Assembly: GCA_965243135.1 (NCBI GenBank)
Contig: OZ251539.1
Span: 2,912,001-2,976,000 of the forward strand
DNA length: 64,000 bases
Origin: Alphaproteobacteria bacterium
GTDB lineage: Bacteria; Pseudomonadota; Alphaproteobacteria; MPNO01; UBA830
Reading direction: 5' to 3'
Below, one piece after another: positions 1 to 64,000 of this stretch. A model generated the notes under the pieces. The model did not search any database. It saw only the letters and a list, made by a program, of their open reading frames with translations, and had not been told where the DNA came from. Position 1 is the first letter of the stretch, and every line of letters starts with the position of its first letter. The position numbers and the translations under genes are program-made.

Positions 1-850
1 CGGGCGATTCGCGGAGGCCGTCTCGGCCTGGGCGCCGGCCTCCGAAGCGATGGTCCTGCACGGCTACGGCGGGCCGAACGCCCTGGCGCTGTTCGCCGCG
101 GCGGCGCGGGTGGCGGAGTTGCGCGAGCGCCAGGCGGCGGCGGTCGCGAAGGCGCTGGCGATGCCGTCGCTGCTGGCGCTCGCCGTGGTGGCGCTGCTGT
201 GGGCGGCGGGCGGGCATTTCGTGCCGGTGCTGGAGACGATCTCGCCCCCGGAGAGCTGGACGGCGCATGCGCAGGTCTTTCGCGGCGTCTCCGTCTGGCT
301 CTACGCCAACCCCGGCACGTTTCTCGCCGCGGCGGCCGCGCTCGCCGCCGCGCTGACGGCGGCGACGCTGCTGTGGACCGGGCCCGGACGGACGGCGCTC
401 GACCGGCTGCCGCCGTTCAACCTGTACCGGATGCTGGTCGGGAGCGCGTTCCTGTTCGTCGTGCTGGAGTTCCCCAAGGCGGGGATCGACCTGAACGACC
501 GGACGTTCGAGACGCTGCGCCGCAACGCCGCTCCCTACGCGCGCCACCGCATCCGGGCGATCCAGCGCGGCATGCGCGCCGGCATGGGGATCGGCCGGGC
601 GATGGTGGCGGCCGGCCACAATTTTCCGGACCCGGCGCTGGTGCACTACATCGCCGCGCTCGAGGAGGACAGGACGTGGGCGGAGAAGACGGCCGACTTC
701 GTCGACCGCTGGGTGGCGCGGTCGGACCGGACGATGCGGGGCCGGGCGGCGGCGCTCAACGCCCTGCTGCTGTGCCTCGTGACCCTGGTGACGGGCGTGG
801 CGATGGACTCGATGTTCCGGATCCTCGACGCCGCCGGCGCCGGGCTCTGA
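1..850 (+). CDS. pilR: Type IVb pilus inner-membrane platform protein (PilR/GspF family), 5' partial
   Basis: Frame open from window start (GRFAEAVSAWAPASEAM...); several TM segments; 'GMGIGRAMVAAGHNFPD' resembles PilR; directly upstream of pilin. Confidence 0.75.
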   Translation, partial: GRFAEAVSAWAPASEAMVLHGYGGPNALALFAAAARVAELRERQAAAVAKALAMPSLLALAVVALLWAAGGHFVPVLETISPPESWTAHAQVFRGVSVWLYANPGTFLAAAAALAAALTAATLLWTGPGRTALDRLPPFNLYRMLVGSAFLFVVLEFPKAGIDLNDRTFETLRRNAAPYARHRIRAIQRGMRAGMGIGRAMVAAGHNFPDPALVHYIAALEEDRTWAEKTADFVDRWVARSDRTMRGRAAALNALLLCLVTLVTGVAMDSMFRILDAAGAGL

Positions 851-862
851 GAGGAGGTCGCG

Positions 863-1456
863 ATGGGAAAGTTCCGCCGCCGGGCGCGCCGCGGCAACGC
901 CGTGTTCAGCGTCATGCTCGGCATGGCGCTGGTGGCGGTGGCGATCGCCGGCGCGATCGCCTGGTACAACACGGCGCGGGAGACCGCCAACCGCACCCAG
1001 GCGATCGCGTTGCTGAACGCGCTGCGGTCGGGGATCGAGGCGGTGTATTCGGGTTCGCCCAGCTTCGGCAACGGCGCGAACCTGATCGCGACGCTCGACC
1101 GCCGCGGCCACATTCCCGATTCGGCGCGGGTGCGGATCGCCGCGGCGGGAACGTCGGGGACGCCCGGCTTCCAGGCGGCGCGCACCGAGATCCGCCACCC
1201 CTTCGGCGGCCTGGTGACCGTGACCGGCGGGCCCGGCGGCAACGTCAACCAGTTCCGCGTCACCTTCGAGAGCGTCGACGACGAAGTGTGCGCGGCGATG
1301 GCCGACGCCTACGCCGACCGCACCCGCGGGCGGAGCGGCATCGTCAACCTCGTGATCAACGGGACGACGCTGGCGGCGCCGGTCACCATCGCCCAGGTGA
1401 CGGCGAACTGCGACGACGGCGCCGCCGCCAACGACATCGGGTTCACCTTCGGATGA
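863..1456 (+). CDS. pilS: Type IVb major pilin
   Basis: Basic leader ending in G (RRARRG), hydrophobic helix, 'HPFGGLVTV', two C-terminal Cys; RBS GAGGAGG. Confidence 0.75.
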   Translation: MGKFRRRARRGNAVFSVMLGMALVAVAIAGAIAWYNTARETANRTQAIALLNALRSGIEAVYSGSPSFGNGANLIATLDRRGHIPDSARVRIAAAGTSGTPGFQAARTEIRHPFGGLVTVTGGPGGNVNQFRVTFESVDDEVCAAMADAYADRTRGRSGIVNLVINGTTLAAPVTIAQVTANCDDGAAANDIGFTFG

Positions 1457-2577
1457 CGGCCCGCCGCGCCCGCCGGGGCGCCGCCTCCCTTCTCGGCGCG
1501 CTGCTGGCCGCGGCCCTGGCCGGGACGTGGCTCGCGGCCTGGCACGCGGCGCGCGACGGGGAGCGGCGCCAGGCGATCGACCGCGCCGGCGGCCGCGCGT
1601 TCGGAACCTGGGTGCTGGCCGTCCACCGGGCGTCCCAGGAGGGCGGCGCCGCCTCGCGCCTCGGGCGGGCGCTTCCCGCGGTTCTCGCCCCGGCCGATCT
1701 GCGCGGCCTCGGCGCGGCGGTTCCGCCGGGCCTGCCGGACGCCCCGGGGGGCGCTTTTCTCGGGACGATCGACGACGGCCGCGGCGTCGAAACCGCGTTC
1801 GGGGTGCTGGAGCCCGGGCCGAACGCCTCGGCCGCCGATCTGCGGGCGGGCGCGCTGGCGGCCGGCCTCGCCGGCGTCGGGGAGGTCGGAATCGCGTCGT
1901 CGATGTCCGGACATCTTCCGGCGATCGCGGCGGCGATGGGACGGCAGCCGGCGGCCGGGGCGCTCTACGTCACGGCCGATCTCGGCCTTCGCTACCGCGA
2001 AGGACGGCTGCACCGCAGGCGGCAGCCGGGGCGGCCGCATCTGAACCGCATGGAGACGGCGCTCGACCTGAACGGCGACGCCGCCGCGACGCCGCCGGTC
2101 GCCGGACAGGCCGTGACCAACGCCGGCGCGCTGGCCGGCGACGCGGCGGAAGCGTCCGGCGCGGTTTCGGCCGGCGGCGCGGTCTCCGTCGCCGGCGACG
2201 CGCTGGCGAGGGGCGATCTCGCGGCGGCATCCCTCTCCGCCGGACAGGCGGGAGCCGCCTCCCTCGCCGTCGCGCGCGAACTGACGGCCGGCAGCCTCGG
2301 CGTGCCGGGCGCGGCGAGCGCGGCCGGGGTCCGGATTTCGGGCCGGTTGCGCGCCGCCTCCGTCGGCCTGACCGGCGCGCTCTTCGCCGCCGACCTGGTT
2401 ATCGGCGAGGGCTTCGACGTCGCGGGCACGGCCGGATCGGCGGTTCTGAACGCCGCGTCCTTCCGGGCGGGCGGGCGGTTGACCGCGGGCGGCGTCCGGG
2501 CCGCGGTCGCGGCGGGGACCCCCTCCGCCGCGATCTCCGGAACCGTGTCCGCCGGTTCCTGCGCCGGGTGCAAGTAG
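1453..2577 (+). CDS. PilV-like minor pilin/adhesin, copy 1
   Basis: ATG overlaps pilS stop (ATGA); prepilin-like N-terminus MTARRARRG; 'HLNRMETALDLNG'; Ala/Gly/Val-rich tail ending SCAGCK. Confidence 0.6.
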   Translation: MTARRARRGAASLLGALLAAALAGTWLAAWHAARDGERRQAIDRAGGRAFGTWVLAVHRASQEGGAASRLGRALPAVLAPADLRGLGAAVPPGLPDAPGGAFLGTIDDGRGVETAFGVLEPGPNASAADLRAGALAAGLAGVGEVGIASSMSGHLPAIAAAMGRQPAAGALYVTADLGLRYREGRLHRRRQPGRPHLNRMETALDLNGDAAATPPVAGQAVTNAGALAGDAAEASGAVSAGGAVSVAGDALARGDLAAASLSAGQAGAASLAVARELTAGSLGVPGAASAAGVRISGRLRAASVGLTGALFAADLVIGEGFDVAGTAGSAVLNAASFRAGGRLTAGGVRAAVAAGTPSAAISGTVSAGSCAGCK

Positions 2578-3672
2578 ATGGGCCTGTTCGCCGCCTTGCT
2601 GGCCGCGGCGCTGACGGCGATCCTCGCCGCCGGCGGCTTCGAGTGGCTGTCGGCGCGGGCGATGGACGAACGCGTCCGCCTCGCCGGGCGGCAACATGCG
2701 GCGCTCGCCGACGCCGTGGCGGCCTACGTCGACGGCAATTTCCCGGCGCTGCTCGCCGCGGCGCAGGGCGGCCCGTCGCGGATCGCGATCGCCGATCTCC
2801 GCGCCGCCGGCGTCCTGCCGGCCGGCTGGCCGCAGGTCGACGCGCTCAGGCGCCGGCCCGAGATCCTGATGCTGGCCGACGGCGCGAACGCGGTCCGCGT
2901 CCTCGTCGCCCAGCGGGTGCCGGCGGGCGACGCCGTCGATCCTTCGGCGGCGCTGTTCCAGGACTCCGGCGGCATCCGGCTGGGCCTCGTTCCCCCCGAG
3001 GCGGCGACCCGGCTGCGGGGACCGTTGATCGATCTCGACGTCTCCGGGTTTCAGGGGGCGTTCTCCGGCGCGCCCGCCGCGCGGGCGCTCGCCGCCTTCA
3101 GCCGCCACGACCACCGGACCGTCTACGGCGACGCGCTCTACCGCACCGCCGTGCCGGGGTTTCCGGAGGCGAACCGCATGGAGACCGCGCTCGACATGAA
3201 CGGCAACGACATCACGGGCGCCGGCGAGATCTCGGCGCAGTCGCTGGCGATCGCGCAGGAGCTGACCGTGCAGGGCGACCTCACGGCGGCGGCCGGGCTC
3301 TCGGTCGGAGCCGGGCTGACCGTCGCCGGCGCGGCCTCGGTCGCCGGGTCGCTGACGGCCGGCGACGCCGCGGTGACCGGACGGGCGACGAGCGCCACGC
3401 TCTCGGTCGCGGGCGACGCGACGATGGGAACCCTGACCGCGACCGGCGCCGTGCGGGCGCCGTCGGCGCGGATCTCCGGGACGGCGGCGGCCGGTTCCGC
3501 ACGGGCGACGCGGCTGTCGGCCGACAGCGTCACGGCCCGGACGGTGCACGCCTCGGCCTCGGCGCGGGTCGCGGGAACCGTCCAGGCGCGCAGCGTCCTC
3601 GCGACGGGCTCGATCGGCGCCGCCTCCGGCGTCTTCCGGAGGCTCACGGTCGGGAGATGCTACGGATGCTGA
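2578..3672 (+). CDS. pilV: PilV-like pilus tip adhesin, copy 2
   Basis: 'ALADAVAAYVDGNF' and 'LYRTAVPGFPEANRMETALDMNGNDI' match PilV constant-region motifs; tail ends RCYGC. Confidence 0.7.
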   Translation: MGLFAALLAAALTAILAAGGFEWLSARAMDERVRLAGRQHAALADAVAAYVDGNFPALLAAAQGGPSRIAIADLRAAGVLPAGWPQVDALRRRPEILMLADGANAVRVLVAQRVPAGDAVDPSAALFQDSGGIRLGLVPPEAATRLRGPLIDLDVSGFQGAFSGAPAARALAAFSRHDHRTVYGDALYRTAVPGFPEANRMETALDMNGNDITGAGEISAQSLAIAQELTVQGDLTAAAGLSVGAGLTVAGAASVAGSLTAGDAAVTGRATSATLSVAGDATMGTLTATGAVRAPSARISGTAAAGSARATRLSADSVTARTVHASASARVAGTVQARSVLATGSIGAASGVFRRLTVGRCYGC

Positions 3673-3923
3673 GAATTCTCGCCTTCCTTTTCCTGGCGTT
3701 TCCCGCCGCCGCCCAGCCGCCGCCCGCCCAGCGGGCCGCGCTCGCGGCCATGGAACGGCTGCGCGCCGATATCGTCGTGCTCGACGGGCTGGCCGCGGCG
3801 CAGGAGGCGCTGCTCGCCCGCAACCGGGGGCTGGAGCGGGCCGAGGCGCTGCCCGGGGAGATCTGCCGCGATCTCGGCGACTGGTGCCGGCTTCTCCCCG
3901 CCACTTTCGGAGCCGAACGATGA
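3666..3923 (+). CDS. Small exported hypothetical protein (85 aa)
   Basis: Signal peptide MLRILAFLFLAFPAAA; overlaps both neighbours; two Cys; alternative ATG at 3657. Confidence 0.55.
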   Translation: MLRILAFLFLAFPAAAQPPPAQRAALAAMERLRADIVVLDGLAAAQEALLARNRGLERAEALPGEICRDLGDWCRLLPATFGAER

Positions 3924-4990
3924 CGGACGCGCTCGCCTTCGCCGGCATCGCCGGTTGCCTCTCGTGGATCGCCGCGCGGGACGCGCGGCGCTTCAGGATA
4001 GATCCGTTGGCGGTGTCGCTCCTGGCCGCGATCGGGGCGATCTGGCGGCTCGCGGCGCCCGGCCCCCTGACCGCGAGCCTGGTCGACGCGGGTCTCGGCG
4101 CGGCGCTCGGACTCGCTTTCGCCGCGCTGCCGATCGCCGCCGCGCAGGCGCTCGGACGGCGCTGGCCGGTGATGCCCGGCGACGGCCTGCTTCTCGGCGC
4201 GGCCGGCATTCCGCTCGGCCCCCTCGGCGTCGCCTGGGCGACGGCTGCCGGCTGCCTCTGCGCCGTCGTTCACCGGGTTTGCGTGCAGCGCCGCCGCCGC
4301 CGGCCCGTCGCTTCCGGCTACGCGCCGCTCGCGCCCGGGCTCGCGGTCGGCGCCATGATCGCGCTGTCGGGAGGGCCGCTCGCCCAGGGAATCGCGGCGA
4401 CCGAGATTCGGACGCCGCCCCCGGCGCTGCCCGCGGAATTCGCCCGAAGGGAGGCTTCCCTCGCGGTGCTCGAGCCGGTTTCCTTTCCGGAACTGGCGCG
4501 GCGGATTTCCGGGGCCGCGGGGGTTCCCGTCGAGATCGAGGAGCGTCCCTCCCGGATCGCGGGCGGCGCCGCCGACCTGCCCGATCCGCCGCCGATCGCG
4601 CTTTCCTTCGAGGGGGCGCTGCCCGGACTGCTGCGCCTCGCCGCGCGGCGCTCCGGCTACGACTGGACCTGGCGCGGCGGCGCGGTCGTCTTCTACCGGC
4701 ATCGCGACGCCGCGCAGCGCGCGCCCGAAAAATCCCCGGACGCCGCCCCCGCCTGGCTGGTCGATTCGTCCCGCCACGGGACGCTGCGGGCGGTGCTGGA
4801 GGCGTGGGCGGAGCGGGCGGGATGGCGGATCGTCTGGCGCGCCGCCGGCCGCTACGCGATCGACGCCGACGCGGCGTTCGACCGGCCGGATTTCCTGGCG
4901 GCGGTGGACGCGCTGCTCGCCGACGCGCCGCGCGGGCTCACCGCCACCGCGTGGAGGGGCAACCGGCATCTGGTGATCGACGACCGATGA
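3920..4990 (+). CDS. Prepilin peptidase (A24-like) fused to periplasmic secretin-N-like and TcpQ-like domains
   Basis: Multi-TM N-half with Asp in 'AARDARRFRI' and 'MPGDGLLLG'; C-terminal 'TLRAVLEAWAERAGWRIVW' TcpQ/PilL-like motif; ATGA overlaps. Confidence 0.6.
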   Translation: MTDALAFAGIAGCLSWIAARDARRFRIDPLAVSLLAAIGAIWRLAAPGPLTASLVDAGLGAALGLAFAALPIAAAQALGRRWPVMPGDGLLLGAAGIPLGPLGVAWATAAGCLCAVVHRVCVQRRRRRPVASGYAPLAPGLAVGAMIALSGGPLAQGIAATEIRTPPPALPAEFARREASLAVLEPVSFPELARRISGAAGVPVEIEERPSRIAGGAADLPDPPPIALSFEGALPGLLRLAARRSGYDWTWRGGAVVFYRHRDAAQRAPEKSPDAAPAWLVDSSRHGTLRAVLEAWAERAGWRIVWRAAGRYAIDADAAFDRPDFLAAVDALLADAPRGLTATAWRGNRHLVIDDR

Positions 4991-5442
4991 GAGCCGCGGC
5001 CCTCCTCCTCCTGCTTCTTCCGGGCGCCTGCGCGCCGCCGCCGGAACCGCCCCCCGATCCCGCCGAGCTGCGCCTGACCGAAGCGGCGGTGCGCGCGGAA
5101 GCCTCGCTCGCGGCGCTGGCGCGGACGTCCGGGACCGAGCCCGCGCCGGCGCCCCGCATCGTGCCCGAGCCGTTGTTGCGGCGGGTCACGGCGGACTGGA
5201 CCGGCCCTCTGGAGACCCTGGCGGCGCGGCTGGCCGGGCAGGCGGGCTACGCGTTCGCGGCGGCGGGACCGCGGCCCGTCCGTCCGCCGATCGTCGAGCT
5301 GCGGGCGAAGGCGCAGCCGTTGATCCTCGTCTTCCGCGATCTCGGCCTCCAGGCCGGAAGCGCCGCCGCGCTCACCGTCGACGCCGACCGCGGGCGGGTC
5401 CAGCTCGACTGGCTGCCGCCGTCCCGGGAGGAGGACCCGTGA
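4987..5442 (+). CDS. dotD: DotD/TraH family lipoprotein
   Basis: Lipobox LPGAC; 'DWTGPLETLAARLA..AGYAF', 'DLGLQAG'; precedes dotC-dotB. Confidence 0.8.
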   Translation: MRAAALLLLLLPGACAPPPEPPPDPAELRLTEAAVRAEASLAALARTSGTEPAPAPRIVPEPLLRRVTADWTGPLETLAARLAGQAGYAFAAAGPRPVRPPIVELRAKAQPLILVFRDLGLQAGSAAALTVDADRGRVQLDWLPPSREEDP

Positions 5443-6239
5443 AGCGGCCGGCCCTGCTTTTCCTGGCGCTCAGCCTTCCGGCCCGGGCCGCCGACCCGCC
5501 CCCGTCGCTGGAGGCGCTGCACGACGCCCGCCCCGCCCGCGAGCTGGCGGCGGAATTCGCGGAGGAGAAGCGCCGCGCCGCGATGCGGACGGCCGCCCGC
5601 TCCTTCGGATCCCGCGCCGGGCTGGCCCGGCGGACCTGGGAGATCGGGCGCATGCTGGGGCGGTTCGCTCCCGCCCTCGACGGCGTCTACCGCTTTCGCC
5701 GCCTGATGCTGCGGCGCGAGGGGTTCCTGCTGCATCCGCCGGTCCTCGCCGCGACCTCGGACGCTTTCCGGCTGGACCGCGAGGGCGGCCGGGCGGCGGC
5801 GGCGCGCCGCGTGATCCGGATCGTCTCGCCGGCGCGCATCGTCCCGGCGCCGCCGTCGTGGCGCGGCTATCTGGTCCGCTCGTGGCGGCCGGCCGAGCCC
5901 CCGGTCTCGCCGCTGTTCCCGAGGGACGCCGCCGAGAAGGCGGATTGGCGCCGCTGGCTGGCCGAGGGGTGGCGAGCCGGCCGGACGCTTGCCGACGACG
6001 TGTTCGCCGCCGACCTCGACCGGCTCAACCGCGACTTCGAAGGCGCCGTGCTGTGGCGGCGCCTGCACGCCGCCCGGATGGTCACCGCGCCCTCGGTCGA
6101 GGCGGCGCGCGCCGGCGTCGCCGGCCACGAAAAGCTGATGCGGATCGGCGAGACGACGGTGACGCTCGGCGCGCCGGCCCGTCTCGAACTCGACGCCGCC
6201 CGCTGGCGTCCGGCAGTGGAAGGAGAGAAGAATGACTGA
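5439..6239 (+). CDS. dotC: DotC/TraI family protein
   Basis: 'LDGVYRFRRLML', 'PPSWRGYL', 'RLNRDFEG'; dotDCB synteny. Confidence 0.85.
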   Translation: MKRPALLFLALSLPARAADPPPSLEALHDARPARELAAEFAEEKRRAAMRTAARSFGSRAGLARRTWEIGRMLGRFAPALDGVYRFRRLMLRREGFLLHPPVLAATSDAFRLDREGGRAAAARRVIRIVSPARIVPAPPSWRGYLVRSWRPAEPPVSPLFPRDAAEKADWRRWLAEGWRAGRTLADDVFAADLDRLNRDFEGAVLWRRLHAARMVTAPSVEAARAGVAGHEKLMRIGETTVTLGAPARLELDAARWRPAVEGEKND

Positions 6240-7350
6240 AGCGTTCTGGGATCCCGCGGAATTCGCGTTTCCGGCGGAGCGGCTGGACGAATTCCTGCTC
6301 TGGGCCCGCGACCGCGGCGCCTCCGACATCTCCTTCCAGACCCGGCAGCCGGCCTTCGTCGAGATCGACGGCGCGCTGCGCCGCGCCACCGCCTGCGTCC
6401 TCGACGGCCCGGCCATGGGCCGCCTCGCCGACCTCGTGCACGGCGCCACGGCCGAGGGCGTCCTGCGGTCGGGGAAGGCGCTCGACGGCTCGCGCGCGGT
6501 GCCCGTCGACAGGATCGGCTCGCGGCGGTTCCGCTACAACCTCGCGCCGGTGCAGGCCGCGGAGGCGTTCGGCATCAACCTCACCCTGCGCGCCCTGCCG
6601 GACGCCGTGCCGGAACTGGCCGATCTCGGCGTCGACGGGGAGATCGCGTCCGCGTGGGAGGACTGCCGCGGCCTGACCCTGGTGACCGGGGTTCCGGGCA
6701 GCGGCAAGTCGACGCTGCTCGCCGCCGGCACGCGGCGGCTGCTGGAGCGCGGCGCCGGACGGATCCAGTCCTACGAAAGCCCGATCGAGTTCGCCTTCGA
6801 CGGCATCGGCGGCGCCGGGGCGCAGATGTCGTCGTCCGAGATCCCGAAGCACTTCGCCACCTTCGCCGAAGGGTTGCGCTCCTCGTTGCGCCGCCGCCCG
6901 GCCGCCGTGATCGTCGGCGAGGCGCGCGACCGGGAGACCGTGGAGGCGGTGGTCCGCGCCGCCGACTTCGGCATCGCCGTCTACTCCACCGCCCACACGC
7001 TGGGCGTCGCCTCGGCGATCCGCCGCATGATCGCGGAATTCCCGGCGGAGGAACGGGCGGAGCGCGGCGCCGCGCTGCTCGACGTGCTCCACCTTGTGGT
7101 CGCCCAGATGCTGCTGCCGAATCCCGAGGGCGGCCGCACCGCGATCCGCGAGTGGCTGATCTTCGACGCCGCCTTCAAGGCGCGGCTGATGGAAGCGCCG
7201 CCCGCCGAGTGGGCGCCGCGCATCGCCCGCGAACTGGAGAACCGCGGCAACGGCATCGCCAGGGCCGCCGCCGGCGCGCATCTCGACGGGCGGATCTCCG
7301 ACAGGGATCTGGGGCGCGTCCAGGCGCTCGCGCCCGGGACGGACCCGTGA
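6232..7350 (+). CDS. dotB: DotB/TraJ PilT-like ATPase
   Basis: ASDI, Walker A GVPGSGKST, Asp box YESPIE, Walker B IVGEARD, His box STAH. Confidence 0.9.
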   Translation: MTEAFWDPAEFAFPAERLDEFLLWARDRGASDISFQTRQPAFVEIDGALRRATACVLDGPAMGRLADLVHGATAEGVLRSGKALDGSRAVPVDRIGSRRFRYNLAPVQAAEAFGINLTLRALPDAVPELADLGVDGEIASAWEDCRGLTLVTGVPGSGKSTLLAAGTRRLLERGAGRIQSYESPIEFAFDGIGGAGAQMSSSEIPKHFATFAEGLRSSLRRRPAAVIVGEARDRETVEAVVRAADFGIAVYSTAHTLGVASAIRRMIAEFPAEERAERGAALLDVLHLVVAQMLLPNPEGGRTAIREWLIFDAAFKARLMEAPPAEWAPRIARELENRGNGIARAAAGAHLDGRISDRDLGRVQALAPGTDP

Positions 7351-7607
7351 AGGAAGTCCAGTGGAGGGATTCGATGCGTCCGGTCCGCGCCTTCGGCTTC
7401 GACGCGCGCCTGCTGTTCCTGTTCGCTCCCTGGCTGTTCTTTCCCGGGTGGTGGACGACCGCGGCGCTGCTGCTCGCGATCGCCGCGCTCAGAATCGCGG
7501 AAGCCCGCGGCTACCGCCTCGGCACGGCGCTGCGGGCGGTCCGCGCCGCCGCCGCCGGGCGGCGGCCGGCGCTCTACGCCGTCCGGCGCTTCGTGGATTA
7601 CGGCTGA
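7347..7607 (+). CDS. icmT: IcmT/TraK family small membrane protein
   Basis: GTG overlapping dotB stop; 'WRDSMRPVRAFGFDAR' signature; 86 aa. Confidence 0.8.
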   Translation: MKEVQWRDSMRPVRAFGFDARLLFLFAPWLFFPGWWTTAALLLAIAALRIAEARGYRLGTALRAVRAAAAGRRPALYAVRRFVDYG

Positions 7608-8185
7608 TGGCGGCGGCAGCCCTTCTCCTCGCCGCCCCGCCGGCGCCGGCGGAATTCCGCTACGTCGCGCCGCCCGGCGTCCGGCCCAGCCTCGCGGTCG
7701 CCGGCGACACGCTCGCGCAGGTCCTGCGGCGCATGGTTCCGCATCTCGCGCCGCGGTTCGACCGGCGCGTCGACGCCGGCCGCCGCGTCGCGCGCGACTA
7801 TCCGGACTGGCAGGCGCTGTTGTGGGGCGAGGGCCTCGCCTGGAGCCGCCGCGGCGAGGAGCTTCACGTCCGCCCGGCCGGGATCGCGGCGGGGGACGCG
7901 GATCTGGCGGCGCCCGGAAGCGCCCTGTGGAGGATCGCCGCGGGCGAGACCCTGCAGGCCGCCCTCGAACGCTGGGCGGCCCGCGCCGGGGCGCATGTCG
8001 TCTGGCTCACCGACCGGCAGTGGCGGCTGCACGAGACCCGCGTTCTGCGCGGCACCTTCGCCGAGGCGGTCCGTTCCCTCCTGTTCGGGTTGAGCCATCT
8101 CCCGCATCCGCCCGCGGGAGAACTCCGCGAGCGCTCCCTCGCCGTCATGCACCGGTTGCGGACGCGCGGGAGAGACGAACGATGA
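7607..8185 (+). CDS. TcpQ-domain (PilL-like) exported protein
   Basis: TGATG overlap; signal peptide; 'WRIAAGETLQAALERWAARAGAHVVW...GTFAEAVRSL'. Confidence 0.65.
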   Translation: MAAAALLLAAPPAPAEFRYVAPPGVRPSLAVAGDTLAQVLRRMVPHLAPRFDRRVDAGRRVARDYPDWQALLWGEGLAWSRRGEELHVRPAGIAAGDADLAAPGSALWRIAAGETLQAALERWAARAGAHVVWLTDRQWRLHETRVLRGTFAEAVRSLLFGLSHLPHPPAGELRERSLAVMHRLRTRGRDER

Positions 8186-8985
8186 AGCGCTCGGCCGGCG
8201 GACGACGCGGACGGGTCGCGGGCCGGGCGGGGCTCCTTCTCCTGCCGGCGCTGTTCGGACCCGCCGCGGGACAGGACGTGATTTCCGCGCTGAAGGAGAA
8301 GGGCGCTTCGATCCGTCCGCTCGGCGAGCGCGGCGGACTCGCCGGCCATCTGGTGACCCTGTCCGGAGGGGAAAGCTACACCCTCTATCTGACGCCGGAC
8401 GGCCACGCGGTCGCCGGCCTGCTTTACGATCCCGGAGGCGGGCTGGTGACGTCGCGCCAGCTCGCCGCTTCGCCCCCGGCGACCGCCGCGCCGCGGGACG
8501 TCGCGCGGCCGGCCGCGCCGGGATCCGCCGCGGCCCTGTTCCGCGACACCCTCTCGGCCTTCGGCTTCACGATCGGCGACCGCGGCCCGACAGTGGCCGT
8601 CTTCGCCGATCCCGGTTGCCGCTGGTCGAACGCGACCGTCGCCGCGCTCGCCGGCGAGGCGCGGCGGGGCGAGATCCGCCTCCGCGTCCTCCCGCTCGGC
8701 CTCCTCGGCGGGATGTCCGCGGCCCGCGCCGCCGCGATCGCGTCGAGCTCCGATCCCGCCGCCGCCTGGTTCGATCCGGCGCAGGCTCCGGAACCCCGCC
8801 CGGACGGCGCGCTGGCCGTCGAACGCAACGACTGGATCTTCGACCGCTGGCGAAAGGGCGGGGTGCCGCTGATTCTCTGGAGGCGGCCGGCGGACGGGCG
8901 CATCGGCTGGCGGGTCGGCGACGTCGGCGACGCGCGCCGCTGGCTGCGGCGGACGTTCCGCCCGGGGGACGGACATGGCGGTTGA
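8182..8985 (+). CDS. DsbG/DsbC-like thioredoxin-fold protein with CxxS active site
   Basis: DsbG-like N-domain 'LYLTPDGHAVAGLLYD', 'VFADPGCRWS', cis-Pro loop 'GVP'. Confidence 0.7.
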   Translation: MKRSAGGRRGRVAGRAGLLLLPALFGPAAGQDVISALKEKGASIRPLGERGGLAGHLVTLSGGESYTLYLTPDGHAVAGLLYDPGGGLVTSRQLAASPPATAAPRDVARPAAPGSAAALFRDTLSAFGFTIGDRGPTVAVFADPGCRWSNATVAALAGEARRGEIRLRVLPLGLLGGMSAARAAAIASSSDPAAAWFDPAQAPEPRPDGALAVERNDWIFDRWRKGGVPLILWRRPADGRIGWRVGDVGDARRWLRRTFRPGDGHGG

Positions 8986-9610
8986 TCCGGCGATCGAGGC
9001 GGCGGGCCGCAACGTCCTCTACCAGACGGACCAGCACCGCGCCTGGCGCCGCGCGGCGCTCGGCATGCTGGCCGGCTGGCTGGTCACCGCCGCCGCCTTC
9101 GCCCTCTACCTCGCCGGCCACGACACCGTCTACGTCGCGGTCGCGGCGACGCCCGACGGCCGGCTGGTCGAGCTCACGCCGCTCTCCGAGCCGATCATGT
9201 CCGACGCCGCCCTGAAGAACTGGACCGTCGCGGCGGTGACCGAAGCGTTCACCCTCGGCCATCACGACTGGCGGATGCGGTTGTCGGCGATCCGCGAGCA
9301 TTTCACGGACGACGGCTACGACGGCTTTCTGGAGGGTCTGGAGAAGTCGCAGTTCCTGACCCGGCTTCGCGACAACCTCCAGGTCGCCTCGACCGTGGCG
9401 CGGGGCGCGCCGGTCATCACCGACACCCGGCTGTTCGGCGGCCGGGTCGGCTGGCAGATGGAATTCCCGATCCTCGTCACCTTCCAGGCCGGCCGCCGCC
9501 GCGTCGACCAGGATCTCGTCGCCCGCGTCCTCGTCCTCCGCGTGCCGCTGTCCGAACGGTTCCGCGGCATCGGCATCGCCCAGCTGATCGCCGCCAGGGG
9601 GAGCGGATGA
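8975..9610 (+). CDS. dotI: DotI/IcmL/TraM family protein
   Basis: Single TM, 'TPDGRLVELTPLSEP', 'FTDDGYDGFLEGL', 'GIGIAQL'. Confidence 0.9.
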   Translation: MAVDPAIEAAGRNVLYQTDQHRAWRRAALGMLAGWLVTAAAFALYLAGHDTVYVAVAATPDGRLVELTPLSEPIMSDAALKNWTVAAVTEAFTLGHHDWRMRLSAIREHFTDDGYDGFLEGLEKSQFLTRLRDNLQVASTVARGAPVITDTRLFGGRVGWQMEFPILVTFQAGRRRVDQDLVARVLVLRVPLSERFRGIGIAQLIAARGSG

Positions 9611-10485
9611 GGGCGCCGCTCGCGGTCGCCGCGCTCCTCGCCGCCGCGCCGGCCGCGGCCCAGGCGCCCGAGGTCTGGCCGGATCACGCCGCGCCGGACG
9701 GCGAGGTCGCCCGCCAGGGACGCGCCGCGCTGCCCTTCACCCGCGACCAGATCGAGCGGCTCGGCCGGCTGCTCCGGCAGACCCGCCGCGCCGCGGCCGG
9801 CGCGCAGGGCGATCCGCCCGCCGGCCGCATCCGCCGCGTCCGGCTGGAAGACGGCGCCGTCCCCGAGATCCGCGTCGCCCGCGGCTACGCCACGGCGATC
9901 TCCTTCGCCGACCTGACCGGCGCGCCGTGGCCGGTCGCCGAGGCCCTGGTCGACGCCCGCTTCCTGCCCGGCGAGGACGCCCGCCCGCCTGGCAGCGAGC
10001 ACCTGCTGTTCCTCGTGCCGCAACGCCATTTCCTTTCGGGCAACGCGGCCGTCAAGCTCAGAGACCGCGACGATCCCGTCATGCTGATGCTGCGCGACGC
10101 CGGCGGCGCGGCGGATTTCCGCGTGGAGATCCGGCTCGGGATCCCCGGCCCGAACGCCGATCCCGCCGCGCTCGCCCGGCCGGAGGCGTTCCACGCCGGC
10201 GATCCCGCGCTGTTCGGCCTGCTCGCCGGCGCGATCCCGCCCGGCGCCGCCCGGCTCGAAGTGGGCGGGGGCGGGCGCGGCGACCGCGCCTGGCGCCTCG
10301 GCGGCGACCTGCTTCTCGTCACCCGGCTGCACCTCCTGTCGCCCGGTCCGCTGGCCGCCGAACGCGGTTCGGACGGGCGCTGGGCCTACCGGCTGCCCGA
10401 CACGCCCTTCGCCCTGGTCTCGGACGCCGGCGCCGTCGCGCGCCTCGCGTTCCGCGCCCCCCGGGAGGTCGCCGATGCGGATTGA
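9607..10485 (+). CDS. dotH: DotH/IcmK/TraN core complex protein
   Basis: Signal peptide; 'GYATAISFADLTGAPWPV', 'GPNA', 'LLSPG'. Confidence 0.9.
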   Translation: MRAPLAVAALLAAAPAAAQAPEVWPDHAAPDGEVARQGRAALPFTRDQIERLGRLLRQTRRAAAGAQGDPPAGRIRRVRLEDGAVPEIRVARGYATAISFADLTGAPWPVAEALVDARFLPGEDARPPGSEHLLFLVPQRHFLSGNAAVKLRDRDDPVMLMLRDAGGAADFRVEIRLGIPGPNADPAALARPEAFHAGDPALFGLLAGAIPPGAARLEVGGGGRGDRAWRLGGDLLLVTRLHLLSPGPLAAERGSDGRWAYRLPDTPFALVSDAGAVARLAFRAPREVADAD

Positions 10486-11590
10486 CGCTCTCCGGGCGGG
10501 CCTCGCCGCTCTCCTTATCGTTCCCGCCGCCGCCGCGCAGCACGGCGTGCCGGGCAACGCCGCGCCGAAGCTCGATCCCACGGAAGACGTGCCGCCGGCC
10601 TACGGCGAGACGCTGCGGCAGCGCGCCGGCCAGCAGCTGGAACGCGCCAGAAGGGAAGGGCGGTCGTTCATCGCGCCGCTGCAGGGAAGCGGCGCCGCTC
10701 CCGCCGAGCTTCCGCCGGCCGCCGATTTCTCCGCCCGCCCGCCGCCGCCGGCGAGGCCGGCGCCGGAACCCCCGCCTCCGCCGCCCTACGAGACGATCCG
10801 GGAGGCGGCCGGGACCGGGAATCTCGCGGACCTGCTCGCCGCGCTTCTCGAGGCCTGGAACGAGCCGCCGTCCTTCGCGCGCCTGCGCTACCCCGAGCCG
10901 GACGCCGGGCCGCCGCCTGCCCGACCTCCGCCGCCCGCGCCGCCCGGAGCGGCGCCGCCGGAAATCCGGCCCGGAGCCGCGCTGTTCGCCCGCGCGCTGT
11001 ACGAGATCAATTCCGACTATCCGGGTCCGGTCGTGCTCGAGATCCTCGAGCCGCCGCTCGCCGGCGCGGTCGCGACCGGCGGCTTCGAGACCGTCCGCGA
11101 CCGCATGACGCTGCGCCTGACGAGCCTGTCCTTCCGCGGCGCGCGGTTCCCGGTCGACGCCTGGGCGGTCGGTCTCGACTGCGCCTGCTTCGGCGTCGAC
11201 GCCGAGCGCGACCGCCACTGGATCTCGCGGGCGCTCCTTCCCGCCGCCTTCCGTTTCGCGGAGGGCTTCCTGACGTCCCGCGCCCGTCCGGACGAGACCG
11301 TCCACCTGCCGGGCGGCGACGTCGTCGCGGTGCGCGGCGCCGCGACCGCCCGCGACGACCTGTACGCCGGGCTCGGGCGGTCCGCGCGGTCGGTCGGCGA
11401 CATCCTGCTGGAGGACGCGCCGAAACGCCCGACGGTCCGCATCCCGCGCAATACCGAGCTCGCCGTTATGTTCGCGTCGCCGCCGGCGTCCGCCCGCGCC
11501 GGAGCTTCCCGCCGCCCCGCCCCGGCGCCGTCCGGCGGCCCGGAGCTTCCGCGCGCCGGCAGCGCCGCCGGGCCCGGAGAACGGCGATGA
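10475..11590 (+). CDS. dotG: DotG/IcmE/TraO (VirB10-like) protein, short Pro-rich form
   Basis: 'EINSDYPGPVVLEILEPPLAGA', 'PTVRIPRNTELAVMF'; follows dotH. Confidence 0.8.
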   Translation: MRIDALRAGLAALLIVPAAAAQHGVPGNAAPKLDPTEDVPPAYGETLRQRAGQQLERARREGRSFIAPLQGSGAAPAELPPAADFSARPPPPARPAPEPPPPPPYETIREAAGTGNLADLLAALLEAWNEPPSFARLRYPEPDAGPPPARPPPPAPPGAAPPEIRPGAALFARALYEINSDYPGPVVLEILEPPLAGAVATGGFETVRDRMTLRLTSLSFRGARFPVDAWAVGLDCACFGVDAERDRHWISRALLPAAFRFAEGFLTSRARPDETVHLPGGDVVAVRGAATARDDLYAGLGRSARSVGDILLEDAPKRPTVRIPRNTELAVMFASPPASARAGASRRPAPAPSGGPELPRAGSAAGPGERR

Positions 11591-12159
11591 TCCGCCGCTT
11601 CGCCTTCCTCGCGGCGCTCGCCGCGCCTTCCGCCGCTTCCGCGCAGAACCCCGGCGCCGCCCTCGTCTCGCTCGCCCGCGACCTCGATCCCGGCCTCTCG
11701 GCCCTCGTCTCCGGCGTCTGCTACCTGCTGGCCTTCGTCGCCCTGGCCCAGGGGCTGTTGCGCCTCCTCAAGACCTCCGAGGACAAGTTCCACGCCCCGT
11801 CCCTCGCCGGCACCGCGCTGTGCTTCCTGATTTGCGCCGTCCTCGCCGCCTTTCCCTCGTGGATCGACGCCGCCGGGGAGACGCTGTTCGGCGCCTCCCG
11901 CCGACCCTCGGCCGTCCTCGCGTACGCGAACGCCCGGGACGGCAGGTGGAACGACCTGATCCTCGCCGCCTTCTGGGCGGTGTCGTGGGTCGGGCTGTTC
12001 GCCTTCCTGCGCGGCGTTTTCATGATGCGCGCGGCCGCCGACGGGCGCGCCGGCGCCACCGCCGGGCGCGCCGCGATGCACATGTTCGGCGGCGTCCTCG
12101 CCTGGCACATGGCCGCGTTCGTCGACGCCGTCCGGTCCTCCCTCGGTATCTTGCAGTGA
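11587..12159 (+). CDS. IcmC/DotE/TraQ-like inner-membrane protein
   Basis: Four TM helices, 'VGLFAFLRG', 'HMFGGVLA'; position between dotG and dotO. Confidence 0.65.
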   Translation: MIRRFAFLAALAAPSAASAQNPGAALVSLARDLDPGLSALVSGVCYLLAFVALAQGLLRLLKTSEDKFHAPSLAGTALCFLICAVLAAFPSWIDAAGETLFGASRRPSAVLAYANARDGRWNDLILAAFWAVSWVGLFAFLRGVFMMRAAADGRAGATAGRAAMHMFGGVLAWHMAAFVDAVRSSLGILQ

Positions 12160-12173
12160 AAGGAGAAATCGCC

Positions 12174-12536
12174 ATGAAAAAGACGAAGCGGACGTTCGGG
12201 CGCGCCGGCATCGCGCTCGCCGGCCTCGCCGCCGGCATCCTGCCCGCCGCCGCGAAGACCCTCGGAGAGATGGCCGAGGAGGCCGAGGAGTCGGTCGAGG
12301 GCATCGCCACCCTGATGTCGGGCGCCTTCTGGGTGGTCGGCCTCGGCATCGTCGGATTCGGCCTTCTGAAGCTCAAGAAGCATATCGAGCAGCCGCAGCA
12401 GACCACGGTCGGGGCCGGGGTGATCGCGCTCGTCGTCGGCGCCGCGCTGATCGCCGCGCCGGCCGTCGTCGACGGCATCCTCGAGACCTTCGACCTCGAT
12501 CCCGAGACCGAAGTTCCCAGGCCGAAGCTGAACTGA
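12174..12536 (+). CDS. IcmD/TraR-like small membrane protein
   Basis: RBS AAGGAG; signal peptide, two TMs with 'LKLKKHIEQPQQT'. Confidence 0.7.
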   Translation: MKKTKRTFGRAGIALAGLAAGILPAAAKTLGEMAEEAEESVEGIATLMSGAFWVVGLGIVGFGLLKLKKHIEQPQQTTVGAGVIALVVGAALIAAPAVVDGILETFDLDPETEVPRPKLN

Positions 12537-12539
12537 GCC

Positions 12540-15461
12540 GTGCTGCTTTCCGCGGTCGAGGACGTGCAGCGCCTGCTCTGGACGGCGCGCCGCAAGCCGC
12601 TCGAGGCGTTCATGCTGCCCGCCTGCGTCCTCCCCGGCGGCGTCCTGCTCGCCCGGGACGCTTCGCTCTGCAGCCTGTTCCGCATCGACGGCGCCCGCGC
12701 CATGACCGGCGCCGCCGAACTCGACCGCTTCGTCGAACTCGGCGCGCGGGCGCTGACCTCCCGCTTCGCCGAGCGCGGGCATGCGCTGCACGTCGTCCTG
12801 GAACGCGCTCCCGACGAGGCGGACCTCGCCGTCGCGACGGCCGGCGACCGCCTGCGCCGCCAGGCCGCGCGGCTCGGCCTCGATCTCGACGACCTGATCG
12901 CCGAGCGCGCCCGCCGCCTCGCGCCTCTTCTGGCGGCCGAGACCGCGATCGCCGCCTGCTGGACGCGGCCGTCGGTCCTGTCCGGCGCCTTGCAGAAACG
13001 CGACCGCCGGCGCGCCGCGCTGCGGATGAAGGACTGGTTGCCGGGTCCGTCGGAGAGCCAGTGCCCGGCGGCCTCCTGGGACGGCCTCGCGCCGCGCCAC
13101 GACGCGTTGTGCGACGCGCTTGCGGCGCTGTTCGCCGACGTCGGCATCGCGGCCGAACGCCTCGGCGGCGACGAAGCCGTCCGCGTCATGCGCGGTCTCG
13201 TCAACGGCCCCGACTCGACGGCGCCGGACTGGCGCCCGGCCACCCCGGCCGACCCGCCGCGAATCCCTCCGGGCGCGTTCCCGCCGCCGCTGGCGCCGCA
13301 GCTGCTGGTCCGCGATCCGGAACGCGCGGGCGGGACGCTGCGCGTCGGCTCCCGGCTCTACGCGCCGCTCGACATGACCCTGGGCCCGCGCCGCGCGCGC
13401 CCCTTCTCCGAACTGATGGACCGGGTTTCCGGGGCGGGATTGCCCTTCCGCTTCTCGATCTTCATCGAAGGCGGCGGCCTCGCCGGCCCGCGCCCCGCCG
13501 CCGCGCGCATCGCCTCCTCCTTTCTCGCCTTCGGCAGCGACGACAGCTTCGCCGTGCGCAACGCCATGGCCGGGCTGCACGAACTCCGCGCCGACGCCGC
13601 GGCGATCGTCCGCCTGCGTCTCGGCCTGCTCACCTGGACGGGCGGCGACGGCGACGCGCTGCAGCGCCGCGCCGCCCGCCTGCAGCAGATCGCGGAGGGC
13701 TGGGGCGAGACCTCGTTCTCGCCGCTCACCGGCGATCCCCTCGAAGCCTTCGCCGGATCGATCCCAGGCTTCGCCTGCGGCGCGACCGCGCCCGCCGCCG
13801 CCGCGCCGCTCTCCGAGGCGTTGCGGTTGCTGCCCGCCGGACGTCCCGCGCCGCCCGCCCGCCTCGACGCCGCCAACCACCTGTTCCGCAGCCCCGACGG
13901 CAAGCTGCTGCCGTTCAGCTACGAGGAGGGCGAGGATTACGGCTTCGAGCTGATCTACGGCATCCCCGGGCGCGGCAAGAGCGTTCTCATGAACTCGCTC
14001 ACCCTCGCCCACGTCCTCCAGTCGGGCCACGACCGCCTGCCGCTCGCCGCCGTGATCGACATCGGTCCCTCGTCGTCCGGGCTGATCTCGCTTCTCCGCG
14101 AAGCGCTGCCGAACGGGCGGCGGCACGAGGCCGGCTGGTTCCGGCTGCGCATGGAGCGCGACTGCGCGATCAACCCCTTCGACACCCGGCTCGGCTGCCG
14201 GCGGCCGCTGCCGTCCGAGCGCGCCTTCCTCGCCAATCTCCTCGGGCTCGTCCTGACGCCGGCCGGCGCGCAGGGCGTTCCCGACGGCATGCGCGAGCTG
14301 ATCGGCCCGACGATCGCCCAGGCCTACGACATGCGCGCCGACGGCGTCCCCGGCGCCGAGCCGCGCGCGTACGCGCCGGGCCTCGATCCCGTGATCGACG
14401 CCGCCCTCGCGCTGCACGACTGCCACCTGCCGACGAACCCGTTGTGGTGGGACGCGGTCGACGCGCTGTTCGCGGCCGGCGCCGTCGAGGCGGCGGAGCG
14501 CGCCCAGCGCCATGCCGTCCCGGTGATGGCCGACCTGCTCTCGGCCGTCCGCCAGCCCGCCGTCCAGGGCCTGATCGGCGAGGCCCGCCACGGCGCCGGC
14601 GGCGAAACCGTCACCGAAGCCTTCAACCGCATCCTCACGTCGCTGACCGGCGACTGGCCGGTGATGTGCGCGCCGACCGCCTTCGACACCGATCAGGCGC
14701 GGGTCGCCGCCATCGACCTGCGCGAGGTCGCGCCGCAGGGTTCGCCCGAGGCCGATCGCCAGACCGCCGCGATGTACCTCCTCGCCCGCCACGCCCTGAC
14801 CCGCGGCTGGTGGCTCGACGAGGACGACCTCGGCGAGATCCCCGAGCGCTACCGCGCCTGGCACGCCGACCGTCTGCGCGACTTCCGCGAGACGCCGAAG
14901 CGCCTCGCCTACGACGAATTCCACCGCACCGGCGCCGTGCCGGCCGCCCGCGCCCAGGTCGAACGCGACGTGCGCGAGGCGAGGAAACTGCGCGTGCGCC
15001 TCTGCCTCGCGTCGCAGAGGATCGAGGATTTCGGCGAGGCGCTGGTCGAGCTCGCCACCCGTTACTGGGTGCTCGGCGCCGGCGGCAAGCGCCAGGAGAT
15101 CGAGGCGCTGTCGAAGGTCTTCGACCTCAACGAGACCGCCACCGAAGCCGTCTCCTTCCGGCTGACCGGGCCGGGCCGCGACGGCGCTCCGGCGCTGCTG
15201 GTCTCGGCCGATCCCCGAGCCGAGCGCATCGTCGTCAACACGCCCGGCCCGGTGGAGCTCTGGGCTCTGAACACCAGCCCGCGCGACGCCGCGCTGCGCG
15301 ACCGCCTCTACCGGCGCTTGCCGCCCGCCGCCGCCCGCGCCGCGCTCGCCCGGCGCTTTCCCGCCGGCACCGCCCGGGACGCGATCGACGCCGAACTCCG
15401 GCGCGGCGGCGCGGAAACGGCGGTCCTCGACCGCCTTGCGGACGAGCTCGCCGCGCCGTGA
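12540..15461 (+). CDS. dotO: DotO/IcmB/TraU VirB4-like ATPase
   Basis: 973 aa; Walker A GIPGRGKS, 'IDIGPSSSG', 'INPFDT.LG', Walker B YDEFHR, 'GPVELWALNT'. Confidence 0.92.
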   Translation: MLLSAVEDVQRLLWTARRKPLEAFMLPACVLPGGVLLARDASLCSLFRIDGARAMTGAAELDRFVELGARALTSRFAERGHALHVVLERAPDEADLAVATAGDRLRRQAARLGLDLDDLIAERARRLAPLLAAETAIAACWTRPSVLSGALQKRDRRRAALRMKDWLPGPSESQCPAASWDGLAPRHDALCDALAALFADVGIAAERLGGDEAVRVMRGLVNGPDSTAPDWRPATPADPPRIPPGAFPPPLAPQLLVRDPERAGGTLRVGSRLYAPLDMTLGPRRARPFSELMDRVSGAGLPFRFSIFIEGGGLAGPRPAAARIASSFLAFGSDDSFAVRNAMAGLHELRADAAAIVRLRLGLLTWTGGDGDALQRRAARLQQIAEGWGETSFSPLTGDPLEAFAGSIPGFACGATAPAAAAPLSEALRLLPAGRPAPPARLDAANHLFRSPDGKLLPFSYEEGEDYGFELIYGIPGRGKSVLMNSLTLAHVLQSGHDRLPLAAVIDIGPSSSGLISLLREALPNGRRHEAGWFRLRMERDCAINPFDTRLGCRRPLPSERAFLANLLGLVLTPAGAQGVPDGMRELIGPTIAQAYDMRADGVPGAEPRAYAPGLDPVIDAALALHDCHLPTNPLWWDAVDALFAAGAVEAAERAQRHAVPVMADLLSAVRQPAVQGLIGEARHGAGGETVTEAFNRILTSLTGDWPVMCAPTAFDTDQARVAAIDLREVAPQGSPEADRQTAAMYLLARHALTRGWWLDEDDLGEIPERYRAWHADRLRDFRETPKRLAYDEFHRTGAVPAARAQVERDVREARKLRVRLCLASQRIEDFGEALVELATRYWVLGAGGKRQEIEALSKVFDLNETATEAVSFRLTGPGRDGAPALLVSADPRAERIVVNTPGPVELWALNTSPRDAALRDRLYRRLPPAAARAALARRFPAGTARDAIDAELRRGGAETAVLDRLADELAAP

Positions 15462-15531
15462 CCGGCGCGGTCCTTCGGGCGCCCGTCGCGGGCGCCGCAG
15501 CCGCCCCGGCGGGGCAGAAAGGAGGGCGCCC

Positions 15532-16095
15532 ATGCCCGGCATGAACGAAGCCAGGGGCCGCAGATTCGCGCCCGGCGGCGGACGTCGCCGGGTTCGTCGT
15601 CGACGGCGGCGAGGGCCAACGTCCGGGCGGCCCGCAGCGAGGCTCAGGGCGGCAGCGGCGGCGCTTCTCCTTCAGGCGCCGCAGGCTTTCGCCGCGGCCT
15701 GCGACCCGCAGGTCGCGGCCGCCCTCGCCGAAGCCGCGCAACGCGGCGTCGAGCGCGACGTGGCCATCGTCCGTCACCCGGACCAGGGGATCCGCAATCC
15801 GGAGAGCATCCTCGAATTCTCCTGCGCCGGCGAGATGTTCGACTACGGGAAGTTCGACCTGTTTTACAACCCGGGACGCGCCGCGAGCGACCTTCTCGGC
15901 CTCGTCCGCCGCCAGGTTTGCGACGCCGCCCGGCGCGCCTACGGGCGCTACGTCGGGCGGGCGCTCGACGCCGCGGTCTACGCCGCTCCCCGGCTGCCCG
16001 GCCTCGAAGCGCGCCCGCGGAGTCCGCCGGAGCCGCGTCCTGCGCCCGGAGCGGGCGACCGCTTCCGCGAGTTGATCGGCGGAGAGCGGCGATGA
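15532..16095 (+). CDS. Exported Cys-containing transfer-region hypothetical protein
   Basis: RBS AAGGAGG; AFA-ACD processing site; three Cys; start uncertain. Confidence 0.55.
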   Translation: MPGMNEARGRRFAPGGGRRRVRRRRRRGPTSGRPAARLRAAAAALLLQAPQAFAAACDPQVAAALAEAAQRGVERDVAIVRHPDQGIRNPESILEFSCAGEMFDYGKFDLFYNPGRAASDLLGLVRRQVCDAARRAYGRYVGRALDAAVYAAPRLPGLEARPRSPPEPRPAPGAGDRFRELIGGERR

Positions 16096-17399
16096 CCCGC
16101 CTGACGGCGCTGCGGACGATCGTCCGCGGACTCGTCCGCTCGGGGGCCGGAAAGGAAGCGGGCGGCCTCGGGCGGCCGCGCGACGGGCGACGCGGGGGAG
16201 CCGGCGAGAAAGCGCGAGAAACCGATCCGGCGGGAACGGCCGGCGATCGCCGGGCGGCCGCTCGCAGACGCCGGGGCGGGTCTCTCGCGAGACCGGCCGC
16301 CCTCGTCGTTCTCGGCGTCGCCGCCGCCGGCGGCGCGGACGCCCACCGCTGCGATCCGACCGACAACGACCGCAGGGAGGCGATGCGGGTCATCTCGCGC
16401 ATCGCCGCCCGCATCGACGCGATGGAGGAGCGGGTCGTCGAGGCGCTGCGCCTCCAGACCGCCCAGCAGACCGGCTACCAGGCGCAGTCGGCGAAGGCGC
16501 TGACCCAGGCGCTCGACGCCCAGACCCGGCTCCAGGCGCAGACCGCGCGCGAGGTCGAGGAGACCCGCGCCATGCGCGCCCGCGCCCCGTCGGCCAACGC
16601 CTGCGCGACGGCGACCGGGGCCGCCGGCCTCCGCGCCGCCCGCGACGCCGCGGAAAACGCCCGCCGGGAGGCCGGCCGGATCGAGACCGGCCGCATCGCC
16701 AACGACCGCGCCGTCGCGCCGTTCCCCGGAGCGGCCGCCGACGCCGACGCGCGCTTCGGCGCCGTGACCTCCACGTGGTGCTCCGCCGCCCGCGCCGGCG
16801 ACGCCGCCTGCAAGGGAGAGGACGACCGGCACGCGGCCGACCTCAAGGCCGGCGAGACCCTGTTCGACCGCCGCACGATCGCCTCGCGGGACGAACTGCG
16901 CGCCGCCGTCGAGCTGGCCCGCAACCTCGCCGCGCCGGTGATCCACGACCCGCCGCCCCTCGCTTCGGCCGAGACCGCCGAGGAGCGGCGCCTGGTGCTG
17001 CTCGGCCGCTCCGCCGACGCCCGGTCGGCCCTTGCCGCCGACTACTTCGCGGCGCTGCGGGCGCTCCGCGCTCCGGCCGCCGGCCTCGGCGCCTGGGCCG
17101 AAGCGGTCGCTCCCGGCGCCCGCGACCCGGCGAAACCGGTCAGCCGGTACGAACTGCTCGAACTGCTCGCTTCCCGCCGCCGCGAGGATCCGGCCTGGAC
17201 GGTCGGGTTGCAGGCCATGGGCACGGAGAACCTGTTGCGCGAGATCGCGGTTCTGCTGAGCCTCCAGCTGCAGCTCGACTGGCAGCGGTTCCGCCTCGAC
17301 GAGCGCCGCGGCGCGCTCGCCGCCGCCCGCCTCGCCCTCGGCGCCGAGGAAATGCGCCGCCTGCCGGGGCTCGACAACCCCGCCGCCGCCGCGAACTGA
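16092..17399 (+). CDS. TraW/IcmX-like periplasmic transfer protein
   Basis: ATGA overlap; helical, Cys-containing, 'ENLLREIA'; between dotO and dotA as traW is in IncI plasmids; start uncertain. Confidence 0.55.
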   Translation: MTRLTALRTIVRGLVRSGAGKEAGGLGRPRDGRRGGAGEKARETDPAGTAGDRRAAARRRRGGSLARPAALVVLGVAAAGGADAHRCDPTDNDRREAMRVISRIAARIDAMEERVVEALRLQTAQQTGYQAQSAKALTQALDAQTRLQAQTAREVEETRAMRARAPSANACATATGAAGLRAARDAAENARREAGRIETGRIANDRAVAPFPGAAADADARFGAVTSTWCSAARAGDAACKGEDDRHAADLKAGETLFDRRTIASRDELRAAVELARNLAAPVIHDPPPLASAETAEERRLVLLGRSADARSALAADYFAALRALRAPAAGLGAWAEAVAPGARDPAKPVSRYELLELLASRRREDPAWTVGLQAMGTENLLREIAVLLSLQLQLDWQRFRLDERRGALAAARLALGAEEMRRLPGLDNPAAAAN

Positions 17400-17402
17400 G
17401 CC

Positions 17403-19640
17403 GTGCGCGCCGTCCTCCGGCTTCTCTTCCTGCCCGAACTCGGTCGGTCCTTCCGCGACCTCCGGAGATCGGCCGCGAGGCTGTCCGGTCTGGCGAAGGC
17501 GCTCGCCCCCGTGCCGCAGCGGGCATTGCGCAACCCGTTCGCCCCCGGCCTGCGCGCCCGCGCCCTCGCCGGCGCCGCGGTCGCGCTGCTCGGCGCCGCG
17601 CTGCTGGTCCTCTTCGCCGCCGGCGTCCTCGCTTCCGCGGCGGCGCAGACGGTCGACCTGTTCGCCGAGGAGGACGCGGGCACGCGCCGGCTGCTCGCCT
17701 TCCTCGCCGATCTGCGGACCGAGCGCGACTCGGCCCTCGGCGGCATGCTCTTCGTCTACAACGCCGCGGTCCTCGTCCTCTCCGGCTTCCTCCTGATCTG
17801 GCACGTCGCCGCCGGCGCCGTCGACACCGCCCGCGAGGGACGGCTCGGCCTCGGCGGCTGGGAGATCCTGCGCATCGTCCTCGCCGTCGCCGCCATGGCG
17901 CCCCTTCCCGGCGGCATGAACGCCGCCCAGCACGCCGTCGTCGGCCTCGCTCATCTCGGCGGCGACTTCGCCACCGCCGTCTGGCGGCCGTTCTCCGCCG
18001 AGGCGCTGCGCGGCGGCAAGCCGATCGCTCCCCGACCCCGCGCCGCCGCCTGGCGCGCCGCCGTCTCGCGCGTCCTGATCGCCGAAACCTGCATGCACGT
18101 CGCCAACGCCGCCGCCCGAGCGCCGCTCGTCGTCGTCCGCGCCGCCGACGAGAAGACCGCCCGCGTCGTCCGCTACGACGGCGATCGCCGCGGCCTGCCC
18201 AGGGAAATGTGCGGCGCCGTCCGCTACCGCGGACTCCATGTCCGCAAGATACGGCCCGACCGGTCTTCCGCCTTCGGCTTCGACATGCTCAACCAGACCG
18301 AATACGTTCCCGCCGAAGGCCCGCGCGGCGACGCCGCGCGGGCGCACTACGCGGCGCTCGAGGGGCTGCGCCCGCATCTCCGCCTGCGCGCCGTCCGCCT
18401 CGGCGACCGCTTCGTGCCCGGAAACGCGGCCTACGGCCGCCCGCTGCCCGACCTCGACGCCTTCCTCGCCGGCCTCGCGGACGATTACGCCCGAGCGCTC
18501 GACGCGGCGCTGCGCAGCGCCGCGGCCGACGAGCGCGACGCCCTCGAAAAGGCGGTCGCCGACGACGCCGAAAGGCGGGGCTGGCTGTCGGCCGCCGCCT
18601 TCTTCAACACCGTCGCCCGCCGCACCGGGGCGTTCCAGACGTCGGCCTGGAACCTGCCCGACGCGGCGCTTCCCGCCGGCAGCCTCGAGGGCGCCTCGAA
18701 GCCGGCCGCCGCCGCCGTGCAGGCGCTCACCGTCGCCCTCGCCCAGACCCGCGGCTGGAAGCCCGTCCTGTTCGGCGGCGGCGCGCTGCCCTCGTCGGGC
18801 GGCGACGGCGGCGTCGGCGCCGGGTTGTGGGACTGGCTGTCGATCGACGCCGCGTCCCTTCCCGACAGCGGCAACCCGATCGCCGATCTCGCCGGATACG
18901 GCCACGACCTCCTGTTCAACGCCATGACCGCCATCGGCGCCCTCGCCGCCGCCGCGACCGTCTCCGGCGGCTTCCGGTCCGTCCCCTTCGTCGGCAGGGG
19001 CCTCGACCTGTTCGGGCACGGCTGGCAGGTCGCCGACAGCTTCGTCTCCACCATCCTCGGCATCTTCCTCGTCGCCGGCGCGATCCTCGCCTACCTCCTG
19101 CCCGCCGTCCCCTTCCTCCGCTTCCTGTTCGCCGTCCTCGCATGGGCGATCGACGTCGTGGCCGCCGTCCTCGCCGTCACCGCGTTCGCCGCCGCCCACG
19201 TCACCCGCGGCGACGGCAACGCCCTCGCCACGCAGGCCACCCGCCAGGGCTGGCTGTTCCTGCCCGGCCTGATCCTGCGCCCGCCCCTGACGCTGTTCGG
19301 CCTCGTCGCGGGCTACTTCGTCTTCCTCGCCGCCATGGACCTCTTCAACGAGGTCTGGAAGCCGCATCTGCGCGACGCCAACGCCTCCGACGGCCTCGGC
19401 ATCGTCGGATACCTCGCCTACCTCGCGATCTACGTCATGACCGCCTGGGCCCTTCTGAACGCCGCCTTCAAGCTCGTCGACGGCCTGCCCGCCGCCGCCG
19501 TCGAATGGATCGGCGGCCGCGCCGGAGCGCAGGGCGTCGACGCCGACCGTCTCGGCGGCGCCGTCACCGCCGGCATCGGCCGCATGTCCGGACTCCGCGT
19601 CGGGTCGCTCCGCACCGGCGGCGCCCGCCCGCCGCCCTGA
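17403..19640 (+). CDS. dotA: DotA/TraY polytopic membrane protein
   Basis: 'VDTAREG', 'GWLSAAAFF', 'AYLLPAVPF', 'LRPPLTLFGL', 'LP....WIG'. Confidence 0.9.
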   Translation: MRAVLRLLFLPELGRSFRDLRRSAARLSGLAKALAPVPQRALRNPFAPGLRARALAGAAVALLGAALLVLFAAGVLASAAAQTVDLFAEEDAGTRRLLAFLADLRTERDSALGGMLFVYNAAVLVLSGFLLIWHVAAGAVDTAREGRLGLGGWEILRIVLAVAAMAPLPGGMNAAQHAVVGLAHLGGDFATAVWRPFSAEALRGGKPIAPRPRAAAWRAAVSRVLIAETCMHVANAAARAPLVVVRAADEKTARVVRYDGDRRGLPREMCGAVRYRGLHVRKIRPDRSSAFGFDMLNQTEYVPAEGPRGDAARAHYAALEGLRPHLRLRAVRLGDRFVPGNAAYGRPLPDLDAFLAGLADDYARALDAALRSAAADERDALEKAVADDAERRGWLSAAAFFNTVARRTGAFQTSAWNLPDAALPAGSLEGASKPAAAAVQALTVALAQTRGWKPVLFGGGALPSSGGDGGVGAGLWDWLSIDAASLPDSGNPIADLAGYGHDLLFNAMTAIGALAAAATVSGGFRSVPFVGRGLDLFGHGWQVADSFVSTILGIFLVAGAILAYLLPAVPFLRFLFAVLAWAIDVVAAVLAVTAFAAAHVTRGDGNALATQATRQGWLFLPGLILRPPLTLFGLVAGYFVFLAAMDLFNEVWKPHLRDANASDGLGIVGYLAYLAIYVMTAWALLNAAFKLVDGLPAAAVEWIGGRAGAQGVDADRLGGAVTAGIGRMSGLRVGSLRTGGARPPP

Positions 19641-19655
19641 CGGAAAGGAAACCCC

Positions 19656-19850
19656 GTGCCGTTCGTCCCGCTCCTCGCGGCGCCCGCCGCGGCGCAGCTC
19701 CCCGCCCCCGGGGCCGCCGCCCTCCGGACGGACGACGACGACCTCGCCCGGCGCGCCGCCGCCTTCCGCAACGGGGCGCTCGCCGGGCGCAACGGGAACC
19801 CCGAGACCGGCAACGCGGCGCCGCGCCGCAGGATCCTCGAGTGCCGGTGA
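19656..19850 (+). CDS. Small hypothetical protein (64 aa)
   Basis: RBS AAAGGA, GTG start, stop overlaps virD4 start (GTGA). Confidence 0.35.
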   Translation: MPFVPLLAAPAAAQLPAPGAAALRTDDDDLARRAAAFRNGALAGRNGNPETGNAAPRRRILECR

Positions 19851-21748
19851 CCGCCCGCGCCGCCGCCCTCCTGCCGGCCGCCGCCGGCTTCGCGTGGTCG
19901 GCCCGGCTCCTCGCCGGCGATCCCCCGGCCGACGTCGCCGCGATCGTCCTCGCGGCGGCGCTCGCCGTCTCGCTCGCCGCCTTCGTCGCGATTCCCCGCA
20001 GGACGGCGCCCGTCTGGCGCCTCTCGCTGCACACCGCGGCCCTCGCGGTTTCCGCGACCGTCGCATGGATCGCCGTCCTGCCGGCGCTTCTCTCGCGTCC
20101 AGCCGCCTGGCTGTCCTCCCTGCACCGCTTCGACGCCGCCGGGCTCGTCCTCGCCGCCTCGCCGGTCGCCGCGGCGCTCGCGCTGTGGCTGTGGACCGAC
20201 GCGCTGGCCGCGGCCGCCGTCCGCGGGCGGGACGGGAAACGCAAGCGCGCGAAATCCGTGCTCTACGGCAAGGCCCGGCTGCTCGGGCCGTCCCACGTGC
20301 GGGCCCTGTCGCGCCGCAGCGGCATCCTGCTCGGCCAGCGCGGCCCGGGAAGGGCCTCGCCTCTGATTGCGTGGAACCTCGAAGGCTGCGCCGTCACCGT
20401 CGCGCCGCCCCGCACCGGCAAGGGCGCCGTCATCGCCCTCAACTACCTGTCGCCCGGCGGCAGGGGCTTCTCCGGCTCGACCGTCCTCGTCGACCCCCGC
20501 GGCGAGACCTTCTGCGTCGTCGCCCGCAGGCGCCGCGAAATGGGCAGGCGCGTCGTCCTCCTCGATCCCTTCGGGGTGGCGGCGCAGCACGCGGAACAGT
20601 TCGGCGGCGCGGTCCATTTGCCGGACGCGGAGTCCGCCCGCTACAACCCTTTCGACTTCATCCGCGACGACGAGGCCCGCGCCGTCCGCGACATAAACGT
20701 GCTGCTCGACGCGCTGCTGACGCCGCCGGAAAGCAACGCCCACGCGAACTCGCGGCATTTCCACGAGAGCGCCCGCTCGCTGATCGCCGGATACATGGCC
20801 TGGATCCGCTTCCGCGAGCCGCCGCGCAAGCGGAATCTCGCGTTCCTCCACGAACAGCTCTCGAAGGGCGCGAAGGAGCAGGAGCTGTTCGCCCGACGCG
20901 TGGCGGCGACCGACCGCTTCTGCAGCGGCCTCGCGCATCTCGCCGTCGAACGCCAGTCGCGGGTCGGCAAGGAGGAGGGCGGCTCGAACTTCACGACGAT
21001 CGCCAACCAGCTCGCCTTCATGACCTATCCGGAGCTCGCGGCCCACACCGCCGCCTCGACCTTCGACCCGGTCGACATCGCCGCCGGCGACATGGACCTG
21101 TTCGTGGTCGCGCCGGAGGAGCTGCTCGACCACGTGCGCGGCTGGATCCGGCTGTGGATAACGATCCCGAACGCGGTTCCCGCCCGCCGCGCCCTCGAGC
21201 GCGACCTGCTCGTCGTCCTCGACGAGATGCCGCGGCTCGGCTACCTGAAGCCCGTCATGGACGGCTACAACATGGCGGCGGGAAAGGGGATCCACTTCTG
21301 GTCCTTCGCGCAGTCGATCTCGGCGCTCGACGCCACCTGGGGCAAGGAGCGCCGGACGACCCTCACGCATCTCGCCGAGGTCGTGCAGGTGCTGGGGTTT
21401 CCGCGGATGGACGCCGACGGCGCCGAGGAGTTGTCGAAGGCGATCGGCAGCGCGACCTGGGAGTCGCGGTCGGAGAACGTCTCCGGCACCGTCCAGGAGG
21501 GCCGCCTGATGGCATCGTCGCAGTCGCAGGCCGGCGAGACGGTGTCGACCGTGAAGGAACGACTGGTGACGCCCGACGACCTCATGACCATGGGCCCCGA
21601 CGAGCAGTACGTCGTCGCGACCGCGAAGGACATGCCGCGGGACGCGCTCCACCTCCGCCACGCGCGCTACTGGGCGCGGCCGGATTCGCGGCGGCTCGCC
21701 GACCCCAACCCGTTCGTGCTGCGGAAGCGGGCTGCCGCCGGCGCCTGA
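19847..21748 (+). CDS. virD4: VirD4/TraG-family type IV coupling protein
   Basis: N-terminal TMs, 'YGKARL', Walker A APPRTGKG, 'LVDPRGE', 'LDPFG', 'YNPFD', Walker B VLDEM, 'QSISAL', 'RLVTPDDL'. Confidence 0.88.
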   Translation: MTARAAALLPAAAGFAWSARLLAGDPPADVAAIVLAAALAVSLAAFVAIPRRTAPVWRLSLHTAALAVSATVAWIAVLPALLSRPAAWLSSLHRFDAAGLVLAASPVAAALALWLWTDALAAAAVRGRDGKRKRAKSVLYGKARLLGPSHVRALSRRSGILLGQRGPGRASPLIAWNLEGCAVTVAPPRTGKGAVIALNYLSPGGRGFSGSTVLVDPRGETFCVVARRRREMGRRVVLLDPFGVAAQHAEQFGGAVHLPDAESARYNPFDFIRDDEARAVRDINVLLDALLTPPESNAHANSRHFHESARSLIAGYMAWIRFREPPRKRNLAFLHEQLSKGAKEQELFARRVAATDRFCSGLAHLAVERQSRVGKEEGGSNFTTIANQLAFMTYPELAAHTAASTFDPVDIAAGDMDLFVVAPEELLDHVRGWIRLWITIPNAVPARRALERDLLVVLDEMPRLGYLKPVMDGYNMAAGKGIHFWSFAQSISALDATWGKERRTTLTHLAEVVQVLGFPRMDADGAEELSKAIGSATWESRSENVSGTVQEGRLMASSQSQAGETVSTVKERLVTPDDLMTMGPDEQYVVATAKDMPRDALHLRHARYWARPDSRRLADPNPFVLRKRAAAGA

Positions 21749-21787
21749 AACTGCTGCGGGAGCGTTCGCCTCCGCCGCCCCGGCACC

Positions 21788-21817
21788 TTGACTTACCAGC
21801 CAACCCATCCCCATACT
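21788..21817 (+). promoter_or_regulatory. Possible sigma70 promoter for the AT-rich cassette
   Basis: TTGACT-N18-CATACT about 150 bp upstream of 21965. Confidence 0.3.
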
Positions 21818-21964
21818 GCCTTGGTGACAAAGATTGCCAACCGTCGGCGTTGCGCTTCGGAGTTGAATAAGGGGCTTCACCTGATTCCAACCTGACCGGG
21901 CCAAATAGAACAACTCTACAGCAGGATAGTCTAAGAGCGACGCAACCAACCTAAGAATCGAGCG

Positions 21965-23158
21965 ATGTCAAATTATTTACACTTGAATAAAAACGTAACT
22001 CTTTCGTCTTTGGAGGAACAAATGCGCTCCGACACCTTCGGACGCAAAACCCTGTTCTTGTCGCACAACATAAAAGAAGGAGGCACTCTTGGTCGATCAT
22101 CAGCCGTAGCGCAGTTTATTGTAACATGGGCTCATTCCTCATCATCCCCGTGTATCAGAACATATGTTGATAATAGAACGGAAAATGAAAAACTCACTGA
22201 GAATATTTACACTGTAGCCGCCATATTTTTGGCTCAAGAAGTTTTCCCAAGAAAAACGGAAAGAAACTTGCGCGATGAGTTGTTGAGCGCAACACAAGAA
22301 CGAATAAAAAATATGTACATAGGAAACTTGAAATCCCTTGTTCGAGGCAGAAGAATTGAATTCATCTTCTTGGAAGGAAACGCAAATGAATTCCACATTC
22401 CGTTGTACGTAGAAATGCCAAAACGTTCCGATTTGCTAAATCGCCAGCGACATGGAGACATGGTAAATAATCCTTCAAGAATGAACAGTTTTATCGACAA
22501 ATGCTTGCAGGCAATAGAAATCAGAGGAGCCGCTGAAGGGACAGTTTTTTTGCAGAAATACCTTCACACACCTAAACAACCGCTTGGCCGTTTTCTCTAT
22601 GAATCGTTCCGTAACACCGCCGAGCATGCGTACCTTTCTGACGACGGAAAATTCACTGGAAATAGCTTACGGGCGATCACAATAGCACTTCGACCATCGA
22701 GCCCAGATCAGTTCGCTGAGACCTCTATATTGAGCGCTAACCACAAAAATGAAAAAAAATACCTCGAAACAATACTGGATAAATTTCGCGAAAAAGGTCA
22801 AAGACAACTCATCGGCATGCTAGAGATATCAATTCTGGATTCGGGACCTGGGTTCGCTCGAACCATCGAGGGAAAAAACAAAACCAATTCTAGCGACCAT
22901 GATCTCGTCGCTAAATGTTTTCATAAAAACATATCTGCAAAACATAACTCATCTGCAGGTTTAGGATTGAGTCGCATTTTGGAAGTAGTTAGAGATCTTA
23001 ACGGCTACCTTCGGGTCCGTACCGCAACGACGGAATTTTTTCTACCAGGAACAGACCCTTTGAATTTCGATCAATTTGATGCGAAGCGTCATATTCAATC
23101 TGGACTTCCAAAAATTCGAGGCACGCTGCTCACAGCATGCTTTCCACTTCTCTATTGA
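21965..23158 (+). CDS. GHKL (histidine-kinase-like) ATPase domain protein
   Basis: N box ESFRNTAEH, G1 DSGPGF, G2 AGLGL, 'GTLLT'; no TM or obvious H-box; much lower GC than flanks. Confidence 0.75.
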   Translation: MSNYLHLNKNVTLSSLEEQMRSDTFGRKTLFLSHNIKEGGTLGRSSAVAQFIVTWAHSSSSPCIRTYVDNRTENEKLTENIYTVAAIFLAQEVFPRKTERNLRDELLSATQERIKNMYIGNLKSLVRGRRIEFIFLEGNANEFHIPLYVEMPKRSDLLNRQRHGDMVNNPSRMNSFIDKCLQAIEIRGAAEGTVFLQKYLHTPKQPLGRFLYESFRNTAEHAYLSDDGKFTGNSLRAITIALRPSSPDQFAETSILSANHKNEKKYLETILDKFREKGQRQLIGMLEISILDSGPGFARTIEGKNKTNSSDHDLVAKCFHKNISAKHNSSAGLGLSRILEVVRDLNGYLRVRTATTEFFLPGTDPLNFDQFDAKRHIQSGLPKIRGTLLTACFPLLY

Positions 23159-25320
23159 TGCTCATGTCGATTTTTTTTACATCATTCGATCATAATATTG
23201 ACGGAAGATCCGAAAGAATTTCTGTCGTTTACCCGTCGGCGACAGTTAAATGGGAGCAAGAAATTGTCGATATTATAGACGATTTGACGAGGGGGCCATA
23301 TCCGCCTCGCAGATGCGTTTTTGTTTCACCGTTATGCCACTACAACGACATCGTGTCGGGGGTCCGGAACCGTTTTTCGGATATCAAGGATCGCTTAGGT
23401 GCGACGACGCATATTGTCGTCGCACCATATAAAAAGAACGGTCGCCTTTCGATAAATGATGTCGCTCAACCATACCAGGCCAGTGGTAGATGGCGGTTGA
23501 CCGACGAACATTTGACGGAATTCGCTCAGAAGTACGCCGCGGCAATATATGAAGAATCGAAGAGCAAATTGGTGGCGCCGCATGGTTATCAATTCCGTAA
23601 GCCGTCCGGACGTGCACGAACAGTATTCTTACGTGCGGAGAATATGCTGCACGAGCTAGATTCCGTAAACGTGTTCAATCATCTTCTTCTTCAAAAATGG
23701 ACAGATGAAATGAATACAATATATATTGACAGCTTCACGATTTCTTCTTTTGCGATGGGTCTGCAGCTACTAATATCACATTTTGAGGAAAATAACATCA
23801 GTAGAGTTCCAACGATCCAAAATTTTCGTTCCTATCAAAAAGTTAGTGACTTCAACTTTCCGATGCATGAAAATTATCTCGTCATTATATCAGCCTCTAC
23901 GAGTGGAGGTCTTGCAAGAAATTTGATTGAAAATCACGGTGCCGCGGAGAAGCGAATAGTACATTTAGTCGGTGCTGCCCCCGGCTCGGTTGCACCTAGC
24001 ACGGTTAAACAGTGGTTTCGTACGTCCTGTTTGTTTTTCGATGAACTCCCGGAGGAGACAACCCCTGCTGGCCCACAGCTCCAGGATATCAATATCCCAA
24101 CCGAGAAGTTCGTCGTTACTCCACCCGTGAGAGTGCGCATCACACAAAGACATGTCGAGGAAGCAAAGACATCAATGTTGGCGGACTCATTCTATAATGA
24201 TCATTTACATATAAAACAGTCGGGTCGGGATGCGGGCTATGGAAGATATCATTTGTTTTCAACCGTGCCGGATAAGGTAGAAATTTCTCCCGGTCTCAAT
24301 AAATGGATGAGTGCCGAATTAGTACATCAAGTACCAGGAAGTGCAAAAACAATTGTATACGGGAATGATAGTATTTCAAAAATTTTGGCAAATGAACTTA
24401 AACAAATCATCTCATGTAAAAAGATGATTTCAAGATTAAATCTTAAAAAATCTCGGATAAATTATAATGATAGTGACTCCATTGTTGTGGTCGTATATGA
24501 AGACTCTGAACTTGACGAACTAGCGGCCATATGTCAGACACTCCGTAAATGGCCTGAAACCTTTAAGCATTATGTTGTTTGTTATTCATTTCCGCAAACA
24601 AAGACAAAGTTTGAGGCCGTCCGCCAAGATTTGATTAAAGGAGAGAAAGAGAGGAAGTATGGTTGGTCTTCGTATTTAATCATGCCTATGGGATCAATGG
24701 ATATACATGATTCATGGCTGTCCGATTATCCTAAATTCACGTCGGAGAAAGTGAGTAACCTTTCAAGAGATTTGCCCAAGAAACTCCGAAAGTCCTTACT
24801 TGATAGGATCAGTGATTCTGATCGATTGCCCATTTTCTTTCCAAATATAAATGGAGACAGACTTATACTAAGAGATGGTTCCGTTTTTTTCCCAAATTCC
24901 GGAATGGAACACTCGCATGAATCGGTATACTTGGCTGTTTCGACGACTATCCAAGTTGCTCGGGAGGGAAAATTTGAAGATGGATTACGTTTTGATGATG
25001 ATCCTTTTTCCAACACCGTAATTGATCCGAGAATGTTTTCTCGTTACAATGACGGTATTCTCCAAGCGTCGTTACTTCGTGCCTTGAGGCCATCGGAACT
25101 CGATTTTTCGGGTGACGCCTTGATTAGCGGCGAGTTTACGGCCATTATTTTAAACATCATACAACATGCTCAAGAGACCATAGGGGAGGCAGCGTTGGAG
25201 TTTTTGGCGGCGCTAGCGACGAGAAAAATAGCGCTCAGAATGGAAGATTTTGATCGCGTGATAAATACCATTAAAGAGGATTTTATATTGAACGAAATTT
25301 GGAATTTGTTTCAGAAGTAG
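23158..25320 (+). CDS. Large protein with degenerate phosphoribosyltransferase-like domain(s)
   Basis: TGATG coupling to upstream gene; 'FRKPSGR...FLRAEN' hood-like motif, 'YLVIISASTSGGLA' PRPP-loop-like motif; AT-rich. Confidence 0.6.
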   Translation: MLMSIFFTSFDHNIDGRSERISVVYPSATVKWEQEIVDIIDDLTRGPYPPRRCVFVSPLCHYNDIVSGVRNRFSDIKDRLGATTHIVVAPYKKNGRLSINDVAQPYQASGRWRLTDEHLTEFAQKYAAAIYEESKSKLVAPHGYQFRKPSGRARTVFLRAENMLHELDSVNVFNHLLLQKWTDEMNTIYIDSFTISSFAMGLQLLISHFEENNISRVPTIQNFRSYQKVSDFNFPMHENYLVIISASTSGGLARNLIENHGAAEKRIVHLVGAAPGSVAPSTVKQWFRTSCLFFDELPEETTPAGPQLQDINIPTEKFVVTPPVRVRITQRHVEEAKTSMLADSFYNDHLHIKQSGRDAGYGRYHLFSTVPDKVEISPGLNKWMSAELVHQVPGSAKTIVYGNDSISKILANELKQIISCKKMISRLNLKKSRINYNDSDSIVVVVYEDSELDELAAICQTLRKWPETFKHYVVCYSFPQTKTKFEAVRQDLIKGEKERKYGWSSYLIMPMGSMDIHDSWLSDYPKFTSEKVSNLSRDLPKKLRKSLLDRISDSDRLPIFFPNINGDRLILRDGSVFFPNSGMEHSHESVYLAVSTTIQVAREGKFEDGLRFDDDPFSNTVIDPRMFSRYNDGILQASLLRALRPSELDFSGDALISGEFTAIILNIIQHAQETIGEAALEFLAALATRKIALRMEDFDRVINTIKEDFILNEIWNLFQK

Positions 25321-25332
25321 TGAGCGGCCACT

Positions 25333-25628
25333 CTAGTGTTGTGTCCCTTAAATAGATATTATATATCGGCGTGGGAAATTTTCAGGAGGAGGTCACCATG
25401 CCGAAAGGGAGGCCTGTCACGCCGCTCGTTCTCACTCAGGAAGCGCAACTGTGCAGCATTGCGAATGCAACGTCGCTGCCCTGATTCTGCGCGCCAGGAT
25501 CGTTCTGGAGTGCGCCTCGGGAATGTCGAACAGGGCGGTTGCCGAAAAGTTCGACGTTTCGCCGCTGACCGTGGGCAGATGGCGAAAGCGGTTTGTGGAA
25601 GGCGGGACCGAAGGACTGCACGACGAAT
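25333..25628 (+). mobile_element. IS630-family remnant (left end and frameshifted HTH region)
   Basis: End after CTAG; RBS and ATG at 25398 (MPKGRP..), then 'RARIVLECASGMSNRAVAEKFDVSPLTVGRWRKRFVEGGTEGLHDE'. Confidence 0.75.
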
Positions 25629-26170
25629 GGGTGCAAATCTGATATGGCTAAATCGAAGATTACATAAAACGTTGATTTTCAATGATTATCCAAGTCCGTG
25701 TCGCGGCGCTTCGGGGCCGAAATCAGCGATTTCGTGACAAAACGTCGTTCCGGGGGCGGATTTTGTCGCGATAGGGGAGTTGGAGAGCAAAAAAAGGAAT
25801 GCTCCAAGTGCGCGGCAGAATGTTGGCAGCAATACACAACATCATTCCCATGTCAGCATCACAGCCTTCGACCGGTTTGTCCTTCTCGGACCTTCCCGCG
25901 ACGACCGCCGAGGCGCTTCGGTCAGCCGCAACCTTCATCTGCAAAGAAATCGAACGACGGGAACAGGGTTCCGAGGCGTTCGCCGGTTTCGAGGCTGAGG
26001 GAGCATGCCTTCCTGTCGTGCGGCCGTAGGCGATTACATTGAAGCGCGGGACGACGAAGAAGGTCCGATTCACCGGGAGGGTCAGGTCTTCTACCGGGCT
26101 GCGCCGATGCCAAAAACCATCAATACGTTGTTCGGTCCGGTCACGTATTGCCGTTCTCGGTACCGCACCC
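25629..26170 (+). mobile_element. ISKra4-like remnant truncating the IS630
   Basis: Begins GGGTG exactly where the IS630 similarity stops; broken frames include 'NTLFGPVTYCRSRYR'. Confidence 0.45.
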
Positions 26171-26386
26171 GAAACTCATGATCATGCCCGTCACAGCTTT
26201 TCATGTTTTTACTTTTTGACGAGGGTATCCGAAGCCGTTTGGACGCAGGGAACTGCGCCCGTGGCGAAAGCCGACCCGTATCGGTCGAAAAACACCGACT
26301 AGGGCGGCGCAAAGGCTCGTCGACGAGTCGGGGGCGAACCGGTTTTCGGGCGGCGGCAGGCTTCGATAGCCTCGTTTGTCGCTTCG

Positions 26387-27113
26387 TCAGGCATGCAAAT
26401 CCTCTCCGCGAAGGCGTTCGATTTCTTCCTGCTTTCGTTTCCGGGCACCGCTCTTGCGGTCGTGCCTGCCGATGGGCACGGGAATCCGCCAGTACTGCGC
26501 CGCTTCGGACATGTCCATTCGCAGAAGTGCACAGTCTCCCGGTTCGAGCGCATCGCCGGAAAGAAGCGGCGAGATGCCGAGAGCGCGGAAGATTTACGCA
26601 GCGACAGCGCGGCCCAGAGGCGGAGACACGGCGTTGCCGATCTGCCTCGCGCCACGCTACTTGGTTGGATGGAACCGGAACCAGTCGGGGAAGTCGGGGA
26701 AGCCGTGCAACCTCGCCATTTCGCGCACGGTGACGCAACTCGTGCGCTCGTAATGGATCGGCCGGGGCCTGGTGAAAGCGCCGCGCTCGCCGCTCTCCGG
26801 CCCTCAAGGTGTTGGACACGCCGTCTCGCGGCAGACGGTGAAACAGCGAGATAAGCTCGACCGGTCCCGGAAGAGTCTCGGCGAAGCGGTTGCGCGGAAT
26901 GTCGGTGTGCCTGATGCGTGCGCTCGAAGTCAGCTGGCCGGGATCCCAGATGCGCGGATGCCCGAACGCCCATGCTTCGTTGTCAAGGCACCTCACCTCG
27001 CGAGCGTATGCCGGAGGCGGTCCCCATTCGTCGCTGCGGACGATATCGTCTTCCAGTAGTTCTGGATAGTCCTCGGCTTCGGGGAGATTCTCGAGCGCCT
27101 CGGTGCAGGAAGG
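26387..27113 (-). pseudogene. C-terminal half of a C5-cytosine DNA methyltransferase
   Basis: Hand translation across a frameshift: 'SNTLRAG...VTVREMARLHGFPDFPDWFRFHPTK*RGARQIGNAVSPPLG' (motifs IX/X); two stops, 9-bp duplication; motifs I-VIII missing. Confidence 0.85.
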
Positions 27114-27145
27114 TCAAGGCGGACCGAGTCAAAACCTGGTATCCG

Positions 27146-30100
27146 CTAATCGTCTTTCACGTCATCGGCTCGCTCAAACCAGGACTGGTCGTCTCTGACG
27201 GTTTTTCTCAGATCCGGGCGGCTGAGGTAGCCGGCCAACCTGCGAAAGTGCCTTGTCATGGCCTTTAGATCGTTGAGGTCGCTTGCAGCGATTTCAATCA
27301 CTTCGCATCCTGTGTCGTTTCTCAAAAAATCGCGGATCAAGCGGTCGCGTTCCGCAGTCTCCGGGTTTCCATGCAGGTGTCGGCTTAGTCCGTCAAGATA
27401 AATGCAAACTCCCTCGTCTTCCTCGTCGCCAGGGTAGAATACGTCGGGCGTCGTCGTGCCGATCGCCCGGTCAAGACGGATCTGACGGCCGCGCACGCCT
27501 TCTTCGAAACCGGCCGCCAGAAGAAGCTGACGGAGCGTTCGTTCCGCCTGGTTCACGGGATACGACCCTTCCCGCGGTTCCTCGGAAGGCTGCCTGGACG
27601 GGATATCGTGCGATAATTCGAGAGCCGCCCCATAAGCCTCAAGCCGCAGGAGCGCCTCCCCCCGGTTCAAATGCTTGTGATAGTAGGCGTTGCGGAAGGT
27701 CTGGAGACAATCCACGCACGAACTCTCGCAAACGGAAGGGCAATCCTCCACCACTTCCCGCGCGACGTTGACCACCTCGCCGAAACGTTCCACGATCTGG
27801 GAGAGAAGGCCCGATCCTCCGGGCATCGGATCCCAGAGCAGGGCGTCGACCTCGTCGCGCTCCACGTACCCGACAACCAGGATCTGCAGATCGTCCATGT
27901 GCATGTCGAGAACCCGGGCCGCGGCGAAGCGAAGCGCCTCGAGCACGCTGAAAGCTACCGTCTGGTTTTCGCATGCCGGCAGCGACAGGACATCCGCGAC
28001 CACGTCTGCATAAAAACCGACCGGTGCGCATCTCTTTCCGCAACGCTCCTCGTGAGAGGCGACGAACCGGTCGTATTGGACACCCGAAGCAAGCGGAGAG
28101 ACGCTCTGGCCGCACACCGTGCACAGGGGGTATCCAAGACGGGCGAAACTCCCGATAGCGGAAGTTGCGCCGACATTGACCAACCGCAGGCGAACGCCGC
28201 GTCTGAGATGCAGGCTTTGTCCTCCCCAGTCGAAGGCGGTCCCCCCGTTGTGCTGGCCGCGCTCCAGACCGTGAACGGCCACTCCGAGCTGAAAGCGGAG
28301 TTCCTCCTCGTCGGAAATATGCGACCGATGGACCAGATCCACGTCGCAGACCGAAATGGTTCTCAAACGGCCGGCGCTCAATCCGGAGAGCTCCGTTCCG
28401 GCCTCGGTCTCCTTTACCGCCTGCCTTTCGGTCGATACCTCGAAGACCGGCATGTCGACCCGTTCCTCGTCGACATTCAGATGGAAACGCCGCGGGACGA
28501 ACCGGTGACCGTTCGCGTAAACGAGATTGCCCGGCACGTATTCCCGCAGCGCCAGACTCGGCGGCCGCGGCAACGCGAATTCCCCCACTCCGCTTTGCCA
28601 AAACGGGATCTCGGCCGTACCGAGGACCGAACCGATCTCAAGCCCGTAACCGGGAAGGAATCCTTCCGCGGCGAGAACTCCAAAGGTGTAGGCATCCTCG
28701 TAGCCTTCGGCCTCGTGCCGCATGCGCCGCCTTGTCTCCTTGAGGCGTTTGACGAGGCGATCGCAGCGCCGGAACAGGGCATCGTCCTCGGGTTCAAGAG
28801 CGCCGCGCTTCTCGCGCAGAACGTTCAGCCGCCGGATCTGGGTCATGGCCCACGCCAGCCGCCGGCGCAATCGGGCGATTACGTTTTCGAGTTGGTCCAC
28901 CATTCCGGCGACGTGGCCGCGCAACGCTTCCGGACTCGTCACTTCCGCGTCGGCATCCGGCCAGTTGCGGGAAAACGCCTTCTCCATGTACGCGACGAGA
29001 TCTTCGAGATCACGCTCGATCAATTTCCGCAGGGGCGACAAATCGAACGGCTCGGAACGGACGGCCTCGCCTTCGAACAGGTAGGCGCCGACCCGCGGCG
29101 GCAGGGCCTGGCCCAGCGCGGCCTCGATTCGCTCCCTGTCGGGCCGCGAGGGATCTCGCGCCCGTTGGTAAAGCCTGGTGATCGTTGCGGCGTGAACATG
29201 CTTGGCCACCATCAATTCGTTTCGCAGGTTGAACGCGGGCGGATCGACGCGGCCGGCCAGCATCTTGAGGGGCTCCGCGAAGTACGCGCGATCATGGGAA
29301 ACGGAACGGCAATAGGCCAGGTCCACGGCCATGCGGTGACGCCGTCCGGCCCGTCCGGCCCGCTGCCAATAGTTGGCCGGGAGCGGGGGCACGTTCCGCA
29401 TGAGCACCGCGTCGAGTTTGCCGATGTCCACGCCCAGTTCGAGCGTCGGCGTACAGACGAAGGCGTTGACGGCGTCCGATTCTCCCTTGAACAGGTTTTC
29501 GAGGCGTTCTCGCTCCTCGTTGGGGACCATCGCCGTGTGCTCCTCGGGGCGGAGCATCGAATAACCCTCGTCCAGAACCTGCAGGTCGTAGTTGTCCGGA
29601 TCTTCCGGGACGAATTCGATTTCGCCTTCGCAGCGCCATGCGGGGCATTTCCGAAGGGGCGTTCGACGGACTGTGCGGCGCCGGCAACTCCTGCAACGCC
29701 AAACGCCCTGATTGCCGCGCAGGCGGAGCCGGTCCGCATCCACCTGGTAAACCCGGCTGACGCCCGACAGAGATCTACCCTTGGCTCCCTTGAGCCGAAC
29801 GGGCTTGAGCACGCCGAACTCCGCGAGACAGCCGAACAACTCCTCAAGGAACTTTTCGGCGTTCTCCGGCAGTACGCCCCACTTCCTCGCCATCTGCCGG
29901 ATCGTCGTATCGCCCCGGTCGCTGAGCCACTGGGTCACGAGTTGAGGCTTTTCGTCGCGCTCGCGACGCAGCTTGGTTCCCGTGGGGTTGCCGAAGCGAG
30001 GCAGGTACCCCTGCTGTATCTCTAGGTCGCCTTCCAACCAATACCTGGAAAAAATCTCCTGTTCCGGGTCGTGCAGGACGCGCTTGCGGCGGAGGTAATC

Positions 30101-32545
30101 GAGCAGGCTGGCCACTCCTTCGTGGAATTCCTCGGGAGCGAGAGCCAATCGATCCGCCGTCGCCCGGGATAACGCAGCGGTCAGGCCCTCGTATTCGACC
30201 TTCATGCGCCCCCAAGGCTCGAGCCCCACCGGCTGGCGGGCGGACTGGGTTACTTCGCGCAGCACCTGAATGCGCAGGAATTTTCGGCGTTCCTGCCCGT
30301 GCCTTCCGCCCCCGCCTTCCTTGCGGACGACCTGCCATACTTCGGGCACGAGCGCGCGCGACAGCGTTTCGTCCCGCTCCAGAACGTCATCCATGTACAG
30401 GGCGAGGTCGCCGACGGAAACCGGACCATCCTTCATTCCCTCGGCCATCAGGGAACGCAAGCGGTAGCGGCGGGCGTGGTCCTTCATCCACCCCGCCTGG
30501 AAAGCGGCATCCTGCCGATTGTCGCAAAAGACCAGCAGCCGGGGCCGTTCGGAGTGGTGCACCATGTCCTGGGCGAGAACGTGCACGTCGGCCACGTGAG
30601 TGGCGCGAACCGGCCGAGCCGGCTCCCGGTACCGCCCGTTGATCCTCCTTCCGGTCGCTCCGCATGAAAGACAACTCGCGAGGAAGCCCGGGTTGTCCTT
30701 CTTTTGCCGCACCGCGAACAATTCGACGCTCTCGCCTGTCCGTCCGCATCCGCGGCACCGGGTCACGGCGTCGGGATGAGCCGTTCCGCAGCGACGGCAA
30801 AAGTAAAGGGGACTGGTGCGGTCGTGCCGGTCGATGTCCTCGTCGGCGCTGCCCCCGACGATTCTGTCCGTCAGGACGACGCGGCGGCCGCCATGGGTTT
30901 CCTCCAGAGGCTTCCAGTAGGTCGCCTCGCCGGCCGCCTCGCCGCCGCCCGGCGCCTTGCCGTCGAATTCGAAGTCCTTGAGGAAGGCGACGAAATAGTG
31001 CTGACCGCAGGTGGTGCACGTCGTCACCGGAAAATGCGCGTGCGCGTTCTCTTCGGCGGCCGCCTCGTCTTCCGCGGCCAGCCACAGCCTGGGGCCGTTG
31101 CCCTCCTCGGGAAAGCTCGCCACCGCTCCGCCGATGCCCCTCACGAAGCCGTGCAGCACCGGACGAAGAAGCGGCCTGCCCGCCGCGCTCGCCGCCGCTC
31201 CGAGAGTCAGCCAGCAGAGGATCTCGGCTTCGTCCACGGACCGGCCGATAACGGGCTCAAGTTCCGGGGGCAGCTCGTTCAGCGCGCACGGAGAAGCCAG
31301 CGCCTCGTTGAGCCGATAGACAAGTTCGTTGCCGGACAAGGCGGCGTACAGCGCGTCCTGCCAATTGCCGGCGGGAAGCGGCGCGCCGGACAGGTCTTCG
31401 AGCGCGCCGCCGACGGCCGTTCCCGGATCGGTCTCGTCGTCCACGGCGCGGACGCAACGGGCGAGGAGTTCGGCCGGATCGATCGCCGGAGCCGGCGGCA
31501 GAGAGCGGGCTTCCGTCCAGATCTCGGGTTCGTAGGACTCGTTCACCGTAACGACTTCGTCCTTCGGGACGCCGAAGAACCGCGCCGCGAAATCCCGCGC
31601 GGCGTCGGGACTGGACCGGTCCGCGATGGTCGCCGATGTCGCGACGCAGACCGTTTCGTTCGCCCCGCAAAAGGTTCTCAGCCGGCGGATCAGGCAGGCC
31701 GTCTCGGCGCCCTGGGCGCCGGTGAACGTGTGAGCTTCGTCGAAGACGAGGAAATCGAGGCGGGCGTCGGCGAACAGGCCGATATCCTGCTGCCGGGTCA
31801 GCAACAACTCCAGTTGCTTGACGTTGGTCAGGAGGACGCGGGGCTGCCGGCCCGGCGCGCGCATGATCTCGCGGGAGCAGACCTCCTCCGGCGGATAGAC
31901 GGTTTCGCTGCGTTTCTCTTTCCTCACCTTGGCGAGCTCGGCCTCGTAATCGGCCTGCGACGCCCCGGCGGGCAGGCGGATGCCGGCCACCTGTTTCTCC
32001 TGTTCCGGCGTCTTGCCCACGTACATCCCGAACGGAATGCCCGTTCCGGCGAGAAGGGAGCGCAAACGGCCGAGCTGATCCTCGGCCAGTGCGTTCATCG
32101 GGTAGACGATCACCGCGCTGACGCCCGGAGCGGTTTCCCCGTCGCGCAAATCGAGGCACTTGCTGATGATCGGGTAGAGAAAGGCCTCGGTCTTGCCCGA
32201 ACCCGTCCCGGTCGACACCAGCGTCGTTTTTCCGGAGCGGATGGCCCGGACCGCTTCCTCCTGATGGCCGTAGAGTCGGGAGATCTCCGCCGGAATTCGC
32301 TGGCGCATGTGAGGGTGGAAAACTCCGTCGCGAACCAGTTCGTCGATGGCCGCGCCGAGACGGAAGGAACGCGAGAGGCTGACGTAGGGGCCCTTGAGCA
32401 GAGGCGAGTCGCGGGTCGAATCGAGGGAGAGCAGGCGATGCATCTGAGCGCGCATGCCCTCGTCGACGAAGGGGTAGGCCGTCAGCTGGTATCGCAGAAA
32501 ACTGCGGACGACTTTTTCCGTAAAAACGACGGGGTTCAGGGCCAT
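27146..32545 (-). CDS. DEAH-box helicase with DUF1998 (MrfA-like Zn) domain and C-terminal Vsr/DUF559-like nuclease; DrmA/DrmB-like fusion
   Basis: TGTGSGKT, DEAH, TSAT, TLELGVDIG, QRAGRAGR, 'DPMPGGSG', 'CESSCVDCL', 'TTPDVFY...IYLDG...HLHG...RDRLIR'. Confidence 0.88.
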   Translation of the reverse strand: MALNPVVFTEKVVRSFLRYQLTAYPFVDEGMRAQMHRLLSLDSTRDSPLLKGPYVSLSRSFRLGAAIDELVRDGVFHPHMRQRIPAEISRLYGHQEEAVRAIRSGKTTLVSTGTGSGKTEAFLYPIISKCLDLRDGETAPGVSAVIVYPMNALAEDQLGRLRSLLAGTGIPFGMYVGKTPEQEKQVAGIRLPAGASQADYEAELAKVRKEKRSETVYPPEEVCSREIMRAPGRQPRVLLTNVKQLELLLTRQQDIGLFADARLDFLVFDEAHTFTGAQGAETACLIRRLRTFCGANETVCVATSATIADRSSPDAARDFAARFFGVPKDEVVTVNESYEPEIWTEARSLPPAPAIDPAELLARCVRAVDDETDPGTAVGGALEDLSGAPLPAGNWQDALYAALSGNELVYRLNEALASPCALNELPPELEPVIGRSVDEAEILCWLTLGAAASAAGRPLLRPVLHGFVRGIGGAVASFPEEGNGPRLWLAAEDEAAAEENAHAHFPVTTCTTCGQHYFVAFLKDFEFDGKAPGGGEAAGEATYWKPLEETHGGRRVVLTDRIVGGSADEDIDRHDRTSPLYFCRRCGTAHPDAVTRCRGCGRTGESVELFAVRQKKDNPGFLASCLSCGATGRRINGRYREPARPVRATHVADVHVLAQDMVHHSERPRLLVFCDNRQDAAFQAGWMKDHARRYRLRSLMAEGMKDGPVSVGDLALYMDDVLERDETLSRALVPEVWQVVRKEGGGGRHGQERRKFLRIQVLREVTQSARQPVGLEPWGRMKVEYEGLTAALSRATADRLALAPEEFHEGVASLLDYLRRKRVLHDPEQEIFSRYWLEGDLEIQQGYLPRFGNPTGTKLRRERDEKPQLVTQWLSDRGDTTIRQMARKWGVLPENAEKFLEELFGCLAEFGVLKPVRLKGAKGRSLSGVSRVYQVDADRLRLRGNQGVWRCRSCRRRTVRRTPLRKCPAWRCEGEIEFVPEDPDNYDLQVLDEGYSMLRPEEHTAMVPNEERERLENLFKGESDAVNAFVCTPTLELGVDIGKLDAVLMRNVPPLPANYWQRAGRAGRRHRMAVDLAYCRSVSHDRAYFAEPLKMLAGRVDPPAFNLRNELMVAKHVHAATITRLYQRARDPSRPDRERIEAALGQALPPRVGAYLFEGEAVRSEPFDLSPLRKLIERDLEDLVAYMEKAFSRNWPDADAEVTSPEALRGHVAGMVDQLENVIARLRRRLAWAMTQIRRLNVLREKRGALEPEDDALFRRCDRLVKRLKETRRRMRHEAEGYEDAYTFGVLAAEGFLPGYGLEIGSVLGTAEIPFWQSGVGEFALPRPPSLALREYVPGNLVYANGHRFVPRRFHLNVDEERVDMPVFEVSTERQAVKETEAGTELSGLSAGRLRTISVCDVDLVHRSHISDEEELRFQLGVAVHGLERGQHNGGTAFDWGGQSLHLRRGVRLRLVNVGATSAIGSFARLGYPLCTVCGQSVSPLASGVQYDRFVASHEERCGKRCAPVGFYADVVADVLSLPACENQTVAFSVLEALRFAAARVLDMHMDDLQILVVGYVERDEVDALLWDPMPGGSGLLSQIVERFGEVVNVAREVVEDCPSVCESSCVDCLQTFRNAYYHKHLNRGEALLRLEAYGAALELSHDIPSRQPSEEPREGSYPVNQAERTLRQLLLAAGFEEGVRGRQIRLDRAIGTTTPDVFYPGDEEDEGVCIYLDGLSRHLHGNPETAERDRLIRDFLRNDTGCEVIEIAASDLNDLKAMTRHFRRLAGYLSRPDLRKTVRDDQSWFERADDVKDD

Positions 32546-32557
32546 GGGCGTTCCTAA

Positions 32558-34225
32558 CCCGGATATCTCACCACTACTGGTTGCATGGGGCCCCCGATTC
32601 GCAATACATATAGAAGAATCAACCCACTACACGACCTGCGAAAGGAAACCCCACAGACTGTAAACCGTTGCAGCTTGAGTTTCAAGGCCTCGGAAGCCGC
32701 AAGGTGGTCGGCGATTTCGAGGGCGGCCGGCTCAGCACCGATGGCGCGGCGCGACGCTGCTGCGCCAGGCCGACGCGCTGCTCAACCTGACGCCGCGAAT
32801 CGCAGCTTGATGACCACCGATGCCAGGAACGCCTCGAGCATCCGGTGCAGCGGCTGGTTTCGCAACGGCTGTTCGGTATTTTACAGGGTTACGAGGATGT
32901 CAACGATCACGATTCGGGCCGACAGCGTGCTGGCGCTGGCCGTCGGGTGCACCGACCTGACCGGGGAGGAGCGGGTTCGGGAACGCGACCGCGGCATTCC
33001 GTTGGCCGGTTCGAGCACCTTGAACCGGGCTGGGCGTTCCCGGCGAAGCCGAGACGCACCGGTACAAGAAGATCACGGCCGGAGCGCTGGACGATCTCAA
33101 GCCTGTCCCTCGACGCCTGTCCGTCGCCGCCGAAAGAGATCTGGCTGGACGTCGACTCCACCGACGACCTGGTGCATGGCAACCAGGAGGGGCGTCACTT
33201 CCACGGCTACTACGACTCTTACTGCTACCTTCCGCTTTACATGGGACGACCTGATTTTGTGCTCGCGGTTGCGGCCTGCGAACGTCGACCCGGCGGCGGG
33301 CACGGCGGAGGAATTGGCGTGTGGAGCGCATTCGCGATCGCTGGCCCGGAGACCGGGGTTCGCGGCGACGGCGGCTTTTGCCGCGACGAACTCATGACGT
33401 GGTGCGAAGACAACGGGGTCGACTACCTGTTCGGCCTGTCCCGCAACCCCCGCCTGGCGGAGCGCATCGCCAGGCAGTTGCGCAAGTCGCGCCGCCGCTG
33501 CCTCTCGACCGGCGAGTCGTCGCGGCGGCTCTGCGACTTTCGTTACCGGACCCGAAGGTCGTGGAGCCGGACGCGGCGGGTGGTCGCGAAGGGGCTGCCG
33601 GATCCTCGCGGCCTCAACGCCCGCTTCGTCGTGACTTCGCTGGGCTGCAAGCGGGCGGGGGCGCAGGCTCTCTACGAGGACCTGTACTGCGCGCGCGGGG
33701 AGAACCGCGGAGCAGCAGCCTATTCGCCGACCGGACCTCGACCGCGACCGGCGAACCAGTTGCGCCTCGACTTTGCGACGTTCGCCAGCCGTGGCGGCGA
33801 TTCGGAGGGTCGGCCTGGCCGGCACCGGGGAGGACAGGGCGCAGGCCGGAACGATTCGGACGAAACTCCTCAAGGTCGCCGTCTGCGTTCGGAGGGTTCT
33901 GCTCTCGTTTTCGTCGGTCTGGCCCTGGAAGGATCTGTTCGTCCGGGTCCTGGCGAACCTGCAGGCGGCTGCGCCGCCAGCCCCGACCTGACGCCGCTCG
34001 CGGCCCCGACAGCCCTTTTTCGAAAGCCGGAACGCCGGCCACGGGACAGGTATGTTCGGGTACCGGATTCCACGGCGTCGGAGTCGTCCGCAACCGCTAA
34101 AGTTCGTGTTTCGTTCACAAAAAATCCTTGCTTGCCGACTGCGCCCCGCTTTTCCCGGCTCGCCGGTCGTTCCGAAAACCGCGCCCGTAACCCGAATCCA
34201 GCCCCCTGATTCGCTCTGATGCGGG
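32558..34225 (+). mobile_element. IS1380-family element with frameshifted transposase
   Basis: 'QRLFGILQGYEDVNDHD', 'LDVDSTDDLVHGNQEGRHFHGYYDSYCYLPL', 'RGDGGFCR', 'YCARG'; ends CCCGGATATCTCA / degenerate ..TGCGGG; CTAA duplicated at 32554 and 34226. Confidence 0.9.
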
Positions 34226-37200
34226 CTAATCGAAAAGCGTTTTCCCGACGCCCGTTCGGAAGGCTGGAGAGAAAGCTGCTTCTGCCGGAGCCGTCAGGGG
34301 GTCTTTCTCACGCCCCGAGGTCATTGCGAGCAGTTGCGCATAGCCTTCCTTGCCCAACAGATTGCGGGCGTGCAAACGGCACTCCCTCCAGGACTCCTCG
34401 GGATCCTGGCCGAGCTGCCAGTCGAAAAAGCGCGGACCGAGGCTACCTCCGACCTTCCGGACTTCTCTCGCGCTTTCGTCGCGGCCGAGACCGTAATCCG
34501 CTAGGCGCAAGGATTCGGGAAGCATCCAGCCGTCGCCGTCGTTTTGCTCGCAGAATGCGGCGATACCCTCGTCGACGTCTCCACGTTCGGAAATTTTCCC
34601 CTGGAGATCGTCGAATGCTACGAGCGTCAGAACCGTGTGGCGCAGTTCGGGAGGCTGGCCCTTGTTGACGCGCCAAAATCCCTTCGCCGCCAATTCGCCG
34701 GCCTTCGACAGCCTGTCCGCTTCGCCGACGGGCAAGTCGCAATCCCGGAGAATGTAACGCAGATCGTCGACGGAAAGCCCGAAAAGCGCCGCAACGATGG
34801 CGTCCAGCATGCAATTCAGCCTCAATCTCTCGTGCGGCGTCGACGCCCATAGTTCCCTCCAGGCGGAATCCCGATCCCGCAGATAGAACCAGAGCGGCGA
34901 GAACACCTCGTGATTCGCCGACATCCGGGCAACCAATCGCGTCAGAATTAACCTGGTTTCCGCCGTGAGCGTTCGCGAATCAAGCAACGGAAACTGTTCG
35001 ATAACGGCATAGCTGAGATGAAGATATCCGATGCGCCGACGGACCACGAAATCGAGAACGAACGAACCCAGCAGGGCCTGAAGGGGCAAGACGTCGGGCA
35101 GGTGGGCGGGCGTCAGGCACGGAGCGGCATGGACCGCCGGCATCGGCGGGGTGAGCGCGCTGAGCATCGTTCGACGGTGAACAGCGGTGGAGATACTCTT
35201 GAAAAGCAGCCGAGCGAACCAGGGCGGTCGGTCTTCGGTTCGGTCCCGGAAATCGAGGTCGCTCATCAGGTATTCCGGTTCTATGGTTTTCTTCGACGGA
35301 TCAATCGGCTTCCACACCGCCCCTCGTCCCTTGCCCCGAACCCATCCTGAGCTGGAGAAATCGAACAGGTTGAATACCTTGGCGTTGTACACGGGCAGCG
35401 CCGTTTTTTCGATCGCTCCTTCGTCGATCCAGTGCTCTCCGTCCCGCGAGAAAACGATTCCTTCGGCATTATTCGTGCGTCCGGCGGGCATCGTGCCGGA
35501 CAAAGCTTTCCAATTGCCCTTGATCCAGCGGTTGTATTCGTCGGGACGGTATCCCTCCTCCTCCCATTTTGGTCGCGGAGGGAATAGTTTCGAGTCGCCA
35601 GTGGTATGGAAATCCGTAGTGTGGCTAACGATCCAACTTCCTGGACCATTGTCGCCGAGAAGCACGGAATCGCCATAAATTTTGTCGAGCGTCTCCAGAT
35701 CCCGCGAGGACTCGATCTCCAGGATGGACTGAGAACCCGGCGAAAGGCGGTCTATCTGATCCCGGGCGTAATCGGCGGCGCAAAGTTCCGGCCGCTCCCA
35801 ATCCTCGAGTCGCCGTCGCATGAACGCCGTCCGAACGGTTTGCGTCTTTCCGCCTTTTTCGGCGATGACGGCATTGAATTTCATGGATCTGTGGATGTCG
35901 AAAATTCCGTCGCGATTCTCGAAGCCGAATATCCATTCCCACTTCGAACGATTAAGAAAAAGCTGGCGAAGATCGCCGGTGCCATGGTCGGAGTAGAGAC
36001 CCGAGGGCACGATGAATCCAAGGCGCCCTCCGTCCTTCAGCAAGGCATGCGCTTGCTCGAGGAACAGCTTGTACCGGTTGATATCGCCGGACCCTTGGTG
36101 CCGGAAGGGGCGTTCGCCGCGAACGTAGCCCGCGCTCTTCGAACGGCTGCGCCGCCAGTGCGCATGCAATTCCCCGTTCTTCCGATGGCCCCTCACGATC
36201 GAAAAGCGCCTGTCGCCTTTTGCGCTCATCATGGAGGGGTCGCCGAAGGCGCTGTCGCGGTGCTTCACGAAGTTGGACAACGCGCGAAAACCGGCGTTGT
36301 ACGTCAGCCATTCCCTTTCGATAACTTCGTCTTTGAAATAGCAAGTTTGATAACTCAACGCCTCCTGCTTGCCGTAGGAAGGATATAGCGGGTCTCTTTT
36401 CGAGAAAAATTCCTTGGAGTACGGTTTCGCGGTATCCCACGGCGGATTGCCGAGCATGGCGTCGAAGCCGCTTTTTTCGTCCAGAAAAACGTCGGGAAAC
36501 TCGATCTCCCAATGAAAAAATCGCTCGCGGGACGCTATCCGCGCGGCGACCTCCCTGGTCGCCTCCAGCGGACCGGCGAGCGTCGACGGAAGCGGCGCGG
36601 CGGCGAGTTCGTCGGCGGGCCAGAACCAGCAGGCGCACCAAAGGTCCATCGCCTTCGAGAGCGTGCGGTAGGCGTCCGAATCGAGGATGTCGTCGTAATA
36701 TGTCCGGGCGCGCTCGTCCGCAAGGTGGACGGGCAGAGCGTGGAGGTGGGTCAGTGTGTCGAGCGCGTTGTCGTGGACGGAAATCGCTTTTTCCTGCAAG
36801 TCTTCCGAAAACAGCGTGGGGCCCGACAGGAAGACTGCGAGATCGGGCGTCAGCTTGTCTTTGACGAACGCCTTTATGGATCTGGTGCGCGCATCTTTCT
36901 TGAAATGGACCCCGTTCGAATGGGTCTTGTCGCCGCCCTCCCGGTTCTTCCAAGCCATGACCGGATAGTGCTGAAACTGGTCGAACCACGCGCCGACGAG
37001 GCTGTTGCCGCACTTGATCTTGTGATCGAGGAAAGAAAAGGGCAGCGCGCGATCCATGGTCTCGACCCAAAGCGCCAGCCTGCAAAGCTCGACGGCCAGC
37101 GGATCGAGATCGACGCCGTAGAGGCAACGCTCGACCACGTGCCTGCGGAGCACGGCCTTCAGCCGCGGTTCGAAGAGGTCGTCGGCCGGCGGACAAGGCA

Positions 37201-39223
37201 GCAGTTCCTCGCAAAGGTCTTCGCCTGGGTCGCCGGTCAACAGGCCGACAACGGAACTGTCTCCGCGGGGAGCGATCCTTCCATGGTGGTGGAGCGAAGC
37301 GTACAGGGCGTCGGTCAGGAACCGCAACGTCGCCACGGGGAACGAGCCGGAACCGCACGCCGGGTCGCAGATCTTCAAATCGAGGATTTCTTCCGGAAGC
37401 CTCGGAATCCTCTCGTCGACCGCGGTCGTCCCGGCAACTGCCGATTCGTAAGCCAGCGGCAGAAGGGCGCGCTGCACGGTGGGAACCGCGAGGCCGGGCC
37501 GGGTATAGAACGAGCCGCTGCCCTTGCGCGTTCCGCCCCAGCGCACGAGATACCATTCGCCGGACAAAACGACGCGGACGATCAGCTGACGAGCCTTGCG
37601 GGAAACGGTTTCTTCATACAACAAACGCTTCTCGGGGGTCATCTTCCCGCGCGGTTTCCGGACGAGGGCGCCGGCCTCGACTGCGCGAACGGCCCAAGCT
37701 TCGGCTCGCAGGCGGGCGTTGTGCCGCTCGTCGTCTTCCGGGATTTCCTCGCTCTCATTCGGCTCTTCCTCCGCGTCGTCTTCTGGATCGTCCTCCTCGC
37801 TCTGCGACTCCCCGTCATCGCTGGTATCCGTCATGGCCTTCAGCAGGTTTTTCAGCGCCTTGTCGTCCATCTCCTCCAGCCGGCTGAGCGGCAGCGCGGG
37901 ATGGTTCCCGACAGCAAGGAAGACCATCGGATCGTCGGGCGGCGCGGTCCGCAGCTCGAAATCGAGCAAGCCCTCGTAAAGGATGCCGATGTACTCGCTG
38001 GAGAGGTCGGAAAAATCCACCGGCGCCGGAATCCAGGTGCGCGACCAGCCTTGGCGAACCTTTATCCGCGTCCGCGTGATCCGCTCCAGAATGCGATGGA
38101 CATCGGCGTCGGCCATCACCTCCCGGTCGAAGCAGGCGGTCTCGAAAACCGAAAGCGCGCGGGAGAGCCCGTCGGAGGAATCGGGTTCGCCCGAGGCGAA
38201 GAGCGCGCCGCCGTAGGCTGGAACGGGCAAGTCCGGATGGTGCGACCCGTCGCGAATCAGACGAAAGAGGGCGAGCACCCGCGGCCAGGCGCTCCACGAC
38301 CGGGCGAGGCGGTTTCCGCCGCGAGCCGCGGTCTTTTCGAGGGACTCCAGCAAGCCGGTCAGGCCGTAGCCGCTGTGATAGAGGTCGTTGTCCCGCGGCA
38401 GCAAATCGCGCGATTCGGCAAAGAGCACGATCACCATCCGCATGACGACGCGCACGGCGGCCCGATAGATCTCGGCCGGGTCGGCGCAGCGTTCTTTCAG
38501 GGCTTGTCCGTGGCTCCGCACGAGCGCCTCGACGGCTTCCCGGACGCGCTCGCCCAAGACCTGCGAGAGTTCCGCCTGTCCCTTGCGGCTGTCGAGAATC
38601 GCTTGGAGCAACGGGGCTGGGCCGTCGCTGCCGACCGGGATCCACGCGCCGGGGGACAGCAGAGTGCGCAGGGCCGCGACCTGGTCCGACAGCTTCCCCT
38701 CTTCGAACCACAGGTCCGCGTCCCATTCGCACCAGGCATCGAAATCGAGGCCGGCGAAAACGAGGCGCCACTGCCGGCCGTTGGTGACGACGGCCAGCTT
38801 CTCGCGCCCGCCCCGCAACCACTGGAGAACGCGGCTCGTCGCCCTGCGGCCGCGGCCGACGCCCACGCGTTTCTCGCGGTCGAGAAAGACGGGCAGAACG
38901 CCGCCCCGGTCGCCGGTCCACAGATGGTCGGGTTTGATCCTCCCGCCGGCAACGGCGGCGCGGCCCTGCTCGGCGGGGACGCCGCTTCCCCGCCGCCAGC
39001 CGCTTGCAGTAAATCCGCAGACTCTCTCGAGCACGAACGCGACGAATTCCGGCGTTGACGCGAGGTCGTCGAGCATCACGGCGCTTCGCCGGCGCAATTC
39101 GCTCTCGACGGCCGGCGGCAGGGCGTCCGGCGCGAAACGCACGATCTCCTGAAGCCTTTGAGGATCGAGAAGCAGGCCCCCGTGGCGCAGCCGTTCCCAA
39201 CCTGGCAATTCCGCCCGGTTCAA
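34226..39223 (-). CDS. Large N6-adenine DNA methyltransferase (DrmMI / type IIG-like)
   Basis: Motif I DPACGSG, 'YGVDLDP', motif IV GNPPW, 'FYTR'; TTG start overlaps upstream stop (TTGA). Confidence 0.88.
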   Translation of the reverse strand: MNRAELPGWERLRHGGLLLDPQRLQEIVRFAPDALPPAVESELRRRSAVMLDDLASTPEFVAFVLERVCGFTASGWRRGSGVPAEQGRAAVAGGRIKPDHLWTGDRGGVLPVFLDREKRVGVGRGRRATSRVLQWLRGGREKLAVVTNGRQWRLVFAGLDFDAWCEWDADLWFEEGKLSDQVAALRTLLSPGAWIPVGSDGPAPLLQAILDSRKGQAELSQVLGERVREAVEALVRSHGQALKERCADPAEIYRAAVRVVMRMVIVLFAESRDLLPRDNDLYHSGYGLTGLLESLEKTAARGGNRLARSWSAWPRVLALFRLIRDGSHHPDLPVPAYGGALFASGEPDSSDGLSRALSVFETACFDREVMADADVHRILERITRTRIKVRQGWSRTWIPAPVDFSDLSSEYIGILYEGLLDFELRTAPPDDPMVFLAVGNHPALPLSRLEEMDDKALKNLLKAMTDTSDDGESQSEEDDPEDDAEEEPNESEEIPEDDERHNARLRAEAWAVRAVEAGALVRKPRGKMTPEKRLLYEETVSRKARQLIVRVVLSGEWYLVRWGGTRKGSGSFYTRPGLAVPTVQRALLPLAYESAVAGTTAVDERIPRLPEEILDLKICDPACGSGSFPVATLRFLTDALYASLHHHGRIAPRGDSSVVGLLTGDPGEDLCEELLPCPPADDLFEPRLKAVLRRHVVERCLYGVDLDPLAVELCRLALWVETMDRALPFSFLDHKIKCGNSLVGAWFDQFQHYPVMAWKNREGGDKTHSNGVHFKKDARTRSIKAFVKDKLTPDLAVFLSGPTLFSEDLQEKAISVHDNALDTLTHLHALPVHLADERARTYYDDILDSDAYRTLSKAMDLWCACWFWPADELAAAPLPSTLAGPLEATREVAARIASRERFFHWEIEFPDVFLDEKSGFDAMLGNPPWDTAKPYSKEFFSKRDPLYPSYGKQEALSYQTCYFKDEVIEREWLTYNAGFRALSNFVKHRDSAFGDPSMMSAKGDRRFSIVRGHRKNGELHAHWRRSRSKSAGYVRGERPFRHQGSGDINRYKLFLEQAHALLKDGGRLGFIVPSGLYSDHGTGDLRQLFLNRSKWEWIFGFENRDGIFDIHRSMKFNAVIAEKGGKTQTVRTAFMRRRLEDWERPELCAADYARDQIDRLSPGSQSILEIESSRDLETLDKIYGDSVLLGDNGPGSWIVSHTTDFHTTGDSKLFPPRPKWEEEGYRPDEYNRWIKGNWKALSGTMPAGRTNNAEGIVFSRDGEHWIDEGAIEKTALPVYNAKVFNLFDFSSSGWVRGKGRGAVWKPIDPSKKTIEPEYLMSDLDFRDRTEDRPPWFARLLFKSISTAVHRRTMLSALTPPMPAVHAAPCLTPAHLPDVLPLQALLGSFVLDFVVRRRIGYLHLSYAVIEQFPLLDSRTLTAETRLILTRLVARMSANHEVFSPLWFYLRDRDSAWRELWASTPHERLRLNCMLDAIVAALFGLSVDDLRYILRDCDLPVGEADRLSKAGELAAKGFWRVNKGQPPELRHTVLTLVAFDDLQGKISERGDVDEGIAAFCEQNDGDGWMLPESLRLADYGLGRDESAREVRKVGGSLGPRFFDWQLGQDPEESWRECRLHARNLLGKEGYAQLLAMTSGREKDPLTAPAEAAFSPAFRTGVGKTLFD

Positions 39224-42200
39224 GGCGATTCTCCGGCAAGGCGGAATTCCACGACGACCGGAAAGACCTGCGCCTCGCCCGTCATCGAAAAGCGATTGGG
39301 CAGAACGCGGGCCAGAATTCGCTCGCGCTCCTTTTCGAGTTGTCCGCGCACCTCCTCGAAATTGCGCCGCCGCCGGGCGCATTCCGCCTCCTTTTCCTCT
39401 ATGGAACGGTCGATGCGTCCCAGGCGGTTCGCCTCGTCGAAGAGAGTTCCCTGGCGCTTCTCCTCCTTCAGCCTCTCGATCTCGCGTTCGAGTCTCGCGA
39501 GGGTGTTTTCCGCGATCAACGCCGAGACCTCGCCCTGACGGCTGCGGTAACGCTCGTCCTCCTCGCGCCGCGCGCGGTCTCCGTCGCGCTCGAGTTGAGT
39601 TCGCAGGCCGGCGGTCAGCGATGCCGCATGCCGGCGAACGAAAGCTCCGAGCTCGGATTCCACTTCGTCGAAAATTTCCTGGGCCCGCCGCTGCGGTTCC
39701 TCGCCCCGGGCAGGCTGCGCTCCGCGGAGTTCGCGGGCAGGGCAGTGCGGGAGGGGATCGCCGAGCGCGCCTCCGGTGACCGGGAAGCGTATCGTTCTCA
39801 CCCAGTGGTGATAGGTTTCGCGCAGATCGTTGACGGCCAGTTCCTCCAGACTGAGAAGCACGGCGGCATCGACGCCTGCCGGCAGTTCTCCGATGCTTAC
39901 CGTCCAGCGGGAAACCTGGTCGCCGGTTCCCGGAAACCGGCGGCGGCTGAGTGAAACGAGCCCTTTCTGCAGCATCGGGTGGGACAAGTGGATCAGGCGC
40001 GCGTCGGGACGCGGCGCGAAAATCTTCCGCCTGCCGGCATCTTCAAGAAAAGGTTCCACGCCGAAAGCCAGCCGCACCACCGGCCCCTTGCTCTTCCCGT
40101 CGCCCGTAGTCGCGCGCAGCGAGTCGTCGATAACATCGCTCCATTCCGGCAGGCCCGGATTGACGATCCGGCAGGTGCCGTCATGGTCCGAGCGGTCGAG
40201 TTGCGGCCGGCCTGCGCGTATCGCCATCGCGGCTTCGAGGGTGTCGCGCACGGCGGCGGGGTCGAGATCCACCTCGGCGGCGACGTTGCGCAGATCCCGG
40301 ATGCCCGCCTCCGCGCTTGCCGCATCGGTCGCAACGGCGGAATCGGCGTCAAGCGCGGCCCGACCGCGGGCCAGTTCGACGCTCCGCTCGAGATGGTGCT
40401 GGACCTGAACGAGTTCCTCGCCTTCGACCAGACGCCGATGCGCCGCTTCGTCGAATAGCTCGTTGACCGACCCCAGATCCTCGCGGATTTCGTCGGACTT
40501 GCGGATGACGTGCGCCAGAAACTGGAGATCCTGGTCCTGGTCGCTGACGAAATGGTGAATCGTCACGTCGCGCGCCTGGCCGTGGCGGTCAAGCCGCCCG
40601 TTCCGCTGCTCCAGCCTGGACGGGTTCCAGGGACAGTCGTAGTGAAGCATGTACCGTGCGGTGCGCTGAAGGTTGAGGCCCTCGGCCGCCGCGTCCGTGG
40701 CGACGAGTATTCGCACCTCGCGGGAGGGATCGTTGAAGGCGGCCTTCACGAGATCGCGCCGGAATTCGTCCATTCCGCCGAAAAGCGTGAGGATTCGTTC
40801 CTCCTGGTAGCGCTCGCGGAGGCGCCGCACGACGTAGTCGAGCGTCGTCTTGTACTCCGTGAAGACGACAAGCCGTTCGTCGTCGCGCCAGCCGCCGCCT
40901 CGCCGGAGCAACTTTTCCACGAGGCCGCACAAGGCGTCGAACCGGGCGTCTTCCGCCGGGTCGCGGTCTTCCGCGAGGCCCAGCCGTTCCACCGCGAGGT
41001 CGATCTCGTCGATCTCCCGCGCAAGCTCCGTTCCGAACGACTTGAGCCATGCGCCGACCACGGTCGAGGCCGTGGACTCGCGCAACTGGGTCTCGCGGTC
41101 GTCGGGGATGTCCTGGTGCAGGGCGCGGGCTGCGGCAACCACTTCGCTGTCCGCCGCGGGCTCGGTCTGCTCCAGACCGTCCTTGCACCTGCGCCACGAC
41201 TCGGCGAACGCAACGGGGCAACTGAGCAGCCGCTTGCCGAGAACTTCGATCGCGAAGCTGCCCGACCGTCGCCGCGTATTCTCTCCGCGGGCGATCTGCG
41301 ACCGCACCCCGGTCCGGAAAGCGGCGAACGCCCGGCTCACCGACGCTTCGGCAGGAGACAGACTCAGCTCGACCGCCCGCGGCGGCATGCGCGTGCAGAA
41401 TTTGGGCGGATCGGTGCGGTCGTTGATCTCGCTCTTGAGGCGCCGGAGAACTACTTGCTTGATGCGCTCTTTCTGCGCGGGATTCAGCTCGCCGGTCTGG
41501 CTGAATCGCAGCGGATCCAGAATCTCCAGAAGCCCCGTGAAGGAACGCGTATGGCCGTTGTGCGGGGTGGCGCTGAGAAAGATGCGATGCTCGAATTGCG
41601 GAGCGACGAGGCGCAGCATGCGGCAAAGATCGCTGTCGTCGCCGAACGGCGAGGGCATGAGGTTGTGGCACTCGTCGACGATCAGGAGATCCCAGGGCAG
41701 ATGCGGCGACCCTTCCGGCGTTCGGCAGGCGGCGAGGAATTGTTCGAGGACGTCGTCCTGCCGCAGGTAATGATAGGAGGAGATGATGCGGCTGTACGAT
41801 CGCCAGGGATTGGCGTCGAGGCCGAGGCGCTTCCGCAGCTTGTCGGTCTCGGAACGGTCGACGAGGTTGAAGTGAAGAGAGAACTTGTCCCACAACTCGT
41901 CCCGCTGCCATTGCAGGCGCAGCGAGGCCGGCGTGAGCACCAGCACCCGCTGGATCCGCCGGCGGATCAGAAGTTCGCTCAGGATCAGACCGGCCTCGAC
42001 GGTCTTCCCCAAGCCGACGTCGTCGGCGATGAGCAGGTTGACGCGCGGCATGCGCAACGCCTTGAGCAACGGCACGAGCTGGTAATCCTCGACCTGGATG
42101 GCCCCGTGGAACGGGCTCGACACCGGCAACCGGTCGACCGGTCCTTCGCCGTCGAGGTACGGCATGGTCGCCGTCCATCGCGTCGCCCGCAAGAGCGCGT

Positions 42201-42444
42201 TGAAGTCGTCGGCCGGCATCGGGTCATTATCCGTCACCCGCGGCAGCGCGTTCGGCTTCAGAACGGAGGGACGGGCTTCCAGTTCCCAGACAAGCGTCTC
42301 GTCCCGAGGCAGATGATCGTCCTTGTATTCCACCTGGACAAGGTGCAGGCGGCCCGAATCGCCATCGAACGGCTCCACGCTCGCGATAACGCCGCGGCGA
42401 TTTCTGACCGTCGCCACGGCGCCGACGAACGGATTATCGGTCAC
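39220..42444 (-). CDS. drmD: SNF2-family helicase, DrmD-like
   Basis: IADDVGLGKT, DECH, SATPHNG, FTEYKTT, ATDAAAEGLNLQ, EQRNGRLDRHGQ; upstream of N6 MTase. Confidence 0.82.
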   Translation of the reverse strand: MTDNPFVGAVATVRNRRGVIASVEPFDGDSGRLHLVQVEYKDDHLPRDETLVWELEARPSVLKPNALPRVTDNDPMPADDFNALLRATRWTATMPYLDGEGPVDRLPVSSPFHGAIQVEDYQLVPLLKALRMPRVNLLIADDVGLGKTVEAGLILSELLIRRRIQRVLVLTPASLRLQWQRDELWDKFSLHFNLVDRSETDKLRKRLGLDANPWRSYSRIISSYHYLRQDDVLEQFLAACRTPEGSPHLPWDLLIVDECHNLMPSPFGDDSDLCRMLRLVAPQFEHRIFLSATPHNGHTRSFTGLLEILDPLRFSQTGELNPAQKERIKQVVLRRLKSEINDRTDPPKFCTRMPPRAVELSLSPAEASVSRAFAAFRTGVRSQIARGENTRRRSGSFAIEVLGKRLLSCPVAFAESWRRCKDGLEQTEPAADSEVVAAARALHQDIPDDRETQLRESTASTVVGAWLKSFGTELAREIDEIDLAVERLGLAEDRDPAEDARFDALCGLVEKLLRRGGGWRDDERLVVFTEYKTTLDYVVRRLRERYQEERILTLFGGMDEFRRDLVKAAFNDPSREVRILVATDAAAEGLNLQRTARYMLHYDCPWNPSRLEQRNGRLDRHGQARDVTIHHFVSDQDQDLQFLAHVIRKSDEIREDLGSVNELFDEAAHRRLVEGEELVQVQHHLERSVELARGRAALDADSAVATDAASAEAGIRDLRNVAAEVDLDPAAVRDTLEAAMAIRAGRPQLDRSDHDGTCRIVNPGLPEWSDVIDDSLRATTGDGKSKGPVVRLAFGVEPFLEDAGRRKIFAPRPDARLIHLSHPMLQKGLVSLSRRRFPGTGDQVSRWTVSIGELPAGVDAAVLLSLEELAVNDLRETYHHWVRTIRFPVTGGALGDPLPHCPARELRGAQPARGEEPQRRAQEIFDEVESELGAFVRRHAASLTAGLRTQLERDGDRARREEDERYRSRQGEVSALIAENTLARLEREIERLKEEKRQGTLFDEANRLGRIDRSIEEKEAECARRRRNFEEVRGQLEKERERILARVLPNRFSMTGEAQVFPVVVEFRLAGESP

Positions 42445-42622
42445 GGTGCCGGTTTTTCATGCTTCCGTAGCCTCGCGAATCTGCAAAACGGCCCCTCCCG
42501 CGATATAGTTGCAGGATAGTCGTGGAAGGCAAGCGTTCAAGGGCCGCAAAATGCCGAACCCGCGCCCGTTATCCCGCGGCGAATTCCTTGCAGGCGCTCC
42601 GAACGGCGCGCATCGCGGCCGT

Positions 42623-43330
42623 TCAGTTGATCCTCGTCGGCAGATGCTCCGGTAGCCACCCCACGATTACTTCCTCGTCCTCGTCGTCCCGGAAGAAGTA
42701 CAGGCGGAATCCGTAACGCGAATTCCGTGCGCTGCTGCCTTTCAGGTGTCGATCCAGCTCTCGTTTCCTTCCCTTGTGCGTGAGGAAATAACTGTCCCCG
42801 TGTTCGCCGGCCCCCCGAGAACGTTCGTTGCTCCTGAATTCCTTCTGTCGCCAGCGCTTCCAGGTAGGCCTCCCTGAGTTCGTTGCCTCCTTCGCGCGGC
42901 ACATAGCGGTCTCGCAGAATGAGCAGTGCGCGGTACGCCAGCGGCACGTCTTTGAACGGGGATTTCTTCGCCCCCCGCTCGGCTGCTTGACGCTGCCCGC
43001 GAGGTGCCTGGTCGACCACTGCTGCAAATCTTCGAAACTGTCCGGAATTTCGTCTTCGACCGGCGCGCCGCGCGCCTTCCGGCCCTCCAGATACGCAATG
43101 CGCGATTTCAGACCCCAGTTTTCTTCCCTTGCCGCATGTAGCTCCGCCCGCAATTTGCGCGACTCGCTGTCGACGGTTTCGAACAGATACTCCTGCTTTT
43201 CCCGGTTGAGATCGTCGATTTCCGCCTGATACAACGCGAGAAGTTCCTGCTCGGACTTCACGGTTGCGGCTTCCGCTCGCTTTCGCAGTTTCTGAGCGGC
43301 TTTCTTGACCTCGACATAGGGCGGAAGCTA
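42623..43330 (-). pseudogene. 3' remnant of a coiled-coil protein with possible RelE-like C-terminal domain
   Basis: Two compensating frameshifts; ends 'RHLKG..RYGFRLYFFRD....VIVGWLPEHL'; 5' part replaced by IS110 relic. Confidence 0.5.
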
Positions 43331-43339
43331 GCGTCCCTG

Positions 43340-44170
43340 CCGGTCGACGGTTCCAGACTTCATGCAACGACAGCCGAAGTGCATCGTGGAGGCTTGCGGC
43401 ATCTCGCACTACTGGAGCCGGGAGAAGCTTGGCCACGAGATCGTGGTTGTTGCCACCCGTCAAGCCGTTCGTCAAGCGTCAGAAGAACGACGCGGGCGGA
43501 CGCCGACCCCGGACCGACGATGCGCTTCGTCGCCGTGAAGACCGAGGAACAGCAGTGGGTGGCACGTGCGCAGCCTGGCGGCAGCGGATCCGGACGGCGC
43601 TTCGCGATCGCGGAGTTCGGTCTCGCGGTTCCCCAAGGCGCCGCCAACGTCAGAAAGGTCGAAGATGCGTTGCTGGCATCGCCTGCCCGACCTGGTACAC
43701 CGCAGCCGATCTGTTGGAGCGGCAGTCTGAAAAAGAAGATCGACGAGCAAAAGGGCGCTTGCGAAGGAGGACTCGAAGCGGAGCATCCCCGGGGTCGGTC
43801 CCTTGACCGCTTCGGCAGCCTTCGTGCCGGAAGAACTTCCGGTCGGGACGCGACTTCACGACCTGGCTGACGCCGAGAGAGGACACCACGGGCGGCAAGG
43901 TGAGACTCGGCAACGGGTCAGCGTGACGGAGCATCGGTCGTTCGTTCGGCTGGCGAAACGACGCGTGACGGGCTCGGGGCTGGCGCTTGCGACCAAGCCT
44001 CCGAAGTTGGTGGCGGCTGGCCAACGGCGCGTACCGCTTGGACGCTGCTGACGAAGAAGGAGTTCTACCAAGTGCCGACGGCGGCTGCTGACTGAGGGTT
44101 TCCCGGGGTCCGACGGCGCTTGCGCTGGACGTCGGGGGCAAGGACGGAGGGAGAGTAAGGGCAAATGGTC
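43340..44170 (+). mobile_element. IS110-family transposase pseudogene
   Basis: Broken frames give 'VEACGISHYW', 'KPFVKRQKND', 'PTMRFVAVKTEEQQ', 'IPGVGPLTA', 'FRSGRDF'; boundaries approximate. Confidence 0.8.
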
Positions 44171-44470
44171 ATAGACCGGGCAAACCAGCCGCGCTTCTTG
44201 CGTGCTTCGAGCACGCACTTGGATCCGGTCCGCGTATCGCCCGCGGCCACTGAAGTCGTTGCGAGATACGAATGTACTTGACGCACCGAGCTTTCCAAAA
44301 TGCTTGCATCAACGGAGGCGTCTATACACATGCGTTCGCCATTTTGTCGTGTCTCGCTTCCGCCGTTTGGCGATTTCATCCAGCGGAAACTCTTGGTAGC
44401 GAATGATCGGCCGCATGCACTTGGCAGGCGGACATGCTTTCCATTTCCCGCCGATCAGCGCAATGCATTG

Positions 44471-45124
44471 TCATTCGCTGCCCAAGAAGTCAACAGCTTT
44501 CGTCACGAAGCTTGCCCCGTTCCTGACCTCGCATTCCCAAATTCAGACCTCCTGACATGGTATGCGTAACTGAAAGATTTTGCTTGATTTTCCCCAGTTC
44601 GTCGTAAATTAGAATGTACCACTTTCTGGAGAGCGCCATGTTCCAGTCCCGCTTCAACACGGCGCTTCGGGAACTTCGTGCCACTCGCGAAGGCCATGCC
44701 TACCCCGGCACCGGGCTGAAACTGGCGTTCGAGGGACCCCTGCTGGCAAATTGAATTTACGCGATGTCAGGAGGTCTGAAATTACGAGAACATCCCATCC
44801 CATTTCACGCAGCTGCGCCTGATGTTCAGCGTCTCGGACGGCGTTCCGCTCCAGTTTCGGCAGCCAGTAATCCCGGTTCGACTTGGGCTGCCGGGAGATT
44901 TTGCAATCGGGGTGCTGATGCCAGAAACAGCCGTGCACGAAGATTGCCTTCCGCCACCTCGGAAACACCAAATCCGGACTTCCGGGCAGATCCCGCCTGT
45001 GCAAGCGGTACCGGTAACCCATCGAGTGCAGCAGCCTCCGCACGGTCATTTCGGGCTTCGTGCCCTTGGACCTGATCCGGGACATGTTCTCGCTTCTGCG
45101 TTTTGGGGAAATGGTGTCAGCCAT
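44471..45124 (-). pseudogene. vsr: Very short patch repair endonuclease interrupted by a MITE
   Basis: 'RSENMSRIRSKGTKPE', 'FVHGCFWH'; removing 44544-44778 and one AAATT restores ...VLVIWECEVRNG...GSE* (137 aa). Confidence 0.92.
44544..44778. mobile_element. 235-bp non-autonomous element (MITE)
   Basis: Perfect 15-bp terminal inverted repeats CAGACCTCCTGACAT (44544-44558 / 44764-44778); 5-bp target duplication AAATT (44539-44543, 44779-44783). Confidence 0.92.
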
Positions 45125-45265
45125 CGCGCTGTCATTATAGGCGCATTCCCGGCACGGCGCGTCCCGCCCGGTTTATCCCCAGCGGATTCGGTTGTTTCAT
45201 CTGACGATTCGCCCACCGTTCTCCCCAGATGTGCTAAGAGCCACGCTGGAGGAGGCCAATATATT

Positions 45266-46300
45266 GTGTTGCTAAGCTTGTTCTCCGGCTGCGGCGGGTT
45301 GGATCTCGGTTTTGAGCGGGCGGGGTTCGCCATCGGACTCGCCTACGATATCCGCGCCTCGTCGATCGCTTCGTGGAACCGGAATCGTCCGGGCGGCGGC
45401 AATGCGCACCTGGCTGACATTACGAATATACGGCTCGCGGACATGGACCGGGACCACAGAGACAGCTTTGCGCCGACCGGCGTGATCGGCGGTCCACCCT
45501 GCCAGAGCTTTTCACGGGCCAACAGTTCCCGTGTTCCCGACGACCCGCGCAGCAAGCTCGTAAGGCATTTTTTTTCCATCGCGCTGCGGTTTCACCGGCA
45601 CCGCCGTCCGCTCGACTTCATACTGATGGAAAATGTCCCAGGCTTGGATAAGGCGGAGGAAGGCCGCTTGCTCGCCCGCGAAATCGAGCGGCTCGAGGAG
45701 CACGGCTTTGAAGCCCGCCCCTTCTATGCCGAGGCTGTCCACCATGCCGTTCCGCAAAACCGGCGGCGCCTGTTTGTGATCGCGCTTCCGAAGTGTGTCA
45801 TGAACCAATGGGCTGCACCGACCGGCACCGATGTCCAAAGAACGGTGGGTGACGCGATCAGCGACCTGCCGCCGCCGGTGCAGTTCGAACGCGGGATTGA
45901 CAGGAAGGCGATCAAAGTCCACCCCAACCACTGGTGCATGGTGCCCAAGTCCCGTAAATTTTTTGACGGCTCACTGGTCGAAGGTTATTCGTCCGCTCGC
46001 AGCTTCAAGACACTTTCTTGGAATGAACCGAGCATCACCGTGTCGTACGGGCATCGGGAAGTTCACGTGCACCCAAGCGGGACAAGGCGGCTCAGCGTGT
46101 TCGAGGCGATGCGACTACAGGGATTCCCTGACAGCTATGTCTTGGAAGGGAGCCTTTCGGCACAGATCGATCAGGTTAGCGAAGCGGTGCCGCCGCCAAT
46201 GGCGGAAGCCGTCGCGAGATCGATCGGTTCGGCTCTCGGAAACGCTGTTCAGAAAAAAACTGATCAGGTGCCAACAGTTGCCGCGACAGCAGGGTCGTAA
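45266..46300 (+). CDS. dcm: C5-cytosine DNA methyltransferase
   Basis: FSGCGG, GGPPCQSFS, MENV, QNRRR, RLQGFPD; RBS GGAGGA; divergent from vsr. Confidence 0.93.
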   Translation: MLLSLFSGCGGLDLGFERAGFAIGLAYDIRASSIASWNRNRPGGGNAHLADITNIRLADMDRDHRDSFAPTGVIGGPPCQSFSRANSSRVPDDPRSKLVRHFFSIALRFHRHRRPLDFILMENVPGLDKAEEGRLLAREIERLEEHGFEARPFYAEAVHHAVPQNRRRLFVIALPKCVMNQWAAPTGTDVQRTVGDAISDLPPPVQFERGIDRKAIKVHPNHWCMVPKSRKFFDGSLVEGYSSARSFKTLSWNEPSITVSYGHREVHVHPSGTRRLSVFEAMRLQGFPDSYVLEGSLSAQIDQVSEAVPPPMAEAVARSIGSALGNAVQKKTDQVPTVAATAGS

Positions 46301-47463
46301 CCGGCTTTCACCAGCCATATCCGCAAATTTTCGGCCATCCGGTCGTGAAGTCCGCGATCCTCTCGCATGCGGGAATCTACATTCGTCATATTATTTACTT
46401 GGTCGGCGGCGCGAATTGACGTGTCTCCGCGCGCTGCAGCGGGTACCGGATCTGCACGGGAGACTTCGAACGAATCCGGCAGGCCAGGCGGTGGCGGGAG
46501 AAACTCGAACGCAAGGCAAACCATGGTCGGAGTATCATCGCCAAGAGGCGTCGTGGAATAGCAATATGGTTGGTGAGTGTACACATCCCACTGCCTTTCA
46601 CGAGCCAAATGAAGAAACCATTTTGCCACGCCCAAGGAAAAAAGATGGAGGAAATCTTGTCCGGCAACTCTTGACACCCGATCTGCGGCGGCTCTTATGT
46701 CTTCATCGCCGCAGTTAAGCAACGTCGAGGCACGGTCTCGAAAATCGTCCTTTTCAGCGGCATTTGCGAAGATTGTCTCGCACAAACGGTCCAACGTCTT
46801 TCTGGAAACCGAATCGGGGCGTGCATCTACAGTGAGGAAAAGCAGCCACGGACCCGTCTTAAAATTTATTTGGAGTTCTAAAATTCTGTGAATCGCCTCG
46901 ATCAACCGGCTTGCGTGATTATCCGCGGGCTTCGCTATCGAACCGCATGCATCGATATTCACTATGTGAAACGGCCCTCGGCGGATCAAGTCCTTGTAGG
47001 CTTGGCTGGTCGAAGGAATTATGTCTTCAAAACGCCTCGGAAATATATGTGAATCCCCTGTAATCTGATTGGTAGCGATCAGCTGCTGTCTGGAGACGTT
47101 GGCCCGTGCGACAATGGGATTTCTGTCACCGCCAGCTTCGAACCCCGTACTTGTAAGACTGCATCCATTTTGCTGACAAATATCGGCCAGCTGCCGAACG
47201 TCGAGGTAGTCCTTCCCCGGCAGGGAAAGGTAACGGACTTCCGGTTTTTCCTTCGGCGGAATCGGCAATCCCGGCTTCCCCTTTTCCCTTCTGATGAGAC
47301 GTTCGGAATGACGAATCCACTGCTTCTCCCGGACCAACTGTTTACGCGGACGATGCCAAGGCTGTAACTGATTCAATCCCTCCGGCACCGCCAAGTCGTC
47401 GGCCGGGGCCGGCAGCACATCGTCAGCGATCCGGCGATCGGATTCTTCAGGAGGGGAGGTCAT
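46264..47463 (-). CDS. Hypothetical protein with probable SAM-methyltransferase-like fold
   Basis: Clean 399-aa ORF coupled (ATGA) to MORC gene; 'YLSLPGKDYLDVR' and 'FHIVNIDACG' resemble class I MTase strands. Confidence 0.55.
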   Translation of the reverse strand: MTSPPEESDRRIADDVLPAPADDLAVPEGLNQLQPWHRPRKQLVREKQWIRHSERLIRREKGKPGLPIPPKEKPEVRYLSLPGKDYLDVRQLADICQQNGCSLTSTGFEAGGDRNPIVARANVSRQQLIATNQITGDSHIFPRRFEDIIPSTSQAYKDLIRRGPFHIVNIDACGSIAKPADNHASRLIEAIHRILELQINFKTGPWLLFLTVDARPDSVSRKTLDRLCETIFANAAEKDDFRDRASTLLNCGDEDIRAAADRVSRVAGQDFLHLFSLGVAKWFLHLARERQWDVYTHQPYCYSTTPLGDDTPTMVCLAFEFLPPPPGLPDSFEVSRADPVPAAARGDTSIRAADQVNNMTNVDSRMREDRGLHDRMAENLRIWLVKAGYDPAVAATVGT

Positions 47464-49337
47464 GAGTTGGTTTCGGGAATGCCGAGAATGTCCTCGATTA
47501 CGCGGGATCGGTCTTCGATCGGAAGTGTTGACAACAACCCGTAGGCTTCGAGGACGACAGCAAGTGCTCCTATCTTGCCCGTTCCAACAGGCTTGCCCGC
47601 GTATGTCATGATTTCACTATCCGGCCATTTGAGATCGGCATCTCCGACTGCATCCGGCAGATTGTTCACGGAAAAATCCGCGAGCGGAGGATCCGCGTCC
47701 TTTCCCAGCCGCCGGCTCCACACCTTGTCCGCATATACGAGCGCCGCTTCTCGAAGCTCCAATCTGCTGCGGGCGAGATCCTCGGCGGCCAATGTCTTGA
47801 GCCGATTGACAAGAAGGCGCAACGCCCGATGCAACCATCTCTGAATATAAAGAAAGTGGGGATGACTGTAATTGAACGACTCGCGATCTATATTGACGGC
47901 GCTGTCCAGCCCTTCGTGAACGAAAATCTCCGCCGTTATCTGCCGAAGCCTGGTTTGCTCCGAAATTTGATAGTTCAGGAAGGTTTGGTCGAAGAGCGTT
48001 CCGCTTGCTTCGCGGATTCGAATGAGCACTCCTGCAGTTTCTTTCGGAACGATCTTGCTGTTCCAATAGAGATATCCTTCAAAGGACAGAGGGCCGCCTG
48101 CTCGTCGGAGGGTTTCATTCGAAAAGGGGTTTTCCTGCTTGGCGGCAAGCACAACAGGTCCGCCTACCCGGGAATCCTTCAGCAGTTCCCGGCGCAGTCG
48201 GATCGGCCGACGGAGAGCAATTCCATCAAGTGTGACGGAAAAGGAAGGCGTTGCCTTCTGTTGGCCCGCCCGCAACCCCATATGTTCTCCGACGGATTCG
48301 GTATTGGCAAGGTCGATTTCTTGAGCTTGACCCGTCGCATCGGGTATGCCGAAAAATAACAGGCCGCTCGATCCGTCAAGTTTGAAGGGATGTTCGCCTA
48401 TATAGTCCAAAGGCAAAGACAGGCTCAATTTCCAAATTAGGCGAAGATATTCGTCGAAATGTTCAAGATTTGCTAATTGGCTTTTTGCCTTGGAAGCGCT
48501 GCCGCTCGCTTCGAACAACCGGTCGAATTTTTTCTTAGGCGGATCCGCCGCATCCCAAGGCAAAATCGGATCCTTGCGGAATTGCTCAAGGGAACAACCG
48601 ATGTGGAAATCCGGAGGCTTCCTCATGGCTTCTCCGCCGGCAGTCTCGACACTAACGGCTTCCCAACGCCTGACGCTTTGAAGCGTCCGCCGAACCTCTT
48701 CGCGCAGATCGTATAGAACCACCTCGGTGCCTTGCGACTCTATCTCGTTCTTGGGAACCTGCTCCGAAACAATCACGACCTCTCCGGCCACATAGTCCCC
48801 CCGCCGCGCCTCTTCCTCGTCGTGGGTCTGGAGTCTTACCGTGGCCGACAGTCTTTCTGCTTCGCCCGATGCCTTGGTAACGATTTGGAAATGCTGGGTC
48901 AGCTGCGCAACCGCGAACAAGCCGATGCCGATTTTCCCGATCAGTTGACGGCCCCCGGGACTCTGGTCGCGGGCGTCGGCATCGACGGTGTTGAGATCTG
49001 CTCCGGAGGATGTCCGTTTCGAGCTTCCGCCGATGTTCTTGAGAACATAGGCTAGAGTTTTCGGCGACATTCCGTTGCCGTCGTCCTTGACCGTGATGCG
49101 CCGGAATTCGGGCTGGCTGGTTTCGATCGTTACGTAGGTCGCATCGGCATCGTAGGCATTGGCCACAAGTTCACGGAAGGCGGCCCACGGCTCCCTATAG
49201 ATCCCGTCGGTGACGCGCGCGATGATGCGCTCGCTGGTGCCGAGTCTTGTTTTTACGGGTTCGCGGCGGCCTGCGCTGGCCCGGATGTCCGCTTCGAGGG
49301 TTTCGACCGTCTCGGGATCTGTGGTTGCGATTGTCAT
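47460..49337 (-). CDS. MORC/HSP90-like GHKL ATPase
   Basis: ELVANAYDADA, DDGNGM, IGKIGIGLF, GTEV, 'GEIFV-like AEIFVHEGLDSAVNIDRESF'. Confidence 0.85.
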   Translation of the reverse strand: MTIATTDPETVETLEADIRASAGRREPVKTRLGTSERIIARVTDGIYREPWAAFRELVANAYDADATYVTIETSQPEFRRITVKDDGNGMSPKTLAYVLKNIGGSSKRTSSGADLNTVDADARDQSPGGRQLIGKIGIGLFAVAQLTQHFQIVTKASGEAERLSATVRLQTHDEEEARRGDYVAGEVVIVSEQVPKNEIESQGTEVVLYDLREEVRRTLQSVRRWEAVSVETAGGEAMRKPPDFHIGCSLEQFRKDPILPWDAADPPKKKFDRLFEASGSASKAKSQLANLEHFDEYLRLIWKLSLSLPLDYIGEHPFKLDGSSGLLFFGIPDATGQAQEIDLANTESVGEHMGLRAGQQKATPSFSVTLDGIALRRPIRLRRELLKDSRVGGPVVLAAKQENPFSNETLRRAGGPLSFEGYLYWNSKIVPKETAGVLIRIREASGTLFDQTFLNYQISEQTRLRQITAEIFVHEGLDSAVNIDRESFNYSHPHFLYIQRWLHRALRLLVNRLKTLAAEDLARSRLELREAALVYADKVWSRRLGKDADPPLADFSVNNLPDAVGDADLKWPDSEIMTYAGKPVGTGKIGALAVVLEAYGLLSTLPIEDRSRVIEDILGIPETNS

Positions 49338-49585
49338 CGACAAGCCCGTTTTTTCGCGCCGGTACGAACCGCCGCCTTTTCACAGTGCCAGACTAGCACA
49401 CTGAATCTGGAAATCCGAACCTGCTAGCGCACAACGCTCAGCCGCGGCGCACCGTCAGCGTCAGGGCGTGTTTGACGACCTGCCGGAGGCGATCAGGCTC
49501 ATGAAGAAAATACACCCCATCTTGCTTCCAGTCGTCTACCGCGGGCTGTCGTCGATCCGTTCGGGCGGCGTGACGGAAAGGGTGT

Positions 49586-49999
49586 AGGCGCGTCGTCCTC
49601 CTCGATCCTTTCGGGGTGGCGGCGCAGCACGCGGAGCAGTTCGGCGGCGCGGTCCATTTGCCGGACGCGGAGTCCGCCCGCTACAACCCCTTCGACTTGA
49701 TCCGCGACGACGAGGCCCGCGCCGTCCGCGACGTAAACGTGCTGCTCGACGCGCTGCTGACGCCGCCGGGCGGCAACGCCCACGCGAACTCGCGGCATTT
49801 CCGCGAGAGCGCCCGCTCGCTGATCGCCGGATACATGGCCTGGATCCGCTTCCGCGAGCCGCCGCGGAAGCGGAATCTCGCGTTCCTCCACGAACAGCTC
49901 TCGAAAGACGCGAAGGAACTGGAGCTGTTCGCCCGCTGCGTGACGGCGACCGACCGCTTCTGCGGTGGCGCGCCATGTCTTTGCGATGGCGCCTGAAAC
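49586..49999 (+). repeat. Diverged direct copy of part of virD4
   Basis: 49586-49963 aligns ungapped to 20546-20923 (17 mismatches in 378 bp by hand count); GGCGCCTGAAAC at 49988 equals the virD4 stop region 21740-21751. Confidence 0.92.
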
Positions 50000-50166
50000 G
50001 GCCTGCGAGGAATACAACCGGTTTCGGTCGGCGCTCGCAGGGCTCCCCGACAATCCTGAAGCAAGTTTCTTTTCCGCTGGCCTTTCAAGCTTGAAATGCG
50101 ACAGTTGGCGCGTGGCATGGCGGCGACCGCTTTCGCGCCGTCGCTGTAGGCGGTTCCTGCCGTCCG

Positions 50167-51351
50167 TTATGCGACGCCCGGCCAATCGAGTTTGTCCAAC
50201 TCGTGCTGCGGCAACTTTCCGTGGACTTCGAATGCCTCCTGCAGCTGATCCTCAAGCCAGTCAAATCCGCGGTCGGACAACTGCACGGCAGGTTGCTGCA
50301 TATATGCCCGTCGCGGATTCGTGTTGCCGTCGCCGCGAGCCGCATTGCGCTGCGTCGAGGCGAACGAATCGGAATCGAGGTCGTTCATCAATTGGTACAG
50401 GGAGACGCAGTTCTCCAGAGTGCCCGCGAGGAATTCAGCGTGATGAACGCGAATATACGCAGGAAAGTCCTTCTTTCGTTTGCGCTTGCGGATTTCTTCC
50501 GGCGTTGCGGTGTCCCGGTCGTCATCGTGCGCCATCGCAATGGCTCGTCCGTAGATTCGTATGTCGTTTTCGGAACCTTTCGTCAACGCGCCGATGAAAA
50601 CGACATCTCCGTCTTTGACGTTCCGCGGCCGCTTGTTTTTCGGATAGCAGACGGCCCAATGGGTTCCCGAATTTTCAAGCAGATCGAAAACCGGGACGGT
50701 CAGCGGGAGCCGGAAACTGTTCGTGCCCACGAACTTCACGAAAGCTCGGGCGGGATTCGCCTGGCCGCTGGGCGGAAATACCGATCCCGCTTGGCCACGG
50801 CTCAGCGATATCCCATGGTCTGGGAGGTCGTTTCCCGAGCCGGGTCGTCCACGGGCCATGCGATGGCGCGCGACTTTCTCGCTCCAATCATCGATTTTCT
50901 TGATTGTGAGATCGCAGCCTCCGGCTTGCGCGACATCGCTCCACAACTTCTCGAAATACGCCCCGCTCGCGGCGACGATGCCGGGATCCTCCGTGATCAG
51001 GCCGAACTCGCGATTGCGCGTGAGTGCGGCTTCGGTCAGGTTCGCGGAGGTGACAATGCCTTTGTTCCCGCCGAACAGGTAAAGCTTGGCATGCAGGTTC
51101 CGTACTCCCCTTACGGCGGCGCCTCGCTTAAGAAGTTCGCGCAAGGCATCAAGGTCGCTGACTCCTTCGAAAAAATCGGAGAGACTGAAGCGGGTGACGA
51201 CCCGAATCGATTTCTGGTTGGATGGAAAGAGACGCTTGACGGTCGATAACTTGATGAATGGGCAAACGATGCGGATTTCCCCGCGATTTCGTTTGAAGGC
51301 GGTGCGCAATTCGCGCTCCCATCCTTTGTCCACCAGACGGTTCGTGTTCAT
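50167..51351 (-). CDS. Phospholipase D-family nuclease with probable PUA/EVE-like C-terminal domain
   Basis: 'IVCPFI', 'LHAKLYLF', 'TSANLT', 'NREFG'; C-half 'RPRNVKDGDVVFIG...RIYGRAIA'. Confidence 0.78.
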   Translation of the reverse strand: MNTNRLVDKGWERELRTAFKRNRGEIRIVCPFIKLSTVKRLFPSNQKSIRVVTRFSLSDFFEGVSDLDALRELLKRGAAVRGVRNLHAKLYLFGGNKGIVTSANLTEAALTRNREFGLITEDPGIVAASGAYFEKLWSDVAQAGGCDLTIKKIDDWSEKVARHRMARGRPGSGNDLPDHGISLSRGQAGSVFPPSGQANPARAFVKFVGTNSFRLPLTVPVFDLLENSGTHWAVCYPKNKRPRNVKDGDVVFIGALTKGSENDIRIYGRAIAMAHDDDRDTATPEEIRKRKRKKDFPAYIRVHHAEFLAGTLENCVSLYQLMNDLDSDSFASTQRNAARGDGNTNPRRAYMQQPAVQLSDRGFDWLEDQLQEAFEVHGKLPQHELDKLDWPGVA

Positions 51352-51671
51352 TTCATCGCTCCATGAACGGATTTTCTGCGTATCGGTGCGGCGCAAGCGC
51401 ATTCGCGAATACCGGCACAGCCACACCTCGTCGGCACGGCCTCGGAGATCGACAGCCGGTCCAGTACGCGGCTAACCTCTCTGCGCACGCTCTCCCGGTC
51501 GCTCGGCATTCCGGCCGCCGCCTCTGCGGCCGCTTCGAAATGCGGCGCTACCCGGCCGACCCGCTCGGCGTCGCGTTCCCGGGCCGCATGACGTTCGGTC
51601 AGGACCGCACCGAATTGTTCCACGGATACCGTCCGGGCGATCCACCGGACTTTTCCTTTGGAGATTTCCAT
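51348..51671 (-). CDS. Small hypothetical protein
   Basis: Stop overlaps PLD start (ATGA); no motifs; start uncertain. Confidence 0.3.
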   Translation of the reverse strand: MEISKGKVRWIARTVSVEQFGAVLTERHAARERDAERVGRVAPHFEAAAEAAAGMPSDRESVRREVSRVLDRLSISEAVPTRCGCAGIRECACAAPIRRKSVHGAMK

Positions 51672-52083
51672 GTGCGTGCCTGGGTTGCGGAGACTGTTCA
51701 TCAACTCCGATTTCGGAACGCCTTCGGGTTCTCCGCCGCGACCCAGGCTTTCCGTCGACGAGCGGCCTGAGCCTCTTGCTGCCCCTCGCCGCTGCCGTGC
51801 CGCTTGCGCTCGACAGCGATAACTCGCTTGTTCCCTCGGCGTCATGGCGTTTGCCTCCTGCGCGCTCTCCGCCTCGGTGTCGCATGCCTCGCGCAGCTGT
51901 TCGGAAAGCCTCACGTTCGCGCTGCATTCGGGAGTCTTGGTCATGCCTTGCCGTCCGCACGGTGCCATGCGCGTGGAGCGTCCAACCCGGTTCGCTTGGG
52001 AGCCGACAGGGAATGGCCGTGCGGTAGGCGCCCCCTGCCGCATTCCCGGCGATACGCTCAGCCCGCCGCCCGCGTCGGCGCGG

Positions 52084-55000
52084 CTAGGAATCCGAAAGAT
52101 CGAGGCCGAACGCCGTGATTCGGACATCGTTTCGCTCTTCTATGGCCTTCGCCTCCTGCTTAAGGAAATCGACCAAACTCGGGAAATCCATTCGCGTCCT
52201 GTCCCGTTGCCAACGTTTCTTGCAGCCGCGGTAAGTGATCAGCAGGCAGCCCGCCCTGCAATGCCGCATGTACTTTCCCAGAAGTTGATCATGAAGCGCT
52301 TTCTTGAGATCGGACGCCGACCATTTGTCGGCGATTTTCAACTCGATCACCGCCTTGTGGTCTCTGGATAAAAGCCGGATGTCGGTACGCATTCCGTCGA
52401 CGACCTCTTCCTCCCGAGTGATTTGGTACATGCCCTTTGACATGAGATCCAAACGCATAGCGATAGTGCGCTGCATTCCGGTTTCGTCATTTATGCCGCG
52501 TAAGTAGTCCCGGTCGGAAAAATCGCCATGCTGAAGTTCGCGGTCGATTTTCTCCAACCGTTCGAGCATGACCGAAAACAGGCCGTTCCTGTCGCTGGGC
52601 GGCGCTTCGAGGCTCTCGACCAGTTCCACCACGTCCTCGGGGGCGAACGGGGGGAACTGGGCGTCGAAGGCGGATGCCTCAAGATTCGATGACAGAAGAC
52701 GTTCCCGGATGCCGGCAAAGTCGCTCTCCTGCGCGAGTCCGCGGACGGCCTGCCGGGCTTTCGGTCCCCGCGTGCTCAGCAGCCTGCTGAGCATGCCGTC
52801 CCGTGCAAGTTGGGCATCGTCCCGGGCAGTTGGAACGTAGCCCCCCGTGTGGACCAAATCTTCTGCAGGGCGAATATGCCGGTAGGCGCACCGGACAAGC
52901 TGTTCGAACACTTCGGTGCTCCCGCCGTCGAGACGCAAACCATCAGGGCTGCGGAAGAGCGCAGCGAACGCCTCGGTCGCCTTGCGGTCGGCATCGGTCG
53001 CCTTGGAAAGCCGGTCCGTCAGCGCCTGCGTTCCCTGCGGCGCATCGGATTCGAACAACCCTCTGAGCCAGACGAGCGCGAGCATGCTTTCCGGATTGTC
53101 GCGGTATCGTTCTGCGCATAATTCGGAAATCCGGCGTCGATCCGCTTCGCCGTCAAGCAGGACTCGCAGGACTTCTTTCAAATGAAACGCCCAAAGCGGA
53201 TTGGCAGGATCCGCGACATCTTCCGGCCATTTTTCCAGCCAGCCCAGCAAGCGAGGAGCCAATAGCCGCTTCAGGCCGTTGTCCGAGTACGCCAGATCCC
53301 GCAAGAGACGGGGGTGGTCTTGCTGGTGACCGAAGCGAAGCTGATCGAGCGCTTCGCCGCCTATCGCCTCTTCGATCGCCTTCGGACGAGACTTGGCGAG
53401 ATCGAGGATGAATGGAGCCAGGCCGTCCAACTCGACGGTCGAATAAATTGCAGCTTTCCTCGCTTCTTCGTCCGAGAGCGCTTCTGCCCACCCGGATCCA
53501 GCGGCTTCGGCCGAGATGCCGTTGAGGCCGAGAATCCATGATTGGGGAACGTCCTTCGCGCCGGGCGGCCGTTCGGACCAGAATTTCGGCTGCACGGTTC
53601 GCCAGTATGCGCAAAAGGCTTTTTCGGCGCGGTCGGCGAATTCCGGGCTGAACGCTTCGACCAACGCGCCTTTGTTCCAGACATTCCACCGACTTCGCCG
53701 AGGTTCGCGATCCTCGAGCCATTCGAAGATCCGGATGAGCGTATCCGGCCCTTTCTCCTCGGAAAAAGCGGCCTCGGGATTGTCCACCACCTGGCCGCGC
53801 CATCGCCTCCTGGCCTCCCGCTCCTCCTTCGCCTCCCGAGCTTGTTCCCTCTGCATACGTTCTACTTCACGATCCTCCTCGCTCGGTTCCGGCGGGTTCG
53901 CGGCGGCTTTCAGAACGGAGCGCAGCGCCGGGTCGTCTTTCGACGCATCGCGCATTTTCCGAAGCATTGTCTCGCTCCGCCCGCTCCCGAGGTCGATCAA
54001 GGCGTGCAGCGCGACAGGTCGGCGGGCTGGCTGTTTTTTGCCCGCAAGGGCCGCCAACAGCCAGGGACGATCCTCATCGGTCAGCGGCCCCGTGAGACCG
54101 TCCTGTGTAGCCCGATATACGCGAATCCAAGCGGCGGAGACCTGCTGAACCTTGTCCACGAACTCCAGTTCCGCCCAAAACGCCTCCCGTCGCAGCGAAC
54201 GGCGGAACCGGTCCCGGAGCGCAATGACTTCGTCTTTCCGGGCTCTCTTGGCGAACCGGGAGGCAATCGCGCAGGCGCGAATCAAGTCATGCGACGATCG
54301 ACCTGCGGCGATCTGCCGCTCGCACAGCGCAGCCAGGGAATTCGCGAAGTGTTCGAACTCGCTGCGAAAGCGCCATGGATCCTTGTCAGACCTGCGTCCC
54401 CGCAGGATCAATTCGACCATGCCGTCGCGCAGGGAGCATGCCGCGTCTGAAAGCGGGTCGATTTTCTTGAACCTCTCGCGCAGGTTCCAGGCGAATTCCC
54501 GCCCCGCGCCTTCCGGGTCGCGAGTACGCTCCATCAGCGCGATCAGAGACCCGGCTTCGATGAATTCCGGGAACAGTTCCGCTGCGACCTCGCTGACGAT
54601 TTCGTCCGGCCAGGAGCCGGGCTGGTCCAGCATCTTGCGCACGAGTTCGCGTATGTCCCTGCAGCGCTCGCATGCGGCGAGAGCAAGGACCGCGGTAACG
54701 CGATGGCGAGGCGAAAACGATTCGTCGCGAGCCGCCGACAACACCAGATCGGCGCATTCCTCGACGGGTCCCAGCCAGATCAGCTTCGTCAACAGGTTGC
54801 GCGCATCCTCGCTCGGAGGCCCGCTTCCCCAGGCGGCGCGTATCGCTTCAGCAAGCTGCGGATGCGCGAACCGGCGCACCTCGTTCATGTTCAACCCGCG
54901 CCATCCTCCACAGTTGTACTTTTCGACGAATGCCTTGACGATCTTGCGTCGGTCCTCCAATTCGAGCGATCCCGGGTCGCCGTGCGAGAGCAAGACCTCG

Positions 55001-56349
55001 GGCGCCCGTCCGATCAATTCTTTGCGGACCTCGGCATCATCCAGGGCAAGCCATGCTGCGATCGGGCGCGTGGAGGGGAGCACCAACTCGTCGCCGCCCT
55101 TTTCCGCAAACAGCAGGCGGAACAGGGCACGCCTGGACATGCCTCGCTCGCGCAGCGAACGCAGAAGCCGGGCCGACAAAAATTCCTCGACCGAACGGTG
55201 ATGGAAGCGGACGCGCCCGTAGGTGGCGGGATCGAACAGGCCGCGGCGGAGCAGCGCCTGCCGTTTGCTGTCCGACCATGACGGAAGCACTCCGGCTGGA
55301 TCGAGCGCTCCGTCGCCCGGACCGGTGCCCGGTTCCGGTGAACGAATGGTTCGCGTCCGGGTCAACGCGAGTCCGAGAGCAAGCCGTTCCGCTCCTCTGC
55401 AGGCTTCCGCGGGAGTGAGTTCGCGGCGATCGTCGCGGAAGGGATCCTCTTCCGTCAATTTCGCTTTGACGTTCGCCTCATGCTGTTCTTTCAGGGTGCC
55501 AAGTCGCCCGGCGCACTTCCAGTCTGCGATCAACATCTGCAGATCCAGGGGCCGCCGAGCGAAAGCCCACGCCCCTTGCCGTGCGATCTCCTCAAGAAAC
55601 GCGGTCGGCTCTTCGACACCGTGTTTACCAGCGAAGAGTTCGATCCTGGCGTCGTTCAGCCGACGCATGACCACCGTTCGGAACGGATCTTCCTCGGGCG
55701 AAAGCGTGTTCTGACCCTCCGAACCGAAGTGCGCTTCGTTATCCGGGACGTCCAAACCGAGGTGATCGGATGCTTCTTCATTCAGGACATCCATGAATAC
55801 TTCTTCGGACGACCGCGAGGGATTCCCGCTTTCCCTCGTCGGCACCCGCAGACGAGTCCGAAAAGCGTCCGCATCGACTTCCGGACGCCAGTCGCTGGGT
55901 CGGCAGGAAACAACGATGCGGGCGCGGGCAAGATGGTCTGCGATGTCCTTGGACAGGTTCAGAAGCACCTCATCGAGTTTGCGTTCGGTAAGCTTCAGTT
56001 CGTCCACCGCGTCGAGGAAGAACCAGGCCGTCCCGGAACCGCTCGATTTCCATTCCGCGTATCTCTTTTCCTCGTCCGGCGACAGGCATTCGGCGAGCGA
56101 TCCGCGACCGAGGCGTTCAAGCGGCAGGAAGAACGCGAACTTGTCCTCCGCGGAAAGTCGCCGCGCTTGCTCGCACATCTCGGTCGTCTTTCCCGAGCCG
56201 GCTTCCGCCAACAGAACGACCCGGCGGCATTCCAGCAATTCCGCCCAGCCGAATTCGTCGCCGAACCAAGTGTCGTGCAGCGCCAAATCCGCGTCTTCGG
56301 GGTCCTCGTTCGTCAGGTTGCGAAATCGGCGGTCGAGATCAACATACAT
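52084..56349 (-). CDS. STAND/NACHT-like NTPase with helical region and C-terminal PD-(D/E)xK nuclease (Avs2-like)
   Basis: 1421 aa from ATG with RBS AGGAAG; Walker A AEAGSGKT, Walker B FFLDAVDE, VSCR, RPLDL, 'RFHHRSVEEFL'; C-terminal 'REEE..RTDIRL..IELK..QL..KY'. Confidence 0.78.
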   Translation of the reverse strand: MYVDLDRRFRNLTNEDPEDADLALHDTWFGDEFGWAELLECRRVVLLAEAGSGKTTEMCEQARRLSAEDKFAFFLPLERLGRGSLAECLSPDEEKRYAEWKSSGSGTAWFFLDAVDELKLTERKLDEVLLNLSKDIADHLARARIVVSCRPSDWRPEVDADAFRTRLRVPTRESGNPSRSSEEVFMDVLNEEASDHLGLDVPDNEAHFGSEGQNTLSPEEDPFRTVVMRRLNDARIELFAGKHGVEEPTAFLEEIARQGAWAFARRPLDLQMLIADWKCAGRLGTLKEQHEANVKAKLTEEDPFRDDRRELTPAEACRGAERLALGLALTRTRTIRSPEPGTGPGDGALDPAGVLPSWSDSKRQALLRRGLFDPATYGRVRFHHRSVEEFLSARLLRSLRERGMSRRALFRLLFAEKGGDELVLPSTRPIAAWLALDDAEVRKELIGRAPEVLLSHGDPGSLELEDRRKIVKAFVEKYNCGGWRGLNMNEVRRFAHPQLAEAIRAAWGSGPPSEDARNLLTKLIWLGPVEECADLVLSAARDESFSPRHRVTAVLALAACERCRDIRELVRKMLDQPGSWPDEIVSEVAAELFPEFIEAGSLIALMERTRDPEGAGREFAWNLRERFKKIDPLSDAACSLRDGMVELILRGRRSDKDPWRFRSEFEHFANSLAALCERQIAAGRSSHDLIRACAIASRFAKRARKDEVIALRDRFRRSLRREAFWAELEFVDKVQQVSAAWIRVYRATQDGLTGPLTDEDRPWLLAALAGKKQPARRPVALHALIDLGSGRSETMLRKMRDASKDDPALRSVLKAAANPPEPSEEDREVERMQREQAREAKEEREARRRWRGQVVDNPEAAFSEEKGPDTLIRIFEWLEDREPRRSRWNVWNKGALVEAFSPEFADRAEKAFCAYWRTVQPKFWSERPPGAKDVPQSWILGLNGISAEAAGSGWAEALSDEEARKAAIYSTVELDGLAPFILDLAKSRPKAIEEAIGGEALDQLRFGHQQDHPRLLRDLAYSDNGLKRLLAPRLLGWLEKWPEDVADPANPLWAFHLKEVLRVLLDGEADRRRISELCAERYRDNPESMLALVWLRGLFESDAPQGTQALTDRLSKATDADRKATEAFAALFRSPDGLRLDGGSTEVFEQLVRCAYRHIRPAEDLVHTGGYVPTARDDAQLARDGMLSRLLSTRGPKARQAVRGLAQESDFAGIRERLLSSNLEASAFDAQFPPFAPEDVVELVESLEAPPSDRNGLFSVMLERLEKIDRELQHGDFSDRDYLRGINDETGMQRTIAMRLDLMSKGMYQITREEEVVDGMRTDIRLLSRDHKAVIELKIADKWSASDLKKALHDQLLGKYMRHCRAGCLLITYRGCKKRWQRDRTRMDFPSLVDFLKQEAKAIEERNDVRITAFGLDLSDS

Positions 56350-56792
56350 TGTCCAGTCTTCCTTGCGGCCCCCGCATGCTCCCTCGAGAATTCCGACGTC
56401 GCGCAAGGCGGTGACCTCTTCCGCCCAGGCTTTTGCATGGCTTCGCTGAAACCTCTCGGGTATCGGCTCGGCATCCTTTGAATCTCTGCCGCGAGGCCGG
56501 CCGCCCGCTGCACGGCTCGGCAAGCCGTCAACCTGCCAGCCATGTCGCCATGCGTTTGCCGCTTCGTCGGCATAACCGCGCTCTTCACCCAAGGCGTTCG
56601 CCGAAAAAATGCACGGCGCACTCCGCGCATAATCGAGCGCCCGCCGGGTCGCCGCTTCACCGGGAAACATACCGACAACAGCATTATAGCGAGCGACATG
56701 AAACTGAACCACGCCCTTGCGATGGCCACCGCCAATTGGGATATCCCTTTTTCCGGGGGCAAATTCTGGTCCGTGTACGCCACCCGCCAAAA

Positions 56793-57232
56793 GCGCCTGA
56801 CCGTTCCGCCGCGCCGCAACGCTCCACCGGAGGCCGTCCCGAACCTTCTGGAGAGAGTCGCGGCGCAAGGCGCCGAGAACGAGATCAACCTCGCCGGATT
56901 TTTCGAGACGCTCGCCGACCGACCGTGAAAAAACTCGCCGCCGCCAACCCGGAGGCAGCCACGCCGTGCGACGCCGGCAAGCAGACCGTCTGCAAGATCG
57001 TCGTCTCGTAACGGCTGCGTCAGTCCGCGTCTCTCCCCGGCGTCCTTCTCCGGCTGCAGCCGCGCTTACTCGTCCGGCCAAGCGTCGCGCCGGCGACGCG
57101 CCATGCCGTCGGCGCTGCGGAAGATGCGTTTTCCCATTTCGGGCAGGCGCGCGCCCGGCCTACCGGACCACGAGGCCAATCCCGTCCTTCCCGGCGTCGG
57201 CGACGATACCCTCGATAACAGCCTTGATCGTT
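56793..57232 (+). repeat. Degenerate copy of the 61.2-62.1 kb backbone junction
   Basis: 56793-~56964 matches 61227-~61405 (RLT.PPRRNAPPEAVPNLLE); ~56973-57232 plus 58873-58886 matches 61801-62097; ~400 bp internal deletion. Confidence 0.85.
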
Positions 57233-58872
57233 GGGTGTACGTCAGATTTGTTGGATCATGCGGCGCGACGCTCCCAGAAGTCCTCGAAGCGCCCGCTGAG
57301 CATGCAGCACCGGAGTGCGGCGTCCGCGCCCCGAACGGTCCACCGCCCCCGTTTCAGCCGGTTGCCGACCGTTCTCTTGCAACCGGCCTCGACGACGCCG
57401 GAGGCAAACCCTGCGCACGGAATTTTGCGTACTGCATGCGCGCGCGGTTCCGTTCCAGGTAGCCTGCGGCGCCGTGCTTGCGGAGAGCCGCGATGACCTT
57501 GTCGACCTGACCGTCTTCAAGGGCGTCGCACTGCTTTTTCGCCCACGCCTCCGCAAGATCTCCGTCACCGTAGATCTCTTTCGCCCTGCTCCACAGGTGC
57601 TGTTTCGCATGGAACAGGTCGATGGGTGGCGTCTGGGAACAGTTCGTCGGCGATGTTCCCAGAGCGCTCCCCAGAACCACGCGTCGCTCGGCGTCGTGGA
57701 AGCCGCGACGGCGCGCTTCGCGCTCGACCCGTTGAGCGAAAGGCGACAGTTCCTTGTCGGTGGTCGCGGCGATGCCGACGGAGCCGAACCCTGTTCGGGT
57801 GTCCCTTCGCTTTGTTTTTCGGCCGTCCACACGGTGACGAGTTTGGCCTCGCGGGTCTTGGAAGAGCCGTCCGGCTGCTTGCCTGGCCGACCTTCCCGCT
57901 CCGAAGGGCGGGCCGGCACCCCGGTCCCGTCCATGCCGACATACATGGTCGGCCCGGACGGCGGTTCGACCTCGACCCTCTGGCGTTCATCCTCTTCGGT
58001 GCCGAGAGCCTCGGCGATACGTTCGACCATCTTGGGGGCGACCTTCAGCCCCGCCAACTCCTTCATCATGCTACTGGTCATTGCGAAGCTGCGAAGCTGC
58101 GAACCCGACCATGCGCGTGGCAGCGGGGGAGGTTTTTTCCATCGCCCGGTCCCGTGGGCAGATCCCGGTGTTGCAGGCGTTGCAGCGGTAGTAAGCCCGG
58201 TCGAACTTCGCCCAACGCCGTTGTGAAGGTTTTTGGGCGCCGGCCCGTGGGCTTCTCCTCCACATGACGCGCATGCGATTGAAGGCCCGACGTGGTCGGA
58301 ACGGTTGAACCGCTTGGCGACGGCACGGGCGCCGATCTCCGCTCGCTTCGCCGCGGTTTCGACGGCCTCCATGTCGTCCGTCACACCGTCCCCGACCAGA
58401 CGGTTTATCTCGGACGACGCTTCTGCCGCGACGACGGCCTCGAAGGCTTTTTTTTTTACTTCGTCGCCGCGAGAACGGTCCAATCGGGCGTCACATATCT
58501 CGTCGCTTACCAATTGCTGGACCAGTTCGCGAAGCCGCTTGTACTCCTCGATCTGCACGCGACTTCCGCAGCGGCGGGGATGGATCTGCATCGCGTCTTG
58601 CCCTTCACCTTTCGGGTCAGTTGAAGGTACGGCCCATGCCCCGGTCCCTTTGCGCAATGGCAACCGGGTTTGCTTGCGGTATTGGGCGGTGAGGGATCCT
58701 TGGCGAAGATCTCCGATTTCGGACAACTGACGGAGAACGTCGGCGCGATGTTGCAGAAGGGTTTCCAAGTCTTGGGACGTGGACATGGCGCATCCTGTAT
58801 GTGATTAGTACATACAGGAAATCTAGGCCCTCCTTGGCGTCAATGCAAATCTCAAGAAATTGACGTACACCC
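57233..58872 (-). mobile_element. ISKra4-family element, decayed transposase
   Basis: IRs GGGTGTACGTCA / TGACGTACACCC; 9-bp target duplication TTGATCGTT; small upstream ORF (LRQGSL), A-run frameshift site, 'RAYYRCNAC', 'YVGMDGTGVP', 'TREAKL', 'DLFHAKQHL'. Confidence 0.92.
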
Positions 58873-58952
58873 TTGATCGTTCGTTCATTTGCGATAGCGA
58901 CAGCTATAAGGTAGTTTGCAAGTGATGGCGTTTTCTCATCATCGGTAATGTA

Positions 58953-60557
58953 ATGGAACTGTTAACGGGATCGGCCGTTTGGCTCGGTTTATTCTCCGTG
59001 GGAGTGCTCGCGGCTTGGCTGAAGGGGTTCCTCAACCAATTCCTGCCGCCGCCGCAACGGGCGTGGTTGGCCATCACGAATTGTCGTCGGACCCGGACGT
59101 CGCGCCCCGAGGATAGGTTTCGTTTCGTGTTGTGCTGGCTGGAAGACGACACTGCGGGACGCGACACGAAAACTGTCGGGCAGGCGTTCACAGGGGTTGA
59201 GGGTGTCGAACTGGTCCGCTCCGCATGTATCGTGAAGGCATCCGGTGCAGCGGATGATTGGCGGCTGGCGATGCGTAAAGGTGCCCGCAAAGTTCTGGAC
59301 AAATGGAAGGCTGATCTGACGGTCGTCGGCTCGGTCAAGGAGTCTGGAAAAGCTCTGAACCTGTGGGTCGTTCCGCGAGAAGGCGACGGCACGCTCCGTC
59401 TAGCGGACCGGCCATACGAATTGAAGAACGTGACGCTTCAAAAGGAGTTCCACGAAGACCTCCGAGCGCAGCTTGTCGCTGTGGCGCTCAGGGCCGTGGC
59501 TCCGCTCGCCGACACCGAAGTGCGCGGTCGAGTTCTGGAAAAGGAGCTGACTGCCGCCACCAAAAAACTTGCGACTTTGCTTAAGGGCGGCACAATCACT
59601 GGGGATGACCATCGCGCTGCCTTGTCTTTGGCGTATGGTGACGCCCTAGCGGCCTTGGGTGAGCGAGAGAGCGGGTCGGAGCGTCTGGAGCAGGCCGTTG
59701 ACGCCTACACGCAGGCGCTTGAGGTGTTCACCCGTGATGGTGCGCCGCTTCAGTGGGCCGTAACGCAGAACAATCTCGGCAACGTCCATCTGATCCTGGG
59801 CGAGCGAGAGAGCTCACCTGTGCGCTTGGAGCAGGCTGTCGACGCCTACACGCAGGCGCTTGAGGTGTACACATGCGAGGACGCACCGTTCCAGTGGGCC
59901 ATGACGCAGAACAATCTCGGCAACGCCCTTCGGACCCTGGGCGAGCGAGAGAGCGGACGGGATCGTCTGGAGCAAGCCATCGCTGCCTACACGCAGGCGC
60001 TCAAGGAGTTCAAGGAGTGCACCCGCAAGCGGGCGCCGCTTGAATGGGCCATGATACAGAACAATCTCGGCAACGCCCTTTGGACCTTAGGTGCGCTCGA
60101 GCAATCGCCGACACGCGTGGAGCAAGCCATCGCTGCCTACATGCAGGCGCTCAAGGAGCGCATCCGCAAGCGTGTGCCGCTTCAGTGGGCTACGACGCAG
60201 AACAATCTCGGCAGCGCCTATCAGACCTTGGGTGCGCTCGAGAAATCGCCGACACGCGTGGAGCAAGCCATCGATGCTTATACCCAAGCGCTCAAGGAGT
60301 GCACCCGCAAGCGTGCGCCGCTTGACTGGGCCATGATACAGAACAATCTCGGCAACGCCTATCAGACCTTGGGTGCGCTCGAGAAATCGCCGAAACGCGT
60401 GGAGCAAGCCATCGCTGCCCATAACAGAGCGCTTCAGGTGTTCGACGCCGAGGCGACGCCTCAAGACTGGCAGATGGCGCAGAACAATCTCGCTCGTGCC
60501 GTCAAACTCTTGCGCGAATTGGAGGCCGCGCACGGACCGGAAGACACTCGGGATTGA
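58953..60557 (+). CDS. Membrane-anchored tetratricopeptide repeat protein
   Basis: N-terminal TM; six QNNL(G) repeats of ~47 aa. Confidence 0.88.
   Translation: MELLTGSAVWLGLFSVGVLAAWLKGFLNQFLPPPQRAWLAITNCRRTRTSRPEDRFRFVLCWLEDDTAGRDTKTVGQAFTGVEGVELVRSACIVKASGAADDWRLAMRKGARKVLDKWKADLTVVGSVKESGKALNLWVVPREGDGTLRLADRPYELKNVTLQKEFHEDLRAQLVAVALRAVAPLADTEVRGRVLEKELTAATKKLATLLKGGTITGDDHRAALSLAYGDALAALGERESGSERLEQAVDAYTQALEVFTRDGAPLQWAVTQNNLGNVHLILGERESSPVRLEQAVDAYTQALEVYTCEDAPFQWAMTQNNLGNALRTLGERESGRDRLEQAIAAYTQALKEFKECTRKRAPLEWAMIQNNLGNALWTLGALEQSPTRVEQAIAAYMQALKERIRKRVPLQWATTQNNLGSAYQTLGALEKSPTRVEQAIDAYTQALKECTRKRAPLDWAMIQNNLGNAYQTLGALEKSPKRVEQAIAAHNRALQVFDAEATPQDWQMAQNNLARAVKLLRELEAAHGPEDTRD
59680..60500 (+). 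repeat. Intragenic ~141-bp tandem repeats encoding TPR units
   Basis: CAGAACAATCTCG at 59766, 59907, 60057, 60198, 60339, 60480 (spacing 141,150,141,141,141). Confidence 0.85.
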
Positions 60558-60906
60558 AGTACGCTCGGATCCTATACAGTTCGAAGCGGCAAGACGACTG
60601 GCGGCGAGGTTGAACTCGCCACCGGTGACGCCTTTGATCTTTTCAACGACCATAGGGACTCGAGTTTCTGTCGCGCTCTCGCGTTGGTTCGCTCCAAAAG
60701 GTGACCCGATTGACGGGACGGCGTTTGCAGCGCGACGTGCACGGGCTTGTCCGGAACGAACGTTTAGCATACGCCTCCGGACGCGATGCCGAAAGCCCGA
60801 ATGCGGCAATGGCCCTGTCGCCCTGTCGGCGATTACGCTGTCGCAGCCCCGCCATTTGGAGTTTTGATCGGGCAACTTGCCGAGCGGCTCAAGAGGGAAA
60901 AATGGC

Positions 60907-61839
60907 ATGACGGACCTCCAGAAGAGGACGGAACCTGCGGCGGCACCGACCGCGCCCGCATCGCCGCCGTCCGGGATTGCGCCGGAGCCTGAACCTGTCG
61001 CTCCGGACCGGCTATCTCCAGATCCTGGCTTGACTGCGCTGCCGCCCCCGTCGGCTTCGTTGTCCGCGGCCCGTCCTGCGGAACTGGTGGCGGAAACCGC
61101 CGACGCGGCGAACGAAACCGGAGACAGGTTGCTCGGAAAGATTCTCGGGCGGATCCCGGAAGCGGAAACGAACGTCAGAAAGCACATCGACGAGCGGCTG
61201 GCGGAACTGCCGGCCGCGATCGAAAGGCGCCTGACCGCCCCGCCGCGCCGCAACGCGCCGCCGGAGGCCGTTCCGAACCTGCTGGAGCTGATCTCCGCGC
61301 AGTCCGCCGAGACCGAAACCAACCTCGCCAAATTCATCGAGATGCGCACCGGCCGACTCGAAACGGCGGCGGACAAGTTCGCGGCCAACTCCCCGGAAGC
61401 CGCGGCGGTGCCCGAAGCGGCCGCCGCTCTCGAAGGCGCCGGGCAAACGGTCGTTCAGGCATCCGCGACCGCGGACGTCGTTCCGCCCGTCGCGGAAGTC
61501 GAACCCGCCGGACAGGCCGGCTCCCCCGCGAGCGTCGCGGCCGCCGCGGCCAAACTGGAAAAGCAGGTCCGCACCCACGCCGCCGACTTCCAGCGCTGGC
61601 AGTCGGTCAACCGGACCCGGAGCCGGCGGCTTGCGGCCGCCGCCGTCGCTATCGGAGCGCCGTGCCTGCTCGCCCTCGGCCTGCTCCTTCAGGCGCAGTT
61701 CGCGATCCTTCCGGCGCCGGACCCCACCAACGGCTGGCGCGACTTCGTCTGGAACCGCTTCGGCTCGGAAATCGCCGACTGCGTCCTCCGGGCGCGCGCC
61801 GCCGGCAAGCGGTCCGCCTGCGAGATCGTCGTCCCGTAG
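60907..61839 (+). CDS. Hypothetical backbone protein, Ala/Pro-rich with C-terminal TM
   Basis: High-GC codon style like tra region; TM near C-terminus, 'DPTNGWRDFVW', Cys pair; converges on primase gene. Confidence 0.65.
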   Translation: MTDLQKRTEPAAAPTAPASPPSGIAPEPEPVAPDRLSPDPGLTALPPPSASLSAARPAELVAETADAANETGDRLLGKILGRIPEAETNVRKHIDERLAELPAAIERRLTAPPRRNAPPEAVPNLLELISAQSAETETNLAKFIEMRTGRLETAADKFAANSPEAAAVPEAAAALEGAGQTVVQASATADVVPPVAEVEPAGQAGSPASVAAAAAKLEKQVRTHAADFQRWQSVNRTRSRRLAAAAVAIGAPCLLALGLLLQAQFAILPAPDPTNGWRDFVWNRFGSEIADCVLRARAAGKRSACEIVVP

Positions 61840-61842
61840 CGG

Positions 61843-64000
61843 CTACGCCTGAGACAAGCCGCCCCGGCCGGCCCGCCGCCCGGCCTCCTTCTCCCGCAAG
61901 GCGCGCCGCCGCGCCTCTTCGTCCGGCCAATGGTCGCGCCGGCAATGCGCCAGGGCGTCGGCGAGGCGGAAGATGCGTTCTCCCGTTTCGGGCGGGCGCG
62001 CGCCCCCGGCCTGCCTGACCAGGAGGCCGATCCCGTCCTTTCCGGCGTCCTCGCCGTCGGCCGCGATATCCTCGACGACGGCCTCGATCGTCCGTTCTTC
62101 CAGCGACTCCGACCACGGCCCGGCCTCGACCGTCTCCGTCCACCGGAGAACGTCGCCGCGCGCGAGGTCGGCGGGACCCGCGACGGCCGCCTCCGCGAGT
62201 TCCGCGCCCGGCGCCTCGAGCCGCGACGCGTCGTCCGGCCAGAGCGGTTTCCGGATCGCGTCGTCGCGTTCGTGAGCCTCTTCGACCTCCCGGACCGTCC
62301 AGGAGACGAGGTCGCCGCCCGCGAGGTGCGGGCCGTAGGTTTTCGCGTCCGCGAGAATGGCGCGTCCGGCGGCGAGCAGCCGTTCGCTCTCCGCCCGCCA
62401 GCCGGCGTAGGAGGGAACGTCCCTTATCGACGCCGCCGCGCTGCGTTCCCATTCCGCGAAGAGTTCCGTCCGCCGCGAGTCGTTCCTGTCCGCGGCCGCG
62501 ACGTACTCGTCGATGCGCCGCCGCGCCGCCCGTCCCTCTTCCAGATAGACCAGCGCCCGGTCGATCTGCCGTCCGGCGTCGTCGTCCAGGTCGGCGCGGA
62601 TCGCTTTCATGCGTTCGACGAACTCCGCGTGGCCATCGAGGTACATAACGTGAACTCCGACGTCGTCGGCGCGGACCGAGCGTTCCTTCCAGTCGGCGTT
62701 CAGCCGCTCCAGCCGTTCCTGAAGTCGCCGTCCTTCCGCCGCCCGTTCCGGATCGACCGGCCGCTCGCCGCGATCGATCGCCCGGAACACGTCCTCGGCC
62801 GTCCGCGCGCCGCGGAACGCCTCGCGGATCTTCTCCAGAAGCCGCGCGATCCGCGCGAACAGCCAGGAAACCTGCGCGCCGGTCTCGAGCCGGTTTTCGC
62901 TCCATCGGCGGTAGGCTTCGGCGACGGCCTCTTCGATCTGCGCCTCTTCCGGCCGGTCGGCGTAGCGCGTCCGGATGCCGAAGGCGTCGAGCCATTCGTC
63001 CCGCGCCCGCGCCGCGAGCGCTTCCCAATCGCCGTCGGAAAACGCGCCGAGATCCCGCAGCGCGTGGACGATCTCGTGCCGCAGCACGCTCCGCATCGTG
63101 CCCGGTTCGGCCAGCGCGACCTCGATGACGCCGCGGGCGTAGCGGCCCATCGCCTCGTCCGCCGGATCCGCGGTCAGCCGCAGGCCGACCGCTCCGGCGC
63201 CGATCGCGTCGAGTTCCGCCCGCAATTCCGCGAACGCCGCTTGCCGCTCCGTCTCCGGGAACGTCCGCCGCGGTCCGTCCATCTCCGCGCGACGCGCCTC
63301 GCGCGGTCCGCCGGACGCGCCCGTCAACGGGCCGAGCGCCGCCCGCAGCGCGTCCGGCCCCGGATCGAGCAGGTCGTCGTTCGCGTCCTTGCCCTGCGGC
63401 AGCGCCCGCGAAACCCGGACCTCCGAGTCGGCGAACCGCGCCTGCAGCGATTCCCACGCCCGTTCGCCCGCCGCGTCGCGGTCCTGAACCAGAACCGCCT
63501 CGCGGACCTGCGCCGGAATTTCGACGCCGGCGATCCTTCCGGCCGACAGGGTCGCCGCCACCGCCAGCCCCTGGCGCTCGCCCGGGGTCAGCACCCGCAG
63601 GACGGCCATGGCGTCCTCGATCCCCTCGCACAGCGCGACCCGTTTCGCCGTCCGCGGATCGCCGAACCAGACCGCGCCGCGACCGGGCATGCCCATGTTG
63701 CGCTTGCGGCCCTCGATTTCGGCCGGGCGGCCGTCCGGCGCGAGGAAGATGCGGTGAACCGCTTCCAGGGTTCCGTCGGGCGTCCGCACCGGCGCCAGCA
63801 GCGCCGGCAGCGCCCTGGTTTCGCCGTCCGCCTGGACCCACGCGCCGGGATGGAAGCGAAGATCCTGCGCGTCCGCCGGCGACAGCCCGCGGCGCCGGAG
63901 ATAGCGGGCCGCGGGGGTCTCGGTTCCGACGCCGCGCCCGCTGCGCAGGAACTGCTGAAGCCGCCGCGCGTCGGCCCGCGGCCGTTCCGCGCTCCCGGCT
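61843..64000 (-). CDS. Multidomain TOPRIM primase-like protein with zincin-like HExxH domain, 5' partial
   Basis: Frame open to window edge: 'YLRRRG', 'LRFHP', 'HRIFL', 'CEGIEDA', 'QDRDAAG', 'KDAND'; then 'LRHEIVHAL...EEAVAE'. Confidence 0.8.
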   Translation of the reverse strand, partial: AGSAERPRADARRLQQFLRSGRGVGTETPAARYLRRRGLSPADAQDLRFHPGAWVQADGETRALPALLAPVRTPDGTLEAVHRIFLAPDGRPAEIEGRKRNMGMPGRGAVWFGDPRTAKRVALCEGIEDAMAVLRVLTPGERQGLAVAATLSAGRIAGVEIPAQVREAVLVQDRDAAGERAWESLQARFADSEVRVSRALPQGKDANDDLLDPGPDALRAALGPLTGASGGPREARRAEMDGPRRTFPETERQAAFAELRAELDAIGAGAVGLRLTADPADEAMGRYARGVIEVALAEPGTMRSVLRHEIVHALRDLGAFSDGDWEALAARARDEWLDAFGIRTRYADRPEEAQIEEAVAEAYRRWSENRLETGAQVSWLFARIARLLEKIREAFRGARTAEDVFRAIDRGERPVDPERAAEGRRLQERLERLNADWKERSVRADDVGVHVMYLDGHAEFVERMKAIRADLDDDAGRQIDRALVYLEEGRAARRRIDEYVAAADRNDSRRTELFAEWERSAAASIRDVPSYAGWRAESERLLAAGRAILADAKTYGPHLAGGDLVSWTVREVEEAHERDDAIRKPLWPDDASRLEAPGAELAEAAVAGPADLARGDVLRWTETVEAGPWSESLEERTIEAVVEDIAADGEDAGKDGIGLLVRQAGGARPPETGERIFRLADALAHCRRDHWPDEEARRRALREKEAGRRAGRGGLSQA

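Follow-up and report, generated by a model that had tools for sequence, protein, structure and literature searches.

The window analysed here, a stretch of 64,000 nucleotides, carries two AT-rich, coupled genes between the end of a T4SS block and a DISARM-like system. What do these genes encode, do they belong together, and do they serve in defence against phages? The original prediction had seen a GHKL ATPase and a PRTase-like protein forming an uncharacterised candidate defence system.

Base composition and gene order of the locus

19901..21748, + strand: VirD4-type coupling protein gene, end of the high-GC T4SS block (Pfam)
21749..21964, + strand: intergenic stretch from virD4 to A, within which GC drops (sequence and GC profile)
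21965..23158, + strand: gene A (PDC-M65A-like), 397 aa
23156..23160, + strand: A/B stop/start overlap TGATG, read from the sequence
23158..25320, + strand: gene B (PDC-M65B-like), 720 aa
25451..25639, + strand: transposase-type HTH fragment, 63 aa (HTH_28 E 1.9e-12, HTH_Tnp_1 E 3.8e-4)
27146..32545, - strand: DEAD + Helicase_C + MZB/DUF1998 helicase (DruE/DrmA-like), 1799 aa (Pfam, PADLOC)
34226-39382: DrmMI/type IIG MTase (PADLOC DrmMI E 6.4e-124)
39220-42444: DrmD (PADLOC E 1.8e-194)
50167-51426: DrmC (PADLOC E 2.7e-121)

The VirD4-type gene (T4SS-DNA_transf, E 3.4e-39; TraG-D_C, E 4.3e-21) ends with a stop codon at 21746-21748. Base composition changes abruptly behind it, as had been predicted. 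When computed in 500-nt windows, the GC content was 0.69-0.81 over 19.5-21.75 kb, fell to 0.478 (21750-22249) and then 0.412 (22000-22499), reached its lowest value of 0.368 at 24250-24749 and had risen again to 0.50 at 25250, then to 0.64 at 26250. The cassette has a GC content of 37-48%, compared with approximately 70-80% on one flank and 55-65% on the other. Third-position GC was 0.39 in gene A and 0.42 in gene B, against 0.89-0.97 in the upstream T4SS genes and 0.75-0.81 in the downstream DISARM-like genes; a value of about 0.9 for the host stands against about 0.4 for the cassette. Most likely, the cassette is foreign DNA that was acquired horizontally and is intact.

Both reading frames are indeed intact and are coupled through TGATG, as originally described: at the junction TTGATG, the stop codon of A (TGA, 23156-23158) and the start codon of B (ATG, 23158-23160) overlap by 1 nt. 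An alternative start of B at 23137 would yield a protein of 727 aa with the same end at 25320 (+ strand). The promoter region of the two genes presumably lies in 21749..21964, where a sigma-70-like site was found at 21788-21817, the frequency of such sites in the intergenic stretch being not above that in shuffles. The two ORFs have 82 and 37 database relatives, and the copies in the window keep all positions that are conserved to at least 95% family-wide (24 in B and 11 in A); A and B are therefore real genes rather than chance frames.

The DNA around the cassette had been described as decayed. Downstream of gene B, the transposase-type HTH fragment and six other ORFs examined at 25.8-27.0 kb, none of which matched a Pfam family, are in line with this description, and the assignment of 25.3-27.1 kb as non-coding, decayed DNA was confirmed in part. 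Beyond this stretch lies the helicase gene, the first gene of a DISARM-like system, which is convergent with gene B and 1.8 kb away. Its product matched the Pfam families DEAD (4.1e-22), Helicase_C (2.8e-11) and MZB (2.5e-9) and the PADLOC models DruE3 (6.4e-104) and DrmA (2.9e-13), and also a PsyrT model.

Membership in the PDC-M65 family and genomic context

Protein A matched the PADLOC model PDC-M65A (E 3.8e-25, 86.6 bits, residues 6-358 on profile positions 5-343 of 398) and protein B matched PDC-M65B (E 3.5e-60, 202 bits, split over two stretches). At E<=1 these were the sole PADLOC matches of either protein. In PADLOC-DB v2.0.0, PDC-M65 carries the label 'phage defence candidate'. Five more pairs from other species matched the same two models and no others, and they share gene order, strand and lengths (~395 + ~740 aa) with the window pair. 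A Myroides pair scored 511 + 1033 bits against the PDC-M65 models, compared with 87 + 202 bits for the window pair, which is ~40% identical to its closest relatives and ~25% identical to most of the family. Judged by these profile matches, the window pair is a divergent member of the two-gene PADLOC family PDC-M65, and as such a putative anti-phage system. The original prediction had matched the pair to no named system; this point is overturned by the PADLOC match, the very outcome that the prediction had named as refuting novelty.

In a preprint (Payne et al., bioRxiv 10.1101/2024.01.29.577857), 145 PDC systems are put forward as untested candidates; the list was compiled from genes located within type I R-M, BREX and DISARM loci. 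The name 'PDC-M65' was not found in the literature searched, nor was any account of the domains of its two proteins. For other PDC candidates, protection of E. coli was reported for four out of eight in one preprint, and neither PDC-M63AB nor PDC-S04 was protective in a native host.

The PDC-M65 family is widespread, and the A and B genes are always adjacent and in most cases coupled in translation. An A homologue was located directly upstream of B on the same strand at 77 of 80 loci; in each of the three remaining loci the contig ends within 350 nt of B, which makes 77 of 77 testable loci, in other species. Of the 77 pairs, 22 show a 4-nt overlap between the A stop and the B start, and 12 a 1-nt overlap (together 34/77). 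Among 41 genomes comprising the window's own and 40 relatives, B was present in the former and in none of the latter. The pair occurred on 11 of 72,556 plasmid records, and no match was obtained among 50,697 phage records.

Across the 80 loci, A and B alone are conserved; the next clusters are type I R-M subunits, found at no more than 12 loci each. At 20 loci, one or more type I R-M components are found within a distance of 10 kb (all three subunits at 12 loci), and 60 loci have none. The arrangement hsdM-hsdS-hsdR-A-B, with all genes on one strand, is seen repeatedly (from median offsets over loci), and at one locus (L011) the pair is flanked by hsdS and hsdR. Immediate upstream neighbours (n = 74) included ResIII (8), SLFN_AlbA_2 (6), Methylase_S (2), BrxL (1) and HEPN (1). 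Integrase, IstB and housekeeping genes were also observed among them. In the window's own sub-clade, 7 of 10 neighbours lacked any PADLOC match, and on a Pantoea megaplasmid the pair is found amid GNAT, transporter and regulator genes. The defence context of the pair is real but partial.

Such arrangements could mean that the pair is a dependent accessory which works only with the adjoining restriction-type system, maybe as a guard that responds to inhibition of that system. An analogy is offered by PrrC, encoded in the EcoprrI locus. The recurring hsd-A-B order, the insertion at L011 and the short distance to the DISARM-like helicase gene in the window would fit this idea. However, R-M components accompany just a quarter of the loci, the partner systems vary, and the window pair is oriented convergently to the DISARM-like genes, with decayed DNA in between. 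We regard a dependent role as quite unlikely. The differing partner systems (type I R-M, DISARM, BREX BrxL, SLFN/AlbA_2), together with the R-M frequency of 20/80, argue for an autonomous module.

The genomic context also bears on a non-immune role, namely an addiction (toxin-antitoxin-like) or nucleotide-metabolism regulatory pair that travels on mobile elements, its defence neighbours merely reflecting shared integration hot spots. The location of foreign DNA beside a T4SS and transposase remnants, the occurrence on plasmids with the non-defence neighbours in Pantoea, the 60 loci devoid of nearby type I R-M, and the integrase, IstB and housekeeping genes upstream are all compatible with this explanation. 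Nevertheless, with 397 + 720 aa the pair is far bigger and more complex than usual addiction pairs, it is inserted into R-M operons or added to their ends, with its genes running in the operon's direction, and it gave no match among the phage records. Furthermore, the N-domains are variable, as in sensors exposed to diversifying pressure (mean column conservation 0.30, vs 0.45-0.46 for PRT domain 1 and the C-domain of B, see below). A non-immune role appears unlikely to us.

Predicted folds and conserved sites of the two proteins

A, residues 1-143 (21965-22393, + strand): N-terminal alpha/beta domain with no matched fold (predicted structure)
A, residues 144-397 (22394-23155, + strand): GHKL/Bergerat ATP-binding domain (VIA-align, conserved motifs)
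B, residues 1-120 (23158-23517, + strand): variable N-domain (conservation), fold unmatched in structure searches
B, residues 121-333 (23518-24156, + strand): PRT-fold domain 1 (superposition with 3qw4_C)
B, residues 334-515 (24157-24702, + strand): PRT-fold domain 2, degenerate (superposition with XPRT and APRT)
B, residues 516-720 (24703-25317, + strand): conserved helical C-domain (model and conservation)

An AlphaFold model of A was obtained with pLDDT 87.1 and pTM 0.91. All 50 VIA-align matches listed for A were GHKL proteins (Z 9.9-6.8, covering residues 127/144-397). The best was SpoIIAB (1l0o_A, Z 9.9, rmsd 3.5, 139 aligned), followed by the CA domain of CckA (5idm_B, Z 9.6) and other CA domains (Z 8-9.6); further anti-sigma kinases among the matches were 8ih8_C (Z 8.2), RsbW (6m36_A, Z 7.6) and 3ke6_B (Z 7.2). 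The Z values of SpoIIAB and of histidine-kinase CA domains lie within 1 unit, and the fold of A therefore shows no kinase specificity. Foldseek alone gave nothing at E<=0.001, its top match being the CckA CA domain (E 6.4e-3). In Pfam, HATPase_c reached merely E 0.05, below the cut-off, and no Pfam kinase family passed its cut-off.

The GHKL boxes that had been read from the sequence were all recovered. They comprise the N box (E213...N217), G1 (D292-x-G294-x-G296) and G2 (G332-x-G334), and a G3 Gly-Thr motif of the GHKL class is present as well. Residues N217, D292, G294, G296, G332, G334 and G386 are conserved to at least 95% (n = 76), and E213 to 85-95%. A is a GHKL (Bergerat-fold) domain protein with a complete nucleotide site, of the stand-alone-kinase or histidine-kinase-CA type. 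The features reported as missing from A were likewise not detected: the highest Kyte-Doolittle 19-mer of 0.93 indicates no TM segment, no Pfam HisKA family matched at E<=1, and no response regulator gene is conserved nearby over the 80 loci. The same loci show no conserved sigma factor gene, and Pfam detected no receiver domain in representatives of seven neighbour clusters. The region preceding the GHKL domain was modelled as an alternating beta/alpha domain and not as a helical hairpin. H221 in the N box is invariant in a 35-sequence alignment, and no His reaches 85% in the set of 76 sequences. A is a soluble two-domain protein.

The model of B (pLDDT 89.8, pTM 0.82) was searched against 48,161 chains, and the best 40 matches all have the PRT fold (Z 12.0-7.8), followed by a match at Z 6.9. 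Non-catalytic PRPP/ppGpp-binding regulators are included among the structural matches of B (PurR, PyrR and a ppGpp-binding protein). The OPRT domain of UMP synthase (3qw4_C) fits B twice, at residues 121-303 (Z 10.2, rmsd 4.1, 160 aligned) and at residues 335-511 (Z 10.8). Domain 2 superposes with XPRT (2fxv_A, Z 12.5, rmsd 3.2, 152 aligned) and APRT (6hgq_B, Z 12.3), and with Z 12.0-12.5 it fits the PRT fold better than the domain carrying ISASTSGG (Z 10.2). Hence, structure search (Z 10.2-12.5) bore out the predicted PRTase fold, and the second domain suspected around IVVVVYED proved real and the stronger structural match. At the level of sequence, Pfam gave no family at E<=1, PF00156 included, NCBIfam gave no match, and a sequence-profile search of the PDB retrieved no PRTase at E<=10. 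The OPRTase 'hood' resemblance noted originally was not significant when B was aligned by hhalign with an 18-sequence OPRTase profile (P 0.12 for domain 1, 0.005-0.008 for domain 2). As modelled, the PRT similarity of B is structural, without sequence-level membership. B is soluble and consists of four domains, which include two type I PRT folds in tandem and a highly conserved helical C-domain; no TM segment was found (highest Kyte-Doolittle 19-mer 1.42).

A canonical PRPP-binding motif consists of a hydrophobic strand, two acidic residues and a Thr/Ser-Gly phosphate loop. In B, the motifs FRKPSG (146-151), ISASTSGG (243-250) and IVVVVYED (441-448) can be recognised. Domain 1 contains a strand (240-247) followed by the loop S245-A246-S-T-S249-G-G and a helix, and its pocket residues S150, D191, S225, S245, A246 and S249 are conserved to at least 95% (n = 81). 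Since S245, A246 and S249 are conserved to this extent, domain 1 lacks the acidic pair, as had been noticed; the Ser-Ala in its place is invariant in the family, and was assigned to the dyad position by motif pattern and strand-loop-helix context rather than by residue-level superposition. Domain 2 of the window copy has E447-D448 and no Gly/phosphate loop, and neither residue reaches 85% family-wide.

A housekeeping function, with A as a two-component sensor histidine kinase and B as an active purine/pyrimidine salvage PRTase, is disfavoured and appears highly improbable. The weak HATPase_c match and the PRTase structural matches would suit such enzymes. Yet A has neither a HisKA/DHp domain nor a TM segment nor a conserved response regulator nearby, B lacks PF00156 and its acidic dyad is absent in domain 1 and unconserved in domain 2, a pyrE gene is present elsewhere in the genome, and the pair is missing from the 40 relatives searched.

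No effector domain (nuclease, TIR, pore or protease) was recognisable in A or B by Pfam, PADLOC or NCBIfam. The output could in principle come from A, acting as a SpoIIAB/RsbW-like Ser/Thr kinase effector which, after its release, would have phage or host proteins as substrates; B would then be a nucleotide-sensing inhibitor whose PRT domains are neither catalytic nor toxic. SpoIIAB at the top of the A matches with more anti-sigma kinases behind it, the fully conserved ATP site, the missing effector domain of B and the ligand-binding regulators among the B matches point in this direction. However, SpoIIAB and ordinary CA domains are practically tied, and the strongest conservation in the pair, which resides in two parts of B, its C-domain and the PRT domain 1 pocket, exceeds the needs of a simple inhibitor. 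We consider a kinase output doubtful.

A candidate ATP-driven switch and its comparison with known systems

The reading that we favour, with roughly even confidence, is that of an autonomous module directed against phages or mobile elements, in which A would be an ATP-driven switch controlling a phosphoribosyl-ligand-binding partner, B. The polar pocket and the Ser/Thr/Gly loop of PRT domain 1 are kept and Ser-Ala replaces the acidic ribose-binding dyad; thus, the probable role of the domain is to bind a phosphoribosyl compound, be it a nucleotide, PRPP or an alarmone, and not to perform canonical PRPP chemistry. PRT domain 2 would be a structural pseudo-enzyme. A may hold or release B via ATP binding or hydrolysis or, alternatively, may phosphorylate B on Ser/Thr, as SpoIIAB does its partner. 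The poorly conserved N-domains could be specificity determinants, and an abortive-infection-type output might arise from the C-domain of B or from an effect of the ligand pocket on nucleotide pools.

The Bergerat fold and the N/G1/G2/G3 motifs are common to A, SpoIIAB/RsbW and the CA domains of histidine kinases, and SpoIIAB is akin to A in being devoid of a DHp domain. In contrast to SpoIIAB/RsbW, A has an additional N-terminal alpha/beta domain of 143 residues and no sigma factor gene alongside. Both central domains of B superpose with type I PRTases (XPRT, APRT, OPRTase) and with related regulators (PurR, PyrR, PRPP-synthetase-associated protein), and domain 1 retains a strand, a Ser/Thr/Gly loop and a helix where PRTases have the PRPP loop. 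B differs from the type I PRTases in its invariant Ser-Ala instead of the dyad (domain 1), in the lack of a phosphate loop (domain 2), and in its composition of tandem PRT folds with two further domains.

Small operons in defence islands that encode a PRT-fold protein are also known from ShosT, PsyrT, the type III retron effector and OpnC of Ophion. Interference with nucleotide metabolism is a plausible output in either case. Their partners are DprA-like, RecQ-like, RT or rSAM+PHP proteins, whereas a GHKL protein takes this place here. B matched no defence-PRTase model of PADLOC at E<=1, PDC-M65B being its single match. PsyrT models are part of the library, because the neighbouring helicase matched one, and ShosT and retron-effector models are presumably included in v2.0.0. 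For the PRTases of these systems, a catalytic requirement is reported, and defence is lost in OpnC mutants (bioRxiv 10.1101/2025.09.30.679545). B, unlike these catalytic proteins, has no acidic dyad.

Neither A nor B matched the PADLOC models of RADAR or Detocs. RADAR pairs an AAA+ ATPase with an adenosine deaminase; in Detocs, a true His kinase is combined with a receiver domain and a PNP effector. Although these proteins have no homology to A and B, the logic of the systems is alike: a regulator of the ATPase or kinase type is combined with a protein of nucleotide-metabolising fold.

Composition and surroundings of the cassette

The cassette consists of two genes on the forward strand, here called A and B.

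21965-23158 (+): gene A, ORF of 397 aa
23158-25320 (+): gene B, 720 aa from the ATG overlapping the stop codon of A; a further in-frame ATG lies upstream at 23137

The genes meet in the sequence TTGATG, with the TGA at 23156-23158 and the ATG at 23158-23160. In the protein collection, gene A is stored as a 378-aa product starting at the second Met (22022). The upstream ATG at 21965 is supported as the start by the family alignment, because the homologues' own first residues align with residues 1-19 of the window protein.

Analysis of base composition in 500-nt windows revealed a GC content of 0.69-0.81 over 19.5-21.75 kb, dropping to 0.478 and then 0.412 in the two windows that follow. The lowest value (0.368) was reached at 24250-24749, and after 25.25 kb the GC content returned to 0.50-0.65. 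GC3 is 0.39 in A and 0.42 in B, versus 0.89-0.97 in the upstream T4SS genes and 0.75-0.81 in the large minus-strand genes downstream. The gene of a VirD4-type coupling protein (T4SS-DNA_transf, E 3.4e-39) ends just ahead of the GC drop. The original prediction of an AT-rich, abruptly bounded cassette of two ORFs coupled by a TGATG-type overlap, directly behind virD4, is thus borne out by the GC profile, the ORFs, the junction and the Pfam match of the coupling protein. A profile search for B detected the gene in one of 41 genomes, the window's own; the other 40, relatives at genus, family or order level, gave no match. On the 6.1-Mb chromosome the cassette is clearly foreign DNA. Scanning for promoters and terminators did not reveal site frequencies above those of shuffled sequences. 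A search for sequencing runs listed six of DNA, from three studies, and none of RNA.

The 1.8 kb behind gene B contain a 63-aa transposase-type HTH fragment, the remaining ORFs there having no Pfam family. Convergent with B, a 1799-aa DEAD/Helicase_C/MZB helicase is encoded (PADLOC DruE3 6.4e-104, DrmA 2.9e-13). The features flanking the cassette are as follows.

17403-19640 (+): 745-aa ORF immediately preceding virD4 in the T4SS block; Pfam gave no family at E≤0.001
27146-51426 (-): DISARM class-1-like gene set
32845-34206: DDE_Tnp_1_4 transposase, between the helicase and DrmMI/type IIG MTase genes
34226-39382 (-): DrmMI/type IIG MTase
39220-42444 (-): DrmD (E 1.8e-194)
42623-43261 (-): 212-aa ORF, HEC-07 (PADLOC E 9.1e-34)
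44654-45124 (-): Vsr mismatch endonuclease (E 3.6e-30)
50167-51426 (-): DrmC (E 2.7e-121)
52084-57081 (-): 1665-aa NACHT-like protein (NACHT E 5e-5, below cut-off; no PADLOC match)
58953-60557 (+): 534-aa TPR protein, adjoining the NACHT-like gene

These genes make up a defence island, carried by an integrated element of the conjugative type. Several genes of this region deserve comment in their own right. In the helicase, which carries MZB/DUF1998, DruE models score above DrmA, as if DrmA and DrmB were fused, and DrmD and DrmC are separated by about 7 kb of other genes. The HEC-07 ORF is probably a truncated Hma-embedded candidate gene, since only the C-terminal 40% of the models was matched. 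The Vsr gene gives a hint of a cytosine methyltransferase, either lost or encoded separately, and the NACHT-like protein may be a further STAND-type immune sensor of the same island. The 745-aa ORF, with its many hydrophobic stretches, could encode a divergent VirB6/TrbL-type channel protein.

Catalogue status, family and genomic context

In Pfam, A matched HATPase_c only, below threshold (E 0.05), and B matched nothing, PF00156 included; NCBIfam gave nothing significant for either protein. PADLOC-DB v2.0.0 returned one match apiece, PDC-M65A for A (E 3.8e-25) and PDC-M65B for B (E 3.5e-60). Hence, the pair, which the original prediction could not match to a named system, does have a catalogue entry. 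The window pair scores 87 (A) and 202 (B) bits, a Myroides pair 511 and 1033, and five further A-B pairs from other species also match PDC-M65A/B only. As the Myroides scores are far higher and the same two models recur elsewhere, the window pair represents a divergent branch of the catalogued family. By the sole operational definition available, a match to both models by adjacent genes, it is a PDC-M65 member.

PDC stands for "phage defence candidate". According to the portions of the preprint consulted (Payne et al., bioRxiv 10.1101/2024.01.29.577857), 145 single- and multi-gene candidates were derived from genes that lie inside BREX, DISARM and type I R-M systems, placed in PADLOC and called untested by their authors. 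Among other PDC candidates, four of eight protected E. coli in one preprint, and PDC-M63AB and PDC-S04 gave no defence in a native host. The name "PDC-M65" was not found in the literature searched, and a search for a defence pairing of PRTase with GHKL/HATPase yielded nothing concerning the A-B pair, the matches being different systems. Genome records annotate both genes as "hypothetical protein" only. The cassette is a new, divergent member of a catalogued, uncharacterised kind; new here are the domain map and a list of mutable residues, not the existence of the system.

The family is large. In a collection clustered at 90%, B has 82 relatives, the nearest 40% identical and none with a precomputed Pfam domain, and A has 37, the nearest 38-39% identical. 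HMMER over 1.84 billion representatives (50% identity) found 1601 proteins at E≤1e-3, 845 of them at E≤1e-30; the best 150 of the 1601, fragments excepted, align over their full length of about 700-790 aa. With one genome searched per species, 261 stretches contained a relative, from Pseudomonadota, Bacteroidota, Verrucomicrobiota, Planctomycetota, Acidobacteriota, Cyanobacteria and an actinobacterial MAG.

In 77 of the 80 loci retained, an A homologue directly precedes B on the same strand. In the other three, B comes within 350 nt of a contig end, so that every one of the 77 testable loci has the pair. Among the 77 junctions, the overlap of A stop and B start measures 4 nt in 22 cases and 1 nt in 12; another 25 have a spacer of 1-12 nt, and the remaining junctions are artefacts of the first-in-frame-start-codon rule or, in one pair, a 35-nt gap. 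No third gene is conserved with the pair across the 80 loci, and no A-B fusion occurs among the 82 B relatives, all of 501-773 aa (search range 396-1260 aa). The operon strictly comprises these two genes. On one Pseudomonas contig, two distinct pairs lie 5.7 kb apart, at 8784-12130 (+) and 17825-21218 (-), with A copies matching the A profile at 1.9e-95 and 2.7e-42: paralogous PDC-M65 systems in one island.

Context counts were based on Pfam and our own HMMs in place of per-model PADLOC counts; of 10 neighbours from the sub-clade to which the window pair belongs, 7 had no PADLOC match. In 20 of the 80 loci a type I R-M component was found within 10 kb, 12 loci having the full set of three subunits (own HMMs; Pfam identities). 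The usual gene order is hsdM-hsdS-hsdR-A-B, and at one locus the pair sits between hsdS and hsdR. The other 60 loci have no type I R-M gene within 10 kb, and a role of the pair as dependent guard for restriction-type systems seems improbable to us. The 74 immediate upstream neighbours include, by Pfam, ResIII (8), SLFN_AlbA_2 (6), Methylase_S (2), integrase (2), BrxL (1) and HEPN (1); PADLOC, which gives per-model counts only, assigned REase_I to 6 per model. Housekeeping enzymes also occur among these 74 (Pfam). Residence in defence loci is thus frequent, not universal. On a Pantoea megaplasmid the pair lies among GNAT, transporter and regulator genes. B-like genes were found on 11 of 72,556 plasmid records and in none of 50,697 phage records. 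We regard it as unlikely that the pair serves mobile elements in a non-immune way, for maintenance or regulation.

Three kinds of upstream neighbour were recorded separately. At one locus (L005, 5058-8588, +), the HsdR directly upstream of A-B carries a C-terminal Schlafen/AlbA_2 domain (E 1.7e-18) in fused form. Five Bacteroidota loci have stand-alone SLFN_AlbA_2 + HATPase_c_4 + HTH proteins in that slot (e.g. L047, 7067-8431). In Labrys (L065, 7627-8721, +), a ThyX (Thy1) thymidylate synthase with an N-terminal extension directly precedes the pair; this cluster comprises three loci in all, and Pfam assigned Thy1 to two of the 74 immediate upstream neighbours. This nucleotide-metabolism neighbour may have a functional link to the pair, or none.

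Predicted folds and conserved residues of A and B

The AlphaFold model of A (35 sequences) reached a pLDDT of 87.1 and a pTM of 0.91. Foldseek gave no match at E≤0.001. Exhaustive VIA-align against 48,161 chains placed GHKL domains in all of the best 50 positions, all on residues 127/144-397: SpoIIAB (Z 9.9, rmsd 3.5, 139 aligned), the CckA CA domain (Z 9.6) and WalK (Z 9.1), with topoisomerase, Hsp90 and MutL ATPase domains at Z of about 7. Among 76 sequences, N217, D292, G294, G296, G332, G334 and G386 are conserved to at least 95%, and E213 to 85-95%. With these residues conserved, the ATP site of A is intact. Pfam detected no HisKA/DHp domain, no TM segment was found, and no response regulator is conserved nearby in the 80 loci; a GHKL protein lacking TM segment, H-box and response regulator had been anticipated, and these searches agree. 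For want of these three features, A as a two-component sensor kinase was ruled out. The N-terminal domain (residues 1-143) alternates between beta strands and alpha helices; it has a Gly-rich loop that is conserved (about G40-G43) and a helix bearing Q50, T54 and W55 (model and alignment). Its mean conservation is 0.35, versus 0.44 for the GHKL domain, and full-length model searches, whose lists were filled by GHKL domains, gave it no fold match. PDB sequence-profile matches of A to TNFAIP8 and a designed protein (best E 0.004-0.018) were judged chance.

For B (57 sequences; pLDDT 89.8, pTM 0.82), the probability-1.0 matches in Foldseek were orotate phosphoribosyltransferases (E 5.5e-4 and weaker). 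VIA-align on Foldseek's list superposed XPRT, APRT, OPRTase and PurR onto residues 334-513 with Z up to 12.5, and in the exhaustive search ranks 1-40 were all PRT folds (Z 12.0-7.8) before a fall to Z 6.9. The OPRT domain of UMP synthase (3qw4_C) fits both residues 121-303 (Z 10.2, 160 aligned) and 335-511 (Z 10.8). By its model, B thus has two tandem PRT folds, domain 1 (121-333) and domain 2 (334-515), between an N-domain (1-120) and a helical C-domain (516-720), as the original prediction had suspected for the PRTase fold and a second such domain. The resemblance is structural only: the PDB sequence-profile search gave no PRTase match for B, and hhalign against an 18-sequence OPRTase profile from relatives of the genome gave P 0.12 (domain 1) and 0.005-0.008 (domain 2). 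Aligned with each other, the domains gave a local P of 0.008 over 57 columns, which is suggestive only of an internal duplication. In the ESM Atlas, the sole lead for domain 1 (133-333) was a Pribosyltran cluster at rank 23 (score 0.82), and the C-domain (530-720, named clusters) had no usable match. Full-length model searches, with lists filled by PRT domains, gave no fold match for the N-domain or the C-domain. The only rows of the PDB profile search, histone PARylation factor 1 (E 0.66-0.81), were judged chance.

Across 81 sequences, domain 1 conserves S150 (FRKPSG), D191, S225 and S245-A246...S249, domain 2 only R463, and the C-domain a cluster of R602, F627, R629, D632, G633, Q636, R641, E647, S657, G676, E681 and A685. 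The N-domain is least conserved (mean column conservation 0.30 vs 0.45-0.46). By its pattern, the strand-loop-helix at S245-A246...S249 probably corresponds to the PRPP loop. Active type I PRTases have two acidic residues after a hydrophobic strand. In domain 1 an invariant Ser-Ala occupies this place, in keeping with the acidic pair reported missing from the ISASTSGG loop; domain 2 of the window protein has a Glu-Asp that the family does not conserve and that no Gly loop follows. Judged from these residues, B would not be a canonical PRTase, and in domain 1 a ligand pocket seems to have been preserved.

A candidate defence module and known systems

We postulate an autonomous defence module made of a GHKL switch and a phosphoribosyl-binding partner, a design to which we give an even chance; any single mechanistic step has much less support than the whole. 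PRT domain 1 of B would bind a phosphoribosyl compound, A would gate B via ATP binding or hydrolysis, or via Ser/Thr phosphorylation, and an abortive-infection-type output would run through the C-domain of B or through nucleotide pools. Complex prediction with full-length A and B 133-720 scored 0.01, using our own alignments and no controls, and bears on binding neither way. The reverse assignment, with A as effector kinase and B as its sensor, we think unlikely. Ordinary housekeeping functions for the pair seem to us very improbable.

A more specific form of the module, only tentatively proposed, is a new immune signalling pair of pseudo-PRT receptor, GHKL gate and undescribed helical effector domain. 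Here the tandem pseudo-PRT would sense PRPP, an alarmone, or a nucleotide made or depleted by the phage. The stand-alone GHKL kinase/ATPase would gate this receptor by phosphorylation or ATP-driven partner switching, and the output would lie in B 516-720 with the invariant R602, R629, D632, Q636, R641 and E681. If true, this would be the first defence system with a catalytically dead PRT fold as sensor.

A large, multi-phylum family catalogued as a defence candidate without a described fold thus receives a domain map: a GHKL switch with an intact ATP site, two PRT folds, of which domain 1 has retained a conserved, non-canonical pocket, and a conserved helical C-domain. With this map and the invariant residues, the candidate can be put to the test directly by mutating single residues. 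Should the pair defend, pseudo-PRTase/GHKL pairing would enlarge the set of nucleotide-centred immune systems, which is growing; otherwise, the pair is a warning about guilt-by-association catalogues.

Defence PRTases include, in the parts of the source consulted, ShosT, PsyrT, the type III retron effector and OpnC (bioRxiv 10.1101/2025.09.30.679545). Neither A nor B matched a PADLOC model of these known defence PRTases; the library includes PsyrT, ShosT and retron-effector models. Akin to these four in its way of working, and likewise to SpoIIAB/RsbW kinases, histidine kinases and type I PRTases, the pair is nevertheless a member of none of these groups.
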